Origin: Clostridiales bacterium
GTDB taxonomy: Bacteria > Bacillota > Clostridia > Oscillospirales > CAG-272
Reading direction: 5' to 3'
NCBI GenBank assembly: GCA_003522145.1
Contig: DPGD01000042.1
Span: 4,945 to 68,944 of the forward strand
DNA: 64,000 nt
Shown here: positions 1-64,000 of the stretch, one piece after another
Layout of the letters: each line of letters starts with the position of its first letter
How positions within the stretch are numbered: the first letter of the stretch is position 1
Translations under genes and position numbers: made by a program
Notes under the pieces: model-generated
Told to the model about the DNA's origin: nothing
Seen by the model: only the letters and a program-made list of their open reading frames with translations
Databases searched by the model: none

Positions 1-157
1 CGGCTGGAATACCGGCATTTTTTGATGCGATCTTGGTCGGTTTTGCCTTCGATTTTGTCGGAATTCAGGTGAATTCTGGGGCACAAGGACGGCTTTCCGC
101 TGTCAAAACCAAGGCTCAAGGAGATGTAAAAAGCTCGGTCAGCGTTTTTACACCTCC
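1..157 (+). repeat. Family-R multi-hairpin intergenic repeat, long variant; 5-prime end cut by the window edge
   Basis: Aligns with the copies at 16752, 20705 and 25022 and with the reverse complements of 38415 and 50977. Shared blocks are CCGGCATTTTTTGA, GATCTTGGTCGGTTTTGCC and GAATTCAGGTGAAT, an internal hairpin GACGGC..GCTGTC, and the terminal hairpin GGAGATGTAAAAAGC...GCGTTTTTACACCTCC at 120-157. Confidence 0.85.
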
Positions 158-162
158 GTTCA

Positions 163-200
163 GAACGAAACCAAGCCTCTTCCGAAAGAAAGAGGCTTGG
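163..200 (-). terminator. Rho-independent terminator of the alcohol dehydrogenase gene
   Basis: The minus strand reads CCAAGCCTCTT-TCTTTCGG-AAGAGGCTTGG followed by TTTCGTTCT, about 11 nt after the stop at 212. Confidence 0.7.
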
Positions 201-211
201 GAAAATGAAGA

Positions 212-1375
212 TTAAAGAGATTCTTCCAGTATTTTCAGAATATCGGCTTCGGAGAGAGGGCTCCAGGCATGCTCCAAGCCTTCGTTCACGGCGATGTGAT
301 GTGCCATTTCACCCAAGCGGGATTGGTCAATGCCCACCTCCCGCAGATGCATGGGCATACCGAAGGATTCAAAGAGGGCATAGGTCTTTTCGATGGTTTT
401 TTCCGCCAGCTCCATAGGAGGAAGGGAGGAATCCAGACCGAAAACCAAAGTGCCGAAGGACACGAAGCGTTCCACCGTGCGTTCGTTTAAAATATGCTTC
501 ATCCAACGGGGAGTCAGAATGGCGAGCCCTTCCCCGTGAGTGATGTCATAATAGGCGCTCAGAGCGTGCTCCATCCCATGACAGGGCCAACCGGAATAAC
601 GGTTGCCAATCGAGAGAATACCGTTGCAGGCAAGGGAGCAGTCCACCATGAATTCTCCTCTTGCATCATAGTTGTCCGGTTCTTTCAGTGCGCTATGGGC
701 GGTTTTAATCAGACTTCTGATGGCAGAGGCGCACATTCCGTCGGCAAGATCGGAATGTTCCCCGCAGAAGAACTGCTCCATGATATGATTGATGGCATCA
801 GCGGCTCCGGCGGCCGTCTGCTTCTTGGAAACAGAGAAGGTATATTGCGGGTCCAGAATGGACACAGCCGGATAGAGATGCTCGTCTATATACCCCACCT
901 TATCATTGGTCTCGGTGCGGGAAATGACGCAGGCGCTGTCGTATTCCGAACCGGTGGCGGCAAGAGTCAGCACATCGACCATAGGAAGAGCCTTTTGCGC
1001 CTTCACCTTGTAGGTGATCAGATCCCAGGGCTCCCCTTCATAGAGGGCTCCTGCGCAAATGGCCTTAGAGCAGTCCAACACGCTTCCGCCGCCCACTGCC
1101 AGAACCACATTGATCTTCTGCTCTTTGCAGATCTTCACGCCGCTTAAAACGCTGGTGGTGTATTTCGGGTTGGGCTCGATTCCCGGCAGTTCAAAGACTT
1201 CAAAGCCTTCAAGGAGCTTCCGGATCCGGTCGTAAAGGCCGATTTTTTTGATGCTTCCTCCGCCATAGGTCAGAAGGACCTTTTTCCCGAAGGGAGCCAA
1301 AGCCTCCGGCAGATTTTTGATGGCCTCCTTGCCGAAAATCAGCTTTGTGGGGGTACAATAGGTAAAGTTCACCAT
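212..1375 (-). CDS. Iron-containing (group III) alcohol dehydrogenase, butanol-dehydrogenase-like
   Basis: N-terminus MVNFTYCTPTKLIFGKEAI, GGGSVLDCSKAI motif and metal-site histidines in HGMEHALSAYYDITHGEGLA. The ORF runs to 1444, but the internal Met at 1375 matches family N-termini. Confidence 0.9.
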   Translation of the reverse strand: MVNFTYCTPTKLIFGKEAIKNLPEALAPFGKKVLLTYGGGSIKKIGLYDRIRKLLEGFEVFELPGIEPNPKYTTSVLSGVKICKEQKINVVLAVGGGSVLDCSKAICAGALYEGEPWDLITYKVKAQKALPMVDVLTLAATGSEYDSACVISRTETNDKVGYIDEHLYPAVSILDPQYTFSVSKKQTAAGAADAINHIMEQFFCGEHSDLADGMCASAIRSLIKTAHSALKEPDNYDARGEFMVDCSLACNGILSIGNRYSGWPCHGMEHALSAYYDITHGEGLAILTPRWMKHILNERTVERFVSFGTLVFGLDSSLPPMELAEKTIEKTYALFESFGMPMHLREVGIDQSRLGEMAHHIAVNEGLEHAWSPLSEADILKILEESL

Positions 1376-1557
1376 ACGGTCTACGCCTTTCTTTCTATAA
1401 ATTTTATTTTGGACATTTCTGAAAATTCCCCGCACATCCGGCACCGGCGTTTCAACCGCAGAACCTTATCGCAAAAACCTGAATTACCAAAAGTACGCCT
1501 GTGTTTTTGCTTCTCGTTCTTCGGCACAACCGCTGGCGCCGCACATACTATGAAGGT

Positions 1558-2127
1558 TCAGAGATCCCCATTTCGTTTTTTGCCGTCGGAAAATGCCTTG
1601 CCGACGATTTCGCCCAGCGCTACATACTGATTGTTGAAAGGGTCAAAGGTCAGTGGGCGAAGCCTTTGAACATCCACCCTGCCGTTTTCATCCAGAACTC
1701 TTTCGTCCACACTCACATTGACGATTTCTCCCACCAACCGGCAGGAGGAGGGATCGTAGCTGATCAATCGACATTCTACGGAAATGGGCAGCTCTTCGAT
1801 CACCGGTGCGTCAACGAATGGGGAAGGCAGTGCGTGAAAGCCGGCTCTTTCAAATTTATCGGGAACCGTGTTACCGGAAACGATGCCCACATAATCGCAG
1901 GAAACAAGATGGGGCACATCTGCAATGTTTACGGTGAATGCGCCGCTTTCTTCAATGCTTTTGGTGGTCTTGTGTCCCGCACTGATACAAAGAGACAGTT
2001 CTCGGTCATTACTGATGCCGCCCCAAGCGGCGTTCATTGCACAGGGCGTCCGGTCTTTGCTGTAGGCCGCGAGAATGAATACGGGCTGGGGATAAGTGTA
2101 GGGCTTCGCACCGAAATTTTTTCTCAC
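1558..2127 (-). CDS. Flavin reductase-like (FMN-binding split-barrel) protein
   Basis: 189-aa ORF with PVFILAAYSKDRTPCAMNAAWGGIS and GNTVPDKFERAGF, typical of this family. GTG start at 2127 with AGGAGG 8 nt upstream. Confidence 0.8.
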   Translation of the reverse strand: MRKNFGAKPYTYPQPVFILAAYSKDRTPCAMNAAWGGISNDRELSLCISAGHKTTKSIEESGAFTVNIADVPHLVSCDYVGIVSGNTVPDKFERAGFHALPSPFVDAPVIEELPISVECRLISYDPSSCRLVGEIVNVSVDERVLDENGRVDVQRLRPLTFDPFNNQYVALGEIVGKAFSDGKKRNGDL

Positions 2128-2401
2128 TTCCGATTCCTCCTGTTTTATAATCGATTTCGGAAAGGTTCATGAGGGAAGAATTTCCCTCTTTGTGTATCAC
2201 CCTTATTATACAACGAAAGGGCACCCGGAAGTCAAGTGATTTTTGAAAAATAGTTTCCTGTATGTGGTGAAAAAATTGACAGGGCGGAATTCCAAGGTTC
2301 TTTCCAAGCAAAACGGAGCGCGCCGGATGGACACGAAAAATTTGCCGGAGTTTAAGAAGCAGAAACACCGGGAGTGTTGAAAAGCGGCACTCCCCGAAAA
2401 A

Positions 2402-2440
2402 GGAGGTGTAAAAAACTCTGACCGAGTTCTTTACACCTCC
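2402..2440 (-). terminator. Solo family-R terminal hairpin serving as terminator of the DUF368 gene
   Basis: GGAGGTGTAAAAAAC..loop..GTTCTTTACACCTCC. On the minus strand the stem is followed by TTTTTCGGGG, 44 nt after the stop at 2484. Confidence 0.7.
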
Positions 2441-2483
2441 TTGAAAAAATCGGATATCAGTCTTGAAGAAGGCCTTTGGACGG

Positions 2484-3353
2484 TTATTTCTGCCGTTTTT
2501 TCCGGACCAGGATTTTGGACAGCTCAAAGAGGGCGATGAACAGTCCGCCCAAGAGGAAAAACCAGATGCTGAAGGAAGAGAAGTCCAATATCGGTTGGGG
2601 CGTATCCAATTTGGAAGGCCCGATCCAGATGGAGTGCATCGAGCCGAGCATCATGCCGAGAATCGCATAGATCGTGGGGCAACGGTGCTTGTTCAGCAGA
2701 AAGCGCACGCCCTTCACCACCACCAGAATTCCGATGACTGCGCCCAAGCCCATGGAGAGAAGGAAGGGAACCACCGAAAAATCCAGATGCGCCAAAGAGG
2801 AAAGGGAATTGTAAAATTTTTCGTAAAGACCGAAAATATAGAGAAAGGCGGCGCCGGAAACGCCGGGCATAATCAAGGCGCAGGAAACGAAGATTCCGGC
2901 GGGGAAGGCCAAAACGATCTGTGCCCACTGGGAGGAGGCGTTGAAAATTCCGGATTCGGAAAGGAGCGTCAGACCAACAATTGCCGCAACACCGGGAAGG
3001 ATCCAGAGTGCTTCCTTGAATTTTCCCTTCAGCGTCCCGAACTCTTCCTTCACGATGAGGGGAACCGAAAAGAGCGTCACGCCCAAGAACAGCGAGCTGA
3101 CCGGATAAATGTGTTCGGCAAAAAAGCGTTTGATGAGGAAGGTTGCCAGAGCCAGCCCCAGAAGATAGCCTCCGACCAGGCGGAGCAGAAAAAAGAAGGA
3201 TTTCTTTTTCTGTGTGCTTTTTTTGGAAAGAAAGGTGTTGACCGAATTGAGCATTTCGTCAAAAAAGCCCATAAGGAAGGCAATCGTTCCTCCCGAAACC
3301 CCCGGCACACTGCCGCCAAGGGACATGAGAAGTCCGCCGATGAATTCAAGCAT
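2484..3353 (-). CDS. DUF368 family polytopic membrane protein (PopT-type polyprenyl-phosphate transporter family)
   Basis: 289 aa, hydrophobic throughout, with the duplicated signature SVPGVSGGTIAFLMG and IMPGVSGAAFLYIFG. Confidence 0.85.
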   Translation of the reverse strand: MLEFIGGLLMSLGGSVPGVSGGTIAFLMGFFDEMLNSVNTFLSKKSTQKKKSFFFLLRLVGGYLLGLALATFLIKRFFAEHIYPVSSLFLGVTLFSVPLIVKEEFGTLKGKFKEALWILPGVAAIVGLTLLSESGIFNASSQWAQIVLAFPAGIFVSCALIMPGVSGAAFLYIFGLYEKFYNSLSSLAHLDFSVVPFLLSMGLGAVIGILVVVKGVRFLLNKHRCPTIYAILGMMLGSMHSIWIGPSKLDTPQPILDFSSFSIWFFLLGGLFIALFELSKILVRKKRQK

Positions 3354-3421
3354 TTTCAGATGTTCTCCTTTTCAATGATTTTTTTAAAGAATCCGGTAGG
3401 GAAAAACGACGGGCGGACCGG

Positions 3422-5131
3422 TTATCCGATTTTGAAATCAAAAACCTGATTTTCCACCGTTCCAACCGTTTCCAGACCGATCACCTCGTTTTTGGTCAGC
3501 GCACTGTTGGAAAGGAAGGCGGCATGACAGAGGATTCCGACATCGGTCACATTCAGAGAACGCACTCCGGCATTGTAGAACGCGCCCATTCCGACCTCCT
3601 GCACGCCGGTCAGATCCACGACGCCCAGGGAGGTGCGTCCGAAGGCGCTCTCGGAGATGATTTCAAACGGCCGGAAGTTCACATTTTTGACCCCGCTGTA
3701 GGCAAAGGCGGAAATGCGCACCACCCGCAGTTCCGGGGACAAGGGAATATCCTCAACCTTGGTGTTGGAAAAAGCCTTACCGCCCACATCGGTAAATACG
3801 CCTTCAAAATGGAGTGTCTTGAAGGAGGAGCATCCCGAAAAGGCCGCTTCGCCTACCCTTACGGTGTCGGCAAGCAGAGTCAGCTCTTCTAAGGAGCTGT
3901 CTAAGAAGGCGTTCAGAAAAATATCCTTACAGGTAGAGGGAAGAGTGACCTTCCGAATATTCTTGTTTTCCTTGAAGCATTCCTTGTCAATGCCTACCAC
4001 GGTGTAGGAGCCGATCTTTTCGGGCACATTCACTTCTGCAGAAACGCCTCTGTATTTGGTGATCCTTGCGGTGTTGTCGGTGTAGATGCTGTAGGTAAAG
4101 TCTCCCGAAACCTGTCCCCTTTTGGTGCAATAGGGCATTTTGGAGGCCTTATCCGTGTATTGATAGCGTATATTCAGGGTGGCATAGCCCATATCGGTGA
4201 GCAGGTGCCTGTAAAGAGACAGTTGCTGTGCCTGCGCTCTGCTTCCCATGAACACAATGTGGGTCAGATTGCTGAACTGGTTTTCATTTACCTCAAACTG
4301 AACGACCGAAGAGGGAACCCGCATGGTAATCAGCTGCTCGGAGGCAAAGCTTCCGGAGCCGATTGTCCGGACGCTTGCGGGAATTTCCAAGAAGAACAGT
4401 CTGTTGTGGGTAAAATTGTCCTTGCCGACCGTTTCGATCCCGTAGGAAAGATTCAGGGTCTTCAGGCTCCAGCCGTCAAAGGCATGATCTCCGATGTGGC
4501 GCACCGAGGAGGAAATGCTGATGGTTTCGGCATCCTTCAGAATCCGGAAGGCGTTGTCGCCGATGGAGGTGATCCCGTTGTAGACCACAATGCTGTGTAC
4601 GGCCTTATTGTAGCCGGAAAAATAACTTTCCTCATCCGCCGGAAAGTCCGGGATCACGCCGATACCGGAAACCGCCAGTTCTCCGTTGTCATACAGCTTC
4701 CACACCACCTGACTGTTTTCATACTGTCCGCTGATGACAAGGGAAGGCTCCGCCTTTTCGCAGTAGATGCACTTCCGGTCCTTGTATTGATGGCCGTAGG
4801 CAGGGATGATCTTTCCGGTGCTTTCAAGAATGGCTCCGCAGTCGGTGCATTTCAGCCGATTCTCATAGCCGTCGGTGGTGCAGGTGGCATTCACTTTGGC
4901 TACTCCCTCGGTGTGGGGATGAGTACACCAGTCCGCCACAGGTGTCGGAAGCTCGGTGCCAGAAGTATCCGGTGACACAGAGGGCGTGTCGGAAGGAGGA
5001 CCGGAGGGACTTGTCTGAGCGTTCGGATCCTTTGTCGCATTCTGGGCGCAGGAGGTGAAAAGAAGGGTCAGCGCAAGAAAAAATGCGGTGCCCCAAGCCC
5101 ATGCTCTCCGAAAAGAATGATTGTTTTTCAT
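3422..5131 (-). CDS. Surface lipoprotein with BspA-type leucine-rich repeats
   Basis: Signal peptide plus lipobox (LTLLFTSC), S/T/P-rich linker, Cys-rich CT..C / C.YC segment, then many ~23-aa repeats of the ..I.IP.SV..IG..AF type (SIGDNAF, TIGSGSF, VGEAAFSGC, ISAFAYS). Confidence 0.8.
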   Translation of the reverse strand: MKNNHSFRRAWAWGTAFFLALTLLFTSCAQNATKDPNAQTSPSGPPSDTPSVSPDTSGTELPTPVADWCTHPHTEGVAKVNATCTTDGYENRLKCTDCGAILESTGKIIPAYGHQYKDRKCIYCEKAEPSLVISGQYENSQVVWKLYDNGELAVSGIGVIPDFPADEESYFSGYNKAVHSIVVYNGITSIGDNAFRILKDAETISISSSVRHIGDHAFDGWSLKTLNLSYGIETVGKDNFTHNRLFFLEIPASVRTIGSGSFASEQLITMRVPSSVVQFEVNENQFSNLTHIVFMGSRAQAQQLSLYRHLLTDMGYATLNIRYQYTDKASKMPYCTKRGQVSGDFTYSIYTDNTARITKYRGVSAEVNVPEKIGSYTVVGIDKECFKENKNIRKVTLPSTCKDIFLNAFLDSSLEELTLLADTVRVGEAAFSGCSSFKTLHFEGVFTDVGGKAFSNTKVEDIPLSPELRVVRISAFAYSGVKNVNFRPFEIISESAFGRTSLGVVDLTGVQEVGMGAFYNAGVRSLNVTDVGILCHAAFLSNSALTKNEVIGLETVGTVENQVFDFKIG

Positions 5132-5384
5132 AAAACATACCTGCTTTTTATAAAAAAGTATTTTTACTCCTGAAAAAAGTCTGCTCCCGAAAGACGGTTC
5201 CGTAAGACCCTCCGATTATACCATAGATTCTTCCTTTTGTCAAATTGTGCAAAAGAGCGCTCTGCCCCTTCTTTGTACAGCCGCTTTTGGGGCCTTTTGC
5301 AGTTTTTGTCGGGAGATTCCTGCAGATTCGCCCAAGCCGGAGAACACCGACTTTCAGGCAGAATACAGAAAAAGAGCCGGAAAA

Positions 5385-5420
5385 AATAAAATAAAAAAAG
5401 AAAAGCCGCCGAAGCGACCT
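5385..5420 (-). terminator. Terminator downstream of tRNA-Thr
   Basis: The minus strand reads AGGTCGC-TTCG-GCGGCTT followed by TTCTTTTTTTATTTTATTTTTT. Confidence 0.55.
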
Positions 5421-5430
5421 TTCCTTTTGC

Positions 5431-5506
<76 letters not shown>

Positions 5507-5523
5507 GCCCCGACGCAAGCAGT

Positions 5524-5552
5524 ATTATAGCAAGTTCCCGTTCTTTTGTCAA
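5524..5552 (-). promoter_or_regulatory. Sigma-A type promoter of tRNA-Thr
   Basis: The minus strand has TTGACA, a 17-nt spacer and TATAAT, ending about 17 nt upstream of the tRNA 5-prime end. Confidence 0.75.
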
Positions 5553-5634
5553 GGGGTATTTCAAAAAAATTTAAAAAAACCGGAAATGCGGTGGAAGAGA
5601 CTGTTTGCAGGGGATGCTTGTTCTCCGATACTCA

Positions 5635-6351
5635 TCATTTCTTTTGGAGTACGATCGAAATGAAATTCAGATAGTTTCCGCCGCCTGCCTCCATGGACTT
5701 CCGATCGCCCACAGCGTATTCATTTTCCTGCTTGAGCCAGTCGGCCCAGACCTCCTCGTTGCTCTCCATTTCCTTGACGGAAAGAACCTTTGCTCCCTTG
5801 CACTTGCCCACCGTCCTGCTCCAGTATTCCGTATCGTGCATATAGTCCATCTGCTCCGGCGTCCAGGAAAGCAAAAGCTCTTGGGGCAAATGGTCGTGAC
5901 AGTCTTTTTTCATGCCGGGAATGGCAATGTAAATAAAACCGCCGCTTTTGACGAAGGGCAGGAGCTTGCCGTCCAGATAGCGCTCGTCTCTTCCGAAGTA
6001 GTTATAGGAGTCCACACTGACAACGGCATCAAAAAAGTCTTTTTCAAAGGGCAGGTCGGAGGCATCGGCCTTGACGGGAATGATCTGTTCCTGCTTCAAT
6101 CCCATAGCGTCAAAGAATTTCCGGTTTTCCCGGGGATCGCTCCACAAATCTGCGGCATATACGGTGAAGCCGTATTCCTTGGCTAAAAAGACGCTGGTCA
6201 GTCCTTCGCCGCTTCCTAAATCGCAAACAACCGCTTTTTCCGGGATGCGGTGGTTCAAAAGCAATTCTTCTTCCAGCTTTACGGGATTGGGCCCCATCAT
6301 TTTTTTCTGCAGGGCAGGGGTGTTGTATTTTTCACTTCGGATATACTTCAT
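5635..6351 (-). CDS. Class I SAM-dependent methyltransferase
   Basis: Motif I VVCDLGSGEGLTSVFLA. Start MKYIRSEKY is preceded by GAAGGAGAA. The gene lies 20 nt downstream of the TetR gene, so it is probably co-transcribed. Confidence 0.8.
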   Translation of the reverse strand: MKYIRSEKYNTPALQKKMMGPNPVKLEEELLLNHRIPEKAVVCDLGSGEGLTSVFLAKEYGFTVYAADLWSDPRENRKFFDAMGLKQEQIIPVKADASDLPFEKDFFDAVVSVDSYNYFGRDERYLDGKLLPFVKSGGFIYIAIPGMKKDCHDHLPQELLLSWTPEQMDYMHDTEYWSRTVGKCKGAKVLSVKEMESNEEVWADWLKQENEYAVGDRKSMEAGGGNYLNFISIVLQKK

Positions 6352-6371
6352 TTTCGGTTCTCCTTCTCTTT

Positions 6372-6992
6372 TTAAAAACGATCCCCGGCGTTGTTGCGGA
6401 AAAAACATTCAATATGCTGATTCAGCAATCGGCCGAGAGTCTCTTTCTCCTTTGACGAATCGGATATACTCACCAGCAAATAGAGCGGAGCATAAAATTC
6501 AAGGGCAAGCTGTCGGGGATTTGCCTCCTTGAGAAGCCCCTTTTGCATCATTTGGACGAAGATGTCTTCCATATACGCCACCGGGCCGGCGGTCAGGCAA
6601 TTGCGGTACAACTCCGCCATCTCGGCGTTGCGGTACTGCTCTAAAGTCAGCATTTTCCGGAAATCGGAGGCGAAGCGGTCCCGGGACCAGAACTCGAACT
6701 GAGAAATCGTATATTTTTTGATGCTTTCAATGGACACCCTCCGATAGTCCTCCGGCCCTGCCTCGTAGGTTTCCTTCGGAACTTCATATTCTCCGGCCCT
6801 TTGGGCGTCGATCTGGTACATGCGCTCCACGATGCTGTCAAAAACAGCACGCTTGTTCCTGTAATGTTTATACAGCGCTCCTTTGGTGATGCCCAGCTCT
6901 GCGGCAATCCTACTGACCGAAACGGCCTCATAGCCGTCTCTTGCAAACAGGCGCAGGGCGGTTTGCAGGATGGTTTCTTTGGTATCGGACAT
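6372..6992 (-). CDS. TetR/AcrR family transcriptional regulator
   Basis: N-terminal HTH TILQTALRLFARDGYEAVSVSRIAAELGITKGALYKHYRNKRAVF. The Met at 6992 follows GAGGA. The longer ORF to 7271 has no family-like sequence. Confidence 0.9.
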   Translation of the reverse strand: MSDTKETILQTALRLFARDGYEAVSVSRIAAELGITKGALYKHYRNKRAVFDSIVERMYQIDAQRAGEYEVPKETYEAGPEDYRRVSIESIKKYTISQFEFWSRDRFASDFRKMLTLEQYRNAEMAELYRNCLTAGPVAYMEDIFVQMMQKGLLKEANPRQLALEFYAPLYLLVSISDSSKEKETLGRLLNQHIECFFRNNAGDRF

Positions 6993-7009
6993 TCCGGAAT
7001 CCTCACTTG

Positions 7010-7058
7010 GTGAACGATCGTTTACTAACAGTATAGTGAACGGTCGTTTACTTGTCAA
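7010..7058 (-). promoter_or_regulatory. TetR-operon promoter with two copies of a 16-bp palindromic operator
   Basis: The minus strand reads TTGACA-[aGTAAACGACCGTTCAC]-TATACT-gtta-[GTAAACGATCGTTCAC]. One palindrome fills the 17-nt spacer and the second lies 4 nt downstream of the -10, over the predicted start site. Sites are at 7036-7051 and 7010-7025. Confidence 0.75.
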
Positions 7059-7120
7059 GAGGATTTTGGAAAAAAGCAGGCAGAATTTATAAATTTTTTC
7101 GGTCGTTCCGGAAAACATCG

Positions 7121-7157
7121 AACCGGCGGCAGAGCTTTGACCCTCTGCCGCCGGTTT
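7121..7157 (-). terminator. Hairpin terminator after the HprK-like gene
   Basis: AACCGGCGGCAGAG-loop-CTCTGCCGCCGGTT, a 14-bp perfect stem. The U-tract on the minus strand is weak. Confidence 0.55.
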
Positions 7158-7314
7158 TGTATGCGGGAAGTATTCTTTTTGGCGTGGAATAAATGCTTTG
7201 ATGTTTTCCCTTCTTCCTGTCCGTTCCAAAGGTGTTTTGGAGCAGTGCCCCTCTTGTTCACGGGGAATCAAAGAGCGTATTCCTCTTCAAAGAGAACCTT
7301 GTTGAAAAAGGAAC

Positions 7315-8043
7315 TCAGATTTGGGTGCCGGTCAGGGTGCGGAAAGACAGTTCGGCGGCTTCTTCTGAAATGTTGCAGGAAAGAAGATACAGAGGCGCCG
7401 AGAAGAGCAGTCGGTCGGTCAGCTTCAGCATTCCGGTCAGAAGTGCGGGCTCCTTGGGAAAAAGAATCTGTTGCAATGCTCTGGAAGAGCCTTCTTCAGG
7501 TGTCAGCCGACGGATGCGGTTCTGCGGGCTTTGCTCCAGAAAACAGATGCCCCGAAGCTCCCCGGAAATGTTGTTCTGCCAGCCTTCCTTTCCCGCCCAG
7601 GGGGTGCCGTATACCCGGAAGGTTCCCTCTTGAGTCAGCCGTAAAATGGGCTTGTCGCCGTTGATGACGGCCAGTTCTTTGCCGAAACGGCGCATCCACA
7701 AGCGAAGGTGGGTGGATTTGCCGGTACCGCTGGGGGCAGAGAAGATGTAGGCGCTGTCTCCCTGTTTCACAGCGGCGGAATGAAAGAGAAAGGCGTTGTA
7801 GCGGGGAAGCTCCAGACAGATTTTTCTATAAAGACAGACACTTTCACAATAGCCCATCAAGTCCGGGATCGTGTTTTTCAGTTCTTCGGTGCATTTGGAA
7901 AGCTCCTCTGCCAGCTCTTTTTCGCCTGCCGAAACGGTGAATACGGGTGCTTCGGAAGAGAAATAGTCCGCACATTGCTTCCGGACGAATGCGTAGCGAT
8001 GGTCAATGCCGATGGGGACTCCGGCAAGAAGAATGGAGAACAT
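7315..8043 (-). CDS. Uncharacterized P-loop protein resembling the HPr kinase/phosphorylase C-terminal domain
   Basis: 242 aa with Walker A in FSAPSGTGKSTHLRLW, followed by INGDKPILR and YGTPWAGKEG. No HprK N-terminal domain and no partner genes nearby. Confidence 0.6.
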   Translation of the reverse strand: MFSILLAGVPIGIDHRYAFVRKQCADYFSSEAPVFTVSAGEKELAEELSKCTEELKNTIPDLMGYCESVCLYRKICLELPRYNAFLFHSAAVKQGDSAYIFSAPSGTGKSTHLRLWMRRFGKELAVINGDKPILRLTQEGTFRVYGTPWAGKEGWQNNISGELRGICFLEQSPQNRIRRLTPEEGSSRALQQILFPKEPALLTGMLKLTDRLLFSAPLYLLSCNISEEAAELSFRTLTGTQI

Positions 8044-8126
8044 ACAGATTTCTTCCTTTCAAAATGAGATTCAACGAGAGTATACCATATTTTTTAGCAT
8101 TTGTCACCGGAAATTCGGATTTTTTC

Positions 8127-8155
8127 TTGCTTTTCCAAAAAAAAGAGGGTATAAT
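8127..8155 (+). promoter_or_regulatory. Candidate birA promoter
   Basis: TTGCTT, a 17-nt spacer and TATAAT. Implies a leader of roughly 137 nt before the birA ATG. Confidence 0.55.
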
Positions 8156-8201
8156 TCAAGGGAAGAGGGCTTTCCGGCAGGGGAAAAGAGTCCTTCTTCG
8201 G

Positions 8202-8289
8202 AAAAGGCCGGAATATCCGGCGGAAAAACCGGAACACACGGTGGGAAAGAAGCCGGAACAACGGCGGAAAGGGCCGCAGGGGGTCTTGG
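8202..8289 (+). repeat. Imperfect tandem repeat of about 21-24 nt (3-4 units) in the birA leader
   Basis: Units are AAAAGGCCGGAATATCCGGCGG, AAAAACCGGAACACACGGTGGG and AAAGAAGCCGGAACAACGGCGG, plus a degenerate AAAGGGCCGCAGGGGGTCTTGG. The CCGGAA cores are at 8208, 8229 and 8253. Confidence 0.6.
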
Positions 8290-8298
8290 GAGGCAACA

Positions 8299-9273
8299 AT
8301 GTCACTGAAAGAAGAAATACTCTACAATCTGGAATGCGCACGGCGGGAGGACCGGGAGCTTTCCGGCGAGGAATTGGCGGGGAAGCTGGGCGTGAGCCGG
8401 ATGGCGGTCTGTAAGGCGGTCAATACTCTGCGCGAGGAAGGTGTGGAAATATCCTCCCGGCGGGGAGGGGGCTACCGGATGGCTCGGCAGGACCTTTTGT
8501 CAGAGGGGCGGGTCCGGGCTCATCTGCCGGGAGAATGTATGGGCTTGAAGATCACGGTTTACGGAGAGACCGACTCCACCAACAAACGGGCAAAGCTCTT
8601 TGCGGAAGAAGGAAATTTCACAGGGGAAGCTCTTTTTGTTGCCGACAGCCAAACGGCAGGCAGAGGGCGCCTGGGCAGAAGCTTCTATTCGCCGGCATCT
8701 ACGGGGCTGTACCTTTCCTACCTTTTTTCTTCAGAGGCTCCCTTACAGACTCTGACGGCGGTTACGCCCTATGCCGCTGTTTCGGTGGCCAAGATTCTGG
8801 AGCGTTATACCGAAAAGAAGATCCTTATAAAATGGGTCAATGACCTGTACAGCGAGGGAAGAAAGGTCTGCGGGATTCTGACCGAAGCCCTGACCTCTCT
8901 GGAATCGGGAGGAGATAACCGGGTGGTGGTGGGCATCGGCATCAATCTGAACACCGAGATTTTTCCCGAAGAGCTGTCCGAAAAGGCCGGATCCCTTGGA
9001 TGCAGACCCGACCGATCTATTCTGGCGGCAGAGATCGCTTCCCGGCTCCATGCCTTTGCCCGAGAGCCCTGGAAACGCACCTTTATGCAAGAATATACCC
9101 GTCGTTCCATGGTTTTAGGAAGACGGGTGGTTCTGGACTGTTGGGGCGCCCGGACCGAAGGGGTGGCGGTGGGCTTTGACGAAAACGGAGGGCTGTTTCT
9201 GGACACCGGCAAGGGCGAACCGGAGTTGTTTACAGGAGGGGAGATTTCTCTCCGGCTTTCCGGGAAAGAGTAA
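8299..9273 (+). CDS. birA: Bifunctional biotin-[acetyl-CoA-carboxylase] ligase / biotin operon repressor
   Basis: N-terminal winged HTH (LSGEELAGKLGVSRMAVCKAVNTLREEG) and ligase motif QTAGRGRLGRSFYSP. 324 aa. Confidence 0.92.
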   Translation: MSLKEEILYNLECARREDRELSGEELAGKLGVSRMAVCKAVNTLREEGVEISSRRGGGYRMARQDLLSEGRVRAHLPGECMGLKITVYGETDSTNKRAKLFAEEGNFTGEALFVADSQTAGRGRLGRSFYSPASTGLYLSYLFSSEAPLQTLTAVTPYAAVSVAKILERYTEKKILIKWVNDLYSEGRKVCGILTEALTSLESGGDNRVVVGIGINLNTEIFPEELSEKAGSLGCRPDRSILAAEIASRLHAFAREPWKRTFMQEYTRRSMVLGRRVVLDCWGARTEGVAVGFDENGGLFLDTGKGEPELFTGGEISLRLSGKE

Positions 9274-9811
9274 ATTTCGGATAGATCATCGGCCTCAGCC
9301 GTGTTACAAGGATGGCAGAAAGGATGACCTTGGCGCAGTCCGGCAGAATGTAGGGAATCACTGCGGAAAGAAGGATGTATGAAAGACCCTTATCGGGCAT
9401 ATAGATATACAACCCTATGGTGCCTGCAAGGTAGCAAACAAGCACTTCTCCCACGAATAAGAGCAGAATATGGTAGAATTTCGGCTTTTTCAGAGCTTTT
9501 AAGGGTAGGGAAATCAACAGGAACGATGGCAGGAATCCAAGGAGAAATCCGCCGGTGGGCCCGAAAAGGGCGCCTATCCCCCCCTGAAATCCGGCAAAGA
9601 CCGGAACGCCCAAAGCCCCTAAAAGAAGGTAGGCAAGAATGGAAGCAAAAGCATAGACGAGGGGAAATAACCCGGAAATCAGAAGAACGGCGAAAAGCTG
9701 AAGGGTGAATTTCAGATCTCCGAAGGTCAGGGTAATGAAGGCGCAAACGGCAATCAGTGCCGTGCCTAAGGCGGTCATGGTCAGGGGAAACAGAGTGCGT
9801 TTGATTTTCAT
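9230..9811 (-). CDS. bioY: Biotin transporter BioY (ECF S-component)
   Basis: MKIKRTLFPLTMTALGTALIAV..., with GVPVFAGFQGGIGALFGPTGGFLLGF typical of BioY. Its 3-prime end overlaps the birA 3-prime end by 44 nt on the opposite strand. Confidence 0.9.
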   Translation of the reverse strand: MKIKRTLFPLTMTALGTALIAVCAFITLTFGDLKFTLQLFAVLLISGLFPLVYAFASILAYLLLGALGVPVFAGFQGGIGALFGPTGGFLLGFLPSFLLISLPLKALKKPKFYHILLLFVGEVLVCYLAGTIGLYIYMPDKGLSYILLSAVIPYILPDCAKVILSAILVTRLRPMIYPKFTLSRKAGEKSPLL

Positions 9812-9843
9812 ACAGAGCAAATCCTTTCAATTGGTAAAATTCA

Positions 9844-9874
9844 TTGTAAACTGTATAGAAAGTTTGGTTTACAA
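9844..9874. promoter_or_regulatory. BirA operator upstream of bioY
   Basis: Perfect inverted repeat TTGTAAAC-N15-GTTTACAA, 33 nt upstream of the bioY start. It matches the Firmicute BirA box pattern TGTWAAC-N(14-16)-GTTWACA. Confidence 0.8.
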
Positions 9875-9921
9875 ACAGGGGAAAAGGGAAGGCCGCCGGA
9901 GCGACCTGATGGGAAAGACGG

Positions 9922-10158
9922 TCAGAACCTGCAGTTTATGGAGCATCCTTCGGATTTTTCATCGGAGCCGACGGAAAGCAGGTCTTCCTCGTCAAAGGAA
10001 CCGAAATCGGTATCTTTATTCAGTGTGGACAGCGCCTTTCTATACTTTTTCAGAATCAGACAAACAGTCAGACTGATCGTTGCAAGAATACCGAGTATTC
10101 CCAAAAAAATCACCAGAGGCTTCAGAATTCTTCTGCTTTCTTCTTCTTGACTGGTCAT
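9922..10158 (-). CDS. Hypothetical small single-pass membrane protein
   Basis: 78 aa with one clear TM segment (LKPLVIFLGILGILATISLTVCLIL) and an acidic C-terminal tail. Weak RBS and no family recognised. Confidence 0.35.
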   Translation of the reverse strand: MTSQEEESRRILKPLVIFLGILGILATISLTVCLILKKYRKALSTLNKDTDFGSFDEEDLLSVGSDEKSEGCSINCRF

Positions 10159-10290
10159 AGGAGGTACCGCCTTTCAAACATTTTCTGATTACAGTATAGC
10201 ATATTTTTTCCAAACTGTACAGACAAAAAATGAATTTTTTTGAAAAATATTGTTCCGGAACATTTTTTGGCGAAAGACCGAAAAATCCGG

Positions 10291-10319
10291 TTGACAAATT
10301 GAGAAAAGAAAATTATACT
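10291..10319 (+). promoter_or_regulatory. coaE promoter
   Basis: TTGACA, a 17-nt spacer and TATACT. Confidence 0.7.
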
Positions 10320-10342
10320 TGAGAAAGAGAGGAGCGGCGGCA

Positions 10343-10933
10343 TTGATTAGAATCGGATTGACAGGGCCAAGCGGCAGTGGGAAAGGTTATATTTCCAGCC
10401 TGCTTGCCAAAAGGGGAGTTCCCACATTGGATTGTGACCGCGTGGTGCATACGCTTTATCAGGACGAAAGCTTTGTGCAAGTGCTTTCCATGGCCTTTGG
10501 CGTGGATCTGTCGGCGCCGGACGGCTCGGTGAACCGGAAAAGGCTGGGGGAGATCGTCTACAACGATCCGGAAGCCATGAAAAAGCTGGCAAATCTGGTT
10601 TACCCTCCGGTGCGGCAAAGGTGCTTGGGGTACCTTGAAAAGGCCGAGGAGGTCGGTTATTCGGCGGCGGCGGTGGATGCCCCCCAGCTTTTTGAAGCCG
10701 GCTTTGAAAAGGACTATGATTGCATCCTCTGCGTGACGGCTCCCGAAGAGGAGCGGTTGCGGCGTATTGTTTTGCGGGACGGAATCTCCGCAGAGCAGGC
10801 AAAGCTGCGCATGAAGAATCAGAAAACCGAAGAGGAATACAGGATGAGAAGCGATTTTGTCCTGAACAACGGAGCAGATGACCGCCCGGAAGAGACGCTT
10901 GCGCAGATTTTAGGAAAGATGGGTATCCGATGA
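10343..10933 (+). CDS. coaE: Dephospho-CoA kinase
   Basis: P-loop IGLTGPSGSGKGY and LDCDRVVH. I prefer the TTG start at 10343, 8 nt after GAGGAG. The track ORF begins at TTG 10319, inside the -10 element. Confidence 0.85.
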   Translation: MIRIGLTGPSGSGKGYISSLLAKRGVPTLDCDRVVHTLYQDESFVQVLSMAFGVDLSAPDGSVNRKRLGEIVYNDPEAMKKLANLVYPPVRQRCLGYLEKAEEVGYSAAAVDAPQLFEAGFEKDYDCILCVTAPEEERLRRIVLRDGISAEQAKLRMKNQKTEEEYRMRSDFVLNNGADDRPEETLAQILGKMGIR

Positions 10934-11553
10934 AGGGGTGGAGGAGAGACGACCGAAGGGTCAGTCTGGTTGCCGGAGTTCTTTGTCTGTCGGTGTTGCT
11001 GGCGCTGACGGCGGTTTGTTTTCTTCTGTTTCGGGCAGGGGACCAAGCGGAATACAGTCCTTTGGATGAGGAGATCCGAAACAGAGAGAGTCTTCCGTAC
11101 TGGACGGAGGTACACCGGGCGGCGATCAAGTATTCGGTGGAGGAAGCAAGGATCTATGCGGTGATCCAGGTGGAAAGCGGCTTCCGGCCCCAGGTGGAAT
11201 CCAAAGCCGGAGCCAGGGGACTGATGCAAATGCTCCCCTCGACCTACAGGGAGCAGTGTGCCCTTGCCGGCGTTCCCTATGACCCGGAAAATCTTTTTGT
11301 GCCGGAGATCAATATCGACACATGCACCGAGTATCTTTGCGTTCTGCACGAACTGACCGGAAGCTGGAAATGGAGCCATGTGGCGTATTTTGCCGGAATC
11401 GGCAATGTGAACCGCTGGAGGGAAGAGGGGTATATCCTTGAAAACCTTCCGAGCGAAAGGGCAAGGACCTATTTGGAACGGATCGAAAGCGCTTACGATG
11501 CCTACGGTGTTTTACTTCAGGCAACTCAATCCAATACAAGCGGGTACCTCTAA
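10930..11553 (+). CDS. Lytic transglycosylase (SLT domain), membrane anchored
   Basis: N-terminal TM segment and catalytic motif VIQVESGFRPQVESKAGARGLMQMLPSTY. Start overlaps the coaE stop (ATGA). Confidence 0.85.
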   Translation: MKGWRRDDRRVSLVAGVLCLSVLLALTAVCFLLFRAGDQAEYSPLDEEIRNRESLPYWTEVHRAAIKYSVEEARIYAVIQVESGFRPQVESKAGARGLMQMLPSTYREQCALAGVPYDPENLFVPEINIDTCTEYLCVLHELTGSWKWSHVAYFAGIGNVNRWREEGYILENLPSERARTYLERIESAYDAYGVLLQATQSNTSGYL

Positions 11554-11733
11554 ACTGTCCCCGCACATCCGGCGACGGCGTTTTTCCCGCAGACCGGCGT
11601 TGCAAAAAGCGTTCGTACACAGTGTATTCCGGCGTTTTGGCGTCTCGTTCTTCGCAAGGACCGTCCGCCGCCGAATATGCCTTGAATATTCAGAGATGCT
11701 CAAATCCGAATGAGAAAAAGAAAGGAATCTATC

Positions 11734-13122
11734 ATGGAAGAAGCAAAGACCCTGAAAGAGCAGCTGCTCTTCAAAAAAAAGACGGCATACGAAGTGATGA
11801 CCGAGGAAGCAAAAAAGGAAATGGAGGAGTATTCCAAGGAATACATGTGGTATATCGACCATTCCAAGACCGAGCGGGAGGCCGTTCGGTCGGGAATTGC
11901 CCTGTTTGAAAAGAAGGGTTTTGTCCCCTACAGCATGGGCGATAAGATCGAAAAGGGCGGCAAGTACTATTTTAATAACCGGGGCAAGGCGCTGTATGCC
12001 TTCCGCATTGGCAGCGAGAGCCTTGAGGAGGGCATTCGTATTTCGGCGGCCCATATCGATTCTCCCAGACTGGATCTGAAGCCCAATCCGCTCTATGAGG
12101 AAGCGGATATCGGCTATTTCAAGACCCACTATTACGGCGGGATCAAGAAGTATCAGTGGACGACCATTCCTTTGGCCATTCACGGCGTGGTGGTGAAGAA
12201 GGACGGAACCAAGGTGGAAATCACGGTGGGCGAAGAGGAAAGCGACCCCATTTTCTATATTTCCGATCTGTTGCCCCATCTGGCAAAGGATCAGGTAAAC
12301 AAAACTCTCGGAGAGGGGATTCCCGGAGAGAAACTGAATGTGATCATCGGCTCTACCCCCTATGACCAGTCGGCAGACGGCGGGGTGAAGCTGCACATGA
12401 TGCAGATTCTGAATGAAAAATACGGCATCGTGGAACAGGAATTCCAGTCGGCAGAGCTGTCGGTGGTTCCGGCCATGAAGGCCAGAGAAGTGGGCTTTGA
12501 CCGTTCTCTGATCGCCGGTTACGGGCACGACGACCGGGTATGCGCTCATCCGGCTATCCGGGCGCTGGCAGACACCGACGAGAGCGTGCACACGGTGATG
12601 GCGATCCTTGCCGATAAGGAGGAGGTCGGTTCCGGCGGAAATACCGGTATGCAGAGCGGTATTTTCTTGGACATCATGGAAGAGATCTGCAAGAGCCTGG
12701 GAGCGAACTTCAATATTGTGAAGAACAACAGCAAATGCCTGTCCGCCGATGTGAATGCGGCATACGACCCCAACTTCGCCGATGTGTATGAGAAGCGCAA
12801 CGCCTGCACGGTGAACGGCGGAGTGGTGCTGACCAAGTATACCGGAAGCAGAGGAAAGGCCGGCACGAACGACGCCTCTGCCGAGTTTGTGGGCTATGTG
12901 TCCTCTCTGTTCGACAAGGAGCAGGTGCTGTGGCAGATAGGCGAACTGGGTAAGGTGGATCAGGGCGGCGGCGGCACCGTTGCGATCTACATTTCCTCCA
13001 AAAACATCGATGTGGTGGACTTGGGTGTTCCGGTGCTGTCCATGCATGCCCCCTATGAGTGCATTTCCAAGGCCGATCTGTATATGACCTACAAGTCCTT
13101 CTGCGCCTTCAACAAAGGCTGA
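11734..13122 (+). CDS. M18-family aminopeptidase (clostridial aminopeptidase-1 type)
   Basis: SAAHIDSPRLDLKPNP, HYYGGIKKYQWT, GYGHDDRVC and LADKEEVGSGGNTG. Start at MEEAKT (11734) follows AAAGGAA. Confidence 0.85.
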   Translation: MEEAKTLKEQLLFKKKTAYEVMTEEAKKEMEEYSKEYMWYIDHSKTEREAVRSGIALFEKKGFVPYSMGDKIEKGGKYYFNNRGKALYAFRIGSESLEEGIRISAAHIDSPRLDLKPNPLYEEADIGYFKTHYYGGIKKYQWTTIPLAIHGVVVKKDGTKVEITVGEEESDPIFYISDLLPHLAKDQVNKTLGEGIPGEKLNVIIGSTPYDQSADGGVKLHMMQILNEKYGIVEQEFQSAELSVVPAMKAREVGFDRSLIAGYGHDDRVCAHPAIRALADTDESVHTVMAILADKEEVGSGGNTGMQSGIFLDIMEEICKSLGANFNIVKNNSKCLSADVNAAYDPNFADVYEKRNACTVNGGVVLTKYTGSRGKAGTNDASAEFVGYVSSLFDKEQVLWQIGELGKVDQGGGGTVAIYISSKNIDVVDLGVPVLSMHAPYECISKADLYMTYKSFCAFNKG

Positions 13123-13130
13123 GAATCCAA

Positions 13131-13300
13131 GGGCTGTAAAAAATCTCGTTGAGAAGCAGAGACAACGATCGGCTGATCGAAGTCTCTGCTATTTGCTGCA
13201 AGAGAAAGGGAATCGGTGAAAATCCCCGAATCTGGGGCACAAAAGCCCAATTGGCGGCATTTTTGAGAATTTTCCACAGTTGGGAAAGCAAAAAATTCGG
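13131..13300 (-). repeat. Degenerate family-R fragment with a variant terminal hairpin
   Basis: GGGCTGTAAAAAAT half-hairpin, hairpin AGCAGAGAC..GTCTCTGCT (13155-13190, same variant as at 42581), then TATTTGCTGCAAGAG and GGCGGCATTTTTGAG blocks that match reverse-oriented copies. Confidence 0.5.
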
Positions 13301-13349
13301 TTTCCTTAAACCGCTTTTGACATCCGGGATTTTTCGTTGTGGCACTTAT

Positions 13350-13830
13350 AGAGATCAAATCTGATGGAAATCAGTGCAAACTCCGGTATTACCGATTCTC
13401 TCCCTCTCCTTCGGGCCCTTCTGTAGGAGCGATTCCGCTTGATCGGGCCGCAGGGTCCCTTTGCCGGTGGGGCTCCTGTTGGTTCTCAGCCGTATCCCGC
13501 ATCGGCAACCGGATATTCCGGGTATCCGCTTTATCCGTAAGAGGTAAAAAGAAATCCATATAAGAGGTATACTGCTTCGCATCTGAAACAACAATATATT
13601 CGTTGCAGATGCCGATCGGCAAGATTATATGCGGAAGAAGCCGGTCGTTTCCTATGCAATTCCGTTTTACCCTCATAAAAGTGGCATCGGGATCGGTTTT
13701 GCTGTAGCTGTTGCGGATGTCTTTGCATATCCCAATTTGCTTGGCATATTTCCAAAGGCGCATTTTGATCCGATCGTACCGTTTGCTCCTGCGGACTTTT
13801 CCATCCGTTGACCTATATTTTGCGTATTTA
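13350..13830 (-). pseudogene. IS1182-family (DDE) transposase remnant, frameshifted and truncated at both ends
   Basis: The minus-strand frames give RNSYSKTDPDATFMRVK, then, in another frame, KRPASSAYNL, then VADAGYG followed by an in-frame TGA where the family has ADAGYGSEEN. There is no intact N- or C-terminus and no terminal repeats were seen. Confidence 0.7.
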
Positions 13831-13856
13831 TTTTTTATATTTTTGGAGGAATGATT

Positions 13857-14657
13857 ATGGAAAGATTAAAAGACAAGGTTGCTGTTGTTACAGGCTCTAC
13901 CAGTGGTATCGGTATCGGCATCGCCAAGCTGTTTGCCTCTGAGGGAGCAAAGGTCGTTATCTGCGGACGCAGACAGGAGAAGGGACAGGCTGTCGTTGAT
14001 GAAATCGTGCAGGCAGGCGGAGAAGCCACCTACCATTTCATGGACATCACCGCCACCGAGAGCATTGAACAGCTTTTTTCCGACACCGAGGCAAAATACG
14101 GCAAGATTGACATTCTGGTCAACAATGCCGCAAATGTCGGACTGAAGGATGGTCGTGTGGACGAATTGACCCTTGAAATGTGGGACGCTATTTTCCAGAG
14201 TGACATTCGCGGCACCTTCTTCGCCACCAAGTGTGTTCTTCCCTACATGGAGAAGATCGGCGGCGGCTCCATTATCAACATCGGTTCCATGGCATCCTGC
14301 CTGGGCGATCTGGGGTCCACCGCATACGCTTGCGCAAAGGCGGGCGTGGACAAGCTGACCCAGTACACCGCTCTTCAGTACGGCAAGCAGAACATCCGTT
14401 GCAACTGCGTCCGTCCCGGGTTGATCGTTACTCCCCAGAATGAGGCGTATGTTCCTCAGGCTCTAAAGGACATTTTCCTGAGCAACATCATGGTGAACCG
14501 TTACGGATGCCCCGAAGATATCGGACATATGTGCGTCTATCTCGCATCTGACGAGAGCTGCTATGTGACCGGTCAGATCATCAATGTTGACGGCGGACTG
14601 AACTCCCATGTTTCCACCGTTGCTCAGTTCAGAGAGATGAAATCCCGCACCTGGTAA
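13857..14657 (+). CDS. Short-chain dehydrogenase/reductase (SDR) family oxidoreductase
   Basis: TGSTSGIGIGIA cofactor motif, NNAA, and the catalytic YACAK. ATG 13857 is better spaced from GGAGGA than ATG 13851. Confidence 0.88.
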   Translation: MERLKDKVAVVTGSTSGIGIGIAKLFASEGAKVVICGRRQEKGQAVVDEIVQAGGEATYHFMDITATESIEQLFSDTEAKYGKIDILVNNAANVGLKDGRVDELTLEMWDAIFQSDIRGTFFATKCVLPYMEKIGGGSIINIGSMASCLGDLGSTAYACAKAGVDKLTQYTALQYGKQNIRCNCVRPGLIVTPQNEAYVPQALKDIFLSNIMVNRYGCPEDIGHMCVYLASDESCYVTGQIINVDGGLNSHVSTVAQFREMKSRTW

Positions 14658-14668
14658 ATCAAATTCAA

Positions 14669-14712
14669 GGGCAAACCGCTAAAAAATCAGTGGTTTGCCC
14701 CCCTTTTGCTTT
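14669..14712 (+). terminator. Rho-independent terminator of the SDR gene
   Basis: GGGCAAACCGCT-aaaaaatc-AGTGGTTTGCCC followed by CCCTTTTGCTTT. Confidence 0.8.
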
Positions 14713-14790
14713 CAGCCGTAAATGAATGCCTGTTCATGCTGCGGCTGATTCTCTATGTGAATAGCTTCCTAAAATTTTCGTTCTTTTTTC

Positions 14791-14839
14791 AAGGTACCTT
14801 GACATTTTGGCTTTTTCGCGCTATAATTTTAAGGTACCT
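14791..14839 (+). promoter_or_regulatory. marR-operon promoter flanked by two AAGGTACCT palindromes (candidate MarR operator)
   Basis: AAGGTACCTTGACA-N17-TATAAT-ttt-AAGGTACCT. The first palindrome overlaps the -35 and the second lies just downstream of the -10. Confidence 0.65.
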
Positions 14840-14861
14840 AAATAAATAAGGAGGAAAATCT

Positions 14862-15362
14862 ATGACAACAGGGCCAAAAGAGTGCGAAAAGCAAGGGTCG
14901 GAACGCTATCATTCTGCCGATGTAAATGACCGGCTGATCATCAATCTGCGGGATATGGGACAGACCATTCGTCTGCTGTATGAGGGAAAGGGGAGTCAGA
15001 AGCGGATTCTGATCATCCTGTTGGAGGTCGGCAGTATCACCCAGAGGGCGCTGACCAGCCGTCTGGGCATTCAGCCGGGATCGGCAAGTGAAGTCATCGC
15101 CAAGCTTGAAAATGCGGGACTGATTCAACGGACTGTCAGCACCGACGACCGCAGAACGGCAAACATCCGACTGACCCCGGAGGGCGAGCATCTGGCAAAG
15201 GCTGCTGCAGAGGATCGGCTGAGGCGGCACAGGGAAATGTTTTCCTGCCTCAACGATTCGGAGAAACAGACCCTTCTCGGCTTGATGGAAAGAATCTGCA
15301 CCGATTGGGATGCCAAATACATCAGAAAACGAGAGGAAGAACAAAATGTGGAAGTATGTTAA
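14862..15362 (+). CDS. MarR family transcriptional regulator
   Basis: Winged HTH ILIILLEVGSITQRALTSRLGIQPGSASEVIAKLENAGLIQRTVSTDDRRTANIRLT. AAGGAGGA RBS. Confidence 0.9.
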   Translation: MTTGPKECEKQGSERYHSADVNDRLIINLRDMGQTIRLLYEGKGSQKRILIILLEVGSITQRALTSRLGIQPGSASEVIAKLENAGLIQRTVSTDDRRTANIRLTPEGEHLAKAAAEDRLRRHREMFSCLNDSEKQTLLGLMERICTDWDAKYIRKREEEQNVEVC

Positions 15363-16367
15363 ACGATATCTGCATTTTGCTGTTTTAGCCGCCATATTCA
15401 TGGTCGGCGAAGTGCTGATGGATCTGATCCAACCCGGTATCATGAGCCGGATTGTCGATGAAGGTGTTCTGGGACTTGACAATGGCGGAGTCAGCAACCT
15501 GAATCTGATCTGGGTACTGGGATTTCAGATGATCGGCTTGGTTCTGTTCGGAGGTCTTTGCGGCTCCCTCAACAATGTTTTCGTTCACATGACCGGTCAG
15601 AATATCGGCAACGAAATCCGGAAGGACTGCTTCGGTCGGATTATGACCTTTTCCTTCCCCCAGATCGACAAATTCAGCACCGGTTCCCTTGTGACAAGAG
15701 TCACCAACGATATTACACAGGTTCAGAATTTCGTATCTCAGTTCGTCAGAGGCATGATCCGGACCTCCATGCTGATGTTCGGCAGCATCTTCTTCATGTT
15801 CCGTCTGAACCGGGATTTCGGACTGATCGTACTCTGCGCCTTCCCCCTGATCCTCGGCTGTCTTGCCTTCTGTCTGACGAAAGCGAATCCCCTGTTCACC
15901 AAGTTGCAGACACATTTGGACACCATCAACAGCATCCTGCAGGAGGATATTTCCGGAATCCGCATCATCAAGGCATGCGTCCGGGAAATCTACGAAAAAA
16001 TTCGGTTCGGTAAGGCAAACGATGACCTGATCAAAACGCAGTTGAAGGTTCTTGTTATTTTTGCTTTTATGAATCCCATCATCAATGCGCTGATGTAGCC
16101 GATCCGAAAATCCTTGTTCTGGATGAGGCGACCTCCAATGTGGATACCCGAACCGAAAAGGCGATTCAGGATGCGATGCAGATGGTGATGTGCAACCGTA
16201 CCAGCATCGTGATTGCCCACCGTCTGTTTACCATCAGGGACTCGGATCTGATCGTCGTCATGGATCACGGACAAATCGTTGAAAGCGGCAATCACAACGC
16301 CCTGCTTGCAAAGAAGGGCAGGTATTACGAGCTCTATATGACCCAGTACGCCGGAATTGCCACCTGA
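15346..16367 (+). pseudogene. ABC exporter (fused TMD-NBD type) with a large internal deletion and frameshift
   Basis: 15346-16098 encodes an ABC type-1 exporter TMD (MWKYVKRYLHFAVLAAIFMVGE...) that stops at ..NPIINALM*. From about 16098, in another frame, the sequence reads [27 protein letters not shown]...[26 protein letters not shown]...YYELYMTQY. That is Walker B, D-loop, H-loop and C-terminus. Walker A, Q-loop and the LSGGQ signature are absent. Confidence 0.85.
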
Positions 16368-16482
16368 TGCAGGGCTTCGACAGAATGTTACATTACCAGA
16401 TCCAAAATAAAAGATTTTTCTTTTCAAAATGCAATAAAACCGCATGCCGGTGGATTATTCTGATGAAAGGAGCAAGTTGTAG

Positions 16483-16761
16483 ATGTCAGTGAATATTTCA
16501 ACCCGGGTCTCCGAAAACAACTTGGACGCAAGTGCTGAGAAACTGGATGAATATCTTGTGAAAATTGCCAACGGCGACCGCGAGGCGCTGGCGGCAATCC
16601 ATCAGGCGACAAGCGATAGCGTTTGCGGCTATGCCCTTTCAATTTTGAAAAAACCACATGACGCACAGGATGTTAAGCAACGAACTGACATCACTTTTCT
16701 ATTTCCGCTTTATATTCTTCGACTTGTCTGTAACCTCTTGGCAGAGCTAAAGGGGCTGTAA
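16483..16761 (+). pseudogene. Truncated sigma-70 (ECF-like) factor gene; only the N-terminal ~64 codons look sigma-like
   Basis: LVKIANGDREALAAIHQATSDSVCGYALSILKKPHDAQDV is a typical region-2 start. After about 16675 the frame turns into non-homologous AT-richer sequence and stops inside the family-R hairpin at 16752. Confidence 0.65.
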
Positions 16762-16918
16762 AAAAGCGAGTTTTTTACAGCCCCTCAAAAATGCCGGTCG
16801 GAATCCCGGCATTTTTGAGGCGGTCCCGGTCGGTTTTGCCCTCGATTTTTTTTGGAATTCAGGTGAGTTTTGCGGCCGTTGCCGGAGGTGTAAAAAGCTC
16901 GGACAGAGTTTTTACGCC
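16752..16918 (+). repeat. Family-R multi-hairpin repeat, short variant
   Basis: Hairpin A is GGGGCTGTAAAAAA-gcgag-TTTTTTACAGCCCC and hairpin B is TCAAAAATGCCGG-tcggaatc-CCGGCATTTTTGA. The core is GGTCGGTTTTGCCCTCGATTTT..GAATTCAGGTGAGTTTTGCGGC, and hairpin C is GGAGGTGTAAAAAGC..GTTTTTACGCC. Confidence 0.9.
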
Positions 16919-17084
16919 TTTTTTGTATATTCGGTGAAAAAATGAATATTAAAAAATCGGCTTATGGCCTTGAAAGGGCTCCCTCGGATCGGTGTTTTTT
17001 TGAACTTAAAGCAATATGACTATAAATATCAAATTTTCAATCTCAGATTTATTGAAAATAACGCAAATTATTTTCAAAAACGGT

Positions 17085-17114
17085 ATTGCATTTTTATTCT
17101 GTTTATGGTAATAT
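17085..17114 (+). promoter_or_regulatory. argG promoter overlapped by an ARG-box-like site
   Basis: TTGCAT (17086) - 17 nt - TGgTAATAT. ATTGCATTTTTATTCTGT (17085-17102) matches 13 of 16 defined positions of TNTGAATWWWWATTCANW. Confidence 0.45.
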
Positions 17115-17155
17115 TTATTCATCGAAGCGAAGCATCTGCGAAGGAGAAAAGAAAA

Positions 17156-18385
17156 ATGGATAAGAAAAAGATCAAAAAGGTTGTACTTGCCTATTCGGGA
17201 GGGCTGGATACCTCTATCATCATTCCCTGGCTGAAGGAGAATTACAACAACTGCGAAGTGATCTGCGTTTCGGGAAATGTGGGTCAGGCAAGCGAACTGG
17301 AGGGCTTAGAGGAAAAGGCACTGAAAACCGGTGCGTCCAAGATCTATATTGAAGACCTGACCGAGGAATTTTTACAGGAATGCGTGTTTCCCTGCGTGCA
17401 GGCGGGAGCGCTGTATGAGGGATATATGCTGGGCACGGCCTTTGCCCGTCCGTTTATTGCCAAGAGAGTAGCGGAGATTGCCCTGGCAGAGGGGGCTGAC
17501 GCCATCTGTCACGGATGCACCGGCAAGGGCAACGATCAGGTCCGGTTTGAGCTGGGCATCAAGGCTTTTGCACCGGATATGCCGATCATCGCTCCCTGGC
17601 GGGAATGGAGCATCAAATCCAGGGACGAAGAGATCGACTATGCGGAGGCTCACAATATTCCTCTGAAGATCAGCAGAGAGACCAACTATTCCAAGGATAA
17701 GAACATCTGGCACCTGTCCCACGAGGGCATGGATTTGGAGGATCCGGCCAATGAGCCTCAGTACAACAAGCCCGGCTTTCTGGAAATGGGTGTTTCTCCG
17801 GAGCAGGCACCCGATGAAGCAACCTATGTGACGGTACATTTTGAAAGCGGCGTGCCCACAGCTGTGGACGGTGTGGAAATGAATGCCACTAATGTGGTTT
17901 TGGCACTGAACAAGCTGGGCGGAGCCAACGGGATAGGTCTGTTTGATGTGGTGGAGAACCGTCTGGTCGGCATGAAGAGCAGAGGCCTGTACGAAACTCC
18001 CGGCGGAGCGATCCTGTACCACGCCCATGCGGTTCTGGAAACCATTTGCGTGGACAAGGAAACCCAGCACTACAAAGCATTGGTGGCACAGAAGCTGGGG
18101 GAGATCGTCTACAACGCCCAGTGGTACAGCCCCCTAACCGAGGCGATTTTAGCTTTTGTCAAGAGCACCCAGAAGTATGTGACCGGCGATGTGAAGCTGA
18201 AGCTGTATAAAGGAAACATCATCAATGCCGGTGTGACCTCTCCCTATTCGCTGTACGATCCGGAGATCGCAACCTTTGACGAGGACGAGGTGTACAATCA
18301 GGCAGATGCGGCAGGCTTCATCAACCTGTATGGTCTGCCCACCAAGGTCTATGCCAAGATGAAGGCAAAGAATCAGTTAAAGTAA
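17156..18385 (+). CDS. argG: Argininosuccinate synthase
   Basis: [26 protein letters not shown] and [22 protein letters not shown]. The upstream part of the track ORF is AT-rich promoter sequence. Confidence 0.95.
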
Positions 18386-18459
18386 AAAGATTGTGCCCCC
18401 GGGAAGCCGAGGGCACAATTCCTGTAAAAAGTATTTTTCTTGAAAGAAAGGACGAACCT

Positions 18460-19842
18460 ATGGAAAAAATGTGGGCGGGAAGGGCTGAAAAAGCCACCGA
18501 TCAGTTGGCAGATGACTTTAACTCCTCTATCCGTTTCGATTCCCGGATGTACAAAGAGGATATTGAGGGTTCTTTGGCTCATGCGGCCATGCTCTGTGCC
18601 TGCGGGATCCTTACCGAGGATGAGTGCGCCTCCATCACCGAGGGGCTGGGGGGAATCCTGTCCGATTTGGAAACGGGGAAGCTGACCTTTGACGAAACGG
18701 CAGAGGATATTCATATGTTCGTTGAAAGCGAACTGACCCGGCGCATCGGCGACAACGGAAAAAAGCTCCACACCGCCCGGAGCCGGAACGACCAGGTGGC
18801 GCTGGACCTGCGTCTGTATTTGCGTAAGGAGTGCGGGAGCATTCGGGAAAAACTGCTGACCCTGCTTTCGTCTGTAACCGATAAGGCCGAGGAATGCAAG
18901 GAGATGATCCTGCCCGGCTACACCCATTTGCAAAGGGCTCAGCCCATCACCTTCGGTCAGCACCTGCTTGCGTATTCGATGATGCTTTTAAGGGATTTGG
19001 GGCGCCTGCAGGATACTCTGAAAAGAATGAATTACAGTCCCCTGGGCTCCTGCGCCCTTGCGGGCACCACCTACCGGACCGACCGGAGAATGGTGGCAAA
19101 GGCCCTGTGCTTTGACGGTATCTGCGAGAACAGTCTGGACGGGGTGTCTGACCGGGACTATTGTCTGGAGCTGCTTTCCTGCCTGTCCATTCTGATGATG
19201 CATCTTTCCCGTTTTTCCGAAGAGATCATTCTCTGGTCCTCCTGGGAATTCAAATTCGTGGAGCTGGACGATGCCTACACCACCGGCTCCAGCATCATGC
19301 CCCAAAAGAAGAATTCCGATATGGCGGAACTGGTACGGGGGAAAACCGGGCGGGTTTACGGAGATCTTATGGGGTCGCTGACCATGCTCAAGGGTCTGCC
19401 CTTGGCCTACAATAAGGATATGCAGGAGGATAAGGAATCGGTTTTCGATGCGGTGGATACCGTGAAGATGTGTCTTGAAATTTTTGCACCGATGATCGCC
19501 ACCATGAAGCCTCTGCCGGAGAATATGTACAAGGCGGCAGGGAAGGGCTATATCAACGCCACGGATCTTGCCGACTATCTGACCAAAAAGGGATTGCCCT
19601 TCCGGACGGCCTATAAGATCGTGGGACAGACCGTGGGTTACTGTATCCGGCAGAACAAAACGCTGGAGGAACTGTCTTTGGAGGAATACAGGACGCTCTA
19701 CGAGGGCTATGATACGGGGCTCTTCGACGCCATTTCGCTGAAGAACTGCGTGAGCCGCCGGACATCCGAAGGAGGAACGGCACTGCCGTCGGTAGAAAAA
19801 CAGATCGGATTTGTGAGAGAACAGATGAAACAATTCCAATGA
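18460..19842 (+). CDS. argH: Argininosuccinate lyase
   Basis: MEKMWAGRAEKATDQLADDFNSSIRFD, TGSSIMPQKKNSDMAEL signature, and HTARSRNDQV. Confidence 0.95.
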   Translation: MEKMWAGRAEKATDQLADDFNSSIRFDSRMYKEDIEGSLAHAAMLCACGILTEDECASITEGLGGILSDLETGKLTFDETAEDIHMFVESELTRRIGDNGKKLHTARSRNDQVALDLRLYLRKECGSIREKLLTLLSSVTDKAEECKEMILPGYTHLQRAQPITFGQHLLAYSMMLLRDLGRLQDTLKRMNYSPLGSCALAGTTYRTDRRMVAKALCFDGICENSLDGVSDRDYCLELLSCLSILMMHLSRFSEEIILWSSWEFKFVELDDAYTTGSSIMPQKKNSDMAELVRGKTGRVYGDLMGSLTMLKGLPLAYNKDMQEDKESVFDAVDTVKMCLEIFAPMIATMKPLPENMYKAAGKGYINATDLADYLTKKGLPFRTAYKIVGQTVGYCIRQNKTLEELSLEEYRTLYEGYDTGLFDAISLKNCVSRRTSEGGTALPSVEKQIGFVREQMKQFQ

Positions 19843-20051
19843 AGGACGGTGCCCTTGAAAAGAGGTTCTTCGCCACAAAACAGGAAGAACAACGAAAATA
19901 GTAAGTGTTTTTCTTGACAAACGGGAAAGAATAGAGTATACTTCATGCAAGGGAGCGCAAAGGGAAAGCTTTCAGAAAACAGCGCTTCTTTCCGGCCTTC
20001 CTTGCGGTGCGGTCCAGCGTTTGCAGGAGGATGCCGGAGAAAGGAGCCACA

Positions 20052-20255
20052 ATGGCTAAAATCCGATTGAATGAGGATGAAGAAATTGTACGGACGGTCA
20101 AGGAAGGACTGAAAACAAGGGGCGGCTATTGCCCCTGCCGCAGGGAAATGAATGAAGATACCAAGTGTATGTGCAAGGAATTCAGAGAGCAGATCGCCGA
20201 TCCGGAATTTGAAGGCTATTGCCACTGCATGCTCTATTATAAGGAAAAGGGTTGA
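20052..20255 (+). CDS. Ferredoxin-thioredoxin reductase catalytic-subunit-like small Cys protein
   Basis: 67 aa with CPC..(9)..CMC..(15)..CHC in GGYCPCRREMNEDTKCMCKEFREQIADPEFEGYCHCMLYY. GGAGAAAGGAG RBS. The thioredoxin gene follows 17 nt later. Confidence 0.7.
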   Translation: MAKIRLNEDEEIVRTVKEGLKTRGGYCPCRREMNEDTKCMCKEFREQIADPEFEGYCHCMLYYKEKG

Positions 20256-20272
20256 ACTCTAAGGAGGGAAAA

Positions 20273-20578
20273 ATGAAGGTCACGAAGAATAATTTTGAAG
20301 AGGAAGTATTGAAAAGCGAAAAGACGGTGCTGGTGGATCTGTATGCCGATTGGTGCGGTCCCTGCAGGATGCTGGCTCCGATTCTGGAGGAAGTAGAGAC
20401 GGAGCGGGAGGATGTGAAGGTCTGCAAGATCAATGTGGACGAGGAAGCAGAGATCGCCTCCTCCTTCGGCGTTTCCTATATTCCCATGCTGGTGCTGATC
20501 AAGGACGGGAAAACGGTTGCTTCAAGCACCGGATATAAAACCAAGGAGCAGGTGTTTGCCTTTATCGACGGGCAGTGA
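20273..20578 (+). CDS. trxA: Thioredoxin
   Basis: LVDLYADWCGPCRMLAPILEEV active site. 101 aa. AAGGAGGG RBS. Confidence 0.93.
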   Translation: MKVTKNNFEEEVLKSEKTVLVDLYADWCGPCRMLAPILEEVETEREDVKVCKINVDEEAEIASSFGVSYIPMLVLIKDGKTVASSTGYKTKEQVFAFIDGQ

Positions 20579-20704
20579 AAAAGCGGCAAGGGACTGTCGG
20601 AAATAGGTGCTTCCTTTCAGCACCCGGTCCGAAGATATACCGGGCTTGTTGCACCTATGGAATCCTGTTTTCGGGCTGTGCAAAAACGGACGGAAGAATA
20701 AAAA

Positions 20705-20909
20705 GGGGCTGTAAAAAACATCGAGTTTTTTACAGCCCCTCAAAAAAAGCCGGTGGGGATTCCGGCTTTTTTGATGGGATTTCGGTCGGTTTTGCCCTTC
20801 ATTTTGTAGAGATTTCGGTGGATGCTGCGGCAAAATGACGGCTGAAAGCCGTCAAAACCAATGTCATCGGGGATGCTAAAAAATTCCGAAAGAATTTTTT
20901 AACATCCCC
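20705..20909 (+). repeat. Family-R multi-hairpin repeat, long variant with four hairpins
   Basis: Hairpin A is GGGGCTGTAAAAAA..TTTTTTACAGCCCC and hairpin B is TCAAAAAAAGCCGG..CCGGCTTTTTTGA, followed by the core. The internal hairpin is GACGGCTGAAAGCCGTC and the terminal hairpin is GGGGATGCTAAAAAATTCCGAAAGAATTTTTTAACATCCCC. Confidence 0.9.
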
Positions 20910-20946
20910 TTTCGGTTTGGAAGAGGAAAGAGCCGGAAAAAATCAT

Positions 20947-22215
20947 TCAGCCGTTGTGCTCGGTGATTTTTTCAATGACTGCTCCGCACCGGCGGAGCTT
21001 GCCCACCAGATCGTCATAGCCCCGTTCGATCAGGTGAATGTTGTCGATTTCGCTTTCTCCGGCGGTGGCCAACCCGGCAATGACCATGGCCGCTCCTGCC
21101 CGCAGGTCCACGGCCCGCACCCGGGCCGGTCGAAGAGCGGTGCGCCCCTCAATGATCGCCGTTTTTCCGTCCACTTTGATCCGTGCGCCCATGCGCAGAA
21201 GCTCCTCCGTGTAGCGGAAACGGTTGTCGTATACGCTTTCGTTCAGGTTGGAAATTCCTTCGGCCAGACACATCAGCACCGCCATCTGGGGTTGCATATC
21301 CGTGGGAAAACCGGGATAGGGCTGGGTTTTCACATTGACTCGGGTAAGCCCTCCGGTTCTGGTCACCACCACATAGTCATCCCCCTCCAGCACCTCCACG
21401 CCCATTTCGCAGAGCTTTGCGGTGATGGATTCCAGGTGTCTGGGAATGACATTGGTGATCTTCACGCTTCCGCCGGTTGCGGCGGCGGCAATCATATAGG
21501 TGCCGGCTTCGATCATATCCGGAATGATGGCGTAAGTACAGCCGTGCAGGGCTTCCACGCCCTTGATTTTGATGGCATCGGTCCCGGCACCGGAAATCTG
21601 TGCGCCGCAGGTGTTCAGAAAGTTTGCTACATCCACGATGTGCGGTTCTCTTGCCGCATTTTCAATGACGGTCATACCCGGTGCGCAAACCGATGCCAGC
21701 ATCACATTGATGGTGGCACCCACCGAAACAAGGTCGAAGAAGATACTGCTTCCTTTTAATCCCTGAGGAGCGGAAATCTCCACATAGTTGCTGTCGGTCC
21801 GGACCGTACATCCGAGGGCTTCAAAACCCTTGATGTGCTGGTCGATAGGGCGGGAGCCGAAATCACAACCGCCGGGAACGCCCACATAGGCCTTTCCGTA
21901 GCGTCCGACCTCGGCGCCCAGAAGATAGTAGGAGGCCCGGATTTTCCGCACCAGCTCCAAGGAAGAACAGCCTCCCCGGACTCTGGTGCAATTTACGGAG
22001 ACCGTTGTCGGATTCAAATATGTTACCGAAGCCCCCATGTCCTCAAGAATGGTCAATGCGACCCTCACATCGTCGATGGAGGGCAGATTTTCAATGGTAC
22101 AGGTGTCTTTCACCAGAAGACATCCGAAAATAATGGGCAGAGCGGCGTTTTTCATGCCGCTGGTTTCAATTTCACCGTAGAGGGGCTGCCCGCCCCGGAT
22201 TACGATTTTCTCCAT
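20947..22215 (-). CDS. murA: UDP-N-acetylglucosamine 1-carboxyvinyltransferase
   Basis: MEKIVIRGGQPLYGEIETSGMKNAALPIIF, with the catalytic Cys context GVPGGCDFGSRPIDQH. 422 aa. Confidence 0.95.
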   Translation of the reverse strand: MEKIVIRGGQPLYGEIETSGMKNAALPIIFGCLLVKDTCTIENLPSIDDVRVALTILEDMGASVTYLNPTTVSVNCTRVRGGCSSLELVRKIRASYYLLGAEVGRYGKAYVGVPGGCDFGSRPIDQHIKGFEALGCTVRTDSNYVEISAPQGLKGSSIFFDLVSVGATINVMLASVCAPGMTVIENAAREPHIVDVANFLNTCGAQISGAGTDAIKIKGVEALHGCTYAIIPDMIEAGTYMIAAAATGGSVKITNVIPRHLESITAKLCEMGVEVLEGDDYVVVTRTGGLTRVNVKTQPYPGFPTDMQPQMAVLMCLAEGISNLNESVYDNRFRYTEELLRMGARIKVDGKTAIIEGRTALRPARVRAVDLRAGAAMVIAGLATAGESEIDNIHLIERGYDDLVGKLRRCGAVIEKITEHNG

Positions 22216-22398
22216 ATTCTATCGTGACCGCCCGCCGGGCGGAATCCCTTTCTTATGTTCCGGTCCTTTGAAGGAACCCTCATACATAGACTATTGTATC
22301 ATACTTTTTTCTCCCTGAAAAGGGTTTTTTTGATTTTTTATTCCACGGGGAAGAAAAATATCCCGCACTTTCAGTTTATGCGAAAAAGACCGAACCGG

Positions 22399-23055
22399 TC
22401 AGAAGAAAAAGGCGTTCTCAAAGAGAGAGAAAGGGGAGTCTTCCGGAAGAGCTCTGCAATCGAAAAAACCGGGAATCGCCAGATGCGCCGAAAAGAGAGC
22501 CGGGAAGTTTTCTTTGTCCTGACTGCCGTAGCGCCGATCGCCCACAAGGGGAAAGCCTCTGGAGGCAAACTGTACCCGGATCTGGTGCGTGCGCCCGGTG
22601 TAGAGCCGAACCCGCACAAGAGCGCAGGGCTCTCCCGAAATCTCACCGATGCCAAGGCGTACAAAGGAGAGCCTGGCCTCCTTCACGCCGGTACGCATAC
22701 GGTCCACCACATAGGTTTTTCCGCTTTTGCTGTCTCGGAACAGCAGATCCTCCAGGACACCCTCCTCTGGGGGCAGCCCTTTCACGACGGCAAAATACTC
22801 TTTTTCTGCCTGCCGTGCGGCGATTTTCGCTGAAAGCTCGCCGGCTGTGGGGCTGTTTTTGGCAAGCACCATCACGCCCCCCACATCCCGGTCTAACCGA
22901 TGTACCGTAAAAAATCGGGGGTCTTTGGCCCCTTTTTCAAGAAACATCCGGCGTAAAAGCAGGGGCACGCTCTGCTTGTTTCCCGATTCTTCGGAAAGCA
23001 CGCCTGCCGGCTTTACGACCACAATGAGATTTTTTGTTTCGTAAAGTATTTTCAT
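22399..23055 (-). CDS. RluA-family pseudouridine synthase (short form, no S4 domain)
   Basis: Catalytic motif VHRLDRDVGGVMVLAK and GRTHQIRVQFASRGFPLVGDRRYG. ATG 23055 is preferred over GTG 23061. Confidence 0.85.
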   Translation of the reverse strand: MKILYETKNLIVVVKPAGVLSEESGNKQSVPLLLRRMFLEKGAKDPRFFTVHRLDRDVGGVMVLAKNSPTAGELSAKIAARQAEKEYFAVVKGLPPEEGVLEDLLFRDSKSGKTYVVDRMRTGVKEARLSFVRLGIGEISGEPCALVRVRLYTGRTHQIRVQFASRGFPLVGDRRYGSQDKENFPALFSAHLAIPGFFDCRALPEDSPFSLFENAFFF

Positions 23056-23096
23056 ATACACTCATTTCTTGTCAAACAGGAACTTTCAGCACACTT

Positions 23097-23125
23097 TTGA
23101 CAAAAAGCATTTTTTGTGCTATACT
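23097..23125 (+). promoter_or_regulatory. Promoter of the second flavin reductase gene
   Basis: TTGACA, a 17-nt spacer ending in TGC, and TATACT (extended -10). Confidence 0.7.
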
Positions 23126-23161
23126 GCAACCAAAGAAAAACAGAAGACAGGACGAAAAAAA

Positions 23162-23755
23162 ATGGGCAGAATTTCCTTTAAAGGAGGGGCGCTTTTGGCG
23201 CCGGTGCCTCCCCTATTGGTCACTTCCGGAAATATGGAGCATCCCAATGTGATGACGGCCGCCTGGACGGGGATCATCAACACCAAGCCTCCCAAAACCT
23301 ATGTGTCGATCCGACCGGAGCGCTATACCTACGAATTGGTGAAGAAATCGGGGGAGCTGGTGCTCAATCTGACCACAGAGGAACTGGTGAAGGCTGCGGA
23401 CTTCTGCGGCGTGCGGTCGGGAAGAACCGTGGATAAGTTTGAAAAGTGCCGTCTGACACCCCTGTCCTCGGTTGAGGTGTCCGCTCCGACCTTGGATCAA
23501 AGTCCTCTGTCCTTGGAGTGCCGGGTCTTTGAAGAGCTGGATCTGGGCAGTCACCGGATGTTCTTGCTGGATGTGGTGGCGGTGACGGTGAGGGAGGAAC
23601 TGTTGGACAAAGGGGGAAAACTGCACCTTGAAAAATGCGGGCTCGCCGCCTACGCCCACGGAGACTATTTCTCTTTGGGAAAAAAGCTGGGTAGTTTCGG
23701 CTTTTCGGTGCGGAAGAAGCATAAATTGCCCCCCAAGGCAAACAAAAAAAGCTAA
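23162..23755 (+). CDS. Flavin reductase-like (FMN-binding split-barrel) protein, paralog of 1558-2127
   Basis: PPLLVTSGNMEHPNVMTAAWTGIINTKPP and CGVRSGRTVDKFEKCRL. Lys-rich C-terminal tail. Confidence 0.8.
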   Translation: MGRISFKGGALLAPVPPLLVTSGNMEHPNVMTAAWTGIINTKPPKTYVSIRPERYTYELVKKSGELVLNLTTEELVKAADFCGVRSGRTVDKFEKCRLTPLSSVEVSAPTLDQSPLSLECRVFEELDLGSHRMFLLDVVAVTVREELLDKGGKLHLEKCGLAAYAHGDYFSLGKKLGSFGFSVRKKHKLPPKANKKS

Positions 23756-23922
23756 AAGGCCAAAGGAGCAAGAAGGCAACGTTTTTTGTTTTTCGGAAAA
23801 GATTCTTTTCGGTTTTTCGGCAAGGTTCCTTTCCCATTTTTTCAAAAAAGGATCCTTTTCGAAAAACATCTTCCTTTTTCTTACATATACTGAAAAAAAC
23901 GAAAGAAAAAAGGAGAAAAAAT

Positions 23923-24984
23923 ATGACCGAAGAATATAAGCTGCAAAACGGAGAGGGCGGATGCTTTGCCTGTATCAATTCAGGGCAGGGCTTCCGCTCT
24001 TATTTTGACACATTTTTGGGAAAAATGCAATATGTTTATGTGATAAAAGGAGGGCCGGGCACCGGAAAATCCGGATTTATGCGCCGCATCCGGAAGGAAG
24101 CTCAAAAAAGGGGTGAGGAAAGTCTGCCGATTTTCTGTTCCTCCGATCCGGAATCCTTGGACGGATTGATTTTAAAAGAGCGGCGGATCGCCTTTGTGGA
24201 CGGCACTTCTCCCCATGTGCAGGAGCCGGCTCAGCCCGGGGTGGATGGAGAAATTCTGAATTTCGGAGAATTCTGGGAGAGCGAAAGGTTAGGGAGTGAA
24301 AGGGAAGAAATTCTTTTCTTGGCCCGCCAAAAGGCAGAAGGCTATCGACGGGGATTCTCCCTGCTTGCGGCGGCCCAAAAAATCCAAGAGGCAAAATATT
24401 CCCTTGTACAACCGAGGGTGGATTTCCCGAAACTCGGAAAATGGGCCAGAAAAATGCTGTCCGCCGTGGTTTCCAAGGAGAGGAAGGGCGAAAAACAAAT
24501 ATGCCCCATGGCGTCGATGGGCATGGAGGGAGCCGTGTACCTGGACAGCCAGCAGGAGATGGCCGGGGAGATCCGAAGCTTTCAGCCCTTTTACGGGGTG
24601 GAGTATCTTCTTTTGGAGGAGTTGGAACGGCAGGCGGAAAACCAAAAGCTCTCTTTTTCGGTGTCTCCCGACCCGGTTTCCCTGCGCCCGGAAAGTCTGT
24701 TCTTTCCCGAAAGCCGGACGCTTTTCCGAAGAGGTGCGCCCTGCATGAAAGAAGGGGAGAGGACGGTTTCTCTGCGCCCGGCCTTTGGTATGCCGCCTGC
24801 GGAGTGCCGAAAACGACTGCATCGGCTGGAAAAGGAGGAGAAAACTCTGTTTCGCCTGTCGGAAGAAGAATTTGAAAGAATTTCCGAAGCCCACTTTACG
24901 CTGGAGGAGCTTTACGGAAAGGCGATGGATTTTTCCAGGGTGGATGAATTGGAAAGGCGAATCTGTCACAAAATCTTCGGATAA
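23923..24984 (+). CDS. P-loop NTPase of unknown function (looks like the PRK06851-type Firmicute family)
   Basis: GQGFRSYF..YVYVIKGGPGTGKSGFMRRI, then IFCSSDPESLDGLIL and FVDGTSPHVQEP. 353 aa. Confidence 0.6.
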   Translation: MTEEYKLQNGEGGCFACINSGQGFRSYFDTFLGKMQYVYVIKGGPGTGKSGFMRRIRKEAQKRGEESLPIFCSSDPESLDGLILKERRIAFVDGTSPHVQEPAQPGVDGEILNFGEFWESERLGSEREEILFLARQKAEGYRRGFSLLAAAQKIQEAKYSLVQPRVDFPKLGKWARKMLSAVVSKERKGEKQICPMASMGMEGAVYLDSQQEMAGEIRSFQPFYGVEYLLLEELERQAENQKLSFSVSPDPVSLRPESLFFPESRTLFRRGAPCMKEGERTVSLRPAFGMPPAECRKRLHRLEKEEKTLFRLSEEEFERISEAHFTLEELYGKAMDFSRVDELERRICHKIFG

Positions 24985-25021
24985 AAATGCAGGTTCTTTT
25001 CGCAAAGGTGTATAAAAATCC

Positions 25022-25194
25022 GGGACTGTAAAAAAATCATTTTTCACACCCCTCAAAAATTCCGGTGGGGATTCCGGCATTTTTGAGGCGATCTTGGTCG
25101 GTTTTGCCCTTGATTTTGCCGAAATTCAGATGGATTTTGCGGCGAAATGACAGCGGAGGTGTAAAAAACGCTGACGGAGCTTTTTTACACCTCC
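25022..25194 (+). repeat. Family-R multi-hairpin repeat, short variant with a degenerate hairpin A
   Basis: GGGACTGTAAAAAAA..TTTTTCACACCCC, hairpin B TCAAAAATTCCGG..CCGGCATTTTTGA, core GATCTTGGTCGGTTTTGCCCTTGATTTTGCCGAAATTCAGATGGATTTTGCGGC, and hairpin C GGAGGTGTAAAAAA-cgctgacggagc-TTTTTTACACCTCC. Confidence 0.9.
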
Positions 25195-25330
25195 CCAAAA
25201 GGATTCGTTTTGCGGTTTTACCCCGATCAGGCCGGTTTTTCCGACAAAAAGGGTTGTTTCAAGAGAGCGGTCGTGCAGGAAGAGGAGAATGTCCGGCAAA
25301 AAGAACAAAAAAAGGGGAGTGTTGCCCGAA

Positions 25331-26191
25331 CTACAACAGCATCAGCAATGTGCCGGCTACGATCAGAATCAGTCCCAGCAGGGCTTTTTTGGAAAGCTTT
25401 TCCTTGAAGACCGCATAGGAGAAGCCCACCGTGACCAGAATGCTCAATTTGTCAATGGGAACGACCACACTGGCCAGCCCGTCCTTCAGAGCTTTGTAGT
25501 AGCAGAGCCAGGAGGCGCCTGTAGCGATTCCGGAAAGACAGATAAACAGCAGTTCTTTTTTGGGAACCTCCCGCAGTTTCTCTCCCTTTCCGGTGACAAA
25601 AACCATAAAGAAAGAAAGGAGAAGCACCACAGCCGTGCGGATCATGGTACCCAGATTGGATTCCACCCCTTCAATGCCGAGCTTTCCGAGAATGGAGGTC
25701 GCAGCGGCGAAGACCGCAGAGAGGAGGGCATAGAGAAGCCACATCCGGCGCTCTTTTTTTTCGCCTGAAACCTCTTTTTTCTCGATCATCAGAAAAGTAC
25801 CTGCGGCAATGAGCAGGACGCAGACGCCTTTGAGGGGAGAGATCGGCTCCCCGAAGACGAGAAAGGCCAGAAGAATGGTCAATACGGTGCTGGATTTATC
25901 CACAGGTACCACTTTGTTGACATTGCCCAACTGCAACGCCCGGAAGTAGCAGAGCCAGGAGGCTCCGGTGGCCAAGCCCGAAAGAATCAGAAAGATCCAG
26001 GTTTTGGCGGAAATGCTTCCGATTCCGTCAAGGGAGCCGACGATCAGCACCATGAAGAAGGACATGAGAAGAACAACGATCGTGCGCAGAGCCGTGGCCA
26101 CTGTGGAATCGGTTTTCCGGATGCCGCATTTGGCAAGAATAGAGGTGACACCGGCAAAAAGAGCGGATAAAAGTGCGAAAAGCACCCACAT
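25331..26191 (-). CDS. EamA/DMT-superfamily transporter
   Basis: About 10 TM segments with two EamA halves (MWVLFALLSALFAGVTSILAK.. and LLYALLSAVFAAATSILGK..). The Met at 26191 follows GAAGGGAA. Confidence 0.85.
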   Translation of the reverse strand: MWVLFALLSALFAGVTSILAKCGIRKTDSTVATALRTIVVLLMSFFMVLIVGSLDGIGSISAKTWIFLILSGLATGASWLCYFRALQLGNVNKVVPVDKSSTVLTILLAFLVFGEPISPLKGVCVLLIAAGTFLMIEKKEVSGEKKERRMWLLYALLSAVFAAATSILGKLGIEGVESNLGTMIRTAVVLLLSFFMVFVTGKGEKLREVPKKELLFICLSGIATGASWLCYYKALKDGLASVVVPIDKLSILVTVGFSYAVFKEKLSKKALLGLILIVAGTLLMLL

Positions 26192-26538
26192 GATAATTCC
26201 CTTCTTTCGACATTCAAGGAGCAGAGTGGGTTTCCCTCTGCTTTCTTCTTGTTCTACCGGAACATATTTTAGCAGAAAAAAGACGCTTGTCAAGCCCAAA
26301 AAGAAAATTCTGTCAAGGAGCAGGGAGCTTGCGGGGGAGAGGAGCAGAAAGGACGGGAACGCTGTGCTTAGAGCAGACAGGGGGCACCGGGCATTGGTTT
26401 TTTCTTGACAAAAAGTACAGATTCCGGTATAATAGATATAATATTGGTGTAGAAAATTCTCTAACGGACATACGGAAGAGAAGGATGAGAAAAAAGCGTT
26501 CGGCGTTTTGACGCCTTGGGCGGCAGGGAGTTTTGGAA

Positions 26539-28548
26539 ATGGCAGAAAAGAAGGAACAGACAAAAAAAGAGGAATACGGCAATCAAAGCATTACCCAGTT
26601 AAAGGGAGCGGATCGGGTGCGGAAGCGCCCGGCGGTGATATTCGGCTCCGACGGGTTGGAAGGGTGCGCCCATGCGGTCTTTGAGATTGTTTCCAACTCT
26701 GTGGACGAAGCGAAAGAGGGCTATGGAAATGTAATCAGGGTTACCCGTTTTGCCGACCGTTCCATAGAGGTGGAGGATGACGGCAGAGGCATTCCCATGG
26801 GCTATAACGAAAAGGAAAAGCGCTACAACTGGGACCTGATTTTCTGCGAGCTCTATGCCGGAGGAAAGTATGAAAACAACAAGGAAGGCTCAAACTACGG
26901 CTTTTCTCTGGGTCTGAACGGCCTGGGCGCCTGTGCAACCCAGTGCGCTTCGGAATATATGGATGTGCGCTCCTACAGCGGCGGTATACTTTCGGAAATG
27001 CACTTCAAAAAGGGAATGCCTTCGGGAAAGCTGAAGGAAACGCCTTTGACGCCCAAAGAGAAAAAGCATGGGACGGTTATTCGCTGGTTGCCGGACTTGG
27101 AGGTCTTCACCGACACCGATATTCCGAAGGAATACTATGAAGAGATGCTGAAAAGGCAGGCAGTGGTTAACAGCGGTGTCCGGTTCCTTCTGCGCAACGA
27201 GACCGAAAAGGGAAGGTTTGAAGAGGAAGAATTTTACTATGAAAACGGGATCGCCGACCGGGTGGCGGAGTTGGCCTTGGGCGCATCGCTGACAGAACCG
27301 GTGTTCTTTAAGACCGAAACAGCGGGAAGGGACCGGGCGGATTTAGAGGACTACAAGCTGAAGATGGAAATGTCCTTCTGCGTTTCCAACAGGGAGCACG
27401 CCATAGAATACTACCACAACTCCAGCTATCTGGAGCATGGCGGTTCTCCCGAAAAGGCCACGAAAAGCGCCTTTGTTTCGGCCATTGACAAATACCTGAG
27501 GAATTCGGGAAAATACCGGAAAAATGAAAGCAAGATCACCTTTGCGGATGTTTCCGACTGTCTTATACTGGTGGTGAACAGCTTTTCCACCAAGACCTCC
27601 TATGAGAACCAGACCAAAAAGGCGATCAACAACGCCTTTATTGCCGATGCCATGACCGAATGGTTCAAAAAGACTTTGGAAATCTACTTCATTGAGCGGC
27701 CTCTGGAGGCGGAGAAGATCGGAAATCAGGTGCTCATCAACAAAAGGAGCAGGGAGAGCGCCGAAAGCACCCGGCTGGATATCCGGAAAAAACTCAGCGG
27801 CAACATGATGGATGTGGCGAACCGTGTGGACAAGTTTGTGGGATGCCGGAGCAAGGACGAAACCAAGCGGGAGGTCTATATTGTGGAGGGAGATTCGGCA
27901 ATGTCCTCCTGTAAAATGGCACGGAACGCCGAATTTCAGGCGGTGTTTCCGGTCAGGGGAAAAACCCTGAACTGTATGAAATCCACCTATGATAAAATAT
28001 TCAAAAGCGAAGTGGTGGTGAATCTGCTGAAGGTCATCGGCTGCGGCGTGGAGCTTTCCGGAAAGGTGAAAGGGGATCTGGCACCCTTTGACCGATCTGC
28101 GCTCAAGTGGAACCGGATCATCATCTGTACCGATGCCGACGAGGACGGCTTTCAGATCCGCACCCTGCTTCTGACGGTGTTCTACAGGCTGTTGCCCTCT
28201 CTTATTGAGATGGGACGGGTGTACATTGCCGAAACGCCTCTTTATGAAATCACGGTGGGCGAGGAAACCTACTTTGCCTATGACGAAAAGGAAAAGGCCG
28301 AGCAGCTGCGGAAGATCGGGAATAAGAAGTATTCTCTGCAGCGCTCCAAGGGCTTGGGAGAGAACACGCCCGAAATGATGTCCAAGACCACCATGAACCC
28401 GGCTACACGCCGACTGATCCGGGTATCCCCTGCGGATGCCCAAAAAACAGCGGAAATCTTCGAGATCCTTCTGGGAGACGATCTGGAGGGCAGAAAGCAG
28501 TTCATTGCCGAGAACGGTTTTCGCTATGCCGGAGAAGCGGATGTGTGA
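26539..28548 (+). CDS. Type IIA DNA topoisomerase subunit B (GyrB/ParE family)
   Basis: GHKL ATPase motifs (FEIVSNSVDEA, DDGRGIP), Toprim YIVEGDSAMSS and ICTDADEDGFQIRTL. No A-subunit gene is adjacent. Confidence 0.88.
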   Translation: MAEKKEQTKKEEYGNQSITQLKGADRVRKRPAVIFGSDGLEGCAHAVFEIVSNSVDEAKEGYGNVIRVTRFADRSIEVEDDGRGIPMGYNEKEKRYNWDLIFCELYAGGKYENNKEGSNYGFSLGLNGLGACATQCASEYMDVRSYSGGILSEMHFKKGMPSGKLKETPLTPKEKKHGTVIRWLPDLEVFTDTDIPKEYYEEMLKRQAVVNSGVRFLLRNETEKGRFEEEEFYYENGIADRVAELALGASLTEPVFFKTETAGRDRADLEDYKLKMEMSFCVSNREHAIEYYHNSSYLEHGGSPEKATKSAFVSAIDKYLRNSGKYRKNESKITFADVSDCLILVVNSFSTKTSYENQTKKAINNAFIADAMTEWFKKTLEIYFIERPLEAEKIGNQVLINKRSRESAESTRLDIRKKLSGNMMDVANRVDKFVGCRSKDETKREVYIVEGDSAMSSCKMARNAEFQAVFPVRGKTLNCMKSTYDKIFKSEVVVNLLKVIGCGVELSGKVKGDLAPFDRSALKWNRIIICTDADEDGFQIRTLLLTVFYRLLPSLIEMGRVYIAETPLYEITVGEETYFAYDEKEKAEQLRKIGNKKYSLQRSKGLGENTPEMMSKTTMNPATRRLIRVSPADAQKTAEIFEILLGDDLEGRKQFIAENGFRYAGEADV

Positions 28549-28721
28549 AAGGGCAAAAGACTGTGGATATAGGGACTAAGGATATAGGGGATAGGACATA
28601 AGGGCATAAGAATATAAGAACAAACAAGGAAGAAAAGACGCTCTGCGCACCGGCACTTGCAAACCGGCAGACGGGTTGCATTTGGAAGGGCTAAGCAGAA
28701 GGGGAAGAAAGGAAAAACGGT

Positions 28722-31700
28722 ATGCTTCGGTTCATCTATGGGTGTCCCGGCAGTGGAAAAAGCACCTTTTTGACAAATGAGATTACCGAAAATCTGCGCA
28801 GGGGCAAGAAGGCAATCCTTCTGGTGCCGGAGCGTTTTGCCGTTTCCTCAGAACAGCGGGTGACCGCAGTGGGGGGAGAACGGAACCGCATGAATCTGGA
28901 GGTTCTTTCTTTCAAGCGGCTCTGCAACCGGGTGTTCCGGGAATATGGCGGCTTATGCTATAACTATGCCGGTAAAGGGGGCAAAACCCTGATTTTGTGG
29001 CAGGCGTTTTCGGAGGTGCAAAAGGACCTGTCGGTTTACGGAAGACTCCAACTGCAGGACAGCGGCACCGTGGATGCGTTGTTGGAGGAAATCCTCACCT
29101 TCAAACGGGCGGCGATTTCGCCGGAACTGCTGGAAAAAGCGGCCGAACAATGCGAAAGCCGTACCCAACTGGGCAAAAAAACCGGAGATTTGGCCAAGAT
29201 CTACCGGGCATACAACGAGCTTTTGTTGCAGAAATACGATGATCCGGAGGAGGATTTAGAGCGGCTGTATGCCGTTTTGCAAACCCATCGGTTTTTTGAG
29301 GATCGGCTGGTGTATGTGGATTCCACAGCGGCCTTCAGCGGACAGGAACTGAAAATTCTCGAATGCGCACTTGCCCAAAGTCCGCTGGTCAGCGTGGCAT
29401 TGGGCTTTTTGCCGGAAGATGACCGGATGATCTTCGGAAAACTGAGATGGTGCAGAGACGCCCTGCGCCAAGCCGCCCAAAGGGTGGGAACCGAGGAGGG
29501 AAAGCCGGTGATCCTTCAAACGCCCTACGGCAAAAACGAGGAACTGTGTTTGTTGGAGCAGGCGCTGTTCCGGGAGGAACCGACCGTCTATCAGGGTGGG
29601 GAAGTGGCCATTCACCTTTCAAGGTGCAGAGGAATTTACGAGGAATGCAAAATGACAGCCGCAAGAATTCTGAGGACGGTGCAGAAAGGCGGCCGGTTTT
29701 CCGATCAGGGCGTGGTCATGCGCAATCCGGAGGAATACAAAGGAATCCTGGATCGGGTTTTTGAAGCCAACGGCATTCCCTATGTGTTTACCACGCCGGT
29801 GCGGTTGTCTGAAAGAGGAGCCTTCCGGGCGGTGCTGTATGCTTTCAGGCTGTTGGTGTTCTCCTTTCGGCAGGAGGATCTGCTTTCCTATCTGAGAACC
29901 GGTTACTGCGGATTGAGCGATGAGGAAGGCTTTTTCTTGGAGGACTATATCAACCTCTGGCAGATCGAAGGAAAAAAGCGGTGGTTCGGCGGGGATTTTG
30001 CCATGAATCCGGAGGGACACACGGCAGAGCGAAAGGACGATACCGCCGAAAAACTGAAGCGCATCAATGATTGCAAGGAAAGGCTGATCCTGCCCCTGCG
30101 GCAGTTGGATGAGGACTTGGGTGCCTGCAAAACGGTGAAGGAAGGTGCTGTGGCTCTTTACGACTATTTTGTGGGAATGAAGCTGGAAGAGCAGTTGAAC
30201 CGGGAGGCTCGCGAAGCCCTTTCGGAAGGAGACGGACGGGAAGCCCAGTGGCTTTCCCAAACCTACAGAGAGCTTTGCGCCCTGTTGGACGAACTGGTTT
30301 ATACGGCAGGAGACCGGGCCTGCAGTGGGGCGGAATTGCTTCTGATGATTCAGATTCTTGCCGAAAAGCGTACCTTTGGCAGTATTCCCGAGGGGAAAGA
30401 CCGGGTGCTCATTTCCGATACCTTCAATCTGAAGCCCAGCGGGGTGAGCACGCTGTATCTGTTGGGCGTGAAGGAGGGGAGCTTTCCGGCGTACAGCCGG
30501 GTGTCCGGAATTTTTACCGGAGAGGAAAGGCGCTTTTTGCGCAGTCTGAATGTGGAGCTTCCCGGGGACGAGGACCGGGCGGTGTATGATGAGGAATACC
30601 AGTGCTATGCGGCTTTGACTTTGCCGAAGGACGAGCTGTATGTCACATTCCCTCAGAAGGATCTGCGGGGAAATGTCTATAAGCCCTCTGAAATTTTTGA
30701 GATGTTGGAGCGCTTCGGCGGGAAGGAGGACCAAGAGGAGGACCTTCTTTACGGCAGGGCCATTTGCTTTGAGGAAGCGCTGAAAAGCGGAAGCGGTGAA
30801 AGAATCGGGGCGTTGCAGAAGATCTTTGAAGAGGAAGAATCGGGAATTTCCGCTCTCTGCCAAAAAGCACCCTTAGTCAATGAAAAGCAGACCCTTTCTT
30901 TGCAGACGGTAGAAGAGGTCTATCCCGTTCCCGAATTGGGAACCAGCCAGACAAAGCTGGAGAACTTTGTGAACTGCCCCTTTTCCTATACCTGCCGGAA
31001 TATTCTCGGCCTGCAGGAGAAAAAGGGCGGAGCCGTAGAGGTCAACGAGATCGGTACGGTATTTCACAGCGTTTTGGAGGGGGTCGTAAAAGAGAGCCTT
31101 GAAAAAGGGGAGCGCTTCGGAAGCACCGCCGATGAAGAATTGCGCTGTCGGGTGAGTCGGATCATCGAACAACTGAAAACCCAGATACTTGGCGAAGAAG
31201 AGAATGTCTTTTTGGAACAGCTTTTTTCCAGAGTGCGGGAAAGCGCCTGTATTCTGGCCATGAATCTGCGGGACGAATTGGAACAAAGCCGATTTGAGCC
31301 GAAATTCTGCGAGCTGAAATTCGGCTTAACCGGTGAAGAAAAGGAGTTTACTCTGCCGGCCGTGGTCACAAAAGGAGAAAACCGGGTGAGGATCCGGGGA
31401 TGTGCCGACCGTGTAGACGCCTGCAGGATCGGCGGCAAGGTGTATCTGCGGGTGGTGGACTATAAAACCGGCAGCAAGCTCTTCAGAGAAGAGGACCTGA
31501 AGGATGGGCACAATCTGCAGATGTTTCTGTATATGAAGGCTCTGTGTGCCTGCCGGGAAGAGAATTTCCTGAAAGGAATAGGGGCAGAGAAGGGCGAACA
31601 GACCCAATCGGCAGGCGTAGTCTACCAGATCGTTTCCGAGCCTTCCGTAAAGGCGGAAAAATGGCTGGGCGCCGCTGAAGCGCAGGAGAAGCTCCGGACG

Positions 31701-32003
31701 GGCATAAAGCGCAGCGGACTGCTCATCGACGACAAGAAGGTGCTGGAGGCGATGTATCGGGGCGGAAGCAGCGTTTTTTCGCCTCGAAAGGCAAGCTCCC
31801 AAAGGCTTCCCACGGTGCCCGCCGAACAGTTTGAAGAGGATTTGAAGGCGGTGGATGAAACGCTTTCGGAGATTGCCGGAAGAATGCGGAGCGGGCAGGC
31901 GGATGCCACGCCCGGAAAGGGAAAAGGCAGCTGTACCTATTGTCCCATGCTCCCGGTCTGCCGCAACCGGAAGAAGGAAAGCGGGGAGGAAGAAGAGGAA
32001 TGA
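28722..32003 (+). CDS. addB: Helicase-nuclease AddAB, subunit B
   Basis: MLRFIYGCPGSGKSTFL Walker A. C-terminal nuclease/Fe-S region with VVDYKTG and CTYCPMLPVC. Directly precedes addA. Confidence 0.9.
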   Translation: MLRFIYGCPGSGKSTFLTNEITENLRRGKKAILLVPERFAVSSEQRVTAVGGERNRMNLEVLSFKRLCNRVFREYGGLCYNYAGKGGKTLILWQAFSEVQKDLSVYGRLQLQDSGTVDALLEEILTFKRAAISPELLEKAAEQCESRTQLGKKTGDLAKIYRAYNELLLQKYDDPEEDLERLYAVLQTHRFFEDRLVYVDSTAAFSGQELKILECALAQSPLVSVALGFLPEDDRMIFGKLRWCRDALRQAAQRVGTEEGKPVILQTPYGKNEELCLLEQALFREEPTVYQGGEVAIHLSRCRGIYEECKMTAARILRTVQKGGRFSDQGVVMRNPEEYKGILDRVFEANGIPYVFTTPVRLSERGAFRAVLYAFRLLVFSFRQEDLLSYLRTGYCGLSDEEGFFLEDYINLWQIEGKKRWFGGDFAMNPEGHTAERKDDTAEKLKRINDCKERLILPLRQLDEDLGACKTVKEGAVALYDYFVGMKLEEQLNREAREALSEGDGREAQWLSQTYRELCALLDELVYTAGDRACSGAELLLMIQILAEKRTFGSIPEGKDRVLISDTFNLKPSGVSTLYLLGVKEGSFPAYSRVSGIFTGEERRFLRSLNVELPGDEDRAVYDEEYQCYAALTLPKDELYVTFPQKDLRGNVYKPSEIFEMLERFGGKEDQEEDLLYGRAICFEEALKSGSGERIGALQKIFEEEESGISALCQKAPLVNEKQTLSLQTVEEVYPVPELGTSQTKLENFVNCPFSYTCRNILGLQEKKGGAVEVNEIGTVFHSVLEGVVKESLEKGERFGSTADEELRCRVSRIIEQLKTQILGEEENVFLEQLFSRVRESACILAMNLRDELEQSRFEPKFCELKFGLTGEEKEFTLPAVVTKGENRVRIRGCADRVDACRIGGKVYLRVVDYKTGSKLFREEDLKDGHNLQMFLYMKALCACREENFLKGIGAEKGEQTQSAGVVYQIVSEPSVKAEKWLGAAEAQEKLRTGIKRSGLLIDDKKVLEAMYRGGSSVFSPRKASSQRLPTVPAEQFEEDLKAVDETLSEIAGRMRSGQADATPGKGKGSCTYCPMLPVCRNRKKESGEEEEE

Positions 32004-32018
32004 AGGGAGAAATGCACT

Positions 32019-35000
32019 GTGGCGGTATTCAGAGATAATCCGGGACAGAAGCTGGCCATCGGGACCGACGGGGCGGAATTGCTGATCTCGGCCTCTGCCG
32101 GCACCGGAAAAACAAGCACCCTTTGCCGTCGGATTTTGAAAAAAGTGACCGAGGGGGAGGCCCCCTCCTCCTTAGATCGGCTTTTGGTGGTGACCTTCAC
32201 CAATGCTTCCGCCGCCGATATGCGCAGAAAACTGGGCGAAACACTGAGGGAGGCGCTGGGCAAAGCGGAAAACGGGGAGAAAAAACGGCGTATCAAGGAG
32301 CAGTTGAAGCTCCTGCCGCTGTGCCGTATCGGAACGATCGACAGCTACTGCTACGAGTTGGTACGGGAGCATTTTGACCTGTTGAACCTTTCGCCCAAAA
32401 TCCGGATCGCAGACGATGTGGAGCTGTACAAAACCAAAATCTCCTGTATGCGGCGGGCCATGGAAAAAATGTACCGGGAGAACGCCCTCTTTCCCGAGAC
32501 GGCGGGCAGTTTTCTTTCTTCCTACAGCGACAAGGATCTGTGCGCCGTGCTGGTGGCGCTGTATGAAAAGATCGAGAACACCTCCAAAGGGCTGGAAGCT
32601 CTGTTCGAACAGGCGGCCGACTATGAACAGGCGGCGTCTTTGCCCTTTGAAGAGGGAAAATTCGGTCGGTATTTCCTGCAAAGAAACAGGCTGGTGCTTT
32701 CGTATTTTCTCGAAGAATACACGGCTTTTGAACGGGAACTGGACGGAAGAAGCCCGGAGGAAAAGGGTGTCAAAAAGTGTACCGAGATTTGTCGGGCGGA
32801 AAAAGAAGCGGTGAAAGAGCTCTTGGAGCATCTGAGGGTGCCTTCCTATATGCAGGAGGTTCTTGACCGGACGGAATTTGCAAAGCTGGTCAGCATGGGG
32901 GAGGATCCGGCGTATATCCGTTTCAAGGAGGCGCGGGATCTTTTCAAGGACTACATGAAGTCCTATAAAAATGCGCTTTTGGACTTCAATTTTAGAGATC
33001 GGCAAAGGATTCTCGAAGCCGAGGGACAAATGCACCGATGCCTGAAGGAGCTCTTGGAAATCTACCGTAAGGACCTTTGGGAAAAGAAAAGAGCGGCAGG
33101 AGTTCTGGAGTTTTCGGACATTGAAAGACTTTCCAAAGAACTGCTTCTTCAGGGAGAAGAAAAAACACCGCTGGCGCAGGAGCTGGGGGCATCCTTTGAC
33201 GAGGTGTACATCGACGAATACCAGGATGTGAACCAACTGCAAAACGATATTTTCAAAGCACTTTCAAAGAACAACCGGTTTGTGGTGGGCGATGTGAAGC
33301 AGTCGATCTATGGCTTCCGGGGTGCCTGCCCCGAAATTTTCAGCGAATTGCGGGAAAGCTATCCTCCGGCGGAGGAGGGAAAAGAGCGGGGACGGATCTT
33401 TTTTGATCTGAACTACCGTTGCCAGAAAAAGCTCATTGCCTTCATCAATGAAGTCTGCGGGAAGCTGTTGTCCTTCTGCAGCGATATGCACTACCATGAG
33501 CAGGACAATCTGCGTTCCGAAAAGGACGAAGAGGAGGAAAGCGGGTCGCTGCTGCCCCAGATTTGTCTGGTGACCGGCCAGGAGGAGTTTGCCAAGGGAA
33601 AACATGCGGAGGCGATGTATACCGCCAAGAGCATTGCCGCACTGCTGAAGCAGGGAACGAAAGGCGAGGATATTGCTCTGCTTTTGCGCAACATGACCGG
33701 CGCTCCTTCGTTGACGGCGGCCTTGGATCAAATGGGCGTTCCCTACAGTATCAACTGCCGGAAAGGCTTTTTTGAATGCCCGGAGGTGTTGCTTCTGCGG
33801 TGCTTGCTGGAGTCGATTCACAACCCGACCAAGGATATTTATCTGGCAGGCGCACTGAAAAGTCCGGTGTTCGGATTCACCCTGGACGATCTGTACAGGG
33901 TGAAAAAGGGAAGGGAAAAAAAGAGCCTTTACGGGGCCTTGCAGGACTATGCAGAGAAGACAGGCGAAGAAAAAGCCGCCAAAGCTCTGCGGTTCCTTTC
34001 CGGGATGCGCAAAATGGCCAAGGAAGCCCCGGTCGATAAATTGGTTTACACGGTTTTGGGCGACTGTATGCTCCTTCCTCTGCTTTCCAAGGGACAGAGC
34101 GCCGGAAGAGCCACGGAAATTCAGGACAATCTGCTGTATTTTTACGATCTGGTACGGATCTATTCTATGGACGGCAAAGTGGACCTCGGAAGGGTGCTCA
34201 GCCGGATCTCCGACATGGCCGAACGGAATGTGGCAAGCGACGGAAAGTCCGGAGAACCGGAAAAGGGAAAGGTGCAGATCATGACCGTGCATGCAAGCAA
34301 GGGTCTGGAATTTCCGGTTTGTTGGCTGTACGGCTGCGGAAAGAGCTTAGGCGGCGGACACCTGCAGGGCAAGAAGTATTCCTCCGTTTACGGGCAGGAA
34401 TTCCGGGTAAAAAATCCGGACTATCCGGGCATATACGATCGTTCGGAGGCTGACGCCGTGATTTGCGCCGTCGAAAAAGAGAAGGCCTTCAACGAGGAGG
34501 CCCGGTTGCTGTATGTGGCGCTGACCAGAGCCAGAAGCAAGCTCTTTGTCAGTGCTCAGGTGAGCAGGAGTAAGCTGGCGCAGTTGGAGAGCTATCGGGA
34601 AAACGGAGTTCACCACCGCTATCCTTTGGAGCAGAATTTTTCGGTGATTTCGATGATTCTCGGCGCTGTCGGAGGGAAGACGGGACTGTATGAGCTGTAT
34701 ATCGACCAACTTCCGGCAGGCTTGGAGGAAGCGGAGCCTGAAATTTTCCAAGAGGAACAGGCGGAAATTCTGCCGGACCCAAGGCTTGAAAAAGAAATGC
34801 GGGATCGCCTTTCCTATGTATATCCCTATAAGGCCTCAACGGAATTGCCGGCAAAAAAGGCAGTTTCCCTCTTAACGCCTACGGTTCTGGACGACGGGGG
34901 GGAGGCTTTGGATGTGTTGGCTGAGTGGCAGGAGCCTACGGTCGGCGAACAGATCAAGCCGGCGTTTATCCTGGAGGCGGAGAGAGGTCAGAAGCGCCCC

Positions 35001-35558
35001 ACGCCCGCCGAGCGGGGAACGGCGACCCATGCCTTCCTTCAATTCTGTGATTTTGAATATTTGGAGAAGGAAGGGTTCGAGCAGGAACGGAAACGGTTGG
35101 TGGAGCGGGCCTTTTTGAGCGCCCCGGTGGCGGATATGGTGGAGCGTGAGCCGGTGGAAGCCTTCATGAAAAGCGAGCTTTATAAAAGAATGCGCCGGTC
35201 TGCCGAGTCTTACAGGGAACAGCGGTTTCTCATTGCTCTTCCGGCTGTCGAATTTACGGAAGAGGAGGAAAAAAGAAAGGTCCTTGCGAACGAAGAGCTT
35301 CTTGTGCAGGGTGTGATCGATTGTTTCTTCCTGGAAAAAGACGGAAAAGCGGTGCTTTTCGACTATAAGACCGACCATTTTTCAAAGGAGGAGCTGAAAG
35401 ACCCGCAGGCCTGCGGGGAAATACTGGCGGAACGGCACCGGAAACAACTGTTTTACTATCGGGAAGCGGTGATGAAAATGCTGGCCCGTCCGGTGGACGA
35501 ATGCTACCTGTATTCCTTTGCCCTGAGGCAGGCGGTTCCGGTGTCTTTTGAGGACTGA
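32019..35558 (+). CDS. addA: ATP-dependent helicase/nuclease AddAB, subunit A
   Basis: UvrD-type motifs SASAGTGKTS, IDEYQDVN and TVHASKGLEFP. C-terminal RecB nuclease GVIDCFF...LFDYKTD. GTG start 9 nt after AAGGGAG. Confidence 0.92.
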   Translation: MAVFRDNPGQKLAIGTDGAELLISASAGTGKTSTLCRRILKKVTEGEAPSSLDRLLVVTFTNASAADMRRKLGETLREALGKAENGEKKRRIKEQLKLLPLCRIGTIDSYCYELVREHFDLLNLSPKIRIADDVELYKTKISCMRRAMEKMYRENALFPETAGSFLSSYSDKDLCAVLVALYEKIENTSKGLEALFEQAADYEQAASLPFEEGKFGRYFLQRNRLVLSYFLEEYTAFERELDGRSPEEKGVKKCTEICRAEKEAVKELLEHLRVPSYMQEVLDRTEFAKLVSMGEDPAYIRFKEARDLFKDYMKSYKNALLDFNFRDRQRILEAEGQMHRCLKELLEIYRKDLWEKKRAAGVLEFSDIERLSKELLLQGEEKTPLAQELGASFDEVYIDEYQDVNQLQNDIFKALSKNNRFVVGDVKQSIYGFRGACPEIFSELRESYPPAEEGKERGRIFFDLNYRCQKKLIAFINEVCGKLLSFCSDMHYHEQDNLRSEKDEEEESGSLLPQICLVTGQEEFAKGKHAEAMYTAKSIAALLKQGTKGEDIALLLRNMTGAPSLTAALDQMGVPYSINCRKGFFECPEVLLLRCLLESIHNPTKDIYLAGALKSPVFGFTLDDLYRVKKGREKKSLYGALQDYAEKTGEEKAAKALRFLSGMRKMAKEAPVDKLVYTVLGDCMLLPLLSKGQSAGRATEIQDNLLYFYDLVRIYSMDGKVDLGRVLSRISDMAERNVASDGKSGEPEKGKVQIMTVHASKGLEFPVCWLYGCGKSLGGGHLQGKKYSSVYGQEFRVKNPDYPGIYDRSEADAVICAVEKEKAFNEEARLLYVALTRARSKLFVSAQVSRSKLAQLESYRENGVHHRYPLEQNFSVISMILGAVGGKTGLYELYIDQLPAGLEEAEPEIFQEEQAEILPDPRLEKEMRDRLSYVYPYKASTELPAKKAVSLLTPTVLDDGGEALDVLAEWQEPTVGEQIKPAFILEAERGQKRPTPAERGTATHAFLQFCDFEYLEKEGFEQERKRLVERAFLSAPVADMVEREPVEAFMKSELYKRMRRSAESYREQRFLIALPAVEFTEEEEKRKVLANEELLVQGVIDCFFLEKDGKAVLFDYKTDHFSKEELKDPQACGEILAERHRKQLFYYREAVMKMLARPVDECYLYSFALRQAVPVSFED

Positions 35559-35915
35559 GGTTTTCAAATAAGCATTTGGCGGGGAGGAGTCTACAATTCG
35601 GAAAATTGATTTTGCCGGACAGGATTTGCAGGCGGAAGGGCGTTTCTGCATACCGTTTGATTTCTGTTTCTCTCTTGGAGAGACACAAAGCAGGTGGACA
35701 ATGTGCTGTCTTGAAAGGACACAGAGTCATTTTGAAAAAGCAAAAAGAGACCGGTGCAAGGGCGACCACTATATAAGACAGTAATTTGAAAACAACAACT
35801 GAATGCATCCAATAGATGTGACAGAGGCAGGGATATTTCACCCTGCCTCTGTGCTATTGAAAACCGGCCTGCAAATTGATTGAATAGAATCATTTTGTCC
35901 TAAAAAGCGGAAAAT

Positions 35916-36263
35916 CTATCCTTCCCCTTGTTCATCACAAAGCTCATTGACCACGGCAATCCGTGTGCCGCTGACCGTGATTTCTGCGTATACCTTTCCT
36001 GCATTCTGATGAGTAATTTTTCTCAGAACCGGGGAGTCGCTTGATAGGATGTACGCATGCAAAACCGCACTGTTTGGTAAAATTTGCTCCACTGTGTGGC
36101 ATTCGATTCCAAAAAGCGCCTGCTTTTCCGGTTCCATATCCTCAAACACATTCATCATCGATACCGTATATCCCTTGAGTGAGCAGCGAAGTCCCGCGCA
36201 GAACGCTCCGTCGCAGCAAGGGAATCCGTCTTTTTTGCCGTCGCATTCCCACTCAATCCGCAT
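35916..36263 (-). CDS. Hypothetical 115-aa protein with a Cys-rich N-terminus, translationally coupled to the XRE regulator
   Basis: MRIEWECDGKKDGFPCCDGAFCAGLRC... The ATG is preceded by GAGGTG and overlaps the upstream gene by 11 nt. No family recognised. Confidence 0.55.
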   Translation of the reverse strand: MRIEWECDGKKDGFPCCDGAFCAGLRCSLKGYTVSMMNVFEDMEPEKQALFGIECHTVEQILPNSAVLHAYILSSDSPVLRKITHQNAGKVYAEITVSGTRIAVVNELCDEQGEG

Positions 36264-36753
36264 CGCCCGTCACCTCAATTTTGACGAACATGTTCCCGGT
36301 CTTCACTTCAGCTACAGGCCCCACAGCCCCTGATCGGAGCAGCTTCAGCGCCGGAACCACGGCGGGCATGGCATCTTTATTGCAGATGAGCTCCTCCAAA
36401 GTGCCCGATTCCTCCGCCCCAAACACCAGTTCTGCCGGAAATCGTGCCTTCACACTGCATGTATCCTTCCCGGTATCTGTATCTACCGTAATTTCCAGCA
36501 TCCGACGGTCTATGTTTTCCGTCTTTTTTAACTGTACGGTTGGAGCCTCTTCGCTCCCATGGATCAGCGTGTCCACAGTGCATCCGAGAATGGTCGCCAG
36601 CCGCCCCGTACTCTCAAGATCCGGGTAAGAGAGGTCATTCTCCCACTTCGACACGGCCTGTGCAGTCACACAACATTTTTCTGCCAGTTCCTCCTGCGTA
36701 AGCCCCACCTTTTTTCTGTGCAACGCGATGGTTTGTCCTATGGTCGTTTTCAT
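36253..36753 (-). CDS. XRE-family HTH regulator with an uncharacterized C-terminal domain
   Basis: IALHRKKVGLTQEELAEKCCVTAQAVSKWENDLSYPDL (HTH_3 type). AAGGAG RBS. The ~95-aa C-terminal domain was not recognised. Confidence 0.85.
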   Translation of the reverse strand: MKTTIGQTIALHRKKVGLTQEELAEKCCVTAQAVSKWENDLSYPDLESTGRLATILGCTVDTLIHGSEEAPTVQLKKTENIDRRMLEITVDTDTGKDTCSVKARFPAELVFGAEESGTLEELICNKDAMPAVVPALKLLRSGAVGPVAEVKTGNMFVKIEVTGDAD

Positions 36754-37339
36754 ATAGATTCACTCCTTCTATTATTTTCCCGGAAGATCCATCCTACACT
36801 TTGTTTTCCGGTGATATCCCCGGGATTGGACAAGGCGCAGTTTGATTCCGGTGAGTATAGTATAGCATTTTTGGGCAGTGGGGAAAAGCGACTGTCGGTT
36901 GTTTTTCAAGAGATTGTAGCAACAGTTTGTTGAATTTGTGCGAAAATCCCGATTCTGATTATATGTTGCGGTTGTGTAGTAGAGTCCTCGTTTGTCTGTG
37001 CCATCCGGTAATCTTCACCTGCGCATTCATCCATGCGTAGGATTTTTCCCTTGACACCCGTTTCTGCAAGGCATAGAAAATTTCTGTTTGGCTGCCGCTT
37101 AAAAAGAATACAATAAGACTGTTGTATACGGTAATAAGCAGGGAAACTGTGCGGGCGGTTTCCATCTGAATCAGCAGTAATAATCGATTTCTTTTAGCAA
37201 GTTTCCCAATACTCCTAAAAGATACGGCGCAGCACCGTCACCGATACTGCACCGCATCCCCTACATAAATATTTCCTTATCCGACATTCCCAAAATCTTT
37301 TTTTCTTCTTCCAAAGTCCTTTTTCACAGAGCGTCCGCT

Positions 37340-38299
37340 TCAATCCTTCTTGGAGCCGATCCTCTGCCCCTGAAGCACCCGGTATTCGTTGTCCGGCGTA
37401 CAATGGCTCCGGATTTCGGGCAGAAGCTCAATCTTGTTCCTCTGGAAGAGCAGAACAATGGTGGAGCCGGCTAACTCGAAGTGTCCCATTTCCTCCCCTT
37501 TGCGGAAGAAGCGGTTTTCAAATTCGTTGACAATGCCGCCGACCAGCAGTGCGCCTACGGCGATCTGAGCCACCGTTTCGAAATTTTCGGTCTCCATCAA
37601 AGTCCACATTCTGCGGTTCAGCCGATAAACCGGAACCCGTTCGCAGGCGATGGGCTGTACACTGTGCAGGGTTCCGTTGATAAAGTGGTTTTTCCCCTGA
37701 AAACCGTTGTCAATAAAGCAATAGCGATGGTAGTCCAGGGGTGTCAGCCGGAACACCAAGCATTGCCCGCCGAGAAACAGCTCCGGCGCCCGCTCGTCCT
37801 GAACCAGATCCGAAACGCTGTAGTAGGAGCCTTTGATGCAGAAACGGCTGTCCTTTTCGATCGGATAAACACTCAACCATCCGTCGCAGGGACTGATCAT
37901 GTGCGAAGGGGTATGATCCACCGGCACATCGGGGCGTCTACGCACGAAAAAATCCTGAAAGTTTCTGAAATGCTGATCGCCAAAGGGGGACATATCAATG
38001 TTGTTCTTTTTTATGTACCGCTTGATGAGCGGTCTGGACATCCCGGTTCCCATAAACCATTCCGCCACGGTCAGGGCACCGGTATGCTGGATACCCTTCA
38101 GCATGATTCTGCCGGTGCGGGTGGAATAGAGATAATGAACAAAGTCACGCTTCTTTTGTCTTTTTTGGCTCTTTTTGTTCTTTTTCACTGTCACCGTATA
38201 CCTCACTTTCTCAAAGTGTTCTGTGCAGTATATAGGAGGAATTCCGAAGGCAATTTTCTCCAAAAAACCTGTCGGAAAGACTTTAAAGGGGATCTGCAT
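37340..38299 (-). CDS. psd: Phosphatidylserine decarboxylase proenzyme
   Basis: FQDFFVRRRP, SPCDGW, RLTPLDYHRY, and the self-cleavage site context FELAGSTIVLLF. The exact start is uncertain because the Lys-rich N-terminal region offers several candidates. Confidence 0.85.
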   Translation of the reverse strand: MQIPFKVFPTGFLEKIAFGIPPIYCTEHFEKVRYTVTVKKNKKSQKRQKKRDFVHYLYSTRTGRIMLKGIQHTGALTVAEWFMGTGMSRPLIKRYIKKNNIDMSPFGDQHFRNFQDFFVRRRPDVPVDHTPSHMISPCDGWLSVYPIEKDSRFCIKGSYYSVSDLVQDERAPELFLGGQCLVFRLTPLDYHRYCFIDNGFQGKNHFINGTLHSVQPIACERVPVYRLNRRMWTLMETENFETVAQIAVGALLVGGIVNEFENRFFRKGEEMGHFELAGSTIVLLFQRNKIELLPEIRSHCTPDNEYRVLQGQRIGSKKD

Positions 38300-38414
38300 A
38301 TCCCTACACCATACTACACTGTTTTTGTTTGATTGTCAAGATATTTCTGAAAAAACCGCTTGTGTTTCCGGATTGGCTTGAAAACGCAGGCTCCGATTGT
38401 TCAGAACAGGAAAT

Positions 38415-38587
38415 GGGGGTGTTTAAAAACTCGGTCAGAGTTTTTTGACACCCCCGATGACTGCCGCAAAGTCCACCGGAACTTCTATAAAATGAAGGGA
38501 AAAACCGACCAGGATCACATCCAAAATGCCGGATTCCCAAAGGCCTTTCGGAGGGGCTGTAAAACAAGCAGGTTCTTTTACAGCCCC
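38415..38587 (-). repeat. Family-R multi-hairpin repeat, short variant, reverse orientation
   Basis: On the plus strand, hairpin C is GGGGGTGTTTAAAAAC..GTTTTTTGACACCCCC. The core complement follows (GAAGGGAAAAACCGACCAGGATCAC), then a degenerate hairpin B, then hairpin A GGGGCTGTAAAAC..GTTCTTTTACAGCCCC. Confidence 0.88.
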
Positions 38588-38659
38588 TTCGGGATGGTTC
38601 TGTTAGCAGGGAGAAACTGACGGGGAGAAATTTCCGAAAGGAGAAGTATTCGGGCCTGT

Positions 38660-40594
38660 TCAGTTCTGCTCGATATATTTTTCTTCGGTTTCCTTAACCG
38701 CACGGGCAAGAAATTCCTCAAAGGGCACGCAGCCGGCATCTCCGTTTTTCCGATCCCTGACGGCAACCGTGCCTTCTGCCGCTTCCTTGGCGCCCAAAAC
38801 CAACATATAAGGTACCTTCTGCAGTTGGGCTTCCCGGATCTTATAGCCGATCTTTTCCTCCCGTTCGTCCAGCTCCACGCGCAGTCCCTTTGCCCGCAGC
38901 TTGGCCGTGACCTCTTCGGCATAGGGGTGCTGCTCCAAACCGATGGGCAGAACCTTTATCTGGACGGGTGCCAGCCACATAGGCAGTGCGCCTGCAAATT
39001 TTTCAATGATGAGGGCAAGGGTCCTCTGGTAACAGCCGATGGAGGTACGGTGAATGATATAGGGATTCTTTTTCTGACCGTCCCGATCCACATACTCCAT
39101 GCCGAACTTTTTAGAGAGCATCTGGTCGATCTGAATGGTGATGAGGGTGTCTTCCTTTCCGTGAACATTCTTGCACTGAATGTCCAGTTTGGGGCCGTAG
39201 AAGGCGGCTTCGCCAATGCCTACCTTGTATTCCACACCCAGATCGTCTAAAATCTTCTTCATGGTGCTCTGCGCTTCGTCCCACTGCTCCTCGGTGCCGA
39301 TATACTTTTCCCGGTTATTCGGATCCCACTGGGAGAAGCGGTAGGAAACATCCTGCTGGAGTCCGATGCATTTCAGACAATAATTGGCCAATTCGAGACA
39401 TCCCCGGAATTCATCCTCCAGCTGTTCAGGCGTGCACATCAGGTGCCCTTCGGAAATGGTGAACTGACGGACGCGGATCAGTCCGTGCATCTCTCCCGAA
39501 TCCTCGTTGCGGAACAGGGTAGAGGTTTCATTGTAGCGCAAAGGCAGATCCCTGTAGGAGCGGGCTTTGTTCAGGTATGCCTGATACTGGAACGGACAGG
39601 TCATGGGGCGCAGAGCTAAACAATCCGGGTCGTCGGGGTTGCCGATGACAAACATACCGTCCAGATAGTGATCCCAGTGGCCCGAAATTTTATAGAGATC
39701 GGATTTTGCCATAAAGGGAGTCATGGTAGGAATCCAGCCCCTTTTTGCCTCTTCATCCTCCACAAACCTCTGCAGAATTCTCACCACCGTGGCGCCCTTG
39801 GGCAACAGGATCGGCAGGCCCTGTCCGATCACATCCGATGTGGTGAAGTATTCCAGTTCTCTGCCCAACTTGTTGTGATCCCGTTTCTTGGCCTCTTCCT
39901 GCTTCTCTAAGTAGGCGTTCAGTTCCTCCTTGGAGGGGAAGGCGGTGCCGTAGATTCTCTGGAGCATCTTGTTTTTGGAGTTTCCCTCCCAGTAAGCGCC
40001 CGTACAGGCTGTCAGCCTGAAGGCTCTGACGGCGGCGGTAGAGAAGAGGTGCGGACCTGCGCACAGATCGGTGAATTCGCCCTGCCGGTAGAAGGAAATC
40101 TCCTCCCCCTCGGGAATCCGCTCAATGAGCAGTTCCTTGTAAGGCTCCTCTATTTTGCGCACCAGCTCCAGCGCTTCGTCCTTGGGCAGGGTGAAGCGTT
40201 CAATGCGCAGGTTTTCGCTGACGATCTTCTTCATTTCCTTCTCAAGGGCACGCAGTTGTTCCGGTCCGAAGGTGACTTCCGAATCAAAATCGTAGTAGAA
40301 GCCGTTTTCAATGGCCGGACCGATGGTCAGCTTTGCCTGGGGATACAGCCGTTTGACCGCCTGAGCCAAAATATGGGCGGCTGTATGGCGGTAGACCTTT
40401 CTTCCTTCCTCGTCGGCGAAGGTCAGGGGAGAAACGGCGTCGCCCTCCTTAAGAACCGTGGAAAGAGCCACCGTTTTTTGGCAGACGGTAGCCGCCAGCA
40501 CCTCCTTTGAAATCTTCCCGGCTTCTTTCAGCGCATCGTAAACGGTTGCACCGGAAGCACACTCAAAGCTTTCGTTTTCAATCAGAATTTTCAT
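38660..40594 (-). CDS. thrS: Threonine--tRNA ligase
   Basis: 644 aa with a TGS domain N-terminus, editing-domain HTAAHILAQAVKRLYP, and class II core motifs (FRNEDSGEMHGLIRVRQF). Confidence 0.95.
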   Translation of the reverse strand: MKILIENESFECASGATVYDALKEAGKISKEVLAATVCQKTVALSTVLKEGDAVSPLTFADEEGRKVYRHTAAHILAQAVKRLYPQAKLTIGPAIENGFYYDFDSEVTFGPEQLRALEKEMKKIVSENLRIERFTLPKDEALELVRKIEEPYKELLIERIPEGEEISFYRQGEFTDLCAGPHLFSTAAVRAFRLTACTGAYWEGNSKNKMLQRIYGTAFPSKEELNAYLEKQEEAKKRDHNKLGRELEYFTTSDVIGQGLPILLPKGATVVRILQRFVEDEEAKRGWIPTMTPFMAKSDLYKISGHWDHYLDGMFVIGNPDDPDCLALRPMTCPFQYQAYLNKARSYRDLPLRYNETSTLFRNEDSGEMHGLIRVRQFTISEGHLMCTPEQLEDEFRGCLELANYCLKCIGLQQDVSYRFSQWDPNNREKYIGTEEQWDEAQSTMKKILDDLGVEYKVGIGEAAFYGPKLDIQCKNVHGKEDTLITIQIDQMLSKKFGMEYVDRDGQKKNPYIIHRTSIGCYQRTLALIIEKFAGALPMWLAPVQIKVLPIGLEQHPYAEEVTAKLRAKGLRVELDEREEKIGYKIREAQLQKVPYMLVLGAKEAAEGTVAVRDRKNGDAGCVPFEEFLARAVKETEEKYIEQN

Positions 40595-40657
40595 GCGGTT
40601 TCTCCTTTTCTTTTTGAATTGTAAGGCTTATTTTCGTTGGGTGAAGGGAGTGAGGAG

Positions 40658-40882
40658 AAAATAAAAAAGCCCTCGCCCCCTTTGGACAAATCTGTCCCTT
40701 CGGGGTGAGGCACATATAGTTCCCGCACGGTTCCACCCGAGTTTTTCACTCATTGTGTTCGGTTTTTTACAATCCGGGCGGTACCGCTTTTTCATCATAC
40801 CGGGCGGCACTTTCACCTGCTTGCCGCTCTCTTTGCCGAGCCTTGAAAAGGGCTTGTTCCGGAAGGATCCTTACATTCGGAT
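40658..40882 (-). promoter_or_regulatory. T-box riboswitch leader of thrS
   Basis: The minus strand carries the stem I elements AGAGAG and a GCGGCA-agcAGGTGAAAG-TGCCGC distal hairpin. It also carries the T-box sequence CTCGGGTGGAACCGTGCGGGA (plus strand 40724-40741). The terminator is GCCTCACCCC..GGGGGCGAGGGC followed by TTTTTTATTTT. A candidate ACC specifier lies within GCGGTACCGC. Confidence 0.8.
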
Positions 40883-40888
40883 GCGACA

Positions 40889-40917
40889 ACTATACCACGA
40901 AAACCCCCATTTGTCAA
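40889..40917 (-). promoter_or_regulatory. thrS promoter
   Basis: The minus strand has TTGACA, a 17-nt spacer and TATAGT. Confidence 0.75.
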
Positions 40918-41049
40918 GAAAAATTTTTCCCGCATTCCGGGAAATTATGTGAACAAGCTGAATTTTCAGTGAAAAAAGCCATTGTTCCCTTGACTTTTTT
41001 TCGTTTCGTGCTATGATGAAGGGGAAATCGAGAAAGGAAGAAAGAGTAT

Positions 41050-42552
41050 ATGCGAATGAAAAACGCAATACCTCTGTTGTTGGTGCTGACCATAGCGGCA
41101 ACGGGATTGGCGGGTTGCGGCAAAACCACCACAAACGCTCCTGTTTCCGGAACGCCGACGGCAGAAGAGCTGCATCTGGAGGAGCGTATGGACGAAACCG
41201 TCCTCACCGTGAATGGCAGGAGCATTTCCTATGAAAGCTATCGGCAGTACTATTTTACGGTGCTGGCCGCCATGGGGGAAGAGGAGCAGAAGGTGTACAC
41301 CGATGCTTCTGCCGATAAGGAGACCCAAGAAAAGTATCGGACTCTGGTGGTTCGAGAAATTGTGAGAGACCAGACCATTCTGGAGCTGGCAGAGGGATTC
41401 GGTGTTCTTCCCGGTGAAGAAGAGGAAGCGGAAGTGGACGCCGCCATTGAAAGCATCAAGAAAAATGTGGTGTCAACCGGGTTGACCTATGAGGAATATC
41501 TTGCCCGGTTTTACAGAACCCCGGAGGTTCAGAGAGCCGGAATGCTTTTGAATAACTATACCTACGGTGCGGTGTTCGGGTATCTTTACGATCGGAATCA
41601 TGCGGTGATCGATCGTTCGCCGGAGACGATCCGGGAGCAGATGGCAAAGACCGGATGCTCTCTCAGACTGGTGCTGGATGGAAGCGTTTACCGCCTGGAA
41701 GCGGCCCGGAAGTTGGCTCAGTCCCTGCGTGCGCTGATTACCGACGCTTGGGAATATGCGGAAACGGTCAGCGACAAGGTAACGGCTCTTTCGGCTCTCA
41801 CCGGGTTCCTTGCCGATTACGACAGGGCGGCGGCCGAAAATTCCATGGTGAGCAGTTTTGAGGAGTATGCCAATCGGCAAAGACTCTTGAAGGAGTTGTT
41901 GGAGAGTGGCAGTGCCGGTGCGGCGTTGACCGGTTTGCAGACGGCGGCAGAACAGGTCAGCGGGGCGAGCGAAACCCTTGCAGGCATTAAAGCTTTTGCG
42001 AAGAATGCGGGAGAAAACGAAGCCGATGCCGCAACCTGCCAAGAGCTCTTCCGGACCTATAAGCAGGAGCTGGAGGACTGGCAAAGGGACTTTTTCAATG
42101 ACGAAAGGGACAGTGAGCCCTCCTCGAAGGAACGCAATCTGCTGTTTGCGCTGCAGACGGTTTCCGCAGCGCTGACCGACCTTGGTTCGTCGGAAAAGGA
42201 GAATGTGGTGCAGTTGACCAAAAACCTCCTTTCTGCGGCTTTCGGCGAGGCCGTGCAGACCTACAGCGCCTACAGACAGAATGTGGAAACGGGGGAATAC
42301 TTCCTTAAGGAGGAGGCGGAAGAGAGCTTCTACAAAGAGTATGAAGCTCTGAAGGCGGGAGAGCTGAGCCAGCCGGTCAGCACCTCCTACGGCACGGAAC
42401 TGATTCTGCGTCTGGAGTGCGACTATGACTATTATGCGGAAAGCATCTATGACGATTATGCGGTGAATGCCTGGATACAGGATCGGATTTCCAAAGCTCA
42501 GATCACCTACGGAGAATTGTTTGAGCTGGTGAATTTTGAAAATCTGAAGTAA
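41050..42552 (+). CDS. Lipoprotein, PrsA/SurA-like foldase (degenerate PpiC-type domain at the C-terminus)
   Basis: Lipobox ATGLAGC. SurA-N-like LTVNGRSISYESYRQYYF. C-terminal GELSQPVSTSYGTELILRLE resembles the parvulin signature. Long Ala/Glu-rich insert. Confidence 0.6.
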   Translation: MRMKNAIPLLLVLTIAATGLAGCGKTTTNAPVSGTPTAEELHLEERMDETVLTVNGRSISYESYRQYYFTVLAAMGEEEQKVYTDASADKETQEKYRTLVVREIVRDQTILELAEGFGVLPGEEEEAEVDAAIESIKKNVVSTGLTYEEYLARFYRTPEVQRAGMLLNNYTYGAVFGYLYDRNHAVIDRSPETIREQMAKTGCSLRLVLDGSVYRLEAARKLAQSLRALITDAWEYAETVSDKVTALSALTGFLADYDRAAAENSMVSSFEEYANRQRLLKELLESGSAGAALTGLQTAAEQVSGASETLAGIKAFAKNAGENEADAATCQELFRTYKQELEDWQRDFFNDERDSEPSSKERNLLFALQTVSAALTDLGSSEKENVVQLTKNLLSAAFGEAVQTYSAYRQNVETGEYFLKEEAEESFYKEYEALKAGELSQPVSTSYGTELILRLECDYDYYAESIYDDYAVNAWIQDRISKAQITYGELFELVNFENLK

Positions 42553-42580
42553 CAGAAATCCTGAAAAGTTCTCGAAAAAG

Positions 42581-42621
42581 AAGCAGAGACAATGCCCGAA
42601 AGAGCAAAGTCTCTGCTTTTT
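42581..42621 (+). terminator. Terminator hairpin (variant family-R terminal module) after the foldase-like lipoprotein gene
   Basis: AAGCAGAGAC-loop-GTCTCTGCTT followed by TTTGCC. It has the same stem as 13155-13190 and is followed by TTTGCCGCAGAG..GATTGATTTCAGGAAGGGGGAAAACC, which resembles the family-R core in reverse orientation. Confidence 0.65.
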
Positions 42622-42711
42622 GCCGCAGAGGTGTTTTCCGATTGATTTCAGGAAGGGGGAAAACCTTGTTTTTACAGATTCTCCCTGCTTACCGAACCTT
42701 GTTCCGGTTTT

Positions 42712-43122
42712 TTATTCCTTTTCCAGCATTTTGATTTTCTTGTAGTAATAGCGCATAATATCCCGACGGGTGACAATGCCCACAAAGGAGTCGGTGTCGT
42801 CTACCACCGAAACATAATTCTGATCCATCACCTTCAGAAGCAGATCGTCCATATCGGCGGTGATGCGTACCGGGTCTCTGCCCTCTCTGTGGAGAATTTC
42901 CTTCACCCGTATTTTCTCATCGGCGTGGGAATCCTCTCTGCCGTAGAGAGTCCACAGAAAGTCGCCCTCCTTCACCGAACCGGCGTATTTTCCGTCTTTG
43001 GTCAGCACCGGAACGGCGGAATAGCCGTGGTAACGCATTTTTTCCAGTCCCTGGCGCAGGGTGTTGTTTTCATAGATGTAGATGATCTTGCTTTTCGGAA
43101 TGATAAAAAAGGCAACATTCAT
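42712..43122 (-). CDS. CBS-pair domain protein
   Basis: 136 aa with two CBS motifs (HGYSAVPVLTKDGKYAGSV and YVSVVDDTDSFVGIVTRRDIM). Confidence 0.85.
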   Translation of the reverse strand: MNVAFFIIPKSKIIYIYENNTLRQGLEKMRYHGYSAVPVLTKDGKYAGSVKEGDFLWTLYGREDSHADEKIRVKEILHREGRDPVRITADMDDLLLKVMDQNYVSVVDDTDSFVGIVTRRDIMRYYYKKIKMLEKE

Positions 43123-43177
43123 AAAAGGCGCTCCTTTTTTGAATTTTCCGGAGATTCCTCTCCGGGTAAGAAAGGAA

Positions 43178-44476
43178 TCAGGTCAATTCATAGCCGCCGC
43201 AGACCATTCTGAAAGAACCTTCAAAAAGAGCCCGGCACAGTTCAATCATATAGGCCGTGTCCTTGATTCCGGCGCTTTCATAGGCAGAATGCATGGCAAG
43301 CTGGGGCAAGCCCACATCGGCAGAGGAAACGGAAACCCTTGTGGTGGCGATATTGCCTAAGGTAGAGCCGCCGCCCATATCCGACCGATTGGCATAACTC
43401 TGCACCGGAATGCCCTCTTTTTTACAGAGGTATTTCACATAGGCTTCGGAGATGCCGTCGGTGGTGTATTTCTGACCGGCATTGAATTTCAGAACCACAC
43501 CGCCGTTCAGGACCACCCGGTTCTCCGGATCGGCATATTCCGGGTGATTGGGATGCACCGCATGAGCGTTGTCGCAGGAAAGAAGGAAAGAGGAAGCAAG
43601 TGCTTGTAAATAGTCCTCTTCCGCAGGACAGATGCGCCTTAAAACATCGTAAAGGAATGTGGAGGCCGCCCCCTGCCGGGTTCCGGAGCCTACCTCTTCG
43701 TTGTCAAAGACGGCACAGACCGGCAGAGATTTTCCTGCTTTGGCCGCGAGAAAGCCCTTCAGCGTGGAGAAGGCGCATTGCAGATCGTCTAAGGCCCTTG
43801 AGGAGATGTATTCCTGATTGCAGCCCCAGATGCAACCCTTTTGCCGTGCATAAACATAAAGGTCCTGCCCTAAAATTTTCTCCTCCTCCACACCCAGTTC
43901 TTGGGCAACCAGACTTAAAAACCGGCCTTTGGATTCTTTGCCGCCGAAAAGCGGGACGGTGTCTACCGCCGGATTGTATTTCATGCCGTCGTTGGCATTG
44001 CGGTTCATGTGGATAGCCACCGAGGGAATGAGCAACAGATCCCGATCGATATTCAGAAGCCGCATCTCCATACCCCGGTCGGTCTCCACCAGCACTCTTC
44101 CGGCCACCGACAGGGGTCTATCCAACCAGGTGGAGCAGATCATTCCGCCGTAACGCTCGGTGTTCAGCCGGACAAATTCGCCGGTCAGCTCCCCCTTGTC
44201 CTTGATCTTGAAGCAGGGATAATCGCTGTGGGCGGCGGAAATGCTGAAGCCGGTATAGTCCTTTTGGTAGCGGAAGGCAATGACGGAGCTGCCGTTCCGG
44301 CAGACAAAATAGCCCTTTCCCTCTTCCGGATTCCATTTTTCGCTTTCTTTGAGCTCGGTATAGCCCTCCTTTTCCAGCAGGGAGGATATGGTTTGCACGG
44401 CATGAAAGGAGCTGGGACTGGCATCAATAAAGTCCAAAAGCTCGGTGGCAAGTGCTTTTTCTTCATAGTTCTTCAT
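43178..44476 (-). CDS. M18-family aminopeptidase, second paralog
   Basis: FIDASPSSFHAV, SAAHSDYPCFKIK, FDNEEVGSGTRQGA, and the C-terminal GLPQLAMHS. Confidence 0.88.
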   Translation of the reverse strand: MKNYEEKALATELLDFIDASPSSFHAVQTISSLLEKEGYTELKESEKWNPEEGKGYFVCRNGSSVIAFRYQKDYTGFSISAAHSDYPCFKIKDKGELTGEFVRLNTERYGGMICSTWLDRPLSVAGRVLVETDRGMEMRLLNIDRDLLLIPSVAIHMNRNANDGMKYNPAVDTVPLFGGKESKGRFLSLVAQELGVEEEKILGQDLYVYARQKGCIWGCNQEYISSRALDDLQCAFSTLKGFLAAKAGKSLPVCAVFDNEEVGSGTRQGAASTFLYDVLRRICPAEEDYLQALASSFLLSCDNAHAVHPNHPEYADPENRVVLNGGVVLKFNAGQKYTTDGISEAYVKYLCKKEGIPVQSYANRSDMGGGSTLGNIATTRVSVSSADVGLPQLAMHSAYESAGIKDTAYMIELCRALFEGSFRMVCGGYELT

Positions 44477-44655
44477 GGTGAAATTCCTTTCTTGGGGACA
44501 TAAAGAAAAGTTTTTCCGAGGATATTCCTCTCTTCGCCTATTCTATCATATTTCCATCCGGTTTTCAATATCCTTTCTTCTGAAATTCTTCTGAATATTG
44601 GGAAAACTCTTTGCGGTGGTTCTGAAAGTTAATACCTTTTTGTCTGATGTTGCTA

Positions 44656-44684
44656 TTTACATTTCTGTAAAAAAATGGTATAAT
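44656..44684 (+). promoter_or_regulatory. Promoter of the 103-aa HTH gene
   Basis: TTTACA, a 17-nt spacer ending in TGG, and TATAAT (extended -10). Confidence 0.65.
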
Positions 44685-44728
44685 TCAGGTGAAAAAGGAA
44701 GTCGGGATGCCGACAGAAAGGGGAAAAA

Positions 44729-45040
44729 ATGGAAGGACGAGACAAACACTACAGACCCAGTCGAGGGATAGAGCGTGCCTGCGGGGGAATTCTGGAATCG
44801 GTACATAGCTGGCCCTATACGGAATACATGGAGCTGGCCGGAAGCTGTGTGGGACGGGATTGGGACGAAAAACAGCAGAAAAACCTTTGCGAAGCCATCA
44901 AGCTGAATCTGATCAACCGTAAGGAATACCCCTTTGAGGTGTTGCAGAGAAAATACGGGCTTCCTTGCAGTCAGAAGCTGTTCCGGAAAGAATCCAGAAA
45001 ATTCATAAGAATTTTTTCGGGACTGTGCGGTTTTGAGTAA
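44729..45040 (+). CDS. Small phage-type transcriptional regulator (ArpU/RinA-like C-terminal HTH), hypothetical
   Basis: 103 aa. The C-terminus FEVLQRKYGLPCSQKLFRKESRKFIRIFSGLCGFE resembles the region-4-like HTH tail of phage late regulators. This rests on pattern recognition only. Confidence 0.5.
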   Translation: MEGRDKHYRPSRGIERACGGILESVHSWPYTEYMELAGSCVGRDWDEKQQKNLCEAIKLNLINRKEYPFEVLQRKYGLPCSQKLFRKESRKFIRIFSGLCGFE

Positions 45041-45330
45041 ACAGGGCTTTGGGGTCTTTCGGACTGAACACCCGTGCCGTGTGCGTTCCTTTGTCCCGGA
45101 AGGCGGAAAAACCGTTTAAGACCGAAGCACCGGGTTGTTTTGGCACATCTGCGATGCCCAAAAGAGAATGTTGCTCCGGCATATAAATGAAAGGTCCTAT
45201 TTCGGTTGGTACAATACCACTGTATGTTTTTTGTTGTAATTTACTGTCGACAGTTTCTTTCGATATCGCATCAGTTGTAACGCTGCACACAACATTTTTT
45301 TAAAAATATTAAAAAAATGACCAAAAAAAC

Positions 45331-45359
45331 TTGACAAAACAATCGATATGTGATACACT
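45331..45359 (+). promoter_or_regulatory. Promoter of the DUF4279-like cassette
   Basis: TTGACA, a 17-nt spacer ending in TGA, and TACACT, located in a very AT-rich stretch. Confidence 0.65.
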
Positions 45360-45400
45360 AAAAACAAAGAAAGACTCATTCGTATCGGAGGTGCGTTGGG

Positions 45401-45598
45401 ATGCGGTTCTGTTCGGAAGCCTTGAGCGATATTGGTTTTGGATCGGTGCCCCTTTTTGAAAGTGATTTGAAAAACGGAGAGAGAAAGTATAATCTTCAGA
45501 TCCTTTATTTTGGCGCACAGCATTCACGGGGGTGCTGTGCGCCTTTTCAGATCGGCAATGTGTTGGATGGAAGAGCACAATGCTGTTTGCGGAATTGA
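45401..45598 (+). CDS. Candidate 65-codon leader ORF / small Cys-containing peptide
   Basis: The ATG lies 7 nt after GGAGGTG, the best SD in the locus. The ORF contains the terminator-like hairpin and ends 19 nt inside the next gene. No homology recognised. Confidence 0.35.
   Translation: MRFCSEALSDIGFGSVPLFESDLKNGERKYNLQILYFGAQHSRGCCAPFQIGNVLDGRAQCCLRN
45512..45547 (+). terminator. Intrinsic-terminator-like hairpin inside the cassette leader (candidate attenuator)
   Basis: GGCGCACAGCA-ttcacggggg-TGCTGTGCGCC (11-bp perfect stem) followed by TTTTC, 33 nt before the ATG at 45580. Confidence 0.55.
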
Positions 45599-45855
45599 AT
45601 GAAGAAAGGCTTATAAAGTCCGGTCGTTCGGTGGGAGAAACCGTGGTAACAACGGATGCGCAGTATGTCCATATGAGTACAGAATTGGCGAATCAGGTTG
45701 CACAGTACCACGGATTTGCGGGTGCTGAGGAATTCAAGGCCGCACATGGAGTGGGCTCCAAAGGATGGATGGCATATTATCCCGCAACGGGTCAGATCGT
45801 GATTACCGTTGAAGGGGCGGTTTTAGGTACGGAGTATTATGGAGGCTGGAGATGA
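45580..45855 (+). CDS. Hypothetical 91-aa protein
   Basis: MLFAELNEERLIKSGRSVGE...GTEYYGGWR. Stop overlaps the next start (ATGA). No family recognised. Confidence 0.55.
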   Translation: MLFAELNEERLIKSGRSVGETVVTTDAQYVHMSTELANQVAQYHGFAGAEEFKAAHGVGSKGWMAYYPATGQIVITVEGAVLGTEYYGGWR

Positions 45856-46649
45856 AAAAATATCCCGGAAGCGTAGGGAGCAGGGCACCGATTGCAGAAG
45901 CTGCATTGAATATTTACGGTGAGATCGCTCCCGGAATTCTGACAAAGGAGTTGGACTTGGAGCCCACATATACGGGGGACGGTTGTTGGCGGCTTTCCAC
46001 CGGAAGGTTTATTTGTTCCGATACTGCGTATGCTACCGATGCACTGTTGGGGTGCTTGGCATCCCGATACGATGCGTTGAGAGAGCTTTGCAGTACGCAC
46101 GGATTGCGTTCGGAGCTGGTGTTGACCCTGAATGTTGCAGAGGATCGGTTTCCCGAGGGAACGATCTCCCAAGAGTGTCTGCGTTTTCTGCACGAAACGG
46201 GAAGCAGTCTCTCCTTAAAAAACGAATATGAGAACGGAAGCGGGTTGTTGCCCGATTGCAGACTGCGCTACGGACTTTGGTTCAGAAGCAAAGACCTGCG
46301 TGCAGAGGATGTGACCGAAAGACTCCGGATAGAGCCGGATCATGTATTGGAGAAGGAAAAACTGTCAGGCGGTGTGACGGACAGAAGAAACGCATGGCTG
46401 TTGCGTACAGAGCTCCTGCCCTTTGAAGAGCAATCGCAGGCTTGCAAGGACTTTTGCAGCAAATTTATTGCCTGTGAAAGGGAAATCATCGAACTGCTTC
46501 GCATGAAGGAGACGGATGCGGAGCTTGACCTTTCTCTTTATACCGGTCGTTGCTCCTTTGATGCGCTTGTTCTTCCAAGGGAGCTGACCGAGCTTGCTTA
46601 CAGAATCGGAACCGAGATCTATCTCGGATTCTATGCCGTTCCCCGATAA
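45852..46649 (+). CDS. Protein with two tandem DUF4279-like domains
   Basis: Each half follows the DUF4279 pattern. It starts with a short strand ending in ..L.(I/L)EPT/D.. (LDLEPTYTGDGCWRLSTG and LRIEPDHV...RRNAWLLRTE). A helical middle follows, then an ending of the ..L.L..Y type (SLSLKNEY and EIYLGFY). GGAGG RBS. Confidence 0.6.
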   Translation: MKKYPGSVGSRAPIAEAALNIYGEIAPGILTKELDLEPTYTGDGCWRLSTGRFICSDTAYATDALLGCLASRYDALRELCSTHGLRSELVLTLNVAEDRFPEGTISQECLRFLHETGSSLSLKNEYENGSGLLPDCRLRYGLWFRSKDLRAEDVTERLRIEPDHVLEKEKLSGGVTDRRNAWLLRTELLPFEEQSQACKDFCSKFIACEREIIELLRMKETDAELDLSLYTGRCSFDALVLPRELTELAYRIGTEIYLGFYAVPR

Positions 46650-46714
46650 AAGCTGTATAGCGATAGCCTGCAGTCGTATTTTCGAATGAGAGGGTAAGCA
46701 GGTTGTAGGAAAAC

Positions 46715-46755
46715 GGGGCTGTTAAAAAATTCCGAAAGATTTTTTTAACAGCCCC
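46715..46755 (+). terminator. Solo family-R terminal hairpin acting as terminator of the DUF4279-like cassette
   Basis: GGGGCTGTTAAAAAA-ttccgaaaga-TTTTTTTAACAGCCCC followed by TTTTCTTTT. The loop TTCCGAAAGA is identical to that of the hairpin at 20869-20909. Confidence 0.8.
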
Positions 46756-47039
46756 TTTTCTTTTGGAGACCGACAATGGGCGCAGAAGGGAACGGGGCGG
46801 TGCTTTTCGGGTTGTATGCCCATTTGTTGTTGCATTCTGTTCCGGAGGAGGAAAAAGAAGCGGCCAATGGCAAAGAGGCGGTGTGCAGTGCAGTCCGGAA
46901 CAGAAGTCCGATGTTGGAAAATGCCCGGTTTTTTGAAGGAAGGAGAAGAACTTTTGGGCTTGACAGGTGAAGAAGAATATAGTAAAATAGACACTGGCGG
47001 GAAGGGCGAAGGTAGGGCTGAACCCCGGAAGGAGAAGGG

Positions 47040-49052
47040 ATGATCGGAAAAGAATTTTTACCGGTGACCTTGGAAGAGTGCAGAGAAAGAGGCTGGGACA
47101 GACCGGATTTTGTCTATGTGACGGGAGATGCCTATGTAGACCATCCTTCTTTCGGCGTGGCAATTATTTCAAGGGTGCTGGAAAAAGCAGGCTTTCGGGT
47201 CGCAATACTGCCTCAGCCCGACTATAAATCCGCCGCAGAGTTCAAAAAATTCGGAAAGCCCAGGCTCGGATTTCTGGTGACCTCCGGAAACATTGACTCC
47301 ATGGTAGCGCACTACACCGTTTCATTGAAGAAACGGACCTACGACTACTATACGCCGGGAGGCGTGATGGGCAAGCGCCCCGACCGGGCGGTGATTGTCT
47401 ACTGCAACAGAATCCGGGAGGCCTATGGCGATGTTCCCATCATCATCGGGGGCTTGGAAGCGTCCCTGCGGCGTTTTGCCCATTACGATTATTGGAGCGA
47501 TCAGGTGCGCCGCAGTATTTTGGTGGATTCCAGAGCGGATCTTCTTTCCTACGGGATGGGCGAGAAGAGCATCGTCCGCATTGCAAAGCTTTTGGACAAG
47601 GGCGTTCCCGTAAAGAAGATTCAGGATGTGCGGGGCACGGTCTATCTGACGGATCGGCAAGACAAGGTGCATTATCCCTTTATCGAGGGCTGTGAATACG
47701 ATGACCTGAAAACCGACAAGGAGCTTTACGCCAGAACCTTCGGCATTCAGTACCGGAATCAGGATGCGATTTCAGGCAAGGCTCTCACCGAGTATTACGA
47801 CCGGAGGATGCTGGTGCAGAATCCGCCTATGCCTCCTTTGGAGCGGGAGGAGCTGGACGAGGTTTACGGCCTGCCCTATATGCGGGATTGGCATCCGATG
47901 TATAGGGAAGCCGGCGGAGTGCCGGCAATCAATGAGGTGAAATTCTCCATCACGCATAACAGAGGGTGTTTCGGCTCCTGCAACTTCTGTGCGCTGACCT
48001 TTCATCAGGGACGGGTGGTGCGCTCCAGAAGTATGGGATCGGTGGTGAAAGAAGCGGAAGAAATCGTTCAGTTGCCCGATTTCAAGGGCTACATACACGA
48101 TGTGGGCGGACCCACGGCCAATTTCCGCTATCCGGCCTGTGACAAGCAGGTGAAATACGGGGTTTGTCCGGACAGGCGGTGTCTGGCGCCCAAGCCCTGC
48201 GCCCAACTGAAGGTGGATCATAGCGAATACGGGGAGCTGTTGCGCCGGGTGGGGGCGGTCAAGGGCGTTAAAAAGGTCTTTGTCCGGTCGGGCATTCGGT
48301 TTGACTATCTGATGTACGATCCGGATGACCGTTTTTTCAGACAGCTCGTCAAGGATCATGTGAGCGGACAGATGAAGGTGGCACCCGAGCATATCTGCCC
48401 CGGTGTGCTGAACCAGATGGGAAAGCCTCCGGTGGAGGTTTATGAGGCATTCCGGGAAAAGTATTTCAAAATCACAAAGGAAATCGGAAAAGAGCAGTAT
48501 CTGGTGCCCTATCTGATGTCCAGCCATCCGGGAAGCACCCTGAAGGATGCGGTGGAAATGGCGCTGTATCTGAAAAAATGGGGGTATTCGCCGGAGCAGG
48601 TTCAGGACTATTATCCTACCCCCGGTACGGTTTCGACCTGTATGTACCACACCGGTATAGACCCGCTGACCATGAAGAGGGTCTATGTGGCCACAGACTA
48701 TCAGGAGAAAAGGCTTCAGCGGGTGCTCTTGCAGTACAGCCGCCCGGAAAACCGGGATCTGGTGGAGCAGGCGCTGCGAAAAGCGGGCAGAGAAGATCTG
48801 ATCGGGTTTGGAAAAGAATGCCTTATAAAGCCCGGAAAAGCAGGCGCCGGACAAAAGAAACGGGAAATTGTTCCGGAAAACAAGGGGCGTAAGACGAATA
48901 GCCGACGCAACGGCAGGACCGGGACGGTGGAGGATTTGACGGGAATCAAGGGTTCAAAAAGAGACTTCCGGCAAAAAAAGCCGCAGGTTTCCCCGGCAGG
49001 GGATTATAAAACACACAAAATAAGCAGAAAAGGAAAGGGTTTATCCAAATGA
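47040..49052 (+). CDS. ygiQ: YgiQ-family (UPF0313) radical SAM protein
   Basis: [39 protein letters not shown] is a typical YgiQ N-terminus. Radical SAM cluster [16 protein letters not shown]. Basic C-terminal tail. Confidence 0.9.
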
Positions 49053-50962
49053 AGAAAGTTTTTGCACTGACTCTCACAATTCTCCTATTGCTTTCGGCAT
49101 TTACTTTTGTGCCGTTTGCAGACGACGATGAAACCGAGTTGCCCAAAGCGGTAACGCTGATGGGCACAGAGGACCTGCCGCCCATCAGCAACCAGGGCTC
49201 GGTGGGTTGTTGTGCTTCTTCCAGCATTACATATATGCAGTTTACCAATGCAGTATCCAGATATTTGCGCACCAACTATCCGGAAATGGCGATCAATCCC
49301 TCATCCGGCGAGTTTTCGGAGATTTTCTCCCCCAAATGGACCTATGACTTCGGCGGCTCCGGAACGGCGTGGGTCTATAATGTTCTGATGGAGCACGGAG
49401 CGCTGACCATGGACAAAACCATGTTCGGCGTGAAAAAGCTCCCCAATGAAAAGCCCTACCGAGTCGACGACCCCAAAAAGCCCAATGCATTTTTGGAAAG
49501 TGCGGTCCGTTGGGACATTTCCGAAGGCCAGATGGAGGAGGCGCTGAACATCCGTCTGAAGAATTTTGAACAGATCTGGATCAGAAAAAACACCTTCAGC
49601 AACGAGAACGGCAAGATCAATCTGACACAAACCGAAGTCGGGAAAAATCTGCTTGAGAAAATCAAAGCGGCCGTGAATGAGGGCAATGTGGTGGTGACCG
49701 GCGGCTTCTCGTCCTCCTGGACCTATGTGGACCAGATCACCGGCAAGGGCACCCTTGCCCAGAGCTTTGCCGAAACCGCGCTGGTCTGCGGAAGAGGAAG
49801 CATGAGCGGCGGACACCAGTTGGCCATTGTGGGATATGACGACGAGATCACCTGCCGGTATCAGGGACAGACCCTGAAGGGCGCATTTCAGGTGGCCAAT
49901 TCCTGGGGTACAGGCTGGGGGAACGACGGTTGCGTCTGGCTGATGTATGATGCGCTGAACGAGGAATCAGAGTTTGCCGAGCTGAATTTCAGCGACCGGG
50001 TGTATCCGATAGACCAGTTCTGCTTTGTGGATTGGAAAACCGACATTGAGGTGGGACTGCCGTCTCTGTATGTGGAGATCGAGGTCAGCGCCAAGGACCG
50101 GGAAGCTGTGTCGGCAATGCTCACAACGAAGAGCGCCGACAACAAGGTCAAGAGCTATATTCCCTATCTTTTCAAGAACAGCAAATATCATGGAAAATAC
50201 CAGCTTGACGGTCTGAACTATATCTATATGACTTTTGACGGAACAACGGACGGGGATGCCAGCAAGGCGATCTTCTCGTTGGATTACAGAGATCTTTTGG
50301 ATGCCGAGACCGTTGCCACCGACCAGTTCGGTGTGACCATTACCACCAAGGAAGAGGGCGTGATCCTGCACTCTCTGAAGCTGAAGAACAATAAAGGAGA
50401 AGTGATTGCCGAAGTGGCGCTGTCCGAAGAGGGACAAACGCTTCAGTCGTCAACCTCCCTTTGGTTTGATAAAAGCCTTTGCAATGTGACCATTCCCGCT
50501 TCGGACGGTTCCACCGGCCTTCAGATGGAGGAAGTGAACGCTCTTTATGCCAAAGACAGCGAGATCACACTGGATTATACGCTTATCGAGGGCTATACCG
50601 ATGAGAACATGAAGGTTACCATTTCGGACGGAACCAAAGAGACGGAGATTCAGAGAAGTGCCGACGGAGTGTTCAGAATTCCGGTGAAGAGTTCTCTGAC
50701 CGTTAAGGTGGAGGGTGTGGAGCAGGCTGCAGAACCTACACCGACACCCACACCCACTCCCACGCAGACGCCCACGATTTCCCCGACACCTACTCCGGAT
50801 TCAACGCCGGCATCGACAGAAGCTTCATCGTCCTCGTCCGTACAGACTCCCGGAGAAGAGGATAAAGGAGTTTCCCCGGTAATTTTCATTGTGCTGGGAG
50901 CGGCGGTTGCTATTGGGGTTGCCGTAGCCGTAGTGCTGGCAGTGAAAAAGAAAAAGAAGTAA
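49049..50962 (+). CDS. Secreted papain-like (C1 family) cysteine peptidase with PT-rich linker and C-terminal membrane anchor
   Basis: Signal peptide. Catalytic Cys context [11 protein letters not shown], His in [13 protein letters not shown], and [32 protein letters not shown] linker, then a C-terminal TM segment plus KKKKK. Start overlaps the ygiQ stop (ATGA). Confidence 0.8.
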
Positions 50963-50976
50963 ATGTGCAGAACACA

Positions 50977-51176
50977 GGAGGTGTAAAAAAGCTCAATGAG
51001 ATTTTTTACACCTCCGATGACATTGGTCCTGACGGCTGAAAGCCGTTATTTTGCCGCAGAATTCATCTGAATTTTGAAAAAATGAAGGGCCAAAACGACC
51101 AAGATCGCACCGGAAATGCCGGGATTCCGACCGGCATTTTTGAGGGGCTGTAAAAAATCGAATTTTTTACAGCCCC
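50977..51176 (-). repeat. Family-R multi-hairpin repeat, long variant, reverse orientation
   Basis: On the plus strand, hairpin C is GGAGGTGTAAAAAA..TTTTTTACACCTCC and the internal hairpin is GACGGCTGAAAGCCGT. The core complement, a hairpin B complement and hairpin A GGGGCTGTAAAAAA-tcgaa-TTTTTTACAGCCCC follow. Confidence 0.9.
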
Positions 51177-51216
51177 TTTTCAAAACACAAAATACCGGGA
51201 AAGGCGGAGGGGTTTT

Positions 51217-51936
51217 ATGGAAAAATTTCAGGAGTTTGAGCAGATGGTGCGGGAAAGTCGGAGAGTGGTGTTCTTTGGCGGAGCAGGCGTTTCCACCGAA
51301 AGCGGAATACCCGATTTTCGCTCGGAGAACGGACTGTTCAACCGGAAATATGACGATCCTCCCGAAACCATTCTGAGTCACGAATTCCTCTTTTCCCATC
51401 CGTCAAAATTTTACAAATTCTATAGGGAGCAATTGCTCTGTCCCCAGGCTCAACCCAATGCCTGCCACCGGAAGCTGGCGGAAATGGAAAAAAAGGGGTT
51501 GCTCTTGTCAGTGATCACACAGAACATCGACGGACTGCACCAGGCGGCGGGAAGCCGACGGGTATGGGAGCTGCACGGTTCGGTCAAAAGAAACCATTGC
51601 GTCCGGTGCGGCCGATTTTACAAAGCGGAAGAGCTGCCGGAATATGAGGATTATCCGAAATGCGCCTGCGGCGGCATGATTCGGCCGGATGTGGTGATGT
51701 ACGGGGAAGCCTTGGACGAAGAGGTTCTGGACGGCGCCATAGAAGATTTGCAAAGAGCCGACCTGCTGATTATTGCCGGCACCTCCCTGCGGGTCTATCC
51801 GGCGGCAGGTCTGATCCGGTATTTCGGCGGGAACAAATCGGTGGTGATTAACAAAACCTCCACGCCGGCAGATGAAGACTGCTCCTTGGTGCTGAAGGCA
51901 CCGGTAGGGCAGGTCTTTGAACGGCTGAAAATCTGA
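51217..51936 (+). CDS. cobB: NAD-dependent protein deacylase (Sir2 family)
   Basis: FFGGAGVSTESGIPDFRS, QNIDGLH, and the zinc ribbon CVRCG...CACGG. Confidence 0.92.
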   Translation: MEKFQEFEQMVRESRRVVFFGGAGVSTESGIPDFRSENGLFNRKYDDPPETILSHEFLFSHPSKFYKFYREQLLCPQAQPNACHRKLAEMEKKGLLLSVITQNIDGLHQAAGSRRVWELHGSVKRNHCVRCGRFYKAEELPEYEDYPKCACGGMIRPDVVMYGEALDEEVLDGAIEDLQRADLLIIAGTSLRVYPAAGLIRYFGGNKSVVINKTSTPADEDCSLVLKAPVGQVFERLKI

Positions 51937-51955
51937 GAGAAGGGACTGAAAGCCC

Positions 51956-53020
51956 ATGATGGAGAGACTGAAAGCGGCCATGGAGCGCTATGAGGAGCTG
52001 GGCGCACTTTTGGGGCAGGGAGAGATTCCTGCAGGCAGTGAGCGTTTTCGGACGCTGATGAAGGAGTACAGCGACCTGACCCCGCTTTGCACCAAGTATA
52101 CCGCATATAAAGAGGCCCTGCAAAGGATTAAGGAAGCGGAGGAACTGCTTTCCTCCGGCGACCGGGAGCTGGAAGAGTTAGCCAAGGAGGAACTGAAGGA
52201 GGGCAAGGAGGAATGCCGGACTTTGGAAGGAGAACTGCGGACAATGCTTGTTCCCCCGGATCCTTTGGACGGCAAGAATGTGGTGGTGGAGATCCGGGCC
52301 TGTGCCGGAGGAGAGGAGGCGGCGCTGTTTGCCGCGGACCTTTACCGGATGTATGGCATGTATGCCGACCGGAAGGGACTGAAGGTGGAAAAAATTTCGG
52401 AGAATCCCACGGAATTGGGGGGCTATCGGGAGATCGATTTTCTGGTATCGGGGCAGAATGCCTATTCCTCCTTCAAGTTTGAATCGGGGGTGCATCGGGT
52501 ACAGCGGGTGCCTGAAACCGAATCGCAGGGCAGAATTCAGACCTCCACCGTGTCGGTGGCGGTGCTGCCCGAGGCGGATGAGGTGGAGGTGCACCTTGAT
52601 CCTGCCGATATTTCCTTTGAATCCTGCAAAAGCTCGGGTGCCGGCGGACAGCACATCAACAAAACCGAATCGGCAGTGCGGCTGACCCACAAACCCACCG
52701 GGATCGTGGTGGAGTGTGACGAGGAACGAAGCCAGTTCAAAAACAAGGAAAAGGCGTTGAAGCTTTTGAGAGCCCGACTTTTCGACATCAAACAGCGGGA
52801 GCAGGACGATGCCATTTCCGGTAAACGCCGGGAGCAGGTGGGCAGCGGCGACCGGAGCGAAAAGATCCGCACCTACAACTATCCCCAAAGCCGGATCACC
52901 GATCACCGCATCGGACTGACGCTCTATTCCTTGAGCGACCAGCTCAACGGAAACTTGGACCCCATCATTTCGATACTTGCCGCAGAGGATGCGGCGAAAA
53001 GACTGACGGAACAGCCATAA
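51956..53020 (+). CDS. prfA: Peptide chain release factor 1
   Basis: RVPETESQGRIQTS (RF1 PxT tripeptide region) and SSGAGGQHINKTESAV (GGQ). Confidence 0.93.
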   Translation: MMERLKAAMERYEELGALLGQGEIPAGSERFRTLMKEYSDLTPLCTKYTAYKEALQRIKEAEELLSSGDRELEELAKEELKEGKEECRTLEGELRTMLVPPDPLDGKNVVVEIRACAGGEEAALFAADLYRMYGMYADRKGLKVEKISENPTELGGYREIDFLVSGQNAYSSFKFESGVHRVQRVPETESQGRIQTSTVSVAVLPEADEVEVHLDPADISFESCKSSGAGGQHINKTESAVRLTHKPTGIVVECDEERSQFKNKEKALKLLRARLFDIKQREQDDAISGKRREQVGSGDRSEKIRTYNYPQSRITDHRIGLTLYSLSDQLNGNLDPIISILAAEDAAKRLTEQP

Positions 53021-53044
53021 CCGCCTAAAAGAAGGACAGAACCT

Positions 53045-54463
53045 ATGGATCGCAAACAAAATGAAAAATATATCCGGATGACCACCGCACCGGTAAAGGG
53101 GCTGATCGTGCGTCTGGCGATTCCCACTATGATCAGTATGCTGGTGACCACCCTGTACAATCTGGTGGACACCTATTTTGTGGGACAGCTGGCGGATACC
53201 AGAGCGACGGCGGCAGTAACGGTTTCCTATGCACTGATGAACATTATTCAGGCGGTTGGTTTTTTCTTCGGGCAGGGGTCGGGGAACTATATTTCCAGAG
53301 CCTTGGGCAATAAGGAAGCGGAAAAATGCCGTAAAATGGCGGCGACCGGCTTTTTGGGTGCCCTTCTTTCGGGAACGCTGATTCTGGTGTTCGGGATGAT
53401 TTTTGCCGAACCGCTCGCACTGCTTTGCGGCTCGGAGAAGGACGCACAGTCCCTTGGCTATGCCACCGATTATATGCGCGTAATCCTCATCGGTGCACCG
53501 GCGATGTGTTCCTCCCTGGTGCTCAATAATCAGCTGCGTTTTCAGGGAAATGCCACTTTTGCAATGGTCGGACTGTCCTCCGGAGCAGTCATCAATGTGC
53601 TGTTGGATGCCCTTTTGGTTCCCAGGTACAAGGTTTTCGGTGCGGCGATTGCCACGGTTGCTTGCCAGTATGTCAGCTTTTTTGTTCTGCTTTTCTGTAC
53701 GAAATTCTTAAGTGATAATCTGAAATTTTCCATAAAGGATGCAAGCTTCCGACCTTTTTATCTGAAGGAAATTTTCAGGGGCGGCTTTCCGTCGCTCTGC
53801 AGACAGGGAATTGCATCGGTGATGAATGTGTCGCTGATGCACTGCTGTGCCATTGCCGCAACGGCCCAGCAGACGACTTCGGTTTTGCAGGCGGCCTTCG
53901 GCATTGTTTCCAAGCTGACCATGTTCATCTCTTCCATGATGATCGGCTTCGGACAGGGTTTTCAGCCGGTATGCGGCTTTAACTATGGCGCCGGAAGGTA
54001 TGACCGGGTGCGGGAGGGCTTCCGGTTCTGCGTTGCGATCACAGCGATTTTCTTAACGCTGATGTCGGTGGCATTCTTTATTTTCAGTTCTCCGGTGCTT
54101 TCCTTCATGCAGAGGAGCAGTGAGGACGGAGCGGGCAGAGAGGCGGTGAATATCGCCGTGAAAATCCTGCGCCGACAGCTGATTTCTCTGCCGCTCATGT
54201 CCTTTGTGGTCATGAGCAATATGATGCTCCAGACCACCGGCAATGTGGTGGGCGCTTCCGTGCTTGCCATGGCACGGCAGGGGCTGACGATGATCCCGGT
54301 GATGTACCTTTTTTCCTGCACGCTGGGGCTCAATGGGCTTGTCTGGGCACAGCCTTTGGCGGATGCGCTGGCTTTCGTCATTTCCGTTCCGTTTGTGGCG
54401 GCACTCTTCAAGAAAATGAGACTGAAAGAGCGGCGGCAGACCTTGGAGACTGCGACGGAATGA
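53045..54463 (+). CDS. MATE family efflux transporter
   Basis: 12-TM profile. N-terminus PVKGLIVRLAIPTMISMLVTTLYNLVDTYFVGQL is typical of MATE. Confidence 0.9.
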   Translation: MDRKQNEKYIRMTTAPVKGLIVRLAIPTMISMLVTTLYNLVDTYFVGQLADTRATAAVTVSYALMNIIQAVGFFFGQGSGNYISRALGNKEAEKCRKMAATGFLGALLSGTLILVFGMIFAEPLALLCGSEKDAQSLGYATDYMRVILIGAPAMCSSLVLNNQLRFQGNATFAMVGLSSGAVINVLLDALLVPRYKVFGAAIATVACQYVSFFVLLFCTKFLSDNLKFSIKDASFRPFYLKEIFRGGFPSLCRQGIASVMNVSLMHCCAIAATAQQTTSVLQAAFGIVSKLTMFISSMMIGFGQGFQPVCGFNYGAGRYDRVREGFRFCVAITAIFLTLMSVAFFIFSSPVLSFMQRSSEDGAGREAVNIAVKILRRQLISLPLMSFVVMSNMMLQTTGNVVGASVLAMARQGLTMIPVMYLFSCTLGLNGLVWAQPLADALAFVISVPFVAALFKKMRLKERRQTLETATE

Positions 54464-54474
54464 TAGAAAAGGTC

Positions 54475-54507
54475 AAAATCCGATTGAAAACATCAATCGG
54501 ATTTTTT
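54475..54507 (+). terminator. Rho-independent terminator of the MATE gene
   Basis: AAAATCCGATTGA-aaaca-TCAATCGGATTTT (13-bp perfect stem), running into TTTTTT. Confidence 0.85.
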
Positions 54508-54617
54508 CAGTATCCGGTGAAATTCAGGTTTTTTTCAAAGTATCTTGACGAAGAAACAAAAGTATGCTAAGATAGAATCAGTCAATTGAAAACTGTTCAA
54601 AATAAGGAAGGAAAGAT

Positions 54618-55721
54618 ATGAAAAAAATGATTGCATTGCTGTTGGCGCTTCTGGCGGTAGGAGCTTTGGCTGCCTGCGGTGGGGCATCCACTTCGGGCAT
54701 TACTCCCACAGTCTCGCCCAGCACCGAAACCGGCAGTATTTCGTCCCAGACAGATTCCTCTACACCGGGGGCCTCCACGGCCACCCCTTCTGTCCCGACT
54801 TCATCCCAAGAATCGGGTGCGACCACAGGCACACTCTCTCCTGCAACCGAGACATCCACACCCGCTACCCCGTCCACTCCGACTCCGACTTCCACGCTCA
54901 CGCCCACACCGATGGAGGAGAAGATTGTGGCGGTTTATAAAAGCGGCGATGACGAAATCAAGGCGGAAGGAACCGATTCGGTGGTTCTGAAGCCCACCAA
55001 AAAACCGGTCGCAGGGGACACCATTACCGTAACCGCACCCACCAACTATTTGAAGGTCAAGCATTCTAAGTTCGGCGAGACGATTCTTTATCTGCCGGAT
55101 AAGATCTTCACCTATGTACATCAGAGCAATGCAAGCGTGTATATGTCCTCTTTGGTGTTGAATAAGGCGCTGACCCTGACCTTCTCAACTCCTACGGAGG
55201 AGGAATTGGCCGCCAAAAGAAATCTGGCCCTGAACCCCTACGATTTCGCCACGGGAAATGTGGGCTTCCCTCACGCAGCCAGCAACAATGTGTACGACCA
55301 GAGCGGTCAGTTCATTCCCCGGAATGCCATTGACGGCGTTGCCACCAACAAGGGACACGGCAACACGCCCTACCAGTCCTGGGGGCCCAAAGCTACGGTG
55401 CTCAAAACCGACTATTTCACCATCGATTTCGGCAGAGCAGTAACCATTGATTCGGTGGTGCTCTATCTTCGTGCTGACGGCTTCGGCGGAAGCAACTCTC
55501 ACGACGCCTATTTCAAGGAGATCACGCTGGAGTTCTCCGATGGTTCTTCGGTGACGGTCAACCCGACCAAGACCGCCGATGCCCAGACCTTTGATTTTGA
55601 TGCCGTGACCACAACCTATGTGAAGCTGACCGGTTTTGTTACCGACAAAACCGATTCCCAGGGCTGGGCGGCTATCACCGAGATTCAGGTAATGGGTTGC
55701 GAGGCTGTCGGAAACGAATAA
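54618..55721 (+). CDS. Lipoprotein with S/T/P-rich linker and C-terminal discoidin (F5/8 type C)-like domain
   Basis: Lipobox GALAAC. Long STP-rich region. C-terminal NAIDGV...YQSW...YFTIDFG..VTIDSVVLYLRA...WAAITEIQVMG resembles galactose-binding-like domains. Confidence 0.7.
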   Translation: MKKMIALLLALLAVGALAACGGASTSGITPTVSPSTETGSISSQTDSSTPGASTATPSVPTSSQESGATTGTLSPATETSTPATPSTPTPTSTLTPTPMEEKIVAVYKSGDDEIKAEGTDSVVLKPTKKPVAGDTITVTAPTNYLKVKHSKFGETILYLPDKIFTYVHQSNASVYMSSLVLNKALTLTFSTPTEEELAAKRNLALNPYDFATGNVGFPHAASNNVYDQSGQFIPRNAIDGVATNKGHGNTPYQSWGPKATVLKTDYFTIDFGRAVTIDSVVLYLRADGFGGSNSHDAYFKEITLEFSDGSSVTVNPTKTADAQTFDFDAVTTTYVKLTGFVTDKTDSQGWAAITEIQVMGCEAVGNE

Positions 55722-55854
55722 AATGCATCGGAGAGCTGCTTTGCCCCAGGGCAGAGACAGCGCCGAGAATGTTTGGAACGGAAATATTCCGATGGGGCAA
55801 TGGGTCAGGAAGCCCGGTTGTGAGAAAGTCCGTTCCGAAAAGGATTCATAACAG

Positions 55855-55902
55855 AAAACCCAGACAAAGTCGAGTGTATTTCCTTGATTTTGTCTGGGTT
55901 TT
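55855..55902 (+). terminator. Hairpin terminator after the discoidin-like lipoprotein gene
   Basis: AAAACCCAGACAAA-20-nt loop-TTTGTCTGGGTTTT. Confidence 0.6.
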
Positions 55903-56048
55903 CCTGCTCCTCTGTTCATTTTTTCGGCAGGCGTTCCTTGAAAATGATTTTTAGGCTCTGCAAAGGCATCCCCGCACAGCGGGGAAGGGCGTTTCTGCTT
56001 CAGACTTTGCCGCAAAATGGCCTGAATCCCGCCGCCGAAGATACTTTG

Positions 56049-56096
56049 TATATTTGAATATTCAGATATTTAGATATTTAGATATTCAGAGATTCC
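56049..56096. repeat. Tandem 8-nt repeat ATATTYRR, six units
   Basis: ATATTTGA ATATTCAG ATATTTAG ATATTTAG ATATTCAG AGATTCCT. Confidence 0.8.
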
Positions 56097-56308
56097 TTTT
56101 TGCAGTCCTTTTTTGAAGGGGCTTCGTTTCGGCTTGGGAGAGGTTCCACGGAAGAATAGATGCGCTTCTACGGGAGCAGTGAGATTTCGCCCTGCAAAAT
56201 CTGCGGGCAGCAGTGTGCAAATTGCATAATACTGCATTTTGAAATGACGGATTTTGCGGTGGATATTCCAAAATCCGACCGTTGGAGTAAAAATTCTGAA
56301 AAAACCTC

Positions 56309-56337
56309 TTGACAAAAGAAGAGAATGCAGATATAAT
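56309..56337 (+). promoter_or_regulatory. feo operon promoter
   Basis: TTGACA, a 17-nt spacer and TATAAT. Confidence 0.8.
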
Positions 56338-56341
56338 GATC

Positions 56342-56393
56342 TTGGTTAGCGAAAGCTAACTACTTTTTGGGCGATTGGTTAGCGTATACTAAT
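56342..56393. promoter_or_regulatory. Two candidate metalloregulator operators just downstream of the feo promoter
   Basis: TTGGTTAGC-GAAA-GCTAAC (56342-60, a perfect 6+4+6 palindrome) and TTGGTTAGC-GTAT-ACTAAT (56375-93). Confidence 0.6.
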
Positions 56394-56422
56394 TAAAGAA
56401 TTGCCCGGAGGAAGGAGAGAAT

Positions 56423-56635
56423 ATGATGCCACTTACACTTGCAGAAATCGGGGAAGAAAACCGAATAAAGAAAATCGGAGGCAGGCAAGAGGTGAAGGCT
56501 CACCTCGAAAATCTCGGTTTTGTTGTGGGCGGAGCTGTTACGGTGATCAATACCATCGGCGGGAATGTCATTGTGAATGTGAAGGAGTCCCGGATAGCGG
56601 TCAGCCGGGAAATGGCACAAAAAATCATGATTTGA
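56423..56635 (+). CDS. feoA: FeoA family protein
   Basis: 70 aa. LTLAEIGEENRIKKIGGRQEVKAHLENLGFVVGGAVTVI is a FeoA SH3-like pattern. Confidence 0.88.
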   Translation: MMPLTLAEIGEENRIKKIGGRQEVKAHLENLGFVVGGAVTVINTIGGNVIVNVKESRIAVSREMAQKIMI

Positions 56636-56688
56636 TTTTTTCCGGCGGCGGAAACAATAAATTACACAATTCAAGGAGGAAAACAGGC

Positions 56689-56910
56689 ATGAAAACGCTG
56701 AAACAGGCAAAAGTCGGCGACAGGGTCCGGGTGGTAAAGCTCCACGGCGAGGGCGCAGTCAAGCGGCGGATTATGGACATGGGACTGACGAAGGGTGTGG
56801 AGGTATATATCCGTAAGGTAGCGCCGCTTGGCGATCCGGTGGAGGTGACCGTCCGGGGCTATGAACTTTCGATTCGCAAAGCGGATGCGGAAATGATTGA
56901 AATAGAGTAG
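56689..56910 (+). CDS. feoA: FeoA family protein, second copy
   Basis: 73 aa. LKQAKVGDRVRVVKLHGEGAVKRRIMDMGLTKGVEVYI. AAGGAGGA RBS. Confidence 0.88.
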   Translation: MKTLKQAKVGDRVRVVKLHGEGAVKRRIMDMGLTKGVEVYIRKVAPLGDPVEVTVRGYELSIRKADAEMIEIE

Positions 56911-56956
56911 GAACATAAGAATCTGAAGGGAGCATATCCCTGTATTTTTTGAAGCA

Positions 56957-56975
56957 TTGGTTAGCATTGGCTAAC
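56957..56975. promoter_or_regulatory. Third copy of the feo palindromic operator, immediately upstream of feoB
   Basis: TTGGTTAGC-ATTG-GCTAAC, 22 nt before the feoB ATG. Confidence 0.55.
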
Positions 56976-56997
56976 AGAGAAAGTGAGGAATGGACAA

Positions 56998-59415
56998 ATG
57001 GATTTGCGCATTGCCCTTGCGGGGAACCCGAACAGCGGGAAAACGACCCTGTTTAACGCACTGACCGGCTCCAACCAGTTTGTCGGGAACTGGCCGGGTG
57101 TGACGGTGGAGAAAAAAGAAGGAAAGCTGAAAAAGCACGACGGCGTGGTGATTACCGATCTGCCCGGAATATATTCACTTTCCCCCTATACGCTGGAGGA
57201 AGTGGTGGCGAGAAATTATCTGATTACCGAGCGCCCCGATGCGATTCTGAACATCGTTGACGGCACGAACTTGGAGCGGAACCTGTATCTGACCACCCAG
57301 CTGACCGAGCTTGGAATCCCGGTTGTTGTCGCCATCAATATGATGGATGCCGTGAAAAAGAGCGGAGACAAAATCAACATCGAGGAGCTGTCCAGAGAAC
57401 TGGGCTGTAAGGTGGTTGAAATCTCTGCACTCAAGGGTATCGGCATCCTGGAAGCGGCGGAAGCGGCCATTGATGCGGCTAAGAACGGCAAGACCGTTCC
57501 CATGCACACCTTCCAGGGGACGGTTGAACACGCCTTGGCCCATATCGAAGAAGCGGCCGTACATCATATGCCGGAGGAACAACAGCGTTGGTATTCCATC
57601 AAGATTTTTGAGCGGGATGACAAGGTTCTGGAACAGATGCAGCTGGATCAGGCGGTCTTAGACCACATAGAGGCCGATATCAAGGCTGTGGAAGATGAAA
57701 TGGAGGACGATGCGGAATCGATCATCACCAACGAACGCTATATTTATATCGGTCAGATTCTCAAGGGCTGTTATAAGAAAAAATCTGCGGGAAAGCTTTC
57801 GGTTTCCGACAAAATCGACAGGGTGGTCACCAACCGCTTTGCGGCCCTTCCCATTTTTGCGGCCGTGATGTTCTTGGTATACTACATTGCCGTTTCGACC
57901 GTCGGTACCTTTGCTACGGATTGGGCAAACGATGGCGTGTTTGGTGACGGATGGCATTTATTTGGCATAGGCTCCTCCGCTTATGAGAAAGCAATGACCG
58001 ATTATGCGGTTGAAAAGGTCTGGACCGACGAAATGCTCTTTACGGTGGATGCCGCCGCCGAAAAAGGTGTTGTCGGCGCCGAGGAGATTCAGTCTGCCAT
58101 TGCAGAACAGGATTTTGGTGCGTTTGACGAAGCCTACGGCTCTTATGCCGATTCTTTGGCAGAAGCCGGCTATGATATTTCCGCAATTTATGATGAAGCC
58201 CTCGGAGAAGAAGCAGAGGGCGTGCCGGACCCGTCTGCATACGGTGTGTGGGTCCCCGGCATTCCCGTTCTTGCCGAGAAAGGTCTTGAAGCCGCAAACA
58301 GCCCTGAATGGCTGAACGGTCTGCTCCTTGACGGTATCATCGGCGGTGTCGGCGCAGTTCTCGGCTTTGTACCCCAGATGCTGGTGCTTTTTATTCTCCT
58401 GGCGTTCTTGGAATCCTGCGGCTACATGGCCCGAATCGCTTTTGTGCTGGACCGTATTTTCCGCAAATTCGGTCTTTCCGGCAAGTCTTTCATCCCGATG
58501 CTCATCGGTACCGGCTGCGGCGTTCCCGGAATTATGGCCTCCCGTACCATTGAAAACGAGCGAGACCGCCGTATGACGATCATGACCACCACCTTTATCC
58601 CCTGCGGCGCAAAGCTGCCGATTATCGCCCTGATTGCCTCTGCTCTCTTCGGCGGTGCATGGTGGGTGGCCCCCAGCGCCTATTTCATCGGTATTGCCGC
58701 TATTATTGTTTCCGGTATCATGCTGAAAAAAACAAAAATGTTTGCCGGTGATCCCGCTCCCTTCGTTATGGAGCTTCCCGCATACCACTGGCCGACCGTG
58801 GGCAATGTGCTTCGTTCCATGTGGGAACGGGCCTGGTCCTTCATCAAAAAGGCAGGTACGATTATCCTTCTTTCCTCCATTGTCATCTGGGCCGGCTCCT
58901 GCTTTGGCGTGGCGGAAGGCTCCTTCACCTTCAGCACCGAAATGGAGCTGGAAAACAGCCTGCTGGGCATCATCGGAAATGCACTCTGCTGGATCTTTAC
59001 CCCCCTTGGATTCGGCAACATCAAGGCGACGGTGGCGACCATCATGGGACTGGTTGCCAAGGAAGAAGTGGTCGGAGTGTTCGGAGTGCTGGATTTTGAG
59101 GGCATGACCCGTCTTGCCGCTTACTCCTTCTTGGTGTTCAATCTGCTGTGCGCTCCCTGCTTTGCGGCCATCGGAGCCATCAAGCGGGAGATGAATTCCG
59201 CAAAGTGGACCTGGTTCGCCATCGGCTATCAGTGCGTGTTCGCCTATGCAATCTCCCTGATGATCTATCAATTCGGCTCGATATTCACCGGAAGCCTGAA
59301 TGTAATCGGTCTGATTGCCGCCCTTGCTGTTCTCGCAGCGATGGTGTATATGCTGTTTATCAAGCGCTATTCAGAAGCTACAAAGCTTACAAAGAATGTG
59401 AAGGTTGCAAAATAA
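56998..59415 (+). CDS. feoB: Ferrous iron transporter FeoB
   Basis: G-domain IALAGNPNSGKTTLFNALTG and DLPGIYSL, then a polytopic membrane domain. ATG 56998 lies 8 nt after GAGGAA. Confidence 0.95.
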   Translation: MDLRIALAGNPNSGKTTLFNALTGSNQFVGNWPGVTVEKKEGKLKKHDGVVITDLPGIYSLSPYTLEEVVARNYLITERPDAILNIVDGTNLERNLYLTTQLTELGIPVVVAINMMDAVKKSGDKINIEELSRELGCKVVEISALKGIGILEAAEAAIDAAKNGKTVPMHTFQGTVEHALAHIEEAAVHHMPEEQQRWYSIKIFERDDKVLEQMQLDQAVLDHIEADIKAVEDEMEDDAESIITNERYIYIGQILKGCYKKKSAGKLSVSDKIDRVVTNRFAALPIFAAVMFLVYYIAVSTVGTFATDWANDGVFGDGWHLFGIGSSAYEKAMTDYAVEKVWTDEMLFTVDAAAEKGVVGAEEIQSAIAEQDFGAFDEAYGSYADSLAEAGYDISAIYDEALGEEAEGVPDPSAYGVWVPGIPVLAEKGLEAANSPEWLNGLLLDGIIGGVGAVLGFVPQMLVLFILLAFLESCGYMARIAFVLDRIFRKFGLSGKSFIPMLIGTGCGVPGIMASRTIENERDRRMTIMTTTFIPCGAKLPIIALIASALFGGAWWVAPSAYFIGIAAIIVSGIMLKKTKMFAGDPAPFVMELPAYHWPTVGNVLRSMWERAWSFIKKAGTIILLSSIVIWAGSCFGVAEGSFTFSTEMELENSLLGIIGNALCWIFTPLGFGNIKATVATIMGLVAKEEVVGVFGVLDFEGMTRLAAYSFLVFNLLCAPCFAAIGAIKREMNSAKWTWFAIGYQCVFAYAISLMIYQFGSIFTGSLNVIGLIAALAVLAAMVYMLFIKRYSEATKLTKNVKVAK

Positions 59416-59441
59416 GCAAACAGGAACAGGAGGTGTATGGA

Positions 59442-59615
59442 ATGCTTGCATGGCTTGGGGAAAACATTGCAACGATCATCATCTGTGCCGTTTTGATTGC
59501 CGTTGTTGCAGCGGTCATCGTCAGAATGGTGAAAAACAAGAAAAAAGGCAAATCCTCCTGCGGATGCGGATGCGCAGATTGCCCCGCAGGCGGCTCTTGC
59601 CACTCTAAAAAATAA
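59442..59615 (+). CDS. FeoB-associated Cys-rich membrane protein
   Basis: 57 aa with one TM segment, then KKGKSSCGCGCADCPAGGSCH. AGGAGGTG RBS. Confidence 0.85.
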   Translation: MLAWLGENIATIIICAVLIAVVAAVIVRMVKNKKKGKSSCGCGCADCPAGGSCHSKK

Positions 59616-59636
59616 TATTTCCGGAGAATCCTCATA

Positions 59637-59672
59637 CAGGGAGACGCAAAAACCAGGCTTGCGTCTCCCTGT
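59637..59672. terminator. Hairpin between the convergent feo operon and mazF-like gene
   Basis: CAGGGAGACGCAA-aaaccaggc-TTGCGTCTCCCTG (13-bp perfect stem). No clear U-tract on either strand. Confidence 0.5.
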
Positions 59673-59779
59673 ATACGATTCAGGGTCCTTCTTTGATGCA
59701 TTTTTAAAAGCCGACCGATGTGCGCACATGGCCGCTCGGTCTGCCGGGTTCCTGTGCCTTTGTTGAGGTACTCCCCGGT

Positions 59780-60214
59780 TTATTTTTCCTCTTCCTTCGG
59801 GAGAGCGAGCGTGGAGGCGGCAACGGCGCGGCCCGGTTCTTCTCCCAGAAGCAGATGTCTGGGAGCAAGGCCCAGACTGACCAAAAGCGCTTTATCCACT
59901 GCCGGCATGAGATTTTCGGAAAGGCGGCCCACTTTTTCCCGTAAACGGCGTTTATCCAGAGTGCGTACCTGTTCTAAAAGCACCACCGAGTCCTTCGCCA
60001 GCCCCTGTTCCGGGTCATCCTCTATGTTTATGTCAATATGGGTGGGCAGTTTGGTTTTGCCCATACGGCTGGTGATAGCGGCGGCGATGACGGTGGGGCT
60101 GTATTTGTTGCCCACATCGTTCTGAATAATCAGAACCGGGCGCAGTCCCCCTTGTTCCGAACCGATGACCGGGCTTAAATCGGCATAAAATATATCTCCT
60201 CTTCTGACAATCAT
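59780..60214 (-). CDS. mazF: MazF/PemK-family endoribonuclease toxin (EndoA/NdoA-like) with a ~25-aa C-terminal extension
   Basis: [71 protein letters not shown] is collinear with B. subtilis EndoA through ..ALLVSLGL. It then continues [38 protein letters not shown]. Confidence 0.88.
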
Positions 60215-60433
60215 GTTTTGTCGTTCCTTTCTTTGACTTTTCACCTCTATTGTTGACCGGAATATTCCTTTTCTAAACAGGTAATTTTTACCCGCAGACA
60301 AAAAATCAAGGGACGGTCACTAACAGTCTATTCGTTTTTCTTTTCTGCTGTGTGGGAGAAAAAGAATACCTCTTGTATTTTTCCCGCCTCTCTGTTATAA
60401 TAAAAACAGGAATGAATGTGTGGAGAATTGCTT

Positions 60434-61504
60434 ATGAAACTGAGAAAAGTCACGGTAGTGTTGCTTCTTTTGGCGCTTTGCCTCTCTTTGGCCTCCTGCG
60501 GAAGCAACGACGGGCTGTCCATTGCCTGCGTGGGTTATGTGAAGGGCGAAGCGGGCAGTGTGCAGAATGAAAAGAACGGAGAGGAACGGTATATTCTGCC
60601 GGCGGAATTTGTCAGAAGCTTTGCGGTGTATACTGCCTCCGAAAAAGGAGCGCTTTCCTTGGAGACCGGGGCGCAGGTGCTCTATAGCTACGACAAAATT
60701 TACATGAAGACCCTTGTGGAGTCGGCTTCCGGCGAGCCGCAGGCGTTTTTGTCAAAAATGAACGAAGTGGCAACGCTGGCCGGCACCTCCCTCCGTTTCG
60801 GCAGTATGACCGGATTGAGGGACAGTGAGGAGGAGCTTTTTGAATATATGGGAAAGGGCTGTGCATTCACGGAAAGCACCGGTACTCTTGAGGATCTGAA
60901 AAAGGCGGCAGAGCTGTTTTTGGAAAATGGGATACTTTGTCGGTTGCTCTCGGCCTATGAATGGGAGATCGGAAGTAAATTTGTTTCTCGAAGCGCTCCG
61001 CTGCTCCAACCCAAGAGCAAATGGTATCTTGAAAACTGCCGGATTTATCTTTCCGGGCAGGCAATCCGAGGGACGAAAAATGCCTTTATCGCTCTGGCGG
61101 CTGTGGAGGAAGAGGGGAGAGTCTCTTTTGCCGTGGTGGCGGAACAGAGCGGGGAGGACGATCCCACCAATTTTGCGGCGGTGGATGCCGGAAATCTTTG
61201 CGGCAGTGTGTTCGGAATAGATTACGGCTTTTCCTTCAGCTCCACGGAGCTTTCCGGCGGCGGAGGGATCACGGTGGGCGCCACCATTTTCAAGATCACC
61301 ATTCTGGTGCTGGTGGTTGTTTTGGCGGGATTGCTTGTCCTGCTCATCATAGTGGGCACCATGGAACGATTCAAGCGGAACCGGGCGGCAAGAATCAAGT
61401 ATGCGCCCCCGAAGGAGAAACCCGGTCGGGAAGAGAGTGTTGGACCGGAGGAAGGCACCGGAGAAGAGGAAAAAACAGCGGAAGAAAAGGATTCAAAAGA
61501 ATAA
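60434..61504 (+). CDS. Hypothetical lipoprotein with an additional C-terminal TM segment and acidic/basic tail
   Basis: Lipobox LSLASC. C-terminal ITILVLVVVLAGLLVLLIIVG, then RFKRNRAARIKY...EEEKTAEEKDSKE. No family recognised. Confidence 0.6.
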   Translation: MKLRKVTVVLLLLALCLSLASCGSNDGLSIACVGYVKGEAGSVQNEKNGEERYILPAEFVRSFAVYTASEKGALSLETGAQVLYSYDKIYMKTLVESASGEPQAFLSKMNEVATLAGTSLRFGSMTGLRDSEEELFEYMGKGCAFTESTGTLEDLKKAAELFLENGILCRLLSAYEWEIGSKFVSRSAPLLQPKSKWYLENCRIYLSGQAIRGTKNAFIALAAVEEEGRVSFAVVAEQSGEDDPTNFAAVDAGNLCGSVFGIDYGFSFSSTELSGGGGITVGATIFKITILVLVVVLAGLLVLLIIVGTMERFKRNRAARIKYAPPKEKPGREESVGPEEGTGEEEKTAEEKDSKE

Positions 61505-61634
61505 AAACGAAAAACGAAAGGGCAGACTGGTGCGCCTTCAGATGGCCGACAGTCTGCCGGAGGTTGAGCTTTCAGCTAATTTCAGTCAGAAGTATGTGCC
61601 CGGAGCAGGAAGTCCAAAGACCGCTTGAAGGTCG

Positions 61635-62204
61635 CTATTCCGAGAAGCCGAAGAATTTCTGAATGCCGTTGAACATTCCTTTTGCAAAGGCGGAGGGGTC
61701 TGTCTCCATCAGATAGGCCTCTGCGGGGGTGGTGATGAAGCCCAGTTCAATGAGAGTGGCGGGCATGGCGGACTTTCGCAGTACATAAAGGGAGGGACGG
61801 GCAAACACCCCCCTTTCGGGAAAACCGGTTTGCGCTGAAATGCCTGCAACGATCTCTTTGGCCAAAGGATAGGCGGGGCTTTCTAAGGAATAGACATAGC
61901 CTTCGCTTCCGGTTGCTGTTTGGTTGGTGGAGGCGTTGGCGTGTATAGAGATGAACCAGTCCGCTCCCCATTCGTTTGCGGCGTTGGTGCGGGCGGCCAG
62001 AGAGGAAGCGTTGCTGGTGCCCAGAATTTCGTCGGGTGAATTTCTTGACAGAAGCACCTCGTAGTTGCCGGTAGCGGTCAGCAATTGTCCTAACTGTCTG
62101 CCCACTTCATAGGTCACATCCTGCTCGTACAGTCCGTTTCCTTCTGCCCCGGCATTGACCCCTCCGGGATTGTGTCCCTGATCAATGAAAATACGAATGG
62201 CCAT
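61635..62204 (-). CDS. N-acetylmuramoyl-L-alanine amidase (Amidase_3 family)
   Basis: IFIDQGHNPGGVNAGAEG, ADWFISIHANAS, and PATLIELGFITTPAEA. AAGGAGG RBS. Confidence 0.9.
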   Translation of the reverse strand: MAIRIFIDQGHNPGGVNAGAEGNGLYEQDVTYEVGRQLGQLLTATGNYEVLLSRNSPDEILGTSNASSLAARTNAANEWGADWFISIHANASTNQTATGSEGYVYSLESPAYPLAKEIVAGISAQTGFPERGVFARPSLYVLRKSAMPATLIELGFITTPAEAYLMETDPSAFAKGMFNGIQKFFGFSE

Positions 62205-62337
62205 ATAATCCTCCTTGAACTCCTTTTCGGAACATTCTTTCTGTATATTTTATGCCTGAAAAGAGAAAATGCTCTTGATTTTTTTCTCCCGCCGTTGTAG
62301 AATACCGAAGGAAAATTCCGAAGAAGGAAAGGTGTGT

Positions 62338-63066
62338 ATGGATTTCAAAAGCAGCAGGAGACTGCTTTCCTGCGCTCGGCGCGCTGTGGAGCAGTACGGG
62401 ATGATTGAGGAGGGAGACCGGATTGCCGTGGGGCTGTCGGGAGGCAAGGACAGCACGGCTCTTTTGTGCATTCTAAAGGAACTGCAGCGGTTCTACCCCA
62501 AGCATTTTGAACTGTCGGCTGTGACCGTGAACACCGGCTTTGAGGGCATGGATTTTTCCCCTTTGCAGGAGCTGTGCGCTTCGATGGAGGTACCCTACAC
62601 GGTGGTGGATTCGGACATTGCCAAGGTGGTATTCGATGTGCGCAAGGAGAGCAATCCCTGTTCGCTCTGCGCTCGGATGCGCAGGGGGCTTCTGCACGAT
62701 ACCATCAAGGCACAAGGATGCAACAAGTTGGCTTTGGGGCACCACAGCGACGATGTGGTCACCACCTTTCTCATGAATCTGTTCAACGAAGGGCGTCTGG
62801 GCTGTTTTTCGCCGGTAACATTCCTTTCCATAAAGGAGCTGTACATGATCCGCCCCTTTATATTTGCGGATGAGGGCGATATACGCTATTTTATCAAGCA
62901 AAACGCCTTGCCGGTCGTTCGCTCCACCTGTCCGGAGGACAAGCACACCGACAGAGAGAAATACAAGCAGATGGTGGAAGAAATGGACCGGGAGAACAAG
63001 GGTCTGAAGCACCGGATTTTTACGGCCATCGAAAAGGGAAATATCGATGGCTTCCGGGTGAAATAA
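62338..63066 (+). CDS. ttcA: TtcA-family PP-loop ATPase (tRNA 2-thiocytidine synthase-like)
   Basis: PP-loop RIAVGLSGGKDS, Cys motifs NPCSLCARMRRG and STCPEDK, and LALGHHSDD. Confidence 0.85.
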   Translation: MDFKSSRRLLSCARRAVEQYGMIEEGDRIAVGLSGGKDSTALLCILKELQRFYPKHFELSAVTVNTGFEGMDFSPLQELCASMEVPYTVVDSDIAKVVFDVRKESNPCSLCARMRRGLLHDTIKAQGCNKLALGHHSDDVVTTFLMNLFNEGRLGCFSPVTFLSIKELYMIRPFIFADEGDIRYFIKQNALPVVRSTCPEDKHTDREKYKQMVEEMDRENKGLKHRIFTAIEKGNIDGFRVK

Positions 63067-63125
63067 GAGAAAAAGAAAAAGAAGTCGGTACAAGGGCGTT
63101 GTATCCACTCCTTTTGTTTTTGGCT

Positions 63126-63821
63126 TTATAAATCGTGTTCAAGAATATGCAAAAGAGCCTGCTCCACGGTTTCAAAAAGCAGGTCGGTACTCTGCAAAGG
63201 CACTTGACCCAGGCCTATGGCGCAGTCGGCAAAGTCAAACATGGGCAGGTCGTTGATCCCGTCGCCCACAGCAATGAATGCGGATGAGGGGATATCCAAC
63301 AGGGAAGAAAGAAGCTCCAGTCCCCGGCGCTTTGTGGCGTTTTCCGGCAGAATATCAAAGCAATCGCACTGTTTATAGACGGTCAGTCCCCCAAGCAGAT
63401 CCGGGTTTTCTGAAAGGATACTCTCAATTTTCCCAAAGGCGGCCCCGGTTTTCGGAAAGGGGGTCAGGCTTATTTCGTTTGGCTGAAACCAGACCGTTTC
63501 TTCGCAGGCTTCAAGAATCTTTTGCTTCAGAAGAGCCAGATGTGCTCGGACCTCTTTTTCCAAGGGCAGAAGGAGGTTCTTGGAAGGCGGCAGGTCAATG
63601 CCGAGCTGGAGCGTACAGCCGTTTTCGCCGATCAGAACAGGCTCCTGCAAGCCCAACTGCCGCACAAAGCCGCAGAGATAAAAAGCAGGCTTTCCCGAAG
63701 AAAAAACAATGCGGTAGCCCTTCCTTTCCAGCTTTTTGAGAAGCTTCACGGTCCGGGCACTTGCCGGCCTTCCGATGGGGGCCGTAGTGTCGTCCAAATC
63801 CAACACCAGAACCGAATGCAT
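63126..63821 (-). CDS. HAD-IIB (Cof-type) phosphatase
   Basis: Motif I VLDLDDT, FSSGKP, and AVGDGINDLPMF. AGGAGGA RBS. Confidence 0.88.
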   Translation of the reverse strand: MHSVLVLDLDDTTAPIGRPASARTVKLLKKLERKGYRIVFSSGKPAFYLCGFVRQLGLQEPVLIGENGCTLQLGIDLPPSKNLLLPLEKEVRAHLALLKQKILEACEETVWFQPNEISLTPFPKTGAAFGKIESILSENPDLLGGLTVYKQCDCFDILPENATKRRGLELLSSLLDIPSSAFIAVGDGINDLPMFDFADCAIGLGQVPLQSTDLLFETVEQALLHILEHDL

Positions 63822-63970
63822 AGGTATTCCTCCTGTTTCTTAGAACTGGTTCATTGTAACACGGTTTTTGGGCGCTGTCAAAGTTTTCTTTGAAAAAAGT
63901 GTATAAAACAAGGAAAAGTTTTCCACACTGTAGAAAACGAGCCTTATAAAAGGTTTTGGGAGGACGGAAT

Positions 63971-64000
63971 ATGGAAAGTTTCAAAAAATATGTGGCCGAA
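63971..64000 (+). CDS. 5-prime end of an unidentified gene running off the window
   Basis: ATG 63971 lies 6-7 nt after GGGAGGA. Only 10 codons (MESFKKYVAE) are visible. Confidence 0.3.
   Translation, partial: MESFKKYVAE

Follow-up and report, generated by a model that had tools for sequence, protein, structure and literature searches.

Family R is a family of intergenic repeats with six full copies in the window, i.e. in the complete 64-kb stretch of DNA analysed here. On balance, and with moderate confidence, we consider it an old and now immobile mosaic palindromic repeat akin to the REP/BIME or SPRITE elements, which would act as a bidirectional terminator or 3'-end hairpin cassette. Judged by the form of the sequence and by its placement, termination or stabilisation is the most likely role. 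The element would have multiplied in the past within a single uncultured species of human-gut Clostridia, and its copies would since have become fixed and immobile.

Copies of family R in the window

The six full or near-full copies that a previous sequence-only reading of the window had claimed are real. A nhmmer profile that was trained on these same six copies recovers all of them with E-values from 8e-39 to 4e-59, and a repeat search of the window returns the same family (D1-D5, I1-I4). The profile matches extend over positions 1-164 (cut by the window edge), 16744-16926, 20697-20915 and 25013-25195 on the plus strand, and over positions 38405-38594 and 50966-51183 on the minus strand. Elements are 167-218 bp in length, with long forms of 200-215 nt and short forms of 167-185 nt. 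The high density reported previously is confirmed, with 6 full copies per 64 kb. The window itself is ordinary chromosome, whose genes include argG/argH, thioredoxin, murA, a GyrB/ParE-type topoisomerase subunit, addAB, thrS, prfA and feoB, and it contains no transposase gene.

Copy c1 (1-157, plus strand, long form, E = 8e-39) is cut by the window edge and is located downstream of the gene for an Fe-alcohol dehydrogenase (212-1444, minus strand). The copy is complete in L021:1407-1620, where it is flanked by convergent genes; L021 runs beyond the left edge of the window. Copy c2 (16752-16918, plus strand, short form without module D) is found upstream of argG. Copy c3 (20705-20909, plus strand, long form, E = 5e-57), the copy flagged for this analysis, is located between the convergent genes for thioredoxin (20273-20578, plus strand) and murA (20947-22215, minus strand). 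Copy c4 (25022-25194, plus strand, short form) is placed between a gene for a 353-aa protein (plus strand) and an EamA transporter gene (minus strand). Copy c5 (38415-38587, minus strand, short form) separates thrS (38660-40594, minus strand) from psd (37340-38299, minus strand), and copy c6 (50977-51176, minus strand, long form) begins 15 nt past the stop codon of a gene for a 637-aa protein. Copies c2, c4, c5 and c6 are likewise matched by the profile.

Two solo terminal hairpins had also been claimed, and the profile recovers both through its terminal-hairpin section (2395-2442 and 46712-46759, E ~2e-6 to 4e-6). The first (2402-2440, unstranded, repeat D3) is of the C type and reads GGAGGTGTAAAAAACTC-TGACC-GAGTTCTTTACACCTCC. 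The second (46715-46755, unstranded, repeat D4) reads GGGGCTGTTAAAAAATTC-CGAAA-GATTTTTTTAACAGCCCC followed by TTTTCTTTT, and is found 3' of a plus-strand gene (45852-46649). The three degenerate fragments listed previously did not hold up in the profile search: at one of them the matches are not significant (13129-13150 with E = 0.41, 13281-13338 with E = 0.83), and at the other two (42581-42690 and 56240-56310) there is no match. We note that positions 13131-13150 resemble an isolated left arm from hairpin A, and that 13152-13200 together with 42579-42627 constitute a distinct small hairpin family (D10).

Anatomy of the element

The modules of R come in the order hairpin A, hairpin B, conserved core, hairpin D (which is optional) and hairpin C. 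In copy c3, with all coordinates on the plus strand, hairpin A (20705-20739) consists of GGGGCTGTAAAAAAC-ATCGA-GTTTTTTACAGCCCC with AAAAA on its 5' side. Hairpin B (20740-20774) consists of TCAAAAAAAGCCGG-TGGGGATT-CCGGCTTTTTTGA and is composed of an A-run, a GC stem (GCCGG/CCGGC) and a T-run. The conserved core (20775-20831, …GGTCGGTTTTGCCCTTCATTTTGTAGAGATTTCGGTGGATGCTGCGGC) is without supported pairing. The optional module D (20832-20862) comprises ~30 nt and holds the hairpin GACGGC-TGAAA-GCCGTC (20837-20853). Hairpin C (20869-20909) consists of GGGGATGCTAAAAAATTC-CGAAA-GAATTTTTTAACATCCCC, followed by TTTCGGTTT. All four parts described in the sequence-only reading, i.e. the core and the three hairpins A, B and C, are correct; the fourth hairpin, D, had been overlooked. 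Module D is present in c1, c3 and c6. It is missing from c2, c5 and L011, while c4 retains a truncated version, and the end point differs in each of these four. The division into long and short forms is due to the presence or absence of this hairpin.

The outer arms of hairpins A and C are inverted repeats with a 12/14 match (GGGGCTGTAAAAAA versus the reverse complement of TTTTTTACACCTCC), as had been stated before, and each terminus of R is a complete palindrome by itself. The palindromes are 33-41 nt long and have AT-rich tops. Conservation is 0.8-0.9 in the stems, 0.75-0.85 in the core and 0.34-0.41 in the loops; the arms of hairpin B show a conservation of 0.76-0.85 among paralogues. R contains no conserved ORF, and variants of the hairpin-B loop length break the sole candidate frame. 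A small peptide was considered and rejected: the ORFs of 11 aa (plus strand) and 23 aa (minus strand) have no conserved starts and are frame-shifted by the loop-length variants.

Genomic placement and transcription signals

The copies are strictly intergenic and mostly located at gene 3' ends, a claim of the sequence-only reading that is upheld at the assessed sites. Among 16 assessable R sites, the neighbouring genes are convergent at 8, tandem at 8 and divergent at none. Since 22% of the junctions in the window are convergent and 22% are divergent, the probability of at least 8 convergent sites is P = 0.014 and that of zero divergent sites P = 0.017. The distance between stop codon and element is 0-60 nt, in several convergent pairs on both sides, which leaves no space for a further terminator. 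At the tandem sites, five elements are co-oriented with the genes and three are opposed. A full copy occupies only 3 of ~11 convergent junctions in the window, and the cell is thus not dependent on R for termination. There is no relation to replication polarity, with a GC skew that is positive across the whole window and copies on both strands.

With its GC stem framed by an A-run and a T-run, hairpin B is shaped like a bidirectional intrinsic terminator. In addition, adenine accounts for 57% of the 8 nt left of hairpin A, and thymine for 60% of the 8 nt right of hairpin C; the GC content of the genome is 51%. With an A-rich left flank and a T-rich right flank, hairpins A and C are also terminator-like when read outward. 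In the leftward direction, which faces the transcription of murA, hairpin A of c3 is picked up by a terminator scan, with the tail TTTATTCTTC. Hairpin B is not flagged by the simple terminator scan, because its T-run can pair with the A-run and thereby consumes the tail that the scan seeks. Taken alone, hairpins A and C have AT-rich upper stems, and a clean T-run does not follow them in every copy.

Placed directly past stop codons, R would equip gene 3' ends with hairpins that act in both directions. Transcription arriving from either side would be stopped by hairpin B, hairpin A with its A-rich flank would serve as a backup for leftward transcripts, and hairpin C with its T-rich flank as a backup for rightward transcripts. 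The outcome would be termination, protection of the mRNA 3' end, or both, for one or both of the adjacent genes.

A sigma-70-like promoter located wholly within the element was not found in about four scanned window copies (among c2-c6), and an sRNA gene was rejected as a candidate for the same lack of an internal promoter. Copy c6 contributes to a promoter-like site (TTTACA, a 16-nt spacer, CAAAAT) that faces Sir2-prfA, of which the -35 alone derives from the hairpin-A arm. A portable outward promoter with the TTTACA arm as its -35 was considered as well and rejected, as a suitably spaced -10 is present at only 1 of 36 element ends, that of c6. Copy c6 is located 41 nt upstream of the Sir2-prfA operon, which must be expressed, be it by read-through or from a weak hybrid promoter at this site. 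The psd gene near c5 has a promoter-like site of its own (38339-38311).

Occurrence beyond the window

Rfam holds no family for R, in line with the earlier reading, which had not recognised the element as a named REP, BIME or MITE family. A scan of the window at gathering thresholds returns tRNA only, and a search of positions 20650-20950 with E-values up to 10 yields best scores of 12-22 bits against thresholds of 35-211. A search beyond the window, as proposed in the sequence-only reading, returned further copies in gut contigs apparently of the same species and none in 85 kb from relatives. Using a degenerate 22-nt core pattern that fits 5 of the 6 window copies, we found 35 stretches in metagenome contigs, 31 of which are true copies, nearly all from human-gut assemblies. 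In all, ~20 R sites in addition to the window are present in gut metagenome contigs apparently of the same species. Nine of the loci align with the window as orthologues at 97-100% identity, and L025 aligns at 94%. Locus L017 aligns at 90% overall, owing only to a divergent argG segment. The remaining loci contribute ~12 more genomic sites. Its interpretation as a sister lineage at 90% identity was rejected: L017 is from the same species, and the divergence begins deep in argG and not at the repeat.

The core pattern also has 5 matches in a collection with one genome per GTDB species, which are spread over unrelated phyla and not supported by the profile, and were therefore attributed to chance. 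The host species is apparently missing from this collection. BLAST searches of plasmid and phage collections gave no match to R. Two core-pattern matches in IMG/VR (L051 and L052) cover ~29 nt of the profile with E ~1e-3 and were put down to chance. Two viral contigs from IMG/VR (L053 and L054) contain the palindrome of hairpin A by itself, without the composite element. By the names given to its MurA in public sources, the host belongs with uncultured Clostridia or Ruminococcaceae-like MAGs. The 90% cluster of MurA contains only sequences that are at least 98% identical to the MurA of the window, and the next relatives are found at 84%. In 85 kb from four relatives (80-84% MurA identity) there are no R copies, where ~8 are expected at the density of the window. 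As far as the data reach, R thus appears restricted to one species-level lineage.

Stem covariation and loop inversion

The outer stems of the terminal hairpins do covary, as had been claimed, and a statistical test of the kind suggested in the sequence-only reading supports this: compensatory changes are found at 5 of 7 pairs, with 13 distinct arm types, and none of 500 shuffles reaches the score. The covariation had been taken, together with loops said to differ freely, as an argument for selection on structure. Many of the loop differences, however, are exact reverse complements, that is, inversions. Loops of hairpins B and C occur as exact reverse complements between orthologous copies that are otherwise identical. 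For example, the B loop of c2 reads TCGGAATC in the window and GATTCCGA in L017, which is the sole difference across 830 nt; the inverted loop is also found in L066 and L067, and hence in three independent assemblies. Similarly, the C loop reads CGAAA in L037 and L019 and TTTCG in the orthologues L012, L015 and L031. Among paralogues, both loop orientations are found for all of A, B, D and C. Hybrid or converted arms are present in L034, L013 and c1. Hairpin A of c4 is degenerate in the window and intact in L028, despite a flank divergence of ~2.5%.

Copy c3 has predicted folding energies of -94.2 and -94.1 kcal/mol on its two strands, with z = -8 and -10. Across copies, the plus strand folds better by 5.7 kcal/mol on average with a standard deviation of 6.8, and for c3 both strands are equal. 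The advantage of the plus strand, as computed from predicted folds, may reflect the shared ancestry of the G+T-rich core or a weak bias at the RNA level. Two core helices predicted by RNAfold (TTGGTC/GACCAA and TTTTGCC/GGCAAAA) were rejected, as inspection of the alignment shows them broken without compensation in variants such as L010, L022b, L034 and c3. The short forms have lost one partner of these proposed helices.

Template switching during replication equalises the arms of inverted repeats, inverts spacers, and can mimic compensatory evolution (PMC8604942, PMC8794818). Loop flips, hybrid arms and uncompensated core helices argue that the stem covariation is of DNA-level origin, and the conservation of stems, core and loops given above agrees with this. 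Because template switching both equalises arms and flips loops, selection on an RNA fold is unnecessary, and template switching during replication of the DNA palindromes is the more likely source of the covariation than selection on RNA structure. Switching inside each DNA hairpin would keep the stems perfect and apparently covarying, and would flip the loops. The earlier argument for selection on structure is not supported on several counts, namely the inverted loops, the hybrid arms, the varying orientation, the near-neutral divergence and the inconsistent strand preference in folding. Three contigs with a coverage of 1.0-1.5x (L014, L025 and L027) join different R loci within a hairpin. The junctions could represent chimeric assembly or real recombination, and the three contigs were excluded from the evidence.

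Mobility and age

The sequence-only reading had likened the ends of R to those of a MITE. Mobility of the family is not borne out by the tests listed here. Target-site duplications of at least 5 nt are found in 0 of 18 copies at offsets of -4 to +4, and 4-nt repeats in at most 2 of 18. Target-site duplications may decay with age (PMC10969869). The identity among paralogues is 66-90%, with a mean of 77%. All checked sites are filled. For c3, the intergenic length is the same in all 6 places listed, which stand for ~23-25 contigs with this thioredoxin allele, and the copy is also present in loci L065-L069. Copy c6 is filled and nearly identical in 10 other assemblies and is carried by the MAG GCA_934454135.1. 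The most divergent of the available MurA lineages likewise has c2, c3 and c4 in place. Exact-protein look-ups of flanking genes, together with divergent MurA alleles, revealed no empty site for c2, c3, c4 or c6 in any strain examined, a comparison that is confined to strains at least 98% identical in MurA, as relatives between 84% and 98% are absent. At 84% MurA identity, the 3' flank of murA is no longer syntenic. The lack of presence/absence polymorphism argues against current mobility, as the sequence-only reading itself had foreseen for such a result.

Between strains, R diverges by 1.21%. For comparison, third codon positions differ by 1.6%, the remaining intergenic DNA by 0.88%, and the first two codon positions by 0.3-0.5%. 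The family thus looks old, fixed and near-neutral in its evolution. A tblastn search with an IS200 TnpA query, which is a weak test, gave no match in 421 kb of sequence. No parent IS with ends of the R type was seen within the window, and no GTAG-like conserved tetranucleotide was seen beside the palindromes. The arms of R may loosely resemble the ends of the IS6 family (GGTTCTGTTGCAAA).

Alternative explanations

Three other explanations were considered. That R is a classical MITE, a selfish non-autonomous transposon with 14-bp terminal inverted repeats on which a DDE transposase encoded elsewhere acts, we consider unlikely. Gene 3' ends would then merely be places where insertions are tolerated. 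Such an origin is consistent with ends that are 12/14 inverted repeats, with a length of 170-215 bp that falls in the size range of MITEs (PMC10969869), with many dispersed copies in one lineage and zero in relatives, with near-neutral divergence within the species, and with the occurrence of truncated and short forms. It is at odds with the complete lack of target-site duplications (0/18), with paralogues that are all at most 90% identical, with filled sites in every strain examined, and with a window that holds neither a transposase gene nor a parent IS with such ends. Moreover, terminal repeats that are full palindromes and also occur solo (2402-2440, 46715-46755) suit a palindromic-unit architecture better, and the enrichment of convergent and lack of divergent sites count against a classical MITE as well. 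The missing target-site duplications are, on the other hand, what would be predicted for a REP- or REPIN-like element spread as single-stranded DNA by a HUH tyrosine transposase (RAYT or IS200/IS605-type) that recognises hairpins A and C. This mechanism would also account for ends that are stable hairpins rather than simple inverted repeats, for solo palindromic units, for an extragenic and convergent-biased placement like that of REPs (PMC3184786), and for loop inversions as palindromes folding back as DNA. We nevertheless regard it as rather improbable. No IS200 TnpA was found in the 421 kb (a weak test), the palindromes have no adjoining conserved GTAG-like tetranucleotide, their stem tops are AT-rich whereas REPs are GC-rich, the conserved ~130-nt spacer with hairpins of its own differs from the spacers of REPINs, and with paralogues at no more than 90% identity recent activity is not evident.

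The proposal of the sequence-only reading, a functional structured RNA (an sRNA, or a regulatory or stabilising element of the 3' UTR) with a fold under selection, we judge very improbable. In its favour are the very stable predicted folds (z = -8 to -10), the compensatory changes in the stems of the terminal hairpins, and a plus strand that folds better by 5.7 kcal/mol on average. This strand preference, however, is modest and inconsistent and is nil for c3. The scanned window copies have no wholly internal promoter, the orientation in tandem contexts varies (5 same, 3 opposite), loops invert without consequence, and the core helices are not preserved by compensatory change. In addition, Rfam remains matchless even at E-values up to 10, the divergence between strains is not below that of other intergenic DNA, and a conserved small ORF is absent, with loop-length changes that break the frame. 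All three explanations (MITE, RAYT-type element, selected RNA) remain as alternatives, none of which the data favour.

A further reading is that R represents the first REP/RAYT-like or hairpin-dependent system in Clostridia, either as a self-propagating bidirectional terminator cassette with palindromic modules that a HUH-type enzyme would recognise as folded single-stranded DNA, or as a cassette spread and homogenised purely by template switching and gene conversion. We hold this to be a long shot; if true, the frequent loop flips would be a visible trace of its activity. Several practical points are of relevance. In short-read metagenomes of a common human-gut species, R repeats cause assemblies to break or to be joined wrongly, and in three contigs of low coverage the locus changes within a hairpin. 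R also marks operon ends, hence providing an aid for the annotation of 3' boundaries, and constitutes a species-specific sequence marker. Covariation in hairpin stems can arise from DNA-level template switching, which is a caveat for covariation-based RNA discovery in repeat-rich intergenic DNA; R, with a loop-flip polymorphism that is directly visible in its orthologues, is a cautionary example.

Comparison with known repeat families

Comparable families, namely REP/BIME, BOX, RUP, SPRITE and Correia, have been known for decades. MITEs such as Correia, ERIC and QMITE2 (PMC10969869) share with R a length below 500 bp, terminal inverted repeats (~4-30 bp in MITEs), the lack of coding capacity, and a location in intergenic regions or 3' UTRs, where transcribed copies would fold into stable stem-loops. 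Variation in size and truncation are likewise common to both, and truncated copies of QMITE2 resemble REPs (PMC10969869). In contrast to MITEs, R has no target-site duplications, no identified parent IS and no insertion polymorphism, and is not AT-rich overall.

REP/BIME elements (PMC3184786) are, like R, mosaics in which conserved non-palindromic motifs separate the palindromic units, and the units also occur singly. They are strictly extragenic, located at 3' ends with a bias towards convergent pairs, as is R, and have been tied to mRNA stability and recombination (PMC3184786). R differs by its longer palindromes (33-41 nt) with AT-rich tops and without a flanking motif of the GTAG type, and the same weak test on 421 kb of sequence turned up no RAYT gene. 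REP/BIME elements are found in enterobacteria and pseudomonads (Proteobacteria), whereas R is found in Clostridia.

A third group of related systems are the SPRITE, BOX and RUP repeats of Streptococcus pneumoniae (PMC3049150; PMC3184786), which like R are small, interspersed and highly structured repeats in a Gram-positive host. The pneumococcal families are described as having multiplied in the past, as rarely moving at present, and as nearly absent elsewhere (PMC3049150), and R presents the same picture of an old, fixed and near-neutral family. BOX elements are modular (A-B-C), as is R, although R has no tandem internal module such as boxB. There is no sequence similarity between R and SPRITE, BOX or RUP, and Rfam, with its described RNA families, is empty for R. 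Unlike these families, R combines four hairpins with a ~55-nt conserved unpaired core, is bounded by two near-identical complete palindromes, and resides in an uncultured gut Clostridia species of 51% GC. By the form of hairpin B, the flanks of hairpins A and C, and its placement, R fits a SPRITE-like terminator repeat, a functional analogy and not a homology. Rather than a new class of system, R is one more lineage-specific family among the known palindromic repeats.

Variation within and between copies of the repeat

Orthologous copies of R, the family of 170-215 bp intergenic repeats, differ by minute inversions inside their palindromes. In copies whose flanks are otherwise identical, the hairpin loops are exact reverse complements of each other (locus L037 versus L012, and L019 versus L015 and L031, all apparently from the same species), and the loop at window positions 16798-16805 of c2, the copy upstream of argG (16752-16918, plus strand), is found in the inverted form in three independent assemblies (L017, L066 and L067).

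One of these assemblies, L017, also differs from the window in argG itself. Its positions 1-2215 align with window 16133-18347; identity is 99-100% across the repeat and on into argG, where it holds for the initial ~540 nt of the ORF as listed, to window position 17500 at least. The identity of the whole gene is only 84%, because the remainder diverges. Judged from this alignment, the argG of L017 looks like a recombinant allele within the species. A 92-aa ORF (16483-16761, plus strand), which is a gene call in other assemblies and has no Pfam match, ends at a TAA within the left arm of hairpin A of c2; the repeat therefore supplies its stop codon.

Three metagenome contigs, with a low coverage of 1.0-1.5x, change from one R locus to another within a terminal hairpin (L014:1140-1298, L025:816-1394 and L027:1233-1499). 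Either R copies have truly recombined here, or the assembly has joined separate loci into chimeras across the repeat.

Genomic context of individual copies

The copy c3 (20705-20909, plus strand) is located at a synteny breakpoint: in relatives with 80-84% MurA identity (L047-L050), murA is directly followed by genes for an M18 aminopeptidase and a CBS-domain protein, whereas in the window c3 and thioredoxin come after murA (20947-22215), and the M18 gene (43178-44476) and its putative CBS-domain partner are found 21 kb away. The 64-kb window harbors two M18 paralogues, at 11710-13122 (plus strand) and 43178-44476 (minus strand).

Sir2-prfA starts 41 nt past c6 (50977-51176, minus strand), leaving no space for any other promoter. 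Its expression would depend either on a hybrid promoter, built from the c6 arm and the flank, or on read-through of c6. A promoter-like site at 51166-51193 (plus strand), pointing toward Sir2-prfA, combines a -35 element TTTACA from the hairpin-A arm of c6 with a -10 element CAAAAT from the flank.

The sole Rfam match in the window is a tRNA gene (5434-5506, minus strand), whose promoter region (5524-5573) is similar, as an inverted repeat, to a strong promoter-like sequence at 56288-56337. At 56045-56095, within an extended stretch lacking genes, short AT-rich units (agatattt/agatattc) are repeated in tandem; this run lies upstream of the region that the sequence-only reading had named a degenerate R fragment.

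Hairpins outside the composite repeat

A second small repeat, with 80% identity between its two sites (13152-13200 and 42579-42627), consists of a hairpin, GCAGAGAC...GTCTCTGC, and, after it, the tail T(A/T)TTTGC(T/C)GCA. Both sites are downstream of plus-strand genes, in convergent gaps. The tail is similar to the reverse complement of TGCGGCAAAA in the R core.

The hairpin-A palindrome, GGGGCTGTAAAAAA-loop-TTTTTTACAGCCCC, occurs on its own in two IMG/VR viral contigs (L053:116-148 and L054:14741-14773), preceded by an A-run and followed by a T-run. Long tandem repeats and part of an additional arm lie beside it. The distribution of the palindromic unit is therefore wider than that of the composite R.

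Follow-up and report, generated by a model that had tools for sequence, protein, structure and literature searches.

We propose that positions 45331-46764 of the window (the whole stretch of 64,000 nucleotides that was analysed) are probably an effector–immunity module, in which the gene for a secreted effector (B) is degenerating and the immunity gene (C) has been retained, and that the nearby ORF A lies outside it. The host is an uncultured gut Clostridia bacterium and the strains compared belong to one human-gut species. The anatomy of the genes, the family membership of C and the co-occurrence of B and C are firm. The decay of gene B can be read directly from a deletion that has removed its ribosome-binding site, start codon and signal peptide, and from frameshifts in sister strains. 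The features of the locus are as follows.

Flanking genes: an M18 aminopeptidase gene and a YgiQ-type radical SAM gene
44656..44684, forward strand: P1, a promoter-like site, TTTACA-17-TATAAT with an extended -10 TG, 11/12 matches; serves ORF A and not B-C
44729..45040, forward strand: ORF A, 103 aa
45303..45310, no strand assigned: AT-rich 8-bp site, the point of insertion of an IS1595-family element in L004 and L005
45331..45359, forward strand: P2, a promoter-like site, TTGACA-17-TACACT with TG, 10/12 matches; for the leader and the B-C unit
45401..45598, forward strand: leader ORF, with a GGAGGTG Shine-Dalgarno in front
45512..45547, forward strand: intrinsic terminator in the leader, with a 14-bp stem, a 4-nt loop and UUUU
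45549..45579, forward strand: deletion scar, where L012 has about 100 nt more
45580..45855, forward strand: ORF B, 91 aa, what a 5' truncation has left of the gene for a putative small secreted effector
45852..46649, forward strand: ORF C, 265 aa, tandem DUF4279 (FdL-Imm5-type), predicted immunity protein
46715..46764, forward strand: terminal hairpin and T-run, a copy of the family-R palindromic repeat; terminator of the unit

An earlier note on this DNA had listed two promoter sites, three ORFs, an ATGA overlap joining ORF B to ORF C, a tandem DUF4279 protein and a closing hairpin, and all of these are present. The closing hairpin (46715-46755; folding energy -29 kcal/mol, z -5.4) is one copy of a repeat found genome-wide. 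The same note saw a three-gene cassette in a compositionally distinct, low-GC block, and neither part of that description survives. The GC contents of ORF A (48.7%), ORF B (50.0%) and ORF C (51.3%) are close to that of the genome (50.7%); low GC is confined to the intergenic parts of the block (36-44%), and otherwise only the GC3 of the three ORFs (0.48-0.56) falls below that of the flanking genes (0.64). The independence of ORF A is considered below.

The product of gene C matches the DUF4279 profile PF14106 in two stretches, with E=2.9e-11 and 44.1 bits against a gathering cut-off of 25. With 29.2 bits the N-terminal half passes this cut-off by itself; the C-terminal half by itself reaches 19.7 bits (E=1e-3), which falls short of it, but spans profile positions 2-113. 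Aligned with each other in hhalign, the halves match with E=3.4e-4. The two-stretch match and the similarity of the halves bear out the suggestion that the 265-aa protein consists of two DUF4279-like domains. Searches of PADLOC, NCBIfam and PHROGs with ORF C returned nothing. An AF2 model of moderate confidence (pLDDT 72, pTM 0.74) has two alpha/beta halves, and its top Foldseek matches in the PDB are ferredoxin-like (ACT domains, cyclases and S6), all with non-significant E values above 0.05. In a sample of 401 genomes, 17/17 other intact DUF4279 matches lay in open frames of 130-180 aa.

The claim that DUF4279 is without a proposed function is outdated. The family has been published as FdL-Imm5, a predicted immunity family, with FdL families linked to Ntox33 among other toxins (PMC9424270), and it was paired with an Rhs-Ntox33 toxin in one report (PMC13304343); the assignment was predicted from the surrounding genes and has no experimental origin. 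ORF C lacks a hydrophobic N-terminus and its product is predicted to be a cytoplasmic immunity protein. The gene has its own Shine-Dalgarno, GGAGG at 45838-45842, inside the end of B. It encodes 265 aa in every full-length copy seen, including the cluster representative P0001, L010 and L012, and differs from the L012 copy by 31 synonymous and 22 nonsynonymous changes (dN/dS 0.19). ORF C is thus intact and under purifying selection.

Gene B presents a different picture. No family was found for it in Pfam, NCBIfam, PHROG or PADLOC, as the earlier note had also surmised, and that it is the remnant of a 5'-truncated gene had not been recognised there. A phmmer search over 1.84 billion representatives recovered five relatives (P0029-P0033) of 116-124 aa, with 40-52% identity over B residues 19-91 and E values of 1.8e-13 to 2.7e-7; genome and metagenome contigs, when scanned, contributed nothing beyond close copies and a single distant locus (L018), and scans of viral contigs found none. 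By these searches the family is rare and absent from Pfam. Its intact members consist of a Sec-type signal peptide and an alpha+beta domain of about 66 aa. Their N-termini are basic-hydrophobic, with Kyte-Doolittle values of 2.2-3.1 against 0.3 for the protein of the window. V40, A41, H44, G45, A49, E50 and K53 are invariant in the family. The domain (residues 26-91) is still open in the window, and AF2 models residues 30-90 of ORF B with pLDDT 83-92.

What the window lineage has lost can be seen by comparison with L012, in which about 100 nt more, at the position of the scar at 45549..45579, carry the ribosome-binding site, ATG and signal peptide of gene B (MKNKRIFLILIAIFSIMCMMGKLNT). In L012 the limits of this segment are marked by TCGGCAAT and TCGATAAT. 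The 5' deletion is one of three independent lesions, the others being a 1-nt deletion in P0006 (19 contigs) and a 19-nt deletion in L012 itself. The N-terminus of P0007 is unlike B up to a GAEEFK motif and may mark a fourth.

The state of gene B could be viewed otherwise. The 91-aa protein, started at the internal ATG at 45580, might be a cytoplasmic toxin held in check by C, so that B and C would form a live toxin–antitoxin-like pair acting as an addiction or abortive-infection module. The conserved domain (residues 19-91) is wholly open with the ATGA coupling intact, a GGAAGAG motif lies 5 nt 5' of the ATG, and the B region is 91-98% identical to that of L012, above the flanks. Moreover, the open 91-aa frame with its ATGA overlap is the commonest allele (58 member sequences in P0004 and 17 in P0003), and therefore B may still be expressed in the cytoplasm and not be dead. 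Against this, frameshifted alleles occur in many samples (P0006, L012 and P0007), and since they persist, doing without B is tolerated. Tyr67 of the window lineage occupies a position that is Asp or Asn in the relatives, the terminator stands just upstream of B and the Shine-Dalgarno is weak. PADLOC models for anti-phage defence and type II toxin–antitoxin systems matched none of ORFs A, B and C, and no toxin–antitoxin family matched B or C. The dN/dS of B (0.28-0.40) is calculated on 13 changes only and is not informative. On balance we regard a live cytoplasmic pair as unlikely, and favour a decaying effector gene beside a retained immunity gene.

DUF4279 genes are also found beside Ntox33 toxins. 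In the 401-genome sample two single-domain DUF4279 genes (L046 and L049) lie directly 3' of RHS/YD proteins that end in PF15533 Ntox33, with scores of 65.6 and 35.3 bits. The B domain is like Ntox33 in its length (about 65 aa) and in lying at the extreme C-terminus. When the B domain was aligned with Ntox33 C-terminal domains in hhalign the match was weak (E=0.013 with two domains and 0.006 with three), at a score reached by 2-3/300 column shuffles. Ntox33 has a conserved His-Lys-Asp triad (PMC9424270), which is not reproduced in the B family. In the alignment Lys53 meets the triad lysine, Glu50 occupies the histidine position with the invariant His44 six residues earlier, and the aspartate position is that of Tyr67 in the window. 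Nine B-family members compared with Pfam at E up to 10 gave no toxin family and no PF15533; the genome itself has no PF15533 match, and a search of the family of G145 for further Ntox33 sequences found none. Homology of B to Ntox33 is, from these comparisons, only suggestive.

The B family gave nothing significant against the PDB in a sequence-profile search, and Foldseek found no significant fold match for the B model (best E 1.2 in the PDB and 0.4 in BFVD). Foldseek matches to colicin D tRNase, with E 2.5-3.9 over 24 columns, were dismissed as noise. Large polymorphic toxins that end in a B-like domain were not found; the two candidates checked, P0034 and P0038, proved to be spurious repeat matches.

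An alternative is that B and C have no part in conflict. B would be a small, non-toxic protein, secreted or anchored in the membrane, that served for instance as an enzyme, a signal or an accessory to an adhesin, and C would be its cytoplasmic partner, for instance a chaperone or a sensor, in which the ferredoxin-like DUF4279 fold had been put to use by chance. In favour of this, neither family nor fold searches tied B to a toxin, the part of DUF4279 in immunity is predicted from neighbourhoods, and ferredoxin-like folds serve many functions (PMC9424270). Nevertheless, a small exported protein tightly coupled to a cytoplasmic DUF4279 protein fits effector–immunity pairs, as do the patchy distribution, the mobile-element context and the decay of one partner with the other kept, and canonical DUF4279 genes directly adjoin Ntox33 toxins. 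A non-conflict role therefore seems to us improbable, and an effector–immunity module the better description.

That B and C belong together is indicated by their adjacency in distant loci. A C-like gene lies directly 3' of a B homolog in six divergent lineages and is DUF4279-like by HMM in three. L025, L026 and L027 each carry a B of 122 aa and, beyond a gap of 1 nt, a gene for a 265-aa protein that is 24% identical to ORF C and matches PF14106 (E=1.2e-6). The downstream gene is DUF4279-like in L029 (E=1.6e-4) and L023 (E=2e-3), and in L024 and L022 a gene that adjoins or overlaps B encodes a protein resembling C at its N-terminus. L018 carries a degraded B homolog with no C gene downstream. 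Together with the link between DUF4279 and Ntox33, this adjacency supports the earlier suggestion that the 91-aa and 265-aa proteins form a small conflict or toxin–immunity module.

The module looks mobile, judging from its absence in relatives, its low dS and its proximity to conjugation genes. It is absent from six congeneric and 34 other related species. Its synonymous divergence (dS 0.19 for C and about 0.1 for B) is set against values of 0.60-0.69 for the flanking genes, and the L025 copy has conjugation genes (T4SS coupling protein, DUF3991-Toprim) beside it. A search of the genome for paralogs of A, B and C found none. Congeners were also checked for an empty B-C insertion site; they offer none, as the synteny of ORF A, M18 and ygiQ is not kept in them.

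The 103-aa ORF A had been considered a dedicated, phage-type HTH regulator of the B-C operon, which would make the locus a three-gene cassette. ORF A does lie beside B-C on the same strand in both the window and L012, it has a strong promoter of its own, and 15/16 members of its family weakly match the phage family phrog_11237 (function unknown; best E 6.6e-4), the only match obtained. The supposed ArpU/RinA-type HTH at its C-terminus finds no support: ORF A and 15 homologs gave no HTH, ArpU/RinA or sigma-70 region-4 family in Pfam or NCBIfam, and a sequence-profile search of the PDB with the family gave nothing significant. Nor does its distribution suit a dedicated regulator. It has 20 homologs with 52-75% identity, which occur without B-C in unrelated neighbourhoods of at least four different kinds, and B-C homologs are likewise present without ORF A. 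Compared with L012, ORF A has a dN/dS of 0.045 and a dS of 0.60, which resembles that of the chromosome rather than that of B-C (0.1-0.2) and is three times that of ORF C. In L004 and L005 an IS1595-family transposase gene and a GNAT acetyltransferase gene have been inserted at 45303..45310, separating A from B-C; an 8-bp overlap there looks like a target duplication. The cassette is already largely refuted and we give it very little weight. ORF A is a small clade-conserved protein, with conserved cysteines Cys18, Cys80 and Cys100 in its family, and is independent of the B-C module.

The leader of the module deserves comment. P2 is kept in L012. In L012, L006 and L004 the leader ORF is 39 codons long and its stop, a TAG, falls within the terminator's 5' arm. 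This codon reads CAG in the window (45518-45520), so that the frame there extends to 65 codons. Upstream of ORF B the terminator has a perfect 14-bp stem (45512-45543) followed by UUUU (-26.9 kcal/mol, z -7.0), and one of its pairs covaries, being C-G in the window, U-G in the L010 group and U-A in L012. The strong fold and this compensatory series show the terminator to be real. It had not been remarked upon in the earlier note, which listed a leader of about 215 nt. Rfam scans of 44300-47200 at E up to 5, of the whole window and of the leaders of related loci gave nothing relevant, such as a riboswitch or T-box. A search for leader words across the B-C loci yielded only two short ones common to the window and L025, GGATGCGGTT and GAGCGATAT, too little on which to build a shared motif.

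We can now suggest how the locus may have worked and what it has become. In the ancestral form P2 would have driven a leader of about 180 nt, ending in the intrinsic terminator and attenuating transcription, followed by genes B and C. Gene B would have encoded a small Sec-exported protein comprising a signal peptide, a short linker and the alpha+beta domain of about 66 aa, the domain probably being a toxin distantly related to Ntox33. The tandem-DUF4279 protein from the tightly coupled gene C would have bound and neutralised B in the cytoplasm of the producer. The locus is now most likely an immunity-only gene, which would shield the cell from this toxin when neighbours make it. ORF C would depend on transcripts that start at P2 and read through the leader terminator, and its own Shine-Dalgarno would direct its translation. 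A caveat to the toxin reading is that it is not obvious how a mature B of about 75 aa, in which no entry or receptor domain can be recognised, would get into target cells.

Several known systems resemble this arrangement in part. Barnase and barstar are a secreted ribonuclease and its intracellular inhibitor. The layout is alike, in that Sec exports a small alpha+beta domain and the producer is guarded by a protein that stays in the cytoplasm; however, no sequence or fold relation of barnase–barstar to B was found, and B has no known activity. At bacteriocin, CDI and Rhs loci with orphan immunity genes, purifying selection keeps the cognate immunity gene intact as the toxin gene collects deletions and frameshifts, and the present locus likewise has a decaying putative toxin gene beside an intact immunity gene. 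It differs from such orphan loci in that the whole putative toxin domain is still open, only the export and initiation part having been lost, and in having its own promoter and leader terminator.

Pairs of an Ntox33 toxin and DUF4279 (FdL-Imm5) occur in polymorphic toxin systems of the RHS/T6SS and S8-PTS/ABP kinds (PMC9424270, PMC13304343, PMC13460014). As in those pairs, the DUF4279 gene here is immediately 3' of, and coupled to, a gene that ends in an alpha+beta domain of about 65 aa at the extreme C-terminus, the immunity protein is (here by prediction) cytoplasmic and the genes are patchily distributed in association with mobile elements. There are differences as well. Firstly, the effector is a protein of 116-124 aa with a signal peptide, linker and domain and not a large RHS, LXG or BetaH protein. 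Secondly, B is not recognised by the Pfam Ntox33 model, and the H-K-D triad is not conserved. Thirdly, the predicted immunity protein carries two DUF4279 domains in tandem within its 265 aa. The ABP/S8-PTS systems of Gram-positive bacteria (AbpT, AbpP and AbpI) share with B-C a Sec-exported diffusible toxin and a cytoplasmic immunity protein, and DUF4279 is among their listed immunity families. In contrast to them, B has no BetaH, since only about 25 residues separate the signal peptide from the domain, and the signal peptide is found in the intact relatives only and not in the window. No S8 protease gene lies beside any B-C copy; the neighbours in the window, L012, L025 and L029 were checked for Peptidase_S8 and none was found.

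More tentatively, the intact relatives might represent an undescribed minimal class of contact-independent toxins in gut Clostridia, a possibility to which we would not yet give even odds. Such a class would combine a Sec-secreted Ntox33-like effector of about 75 aa when mature and lacking a delivery domain, a neutralising tandem-DUF4279 protein whose repeats make a pseudo-dimer, and a translation-sensing leader whose 39-codon ORF ends within the terminator's 5' arm. On this view the window would capture a step from toxin producer to immune non-producer.

The locus in the window is a remnant and the effector–immunity principle is well known, so the finding is useful rather than surprising. The rare tandem-DUF4279 architecture gains a concrete partner in an unnamed family of small secreted proteins, and the Ntox33/DUF4279 theme of toxin and immunity, familiar from giant RHS and ABP toxins, would come to include a minimal effector that stands alone. 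The locus also offers a clean natural case, across strains of one human-gut species, in which a putative toxin gene decays and the immunity gene is kept, and this bears on how bacteriocin-like warfare shapes gut communities. The intact homologs provide a small system in which to consider how a protein of about 75 aa without a delivery domain might reach a cytoplasmic target.

The conflict-type module at this locus comprises two genes, ORFs B and C, rather than three; its base composition is not foreign, and only a remnant of its putative effector gene persists. The source is an uncultured gut Clostridia-type bacterium (genome of 2.03 Mb in 58 contigs, 50.7% GC; the window lies in contig C25), and the matching contigs come from gut metagenomes. 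The layout is as follows.

43178–44476, minus strand: M18 aminopeptidase gene, the upstream flank
44656: promoter-like site, 11 of 12 consensus matches, TG extension
44729–45040, plus strand: ORF A, 103 aa
45331: promoter-like site P2, 10 of 12 consensus matches, TG extension
45512–45543, followed by UUUU: leader terminator, perfect 14-bp hairpin, −26.9 kcal/mol, z −7.0
45580–45855, plus strand: ORF B, 91 aa
45852–46649, plus strand: ORF C, 265 aa
46715–46755: closing hairpin, fold −29 kcal/mol
47040–49052: YgiQ-type radical SAM gene (ygiQ), the downstream flank

Both promoter-like sites and the closing hairpin claimed in the earlier note were recovered, as was the ATGA overlap joining B to C; C also has its own ribosome-binding site (GGAGG at 45838–45842). 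The closing hairpin is a copy of a palindromic repeat spread throughout the genome (BLAST matches of 88–98% identity on at least 15 contigs) and occupies the expected terminator position. The description of the block as low in GC holds for the intergenic stretches (36–44%) but not for the ORFs (A 48.7%, B 50.0%, C 51.3%), where only GC3 is lowered (0.48–0.56 against 0.64 in the flanking genes). The original observation was largely correct and its interpretation half right, in that a conflict-type module stands while the third gene and the foreign composition do not.

ORF C matches PF14106 (DUF4279) in two stretches (E = 2.9e-11). Its N-terminal half alone scores 29.2 bits, above the cutoff of 25 bits, its C-terminal half alone scores 19.7 bits (E = 1e-3) with nearly the whole profile covered, and the halves match each other by profile (hhalign E = 3.4e-4, 109 columns), which bears out the reading of two consecutive DUF4279 domains. 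The AlphaFold2 model, from an alignment of five sequences, has two α/β halves (pLDDT 72, pTM 0.74); Foldseek gave no significant neighbour in the PDB, the best non-significant matches being ferredoxin-like domains. Neither a signal peptide nor a hydrophobic segment was found in C. DUF4279 occurs in 18 of 401 genomes sampled evenly across the phylum, and the tandem form is unusual since the 17 other intact matches lie in open frames of 130–180 aa and only that of C reaches 278 aa.

The view that DUF4279 lacks an established function is outdated. Within polymorphic toxin systems the family is classed, under the name FdL-Imm5, among the ferredoxin-like immunity families, and Ntox33 is listed among the toxins blocked by FdL families (Li, Tan and Zhang, PMC9424270); a 2026 survey of Salmonella T6SS pairs an Rhs-Ntox33 effector with a DUF4279 gene (PMC13304343). 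Among ten canonical DUF4279 loci in the phylum sample, two directly follow RHS/YD-repeat proteins that end in Ntox33 (PF15533; 65.6 and 35.3 bits at the extreme C-terminus) and a third comes after an RHS-core-end fragment. At the locus L052 (624–1145, 2264–2542) an RHS-core-end fragment lies ahead of a canonical DUF4279 gene; the C-terminal domain of this fragment is without a match in Pfam but has an Ntox33-like look (YGIDKNKL...), and a second orphan RHS end lies downstream, an arrangement typical of orphan toxin–immunity arrays.

ORF B was recognized by no family library searched. Searching 1.84 billion representative sequences exhaustively with phmmer gave five clear distant relatives (P0029–P0033, 116–124 aa; 40–52% identity across B residues 19–91, E from 1.8e-13 to 2.7e-7) and a few fragments; two large proteins in the list were rejected as spurious repeat matches. 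At its N-terminus every intact relative has a basic n-region and a hydrophobic core of 15 residues (Kyte–Doolittle 2.2–3.1), which from the sequence is typical of a Sec signal peptide; next come a short acidic linker and a domain of about 66 aa that reaches the stop codon (...YGGW[KR]). Val40, Ala41, His44, Gly45, Ala49, Glu50 and Lys53 are invariant. AlphaFold2 models residues 1–25 of the window's B protein as disordered and the chain with confidence beyond about residue 30 (mean pLDDT per block 83–92 over residues 31–90), with the element order β-α-α-β-β-β; Foldseek against the PDB and BFVD returned nothing significant. B belongs to a rare family, as yet without a name, of small proteins that are predicted to be exported.

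The distant B homologs are followed by C-like genes in these loci.

L025, L026 and L027: B homolog of 122 aa, 1-nt gap, gene for a 265-aa protein with 24% identity to C (E = 1.2e-6 against PF14106)
L029: B homolog of 116 aa, downstream DUF4279-like gene cut at 206 aa (E = 1.6e-4)
L023: B homolog of 121 aa, downstream DUF4279-like fragment (E = 2e-3)
L024: B homolog of 123 aa, adjoining gene with an N-terminus alignable to that of the L025 protein
L022: B homolog of 124 aa, gene with a 4-nt overlap, 29 residues visible

Only L018, which carries a degraded B copy, has no C gene. B and C are a conserved pair, in which B evolves more slowly (40–50% identity) than C (22–26%). The pair in L025 (6389–9868), the most complete of the distant ones, lies on a conjugative element, since an HTH_36 gene, a TraG/VirD4-type T4SS coupling protein and a DUF3991-Toprim primase adjoin it; six genes without a Pfam family precede the pair.

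B was compared specifically with Ntox33, to which DUF4279 has been linked. No member of the B family was matched by the Pfam model of this toxin family. The B domain and Ntox33 have equal length and the same C-terminal position, and the B-domain profile aligned with the Ntox33 C-terminal domains of L046 and L049 at hhalign E = 0.013, or 0.006 when L052 was included, a score reached by only two to three of 300 column-shuffled profiles. The motif HG..AE..K...G / ..NMY.[DN]T.T.E[IV]V of B is aligned with [LH]G[IV]DAH.LK...LG / ..Y[DN][IV]Y.D....[EL] of Ntox33; the lysine aligns, the published catalytic histidine corresponds to the invariant Glu50 and the aspartate to Asp/Asn in the relatives. This similarity is suggestive rather than conclusive, and a homologous or analogous toxin role for B is somewhat more probable than not. 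Alternatively, B and C could be a secreted protein and its partner with no role in conflict, which we regard as unlikely.

The state of B in this species was assessed against same-species contigs (about 98% identical) and L012, the sister genome GCA_963651215.1 (same synteny, flank identity about 86%). L012 has about 100 nt extra between the leader terminator and B, flanked by TCGGCAAT and TCGATAAT; this extra segment supplies a Shine–Dalgarno sequence, a start codon (ATG) and, in frame with MLFAELNE..., the signal peptide MKNKRIFLILIAIFSIMCMMGKLNT. Since a signal peptide is present in every distant relative, its absence from the window lineage is a loss. B of L012 has an internal 19-nt deletion; the P0006 allele, found on 19 contigs, lacks 1 nt at a position 23 nt upstream of that site, and the N-terminus of P0007 is unlike B as far as the GAEEFK motif, possibly through another frameshift. 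In the window lineage Tyr67 replaces Asp/Asn. C is 265 aa in all full-length copies and differs between the window and L012 by 31 synonymous and 22 nonsynonymous changes (dN/dS 0.19). Within this species the damage falls on the B gene and spares C. That B and C form a still active cytoplasmic toxin–antitoxin-like pair is improbable. In our best model, which we consider moderately probable, the gene for a Sec-exported, possibly Ntox33-like effector is degenerating beside a tandem-DUF4279 immunity gene that has been kept; by now immunity would be the sole function of the locus.

A three-gene model would make ORF A, which precedes the pair on the same strand, its regulator. A had been read as an ArpU/RinA-type HTH protein, but Pfam and NCBIfam returned no HTH or ArpU/RinA family and a PDB profile search with the A family nothing significant; 15 of 16 members weakly match phrog_11237 (function not assigned). 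The 20 homologs (52–75% identity, C-terminal half strongly conserved) occupy at least four unrelated neighbourhoods, none with B–C, and the B–C relatives lack A. A (dN/dS 0.045) is a bystander, not a dedicated regulator, and the three-gene model is very improbable. The A family, of about 104 aa and well conserved, has three conserved cysteines, the motif AIKLNLINxKEYPF..LLQRKY.LPC..K.FR.E, no Pfam family and varied genomic contexts; it is an uncharacterized small protein family of these Clostridia.

The B–C module is more recent than the DNA around it. In the comparison of the window with L012, A and ygiQ have dS values of 0.60 and 0.69, against 0.19 in C and about 0.1 in B; this difference of about threefold suggests exchange between the two lineages after their split. 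Nucleotide identity rises from 0.82–0.90 in the flanks to 0.89–0.98 over 45571–46665 (L012 1683–2750), and neither the six other species of the genus nor 34 further relatives carry the module. These data fit horizontal spread or recombinational exchange of B–C between lineages. The A-to-P2 spacer is variable within the species. In the contigs L004 (1308–3154) and L005 an IS1595-family transposase gene (345 aa) and a GNAT acetyltransferase gene (203 aa) are inserted in its AT-rich part directly upstream of P2 (window 45303–45310), between A and B–C, and the 8-bp overlap of the insert flanks looks like a target-site duplication. In L007 a different sequence of about 100 nt (L007 516–616) stands in place of about 190 nt of the spacer (window 45134–45323).

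Transcription from P2 would start near 45366, giving an RNA of about 180 nt to the hairpin; no Rfam family matched the leader. One terminator stem pair varies from C–G through U–G to U–A across three lineages. A leader ORF (45401–45598) begins behind a GGAGGTG Shine–Dalgarno sequence, and its peptide is conserved in the first 16 residues only. In L012, L006 and L004 it ends after 39 codons at a TAG that falls within the 5′ arm of the terminator; the window has CAG at this codon (45518–45520), and the frame passes through the hairpin (65 codons). On reaching the end of the leader ORF, a ribosome would mask the 5′ arm and promote read-through, which makes translation-coupled attenuation a reasonable hypothesis; if it is correct the CAG allele would alter attenuation. 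What is new here is the combination of a small, unnamed family of putative effectors with a predicted immunity protein of unusual tandem architecture.
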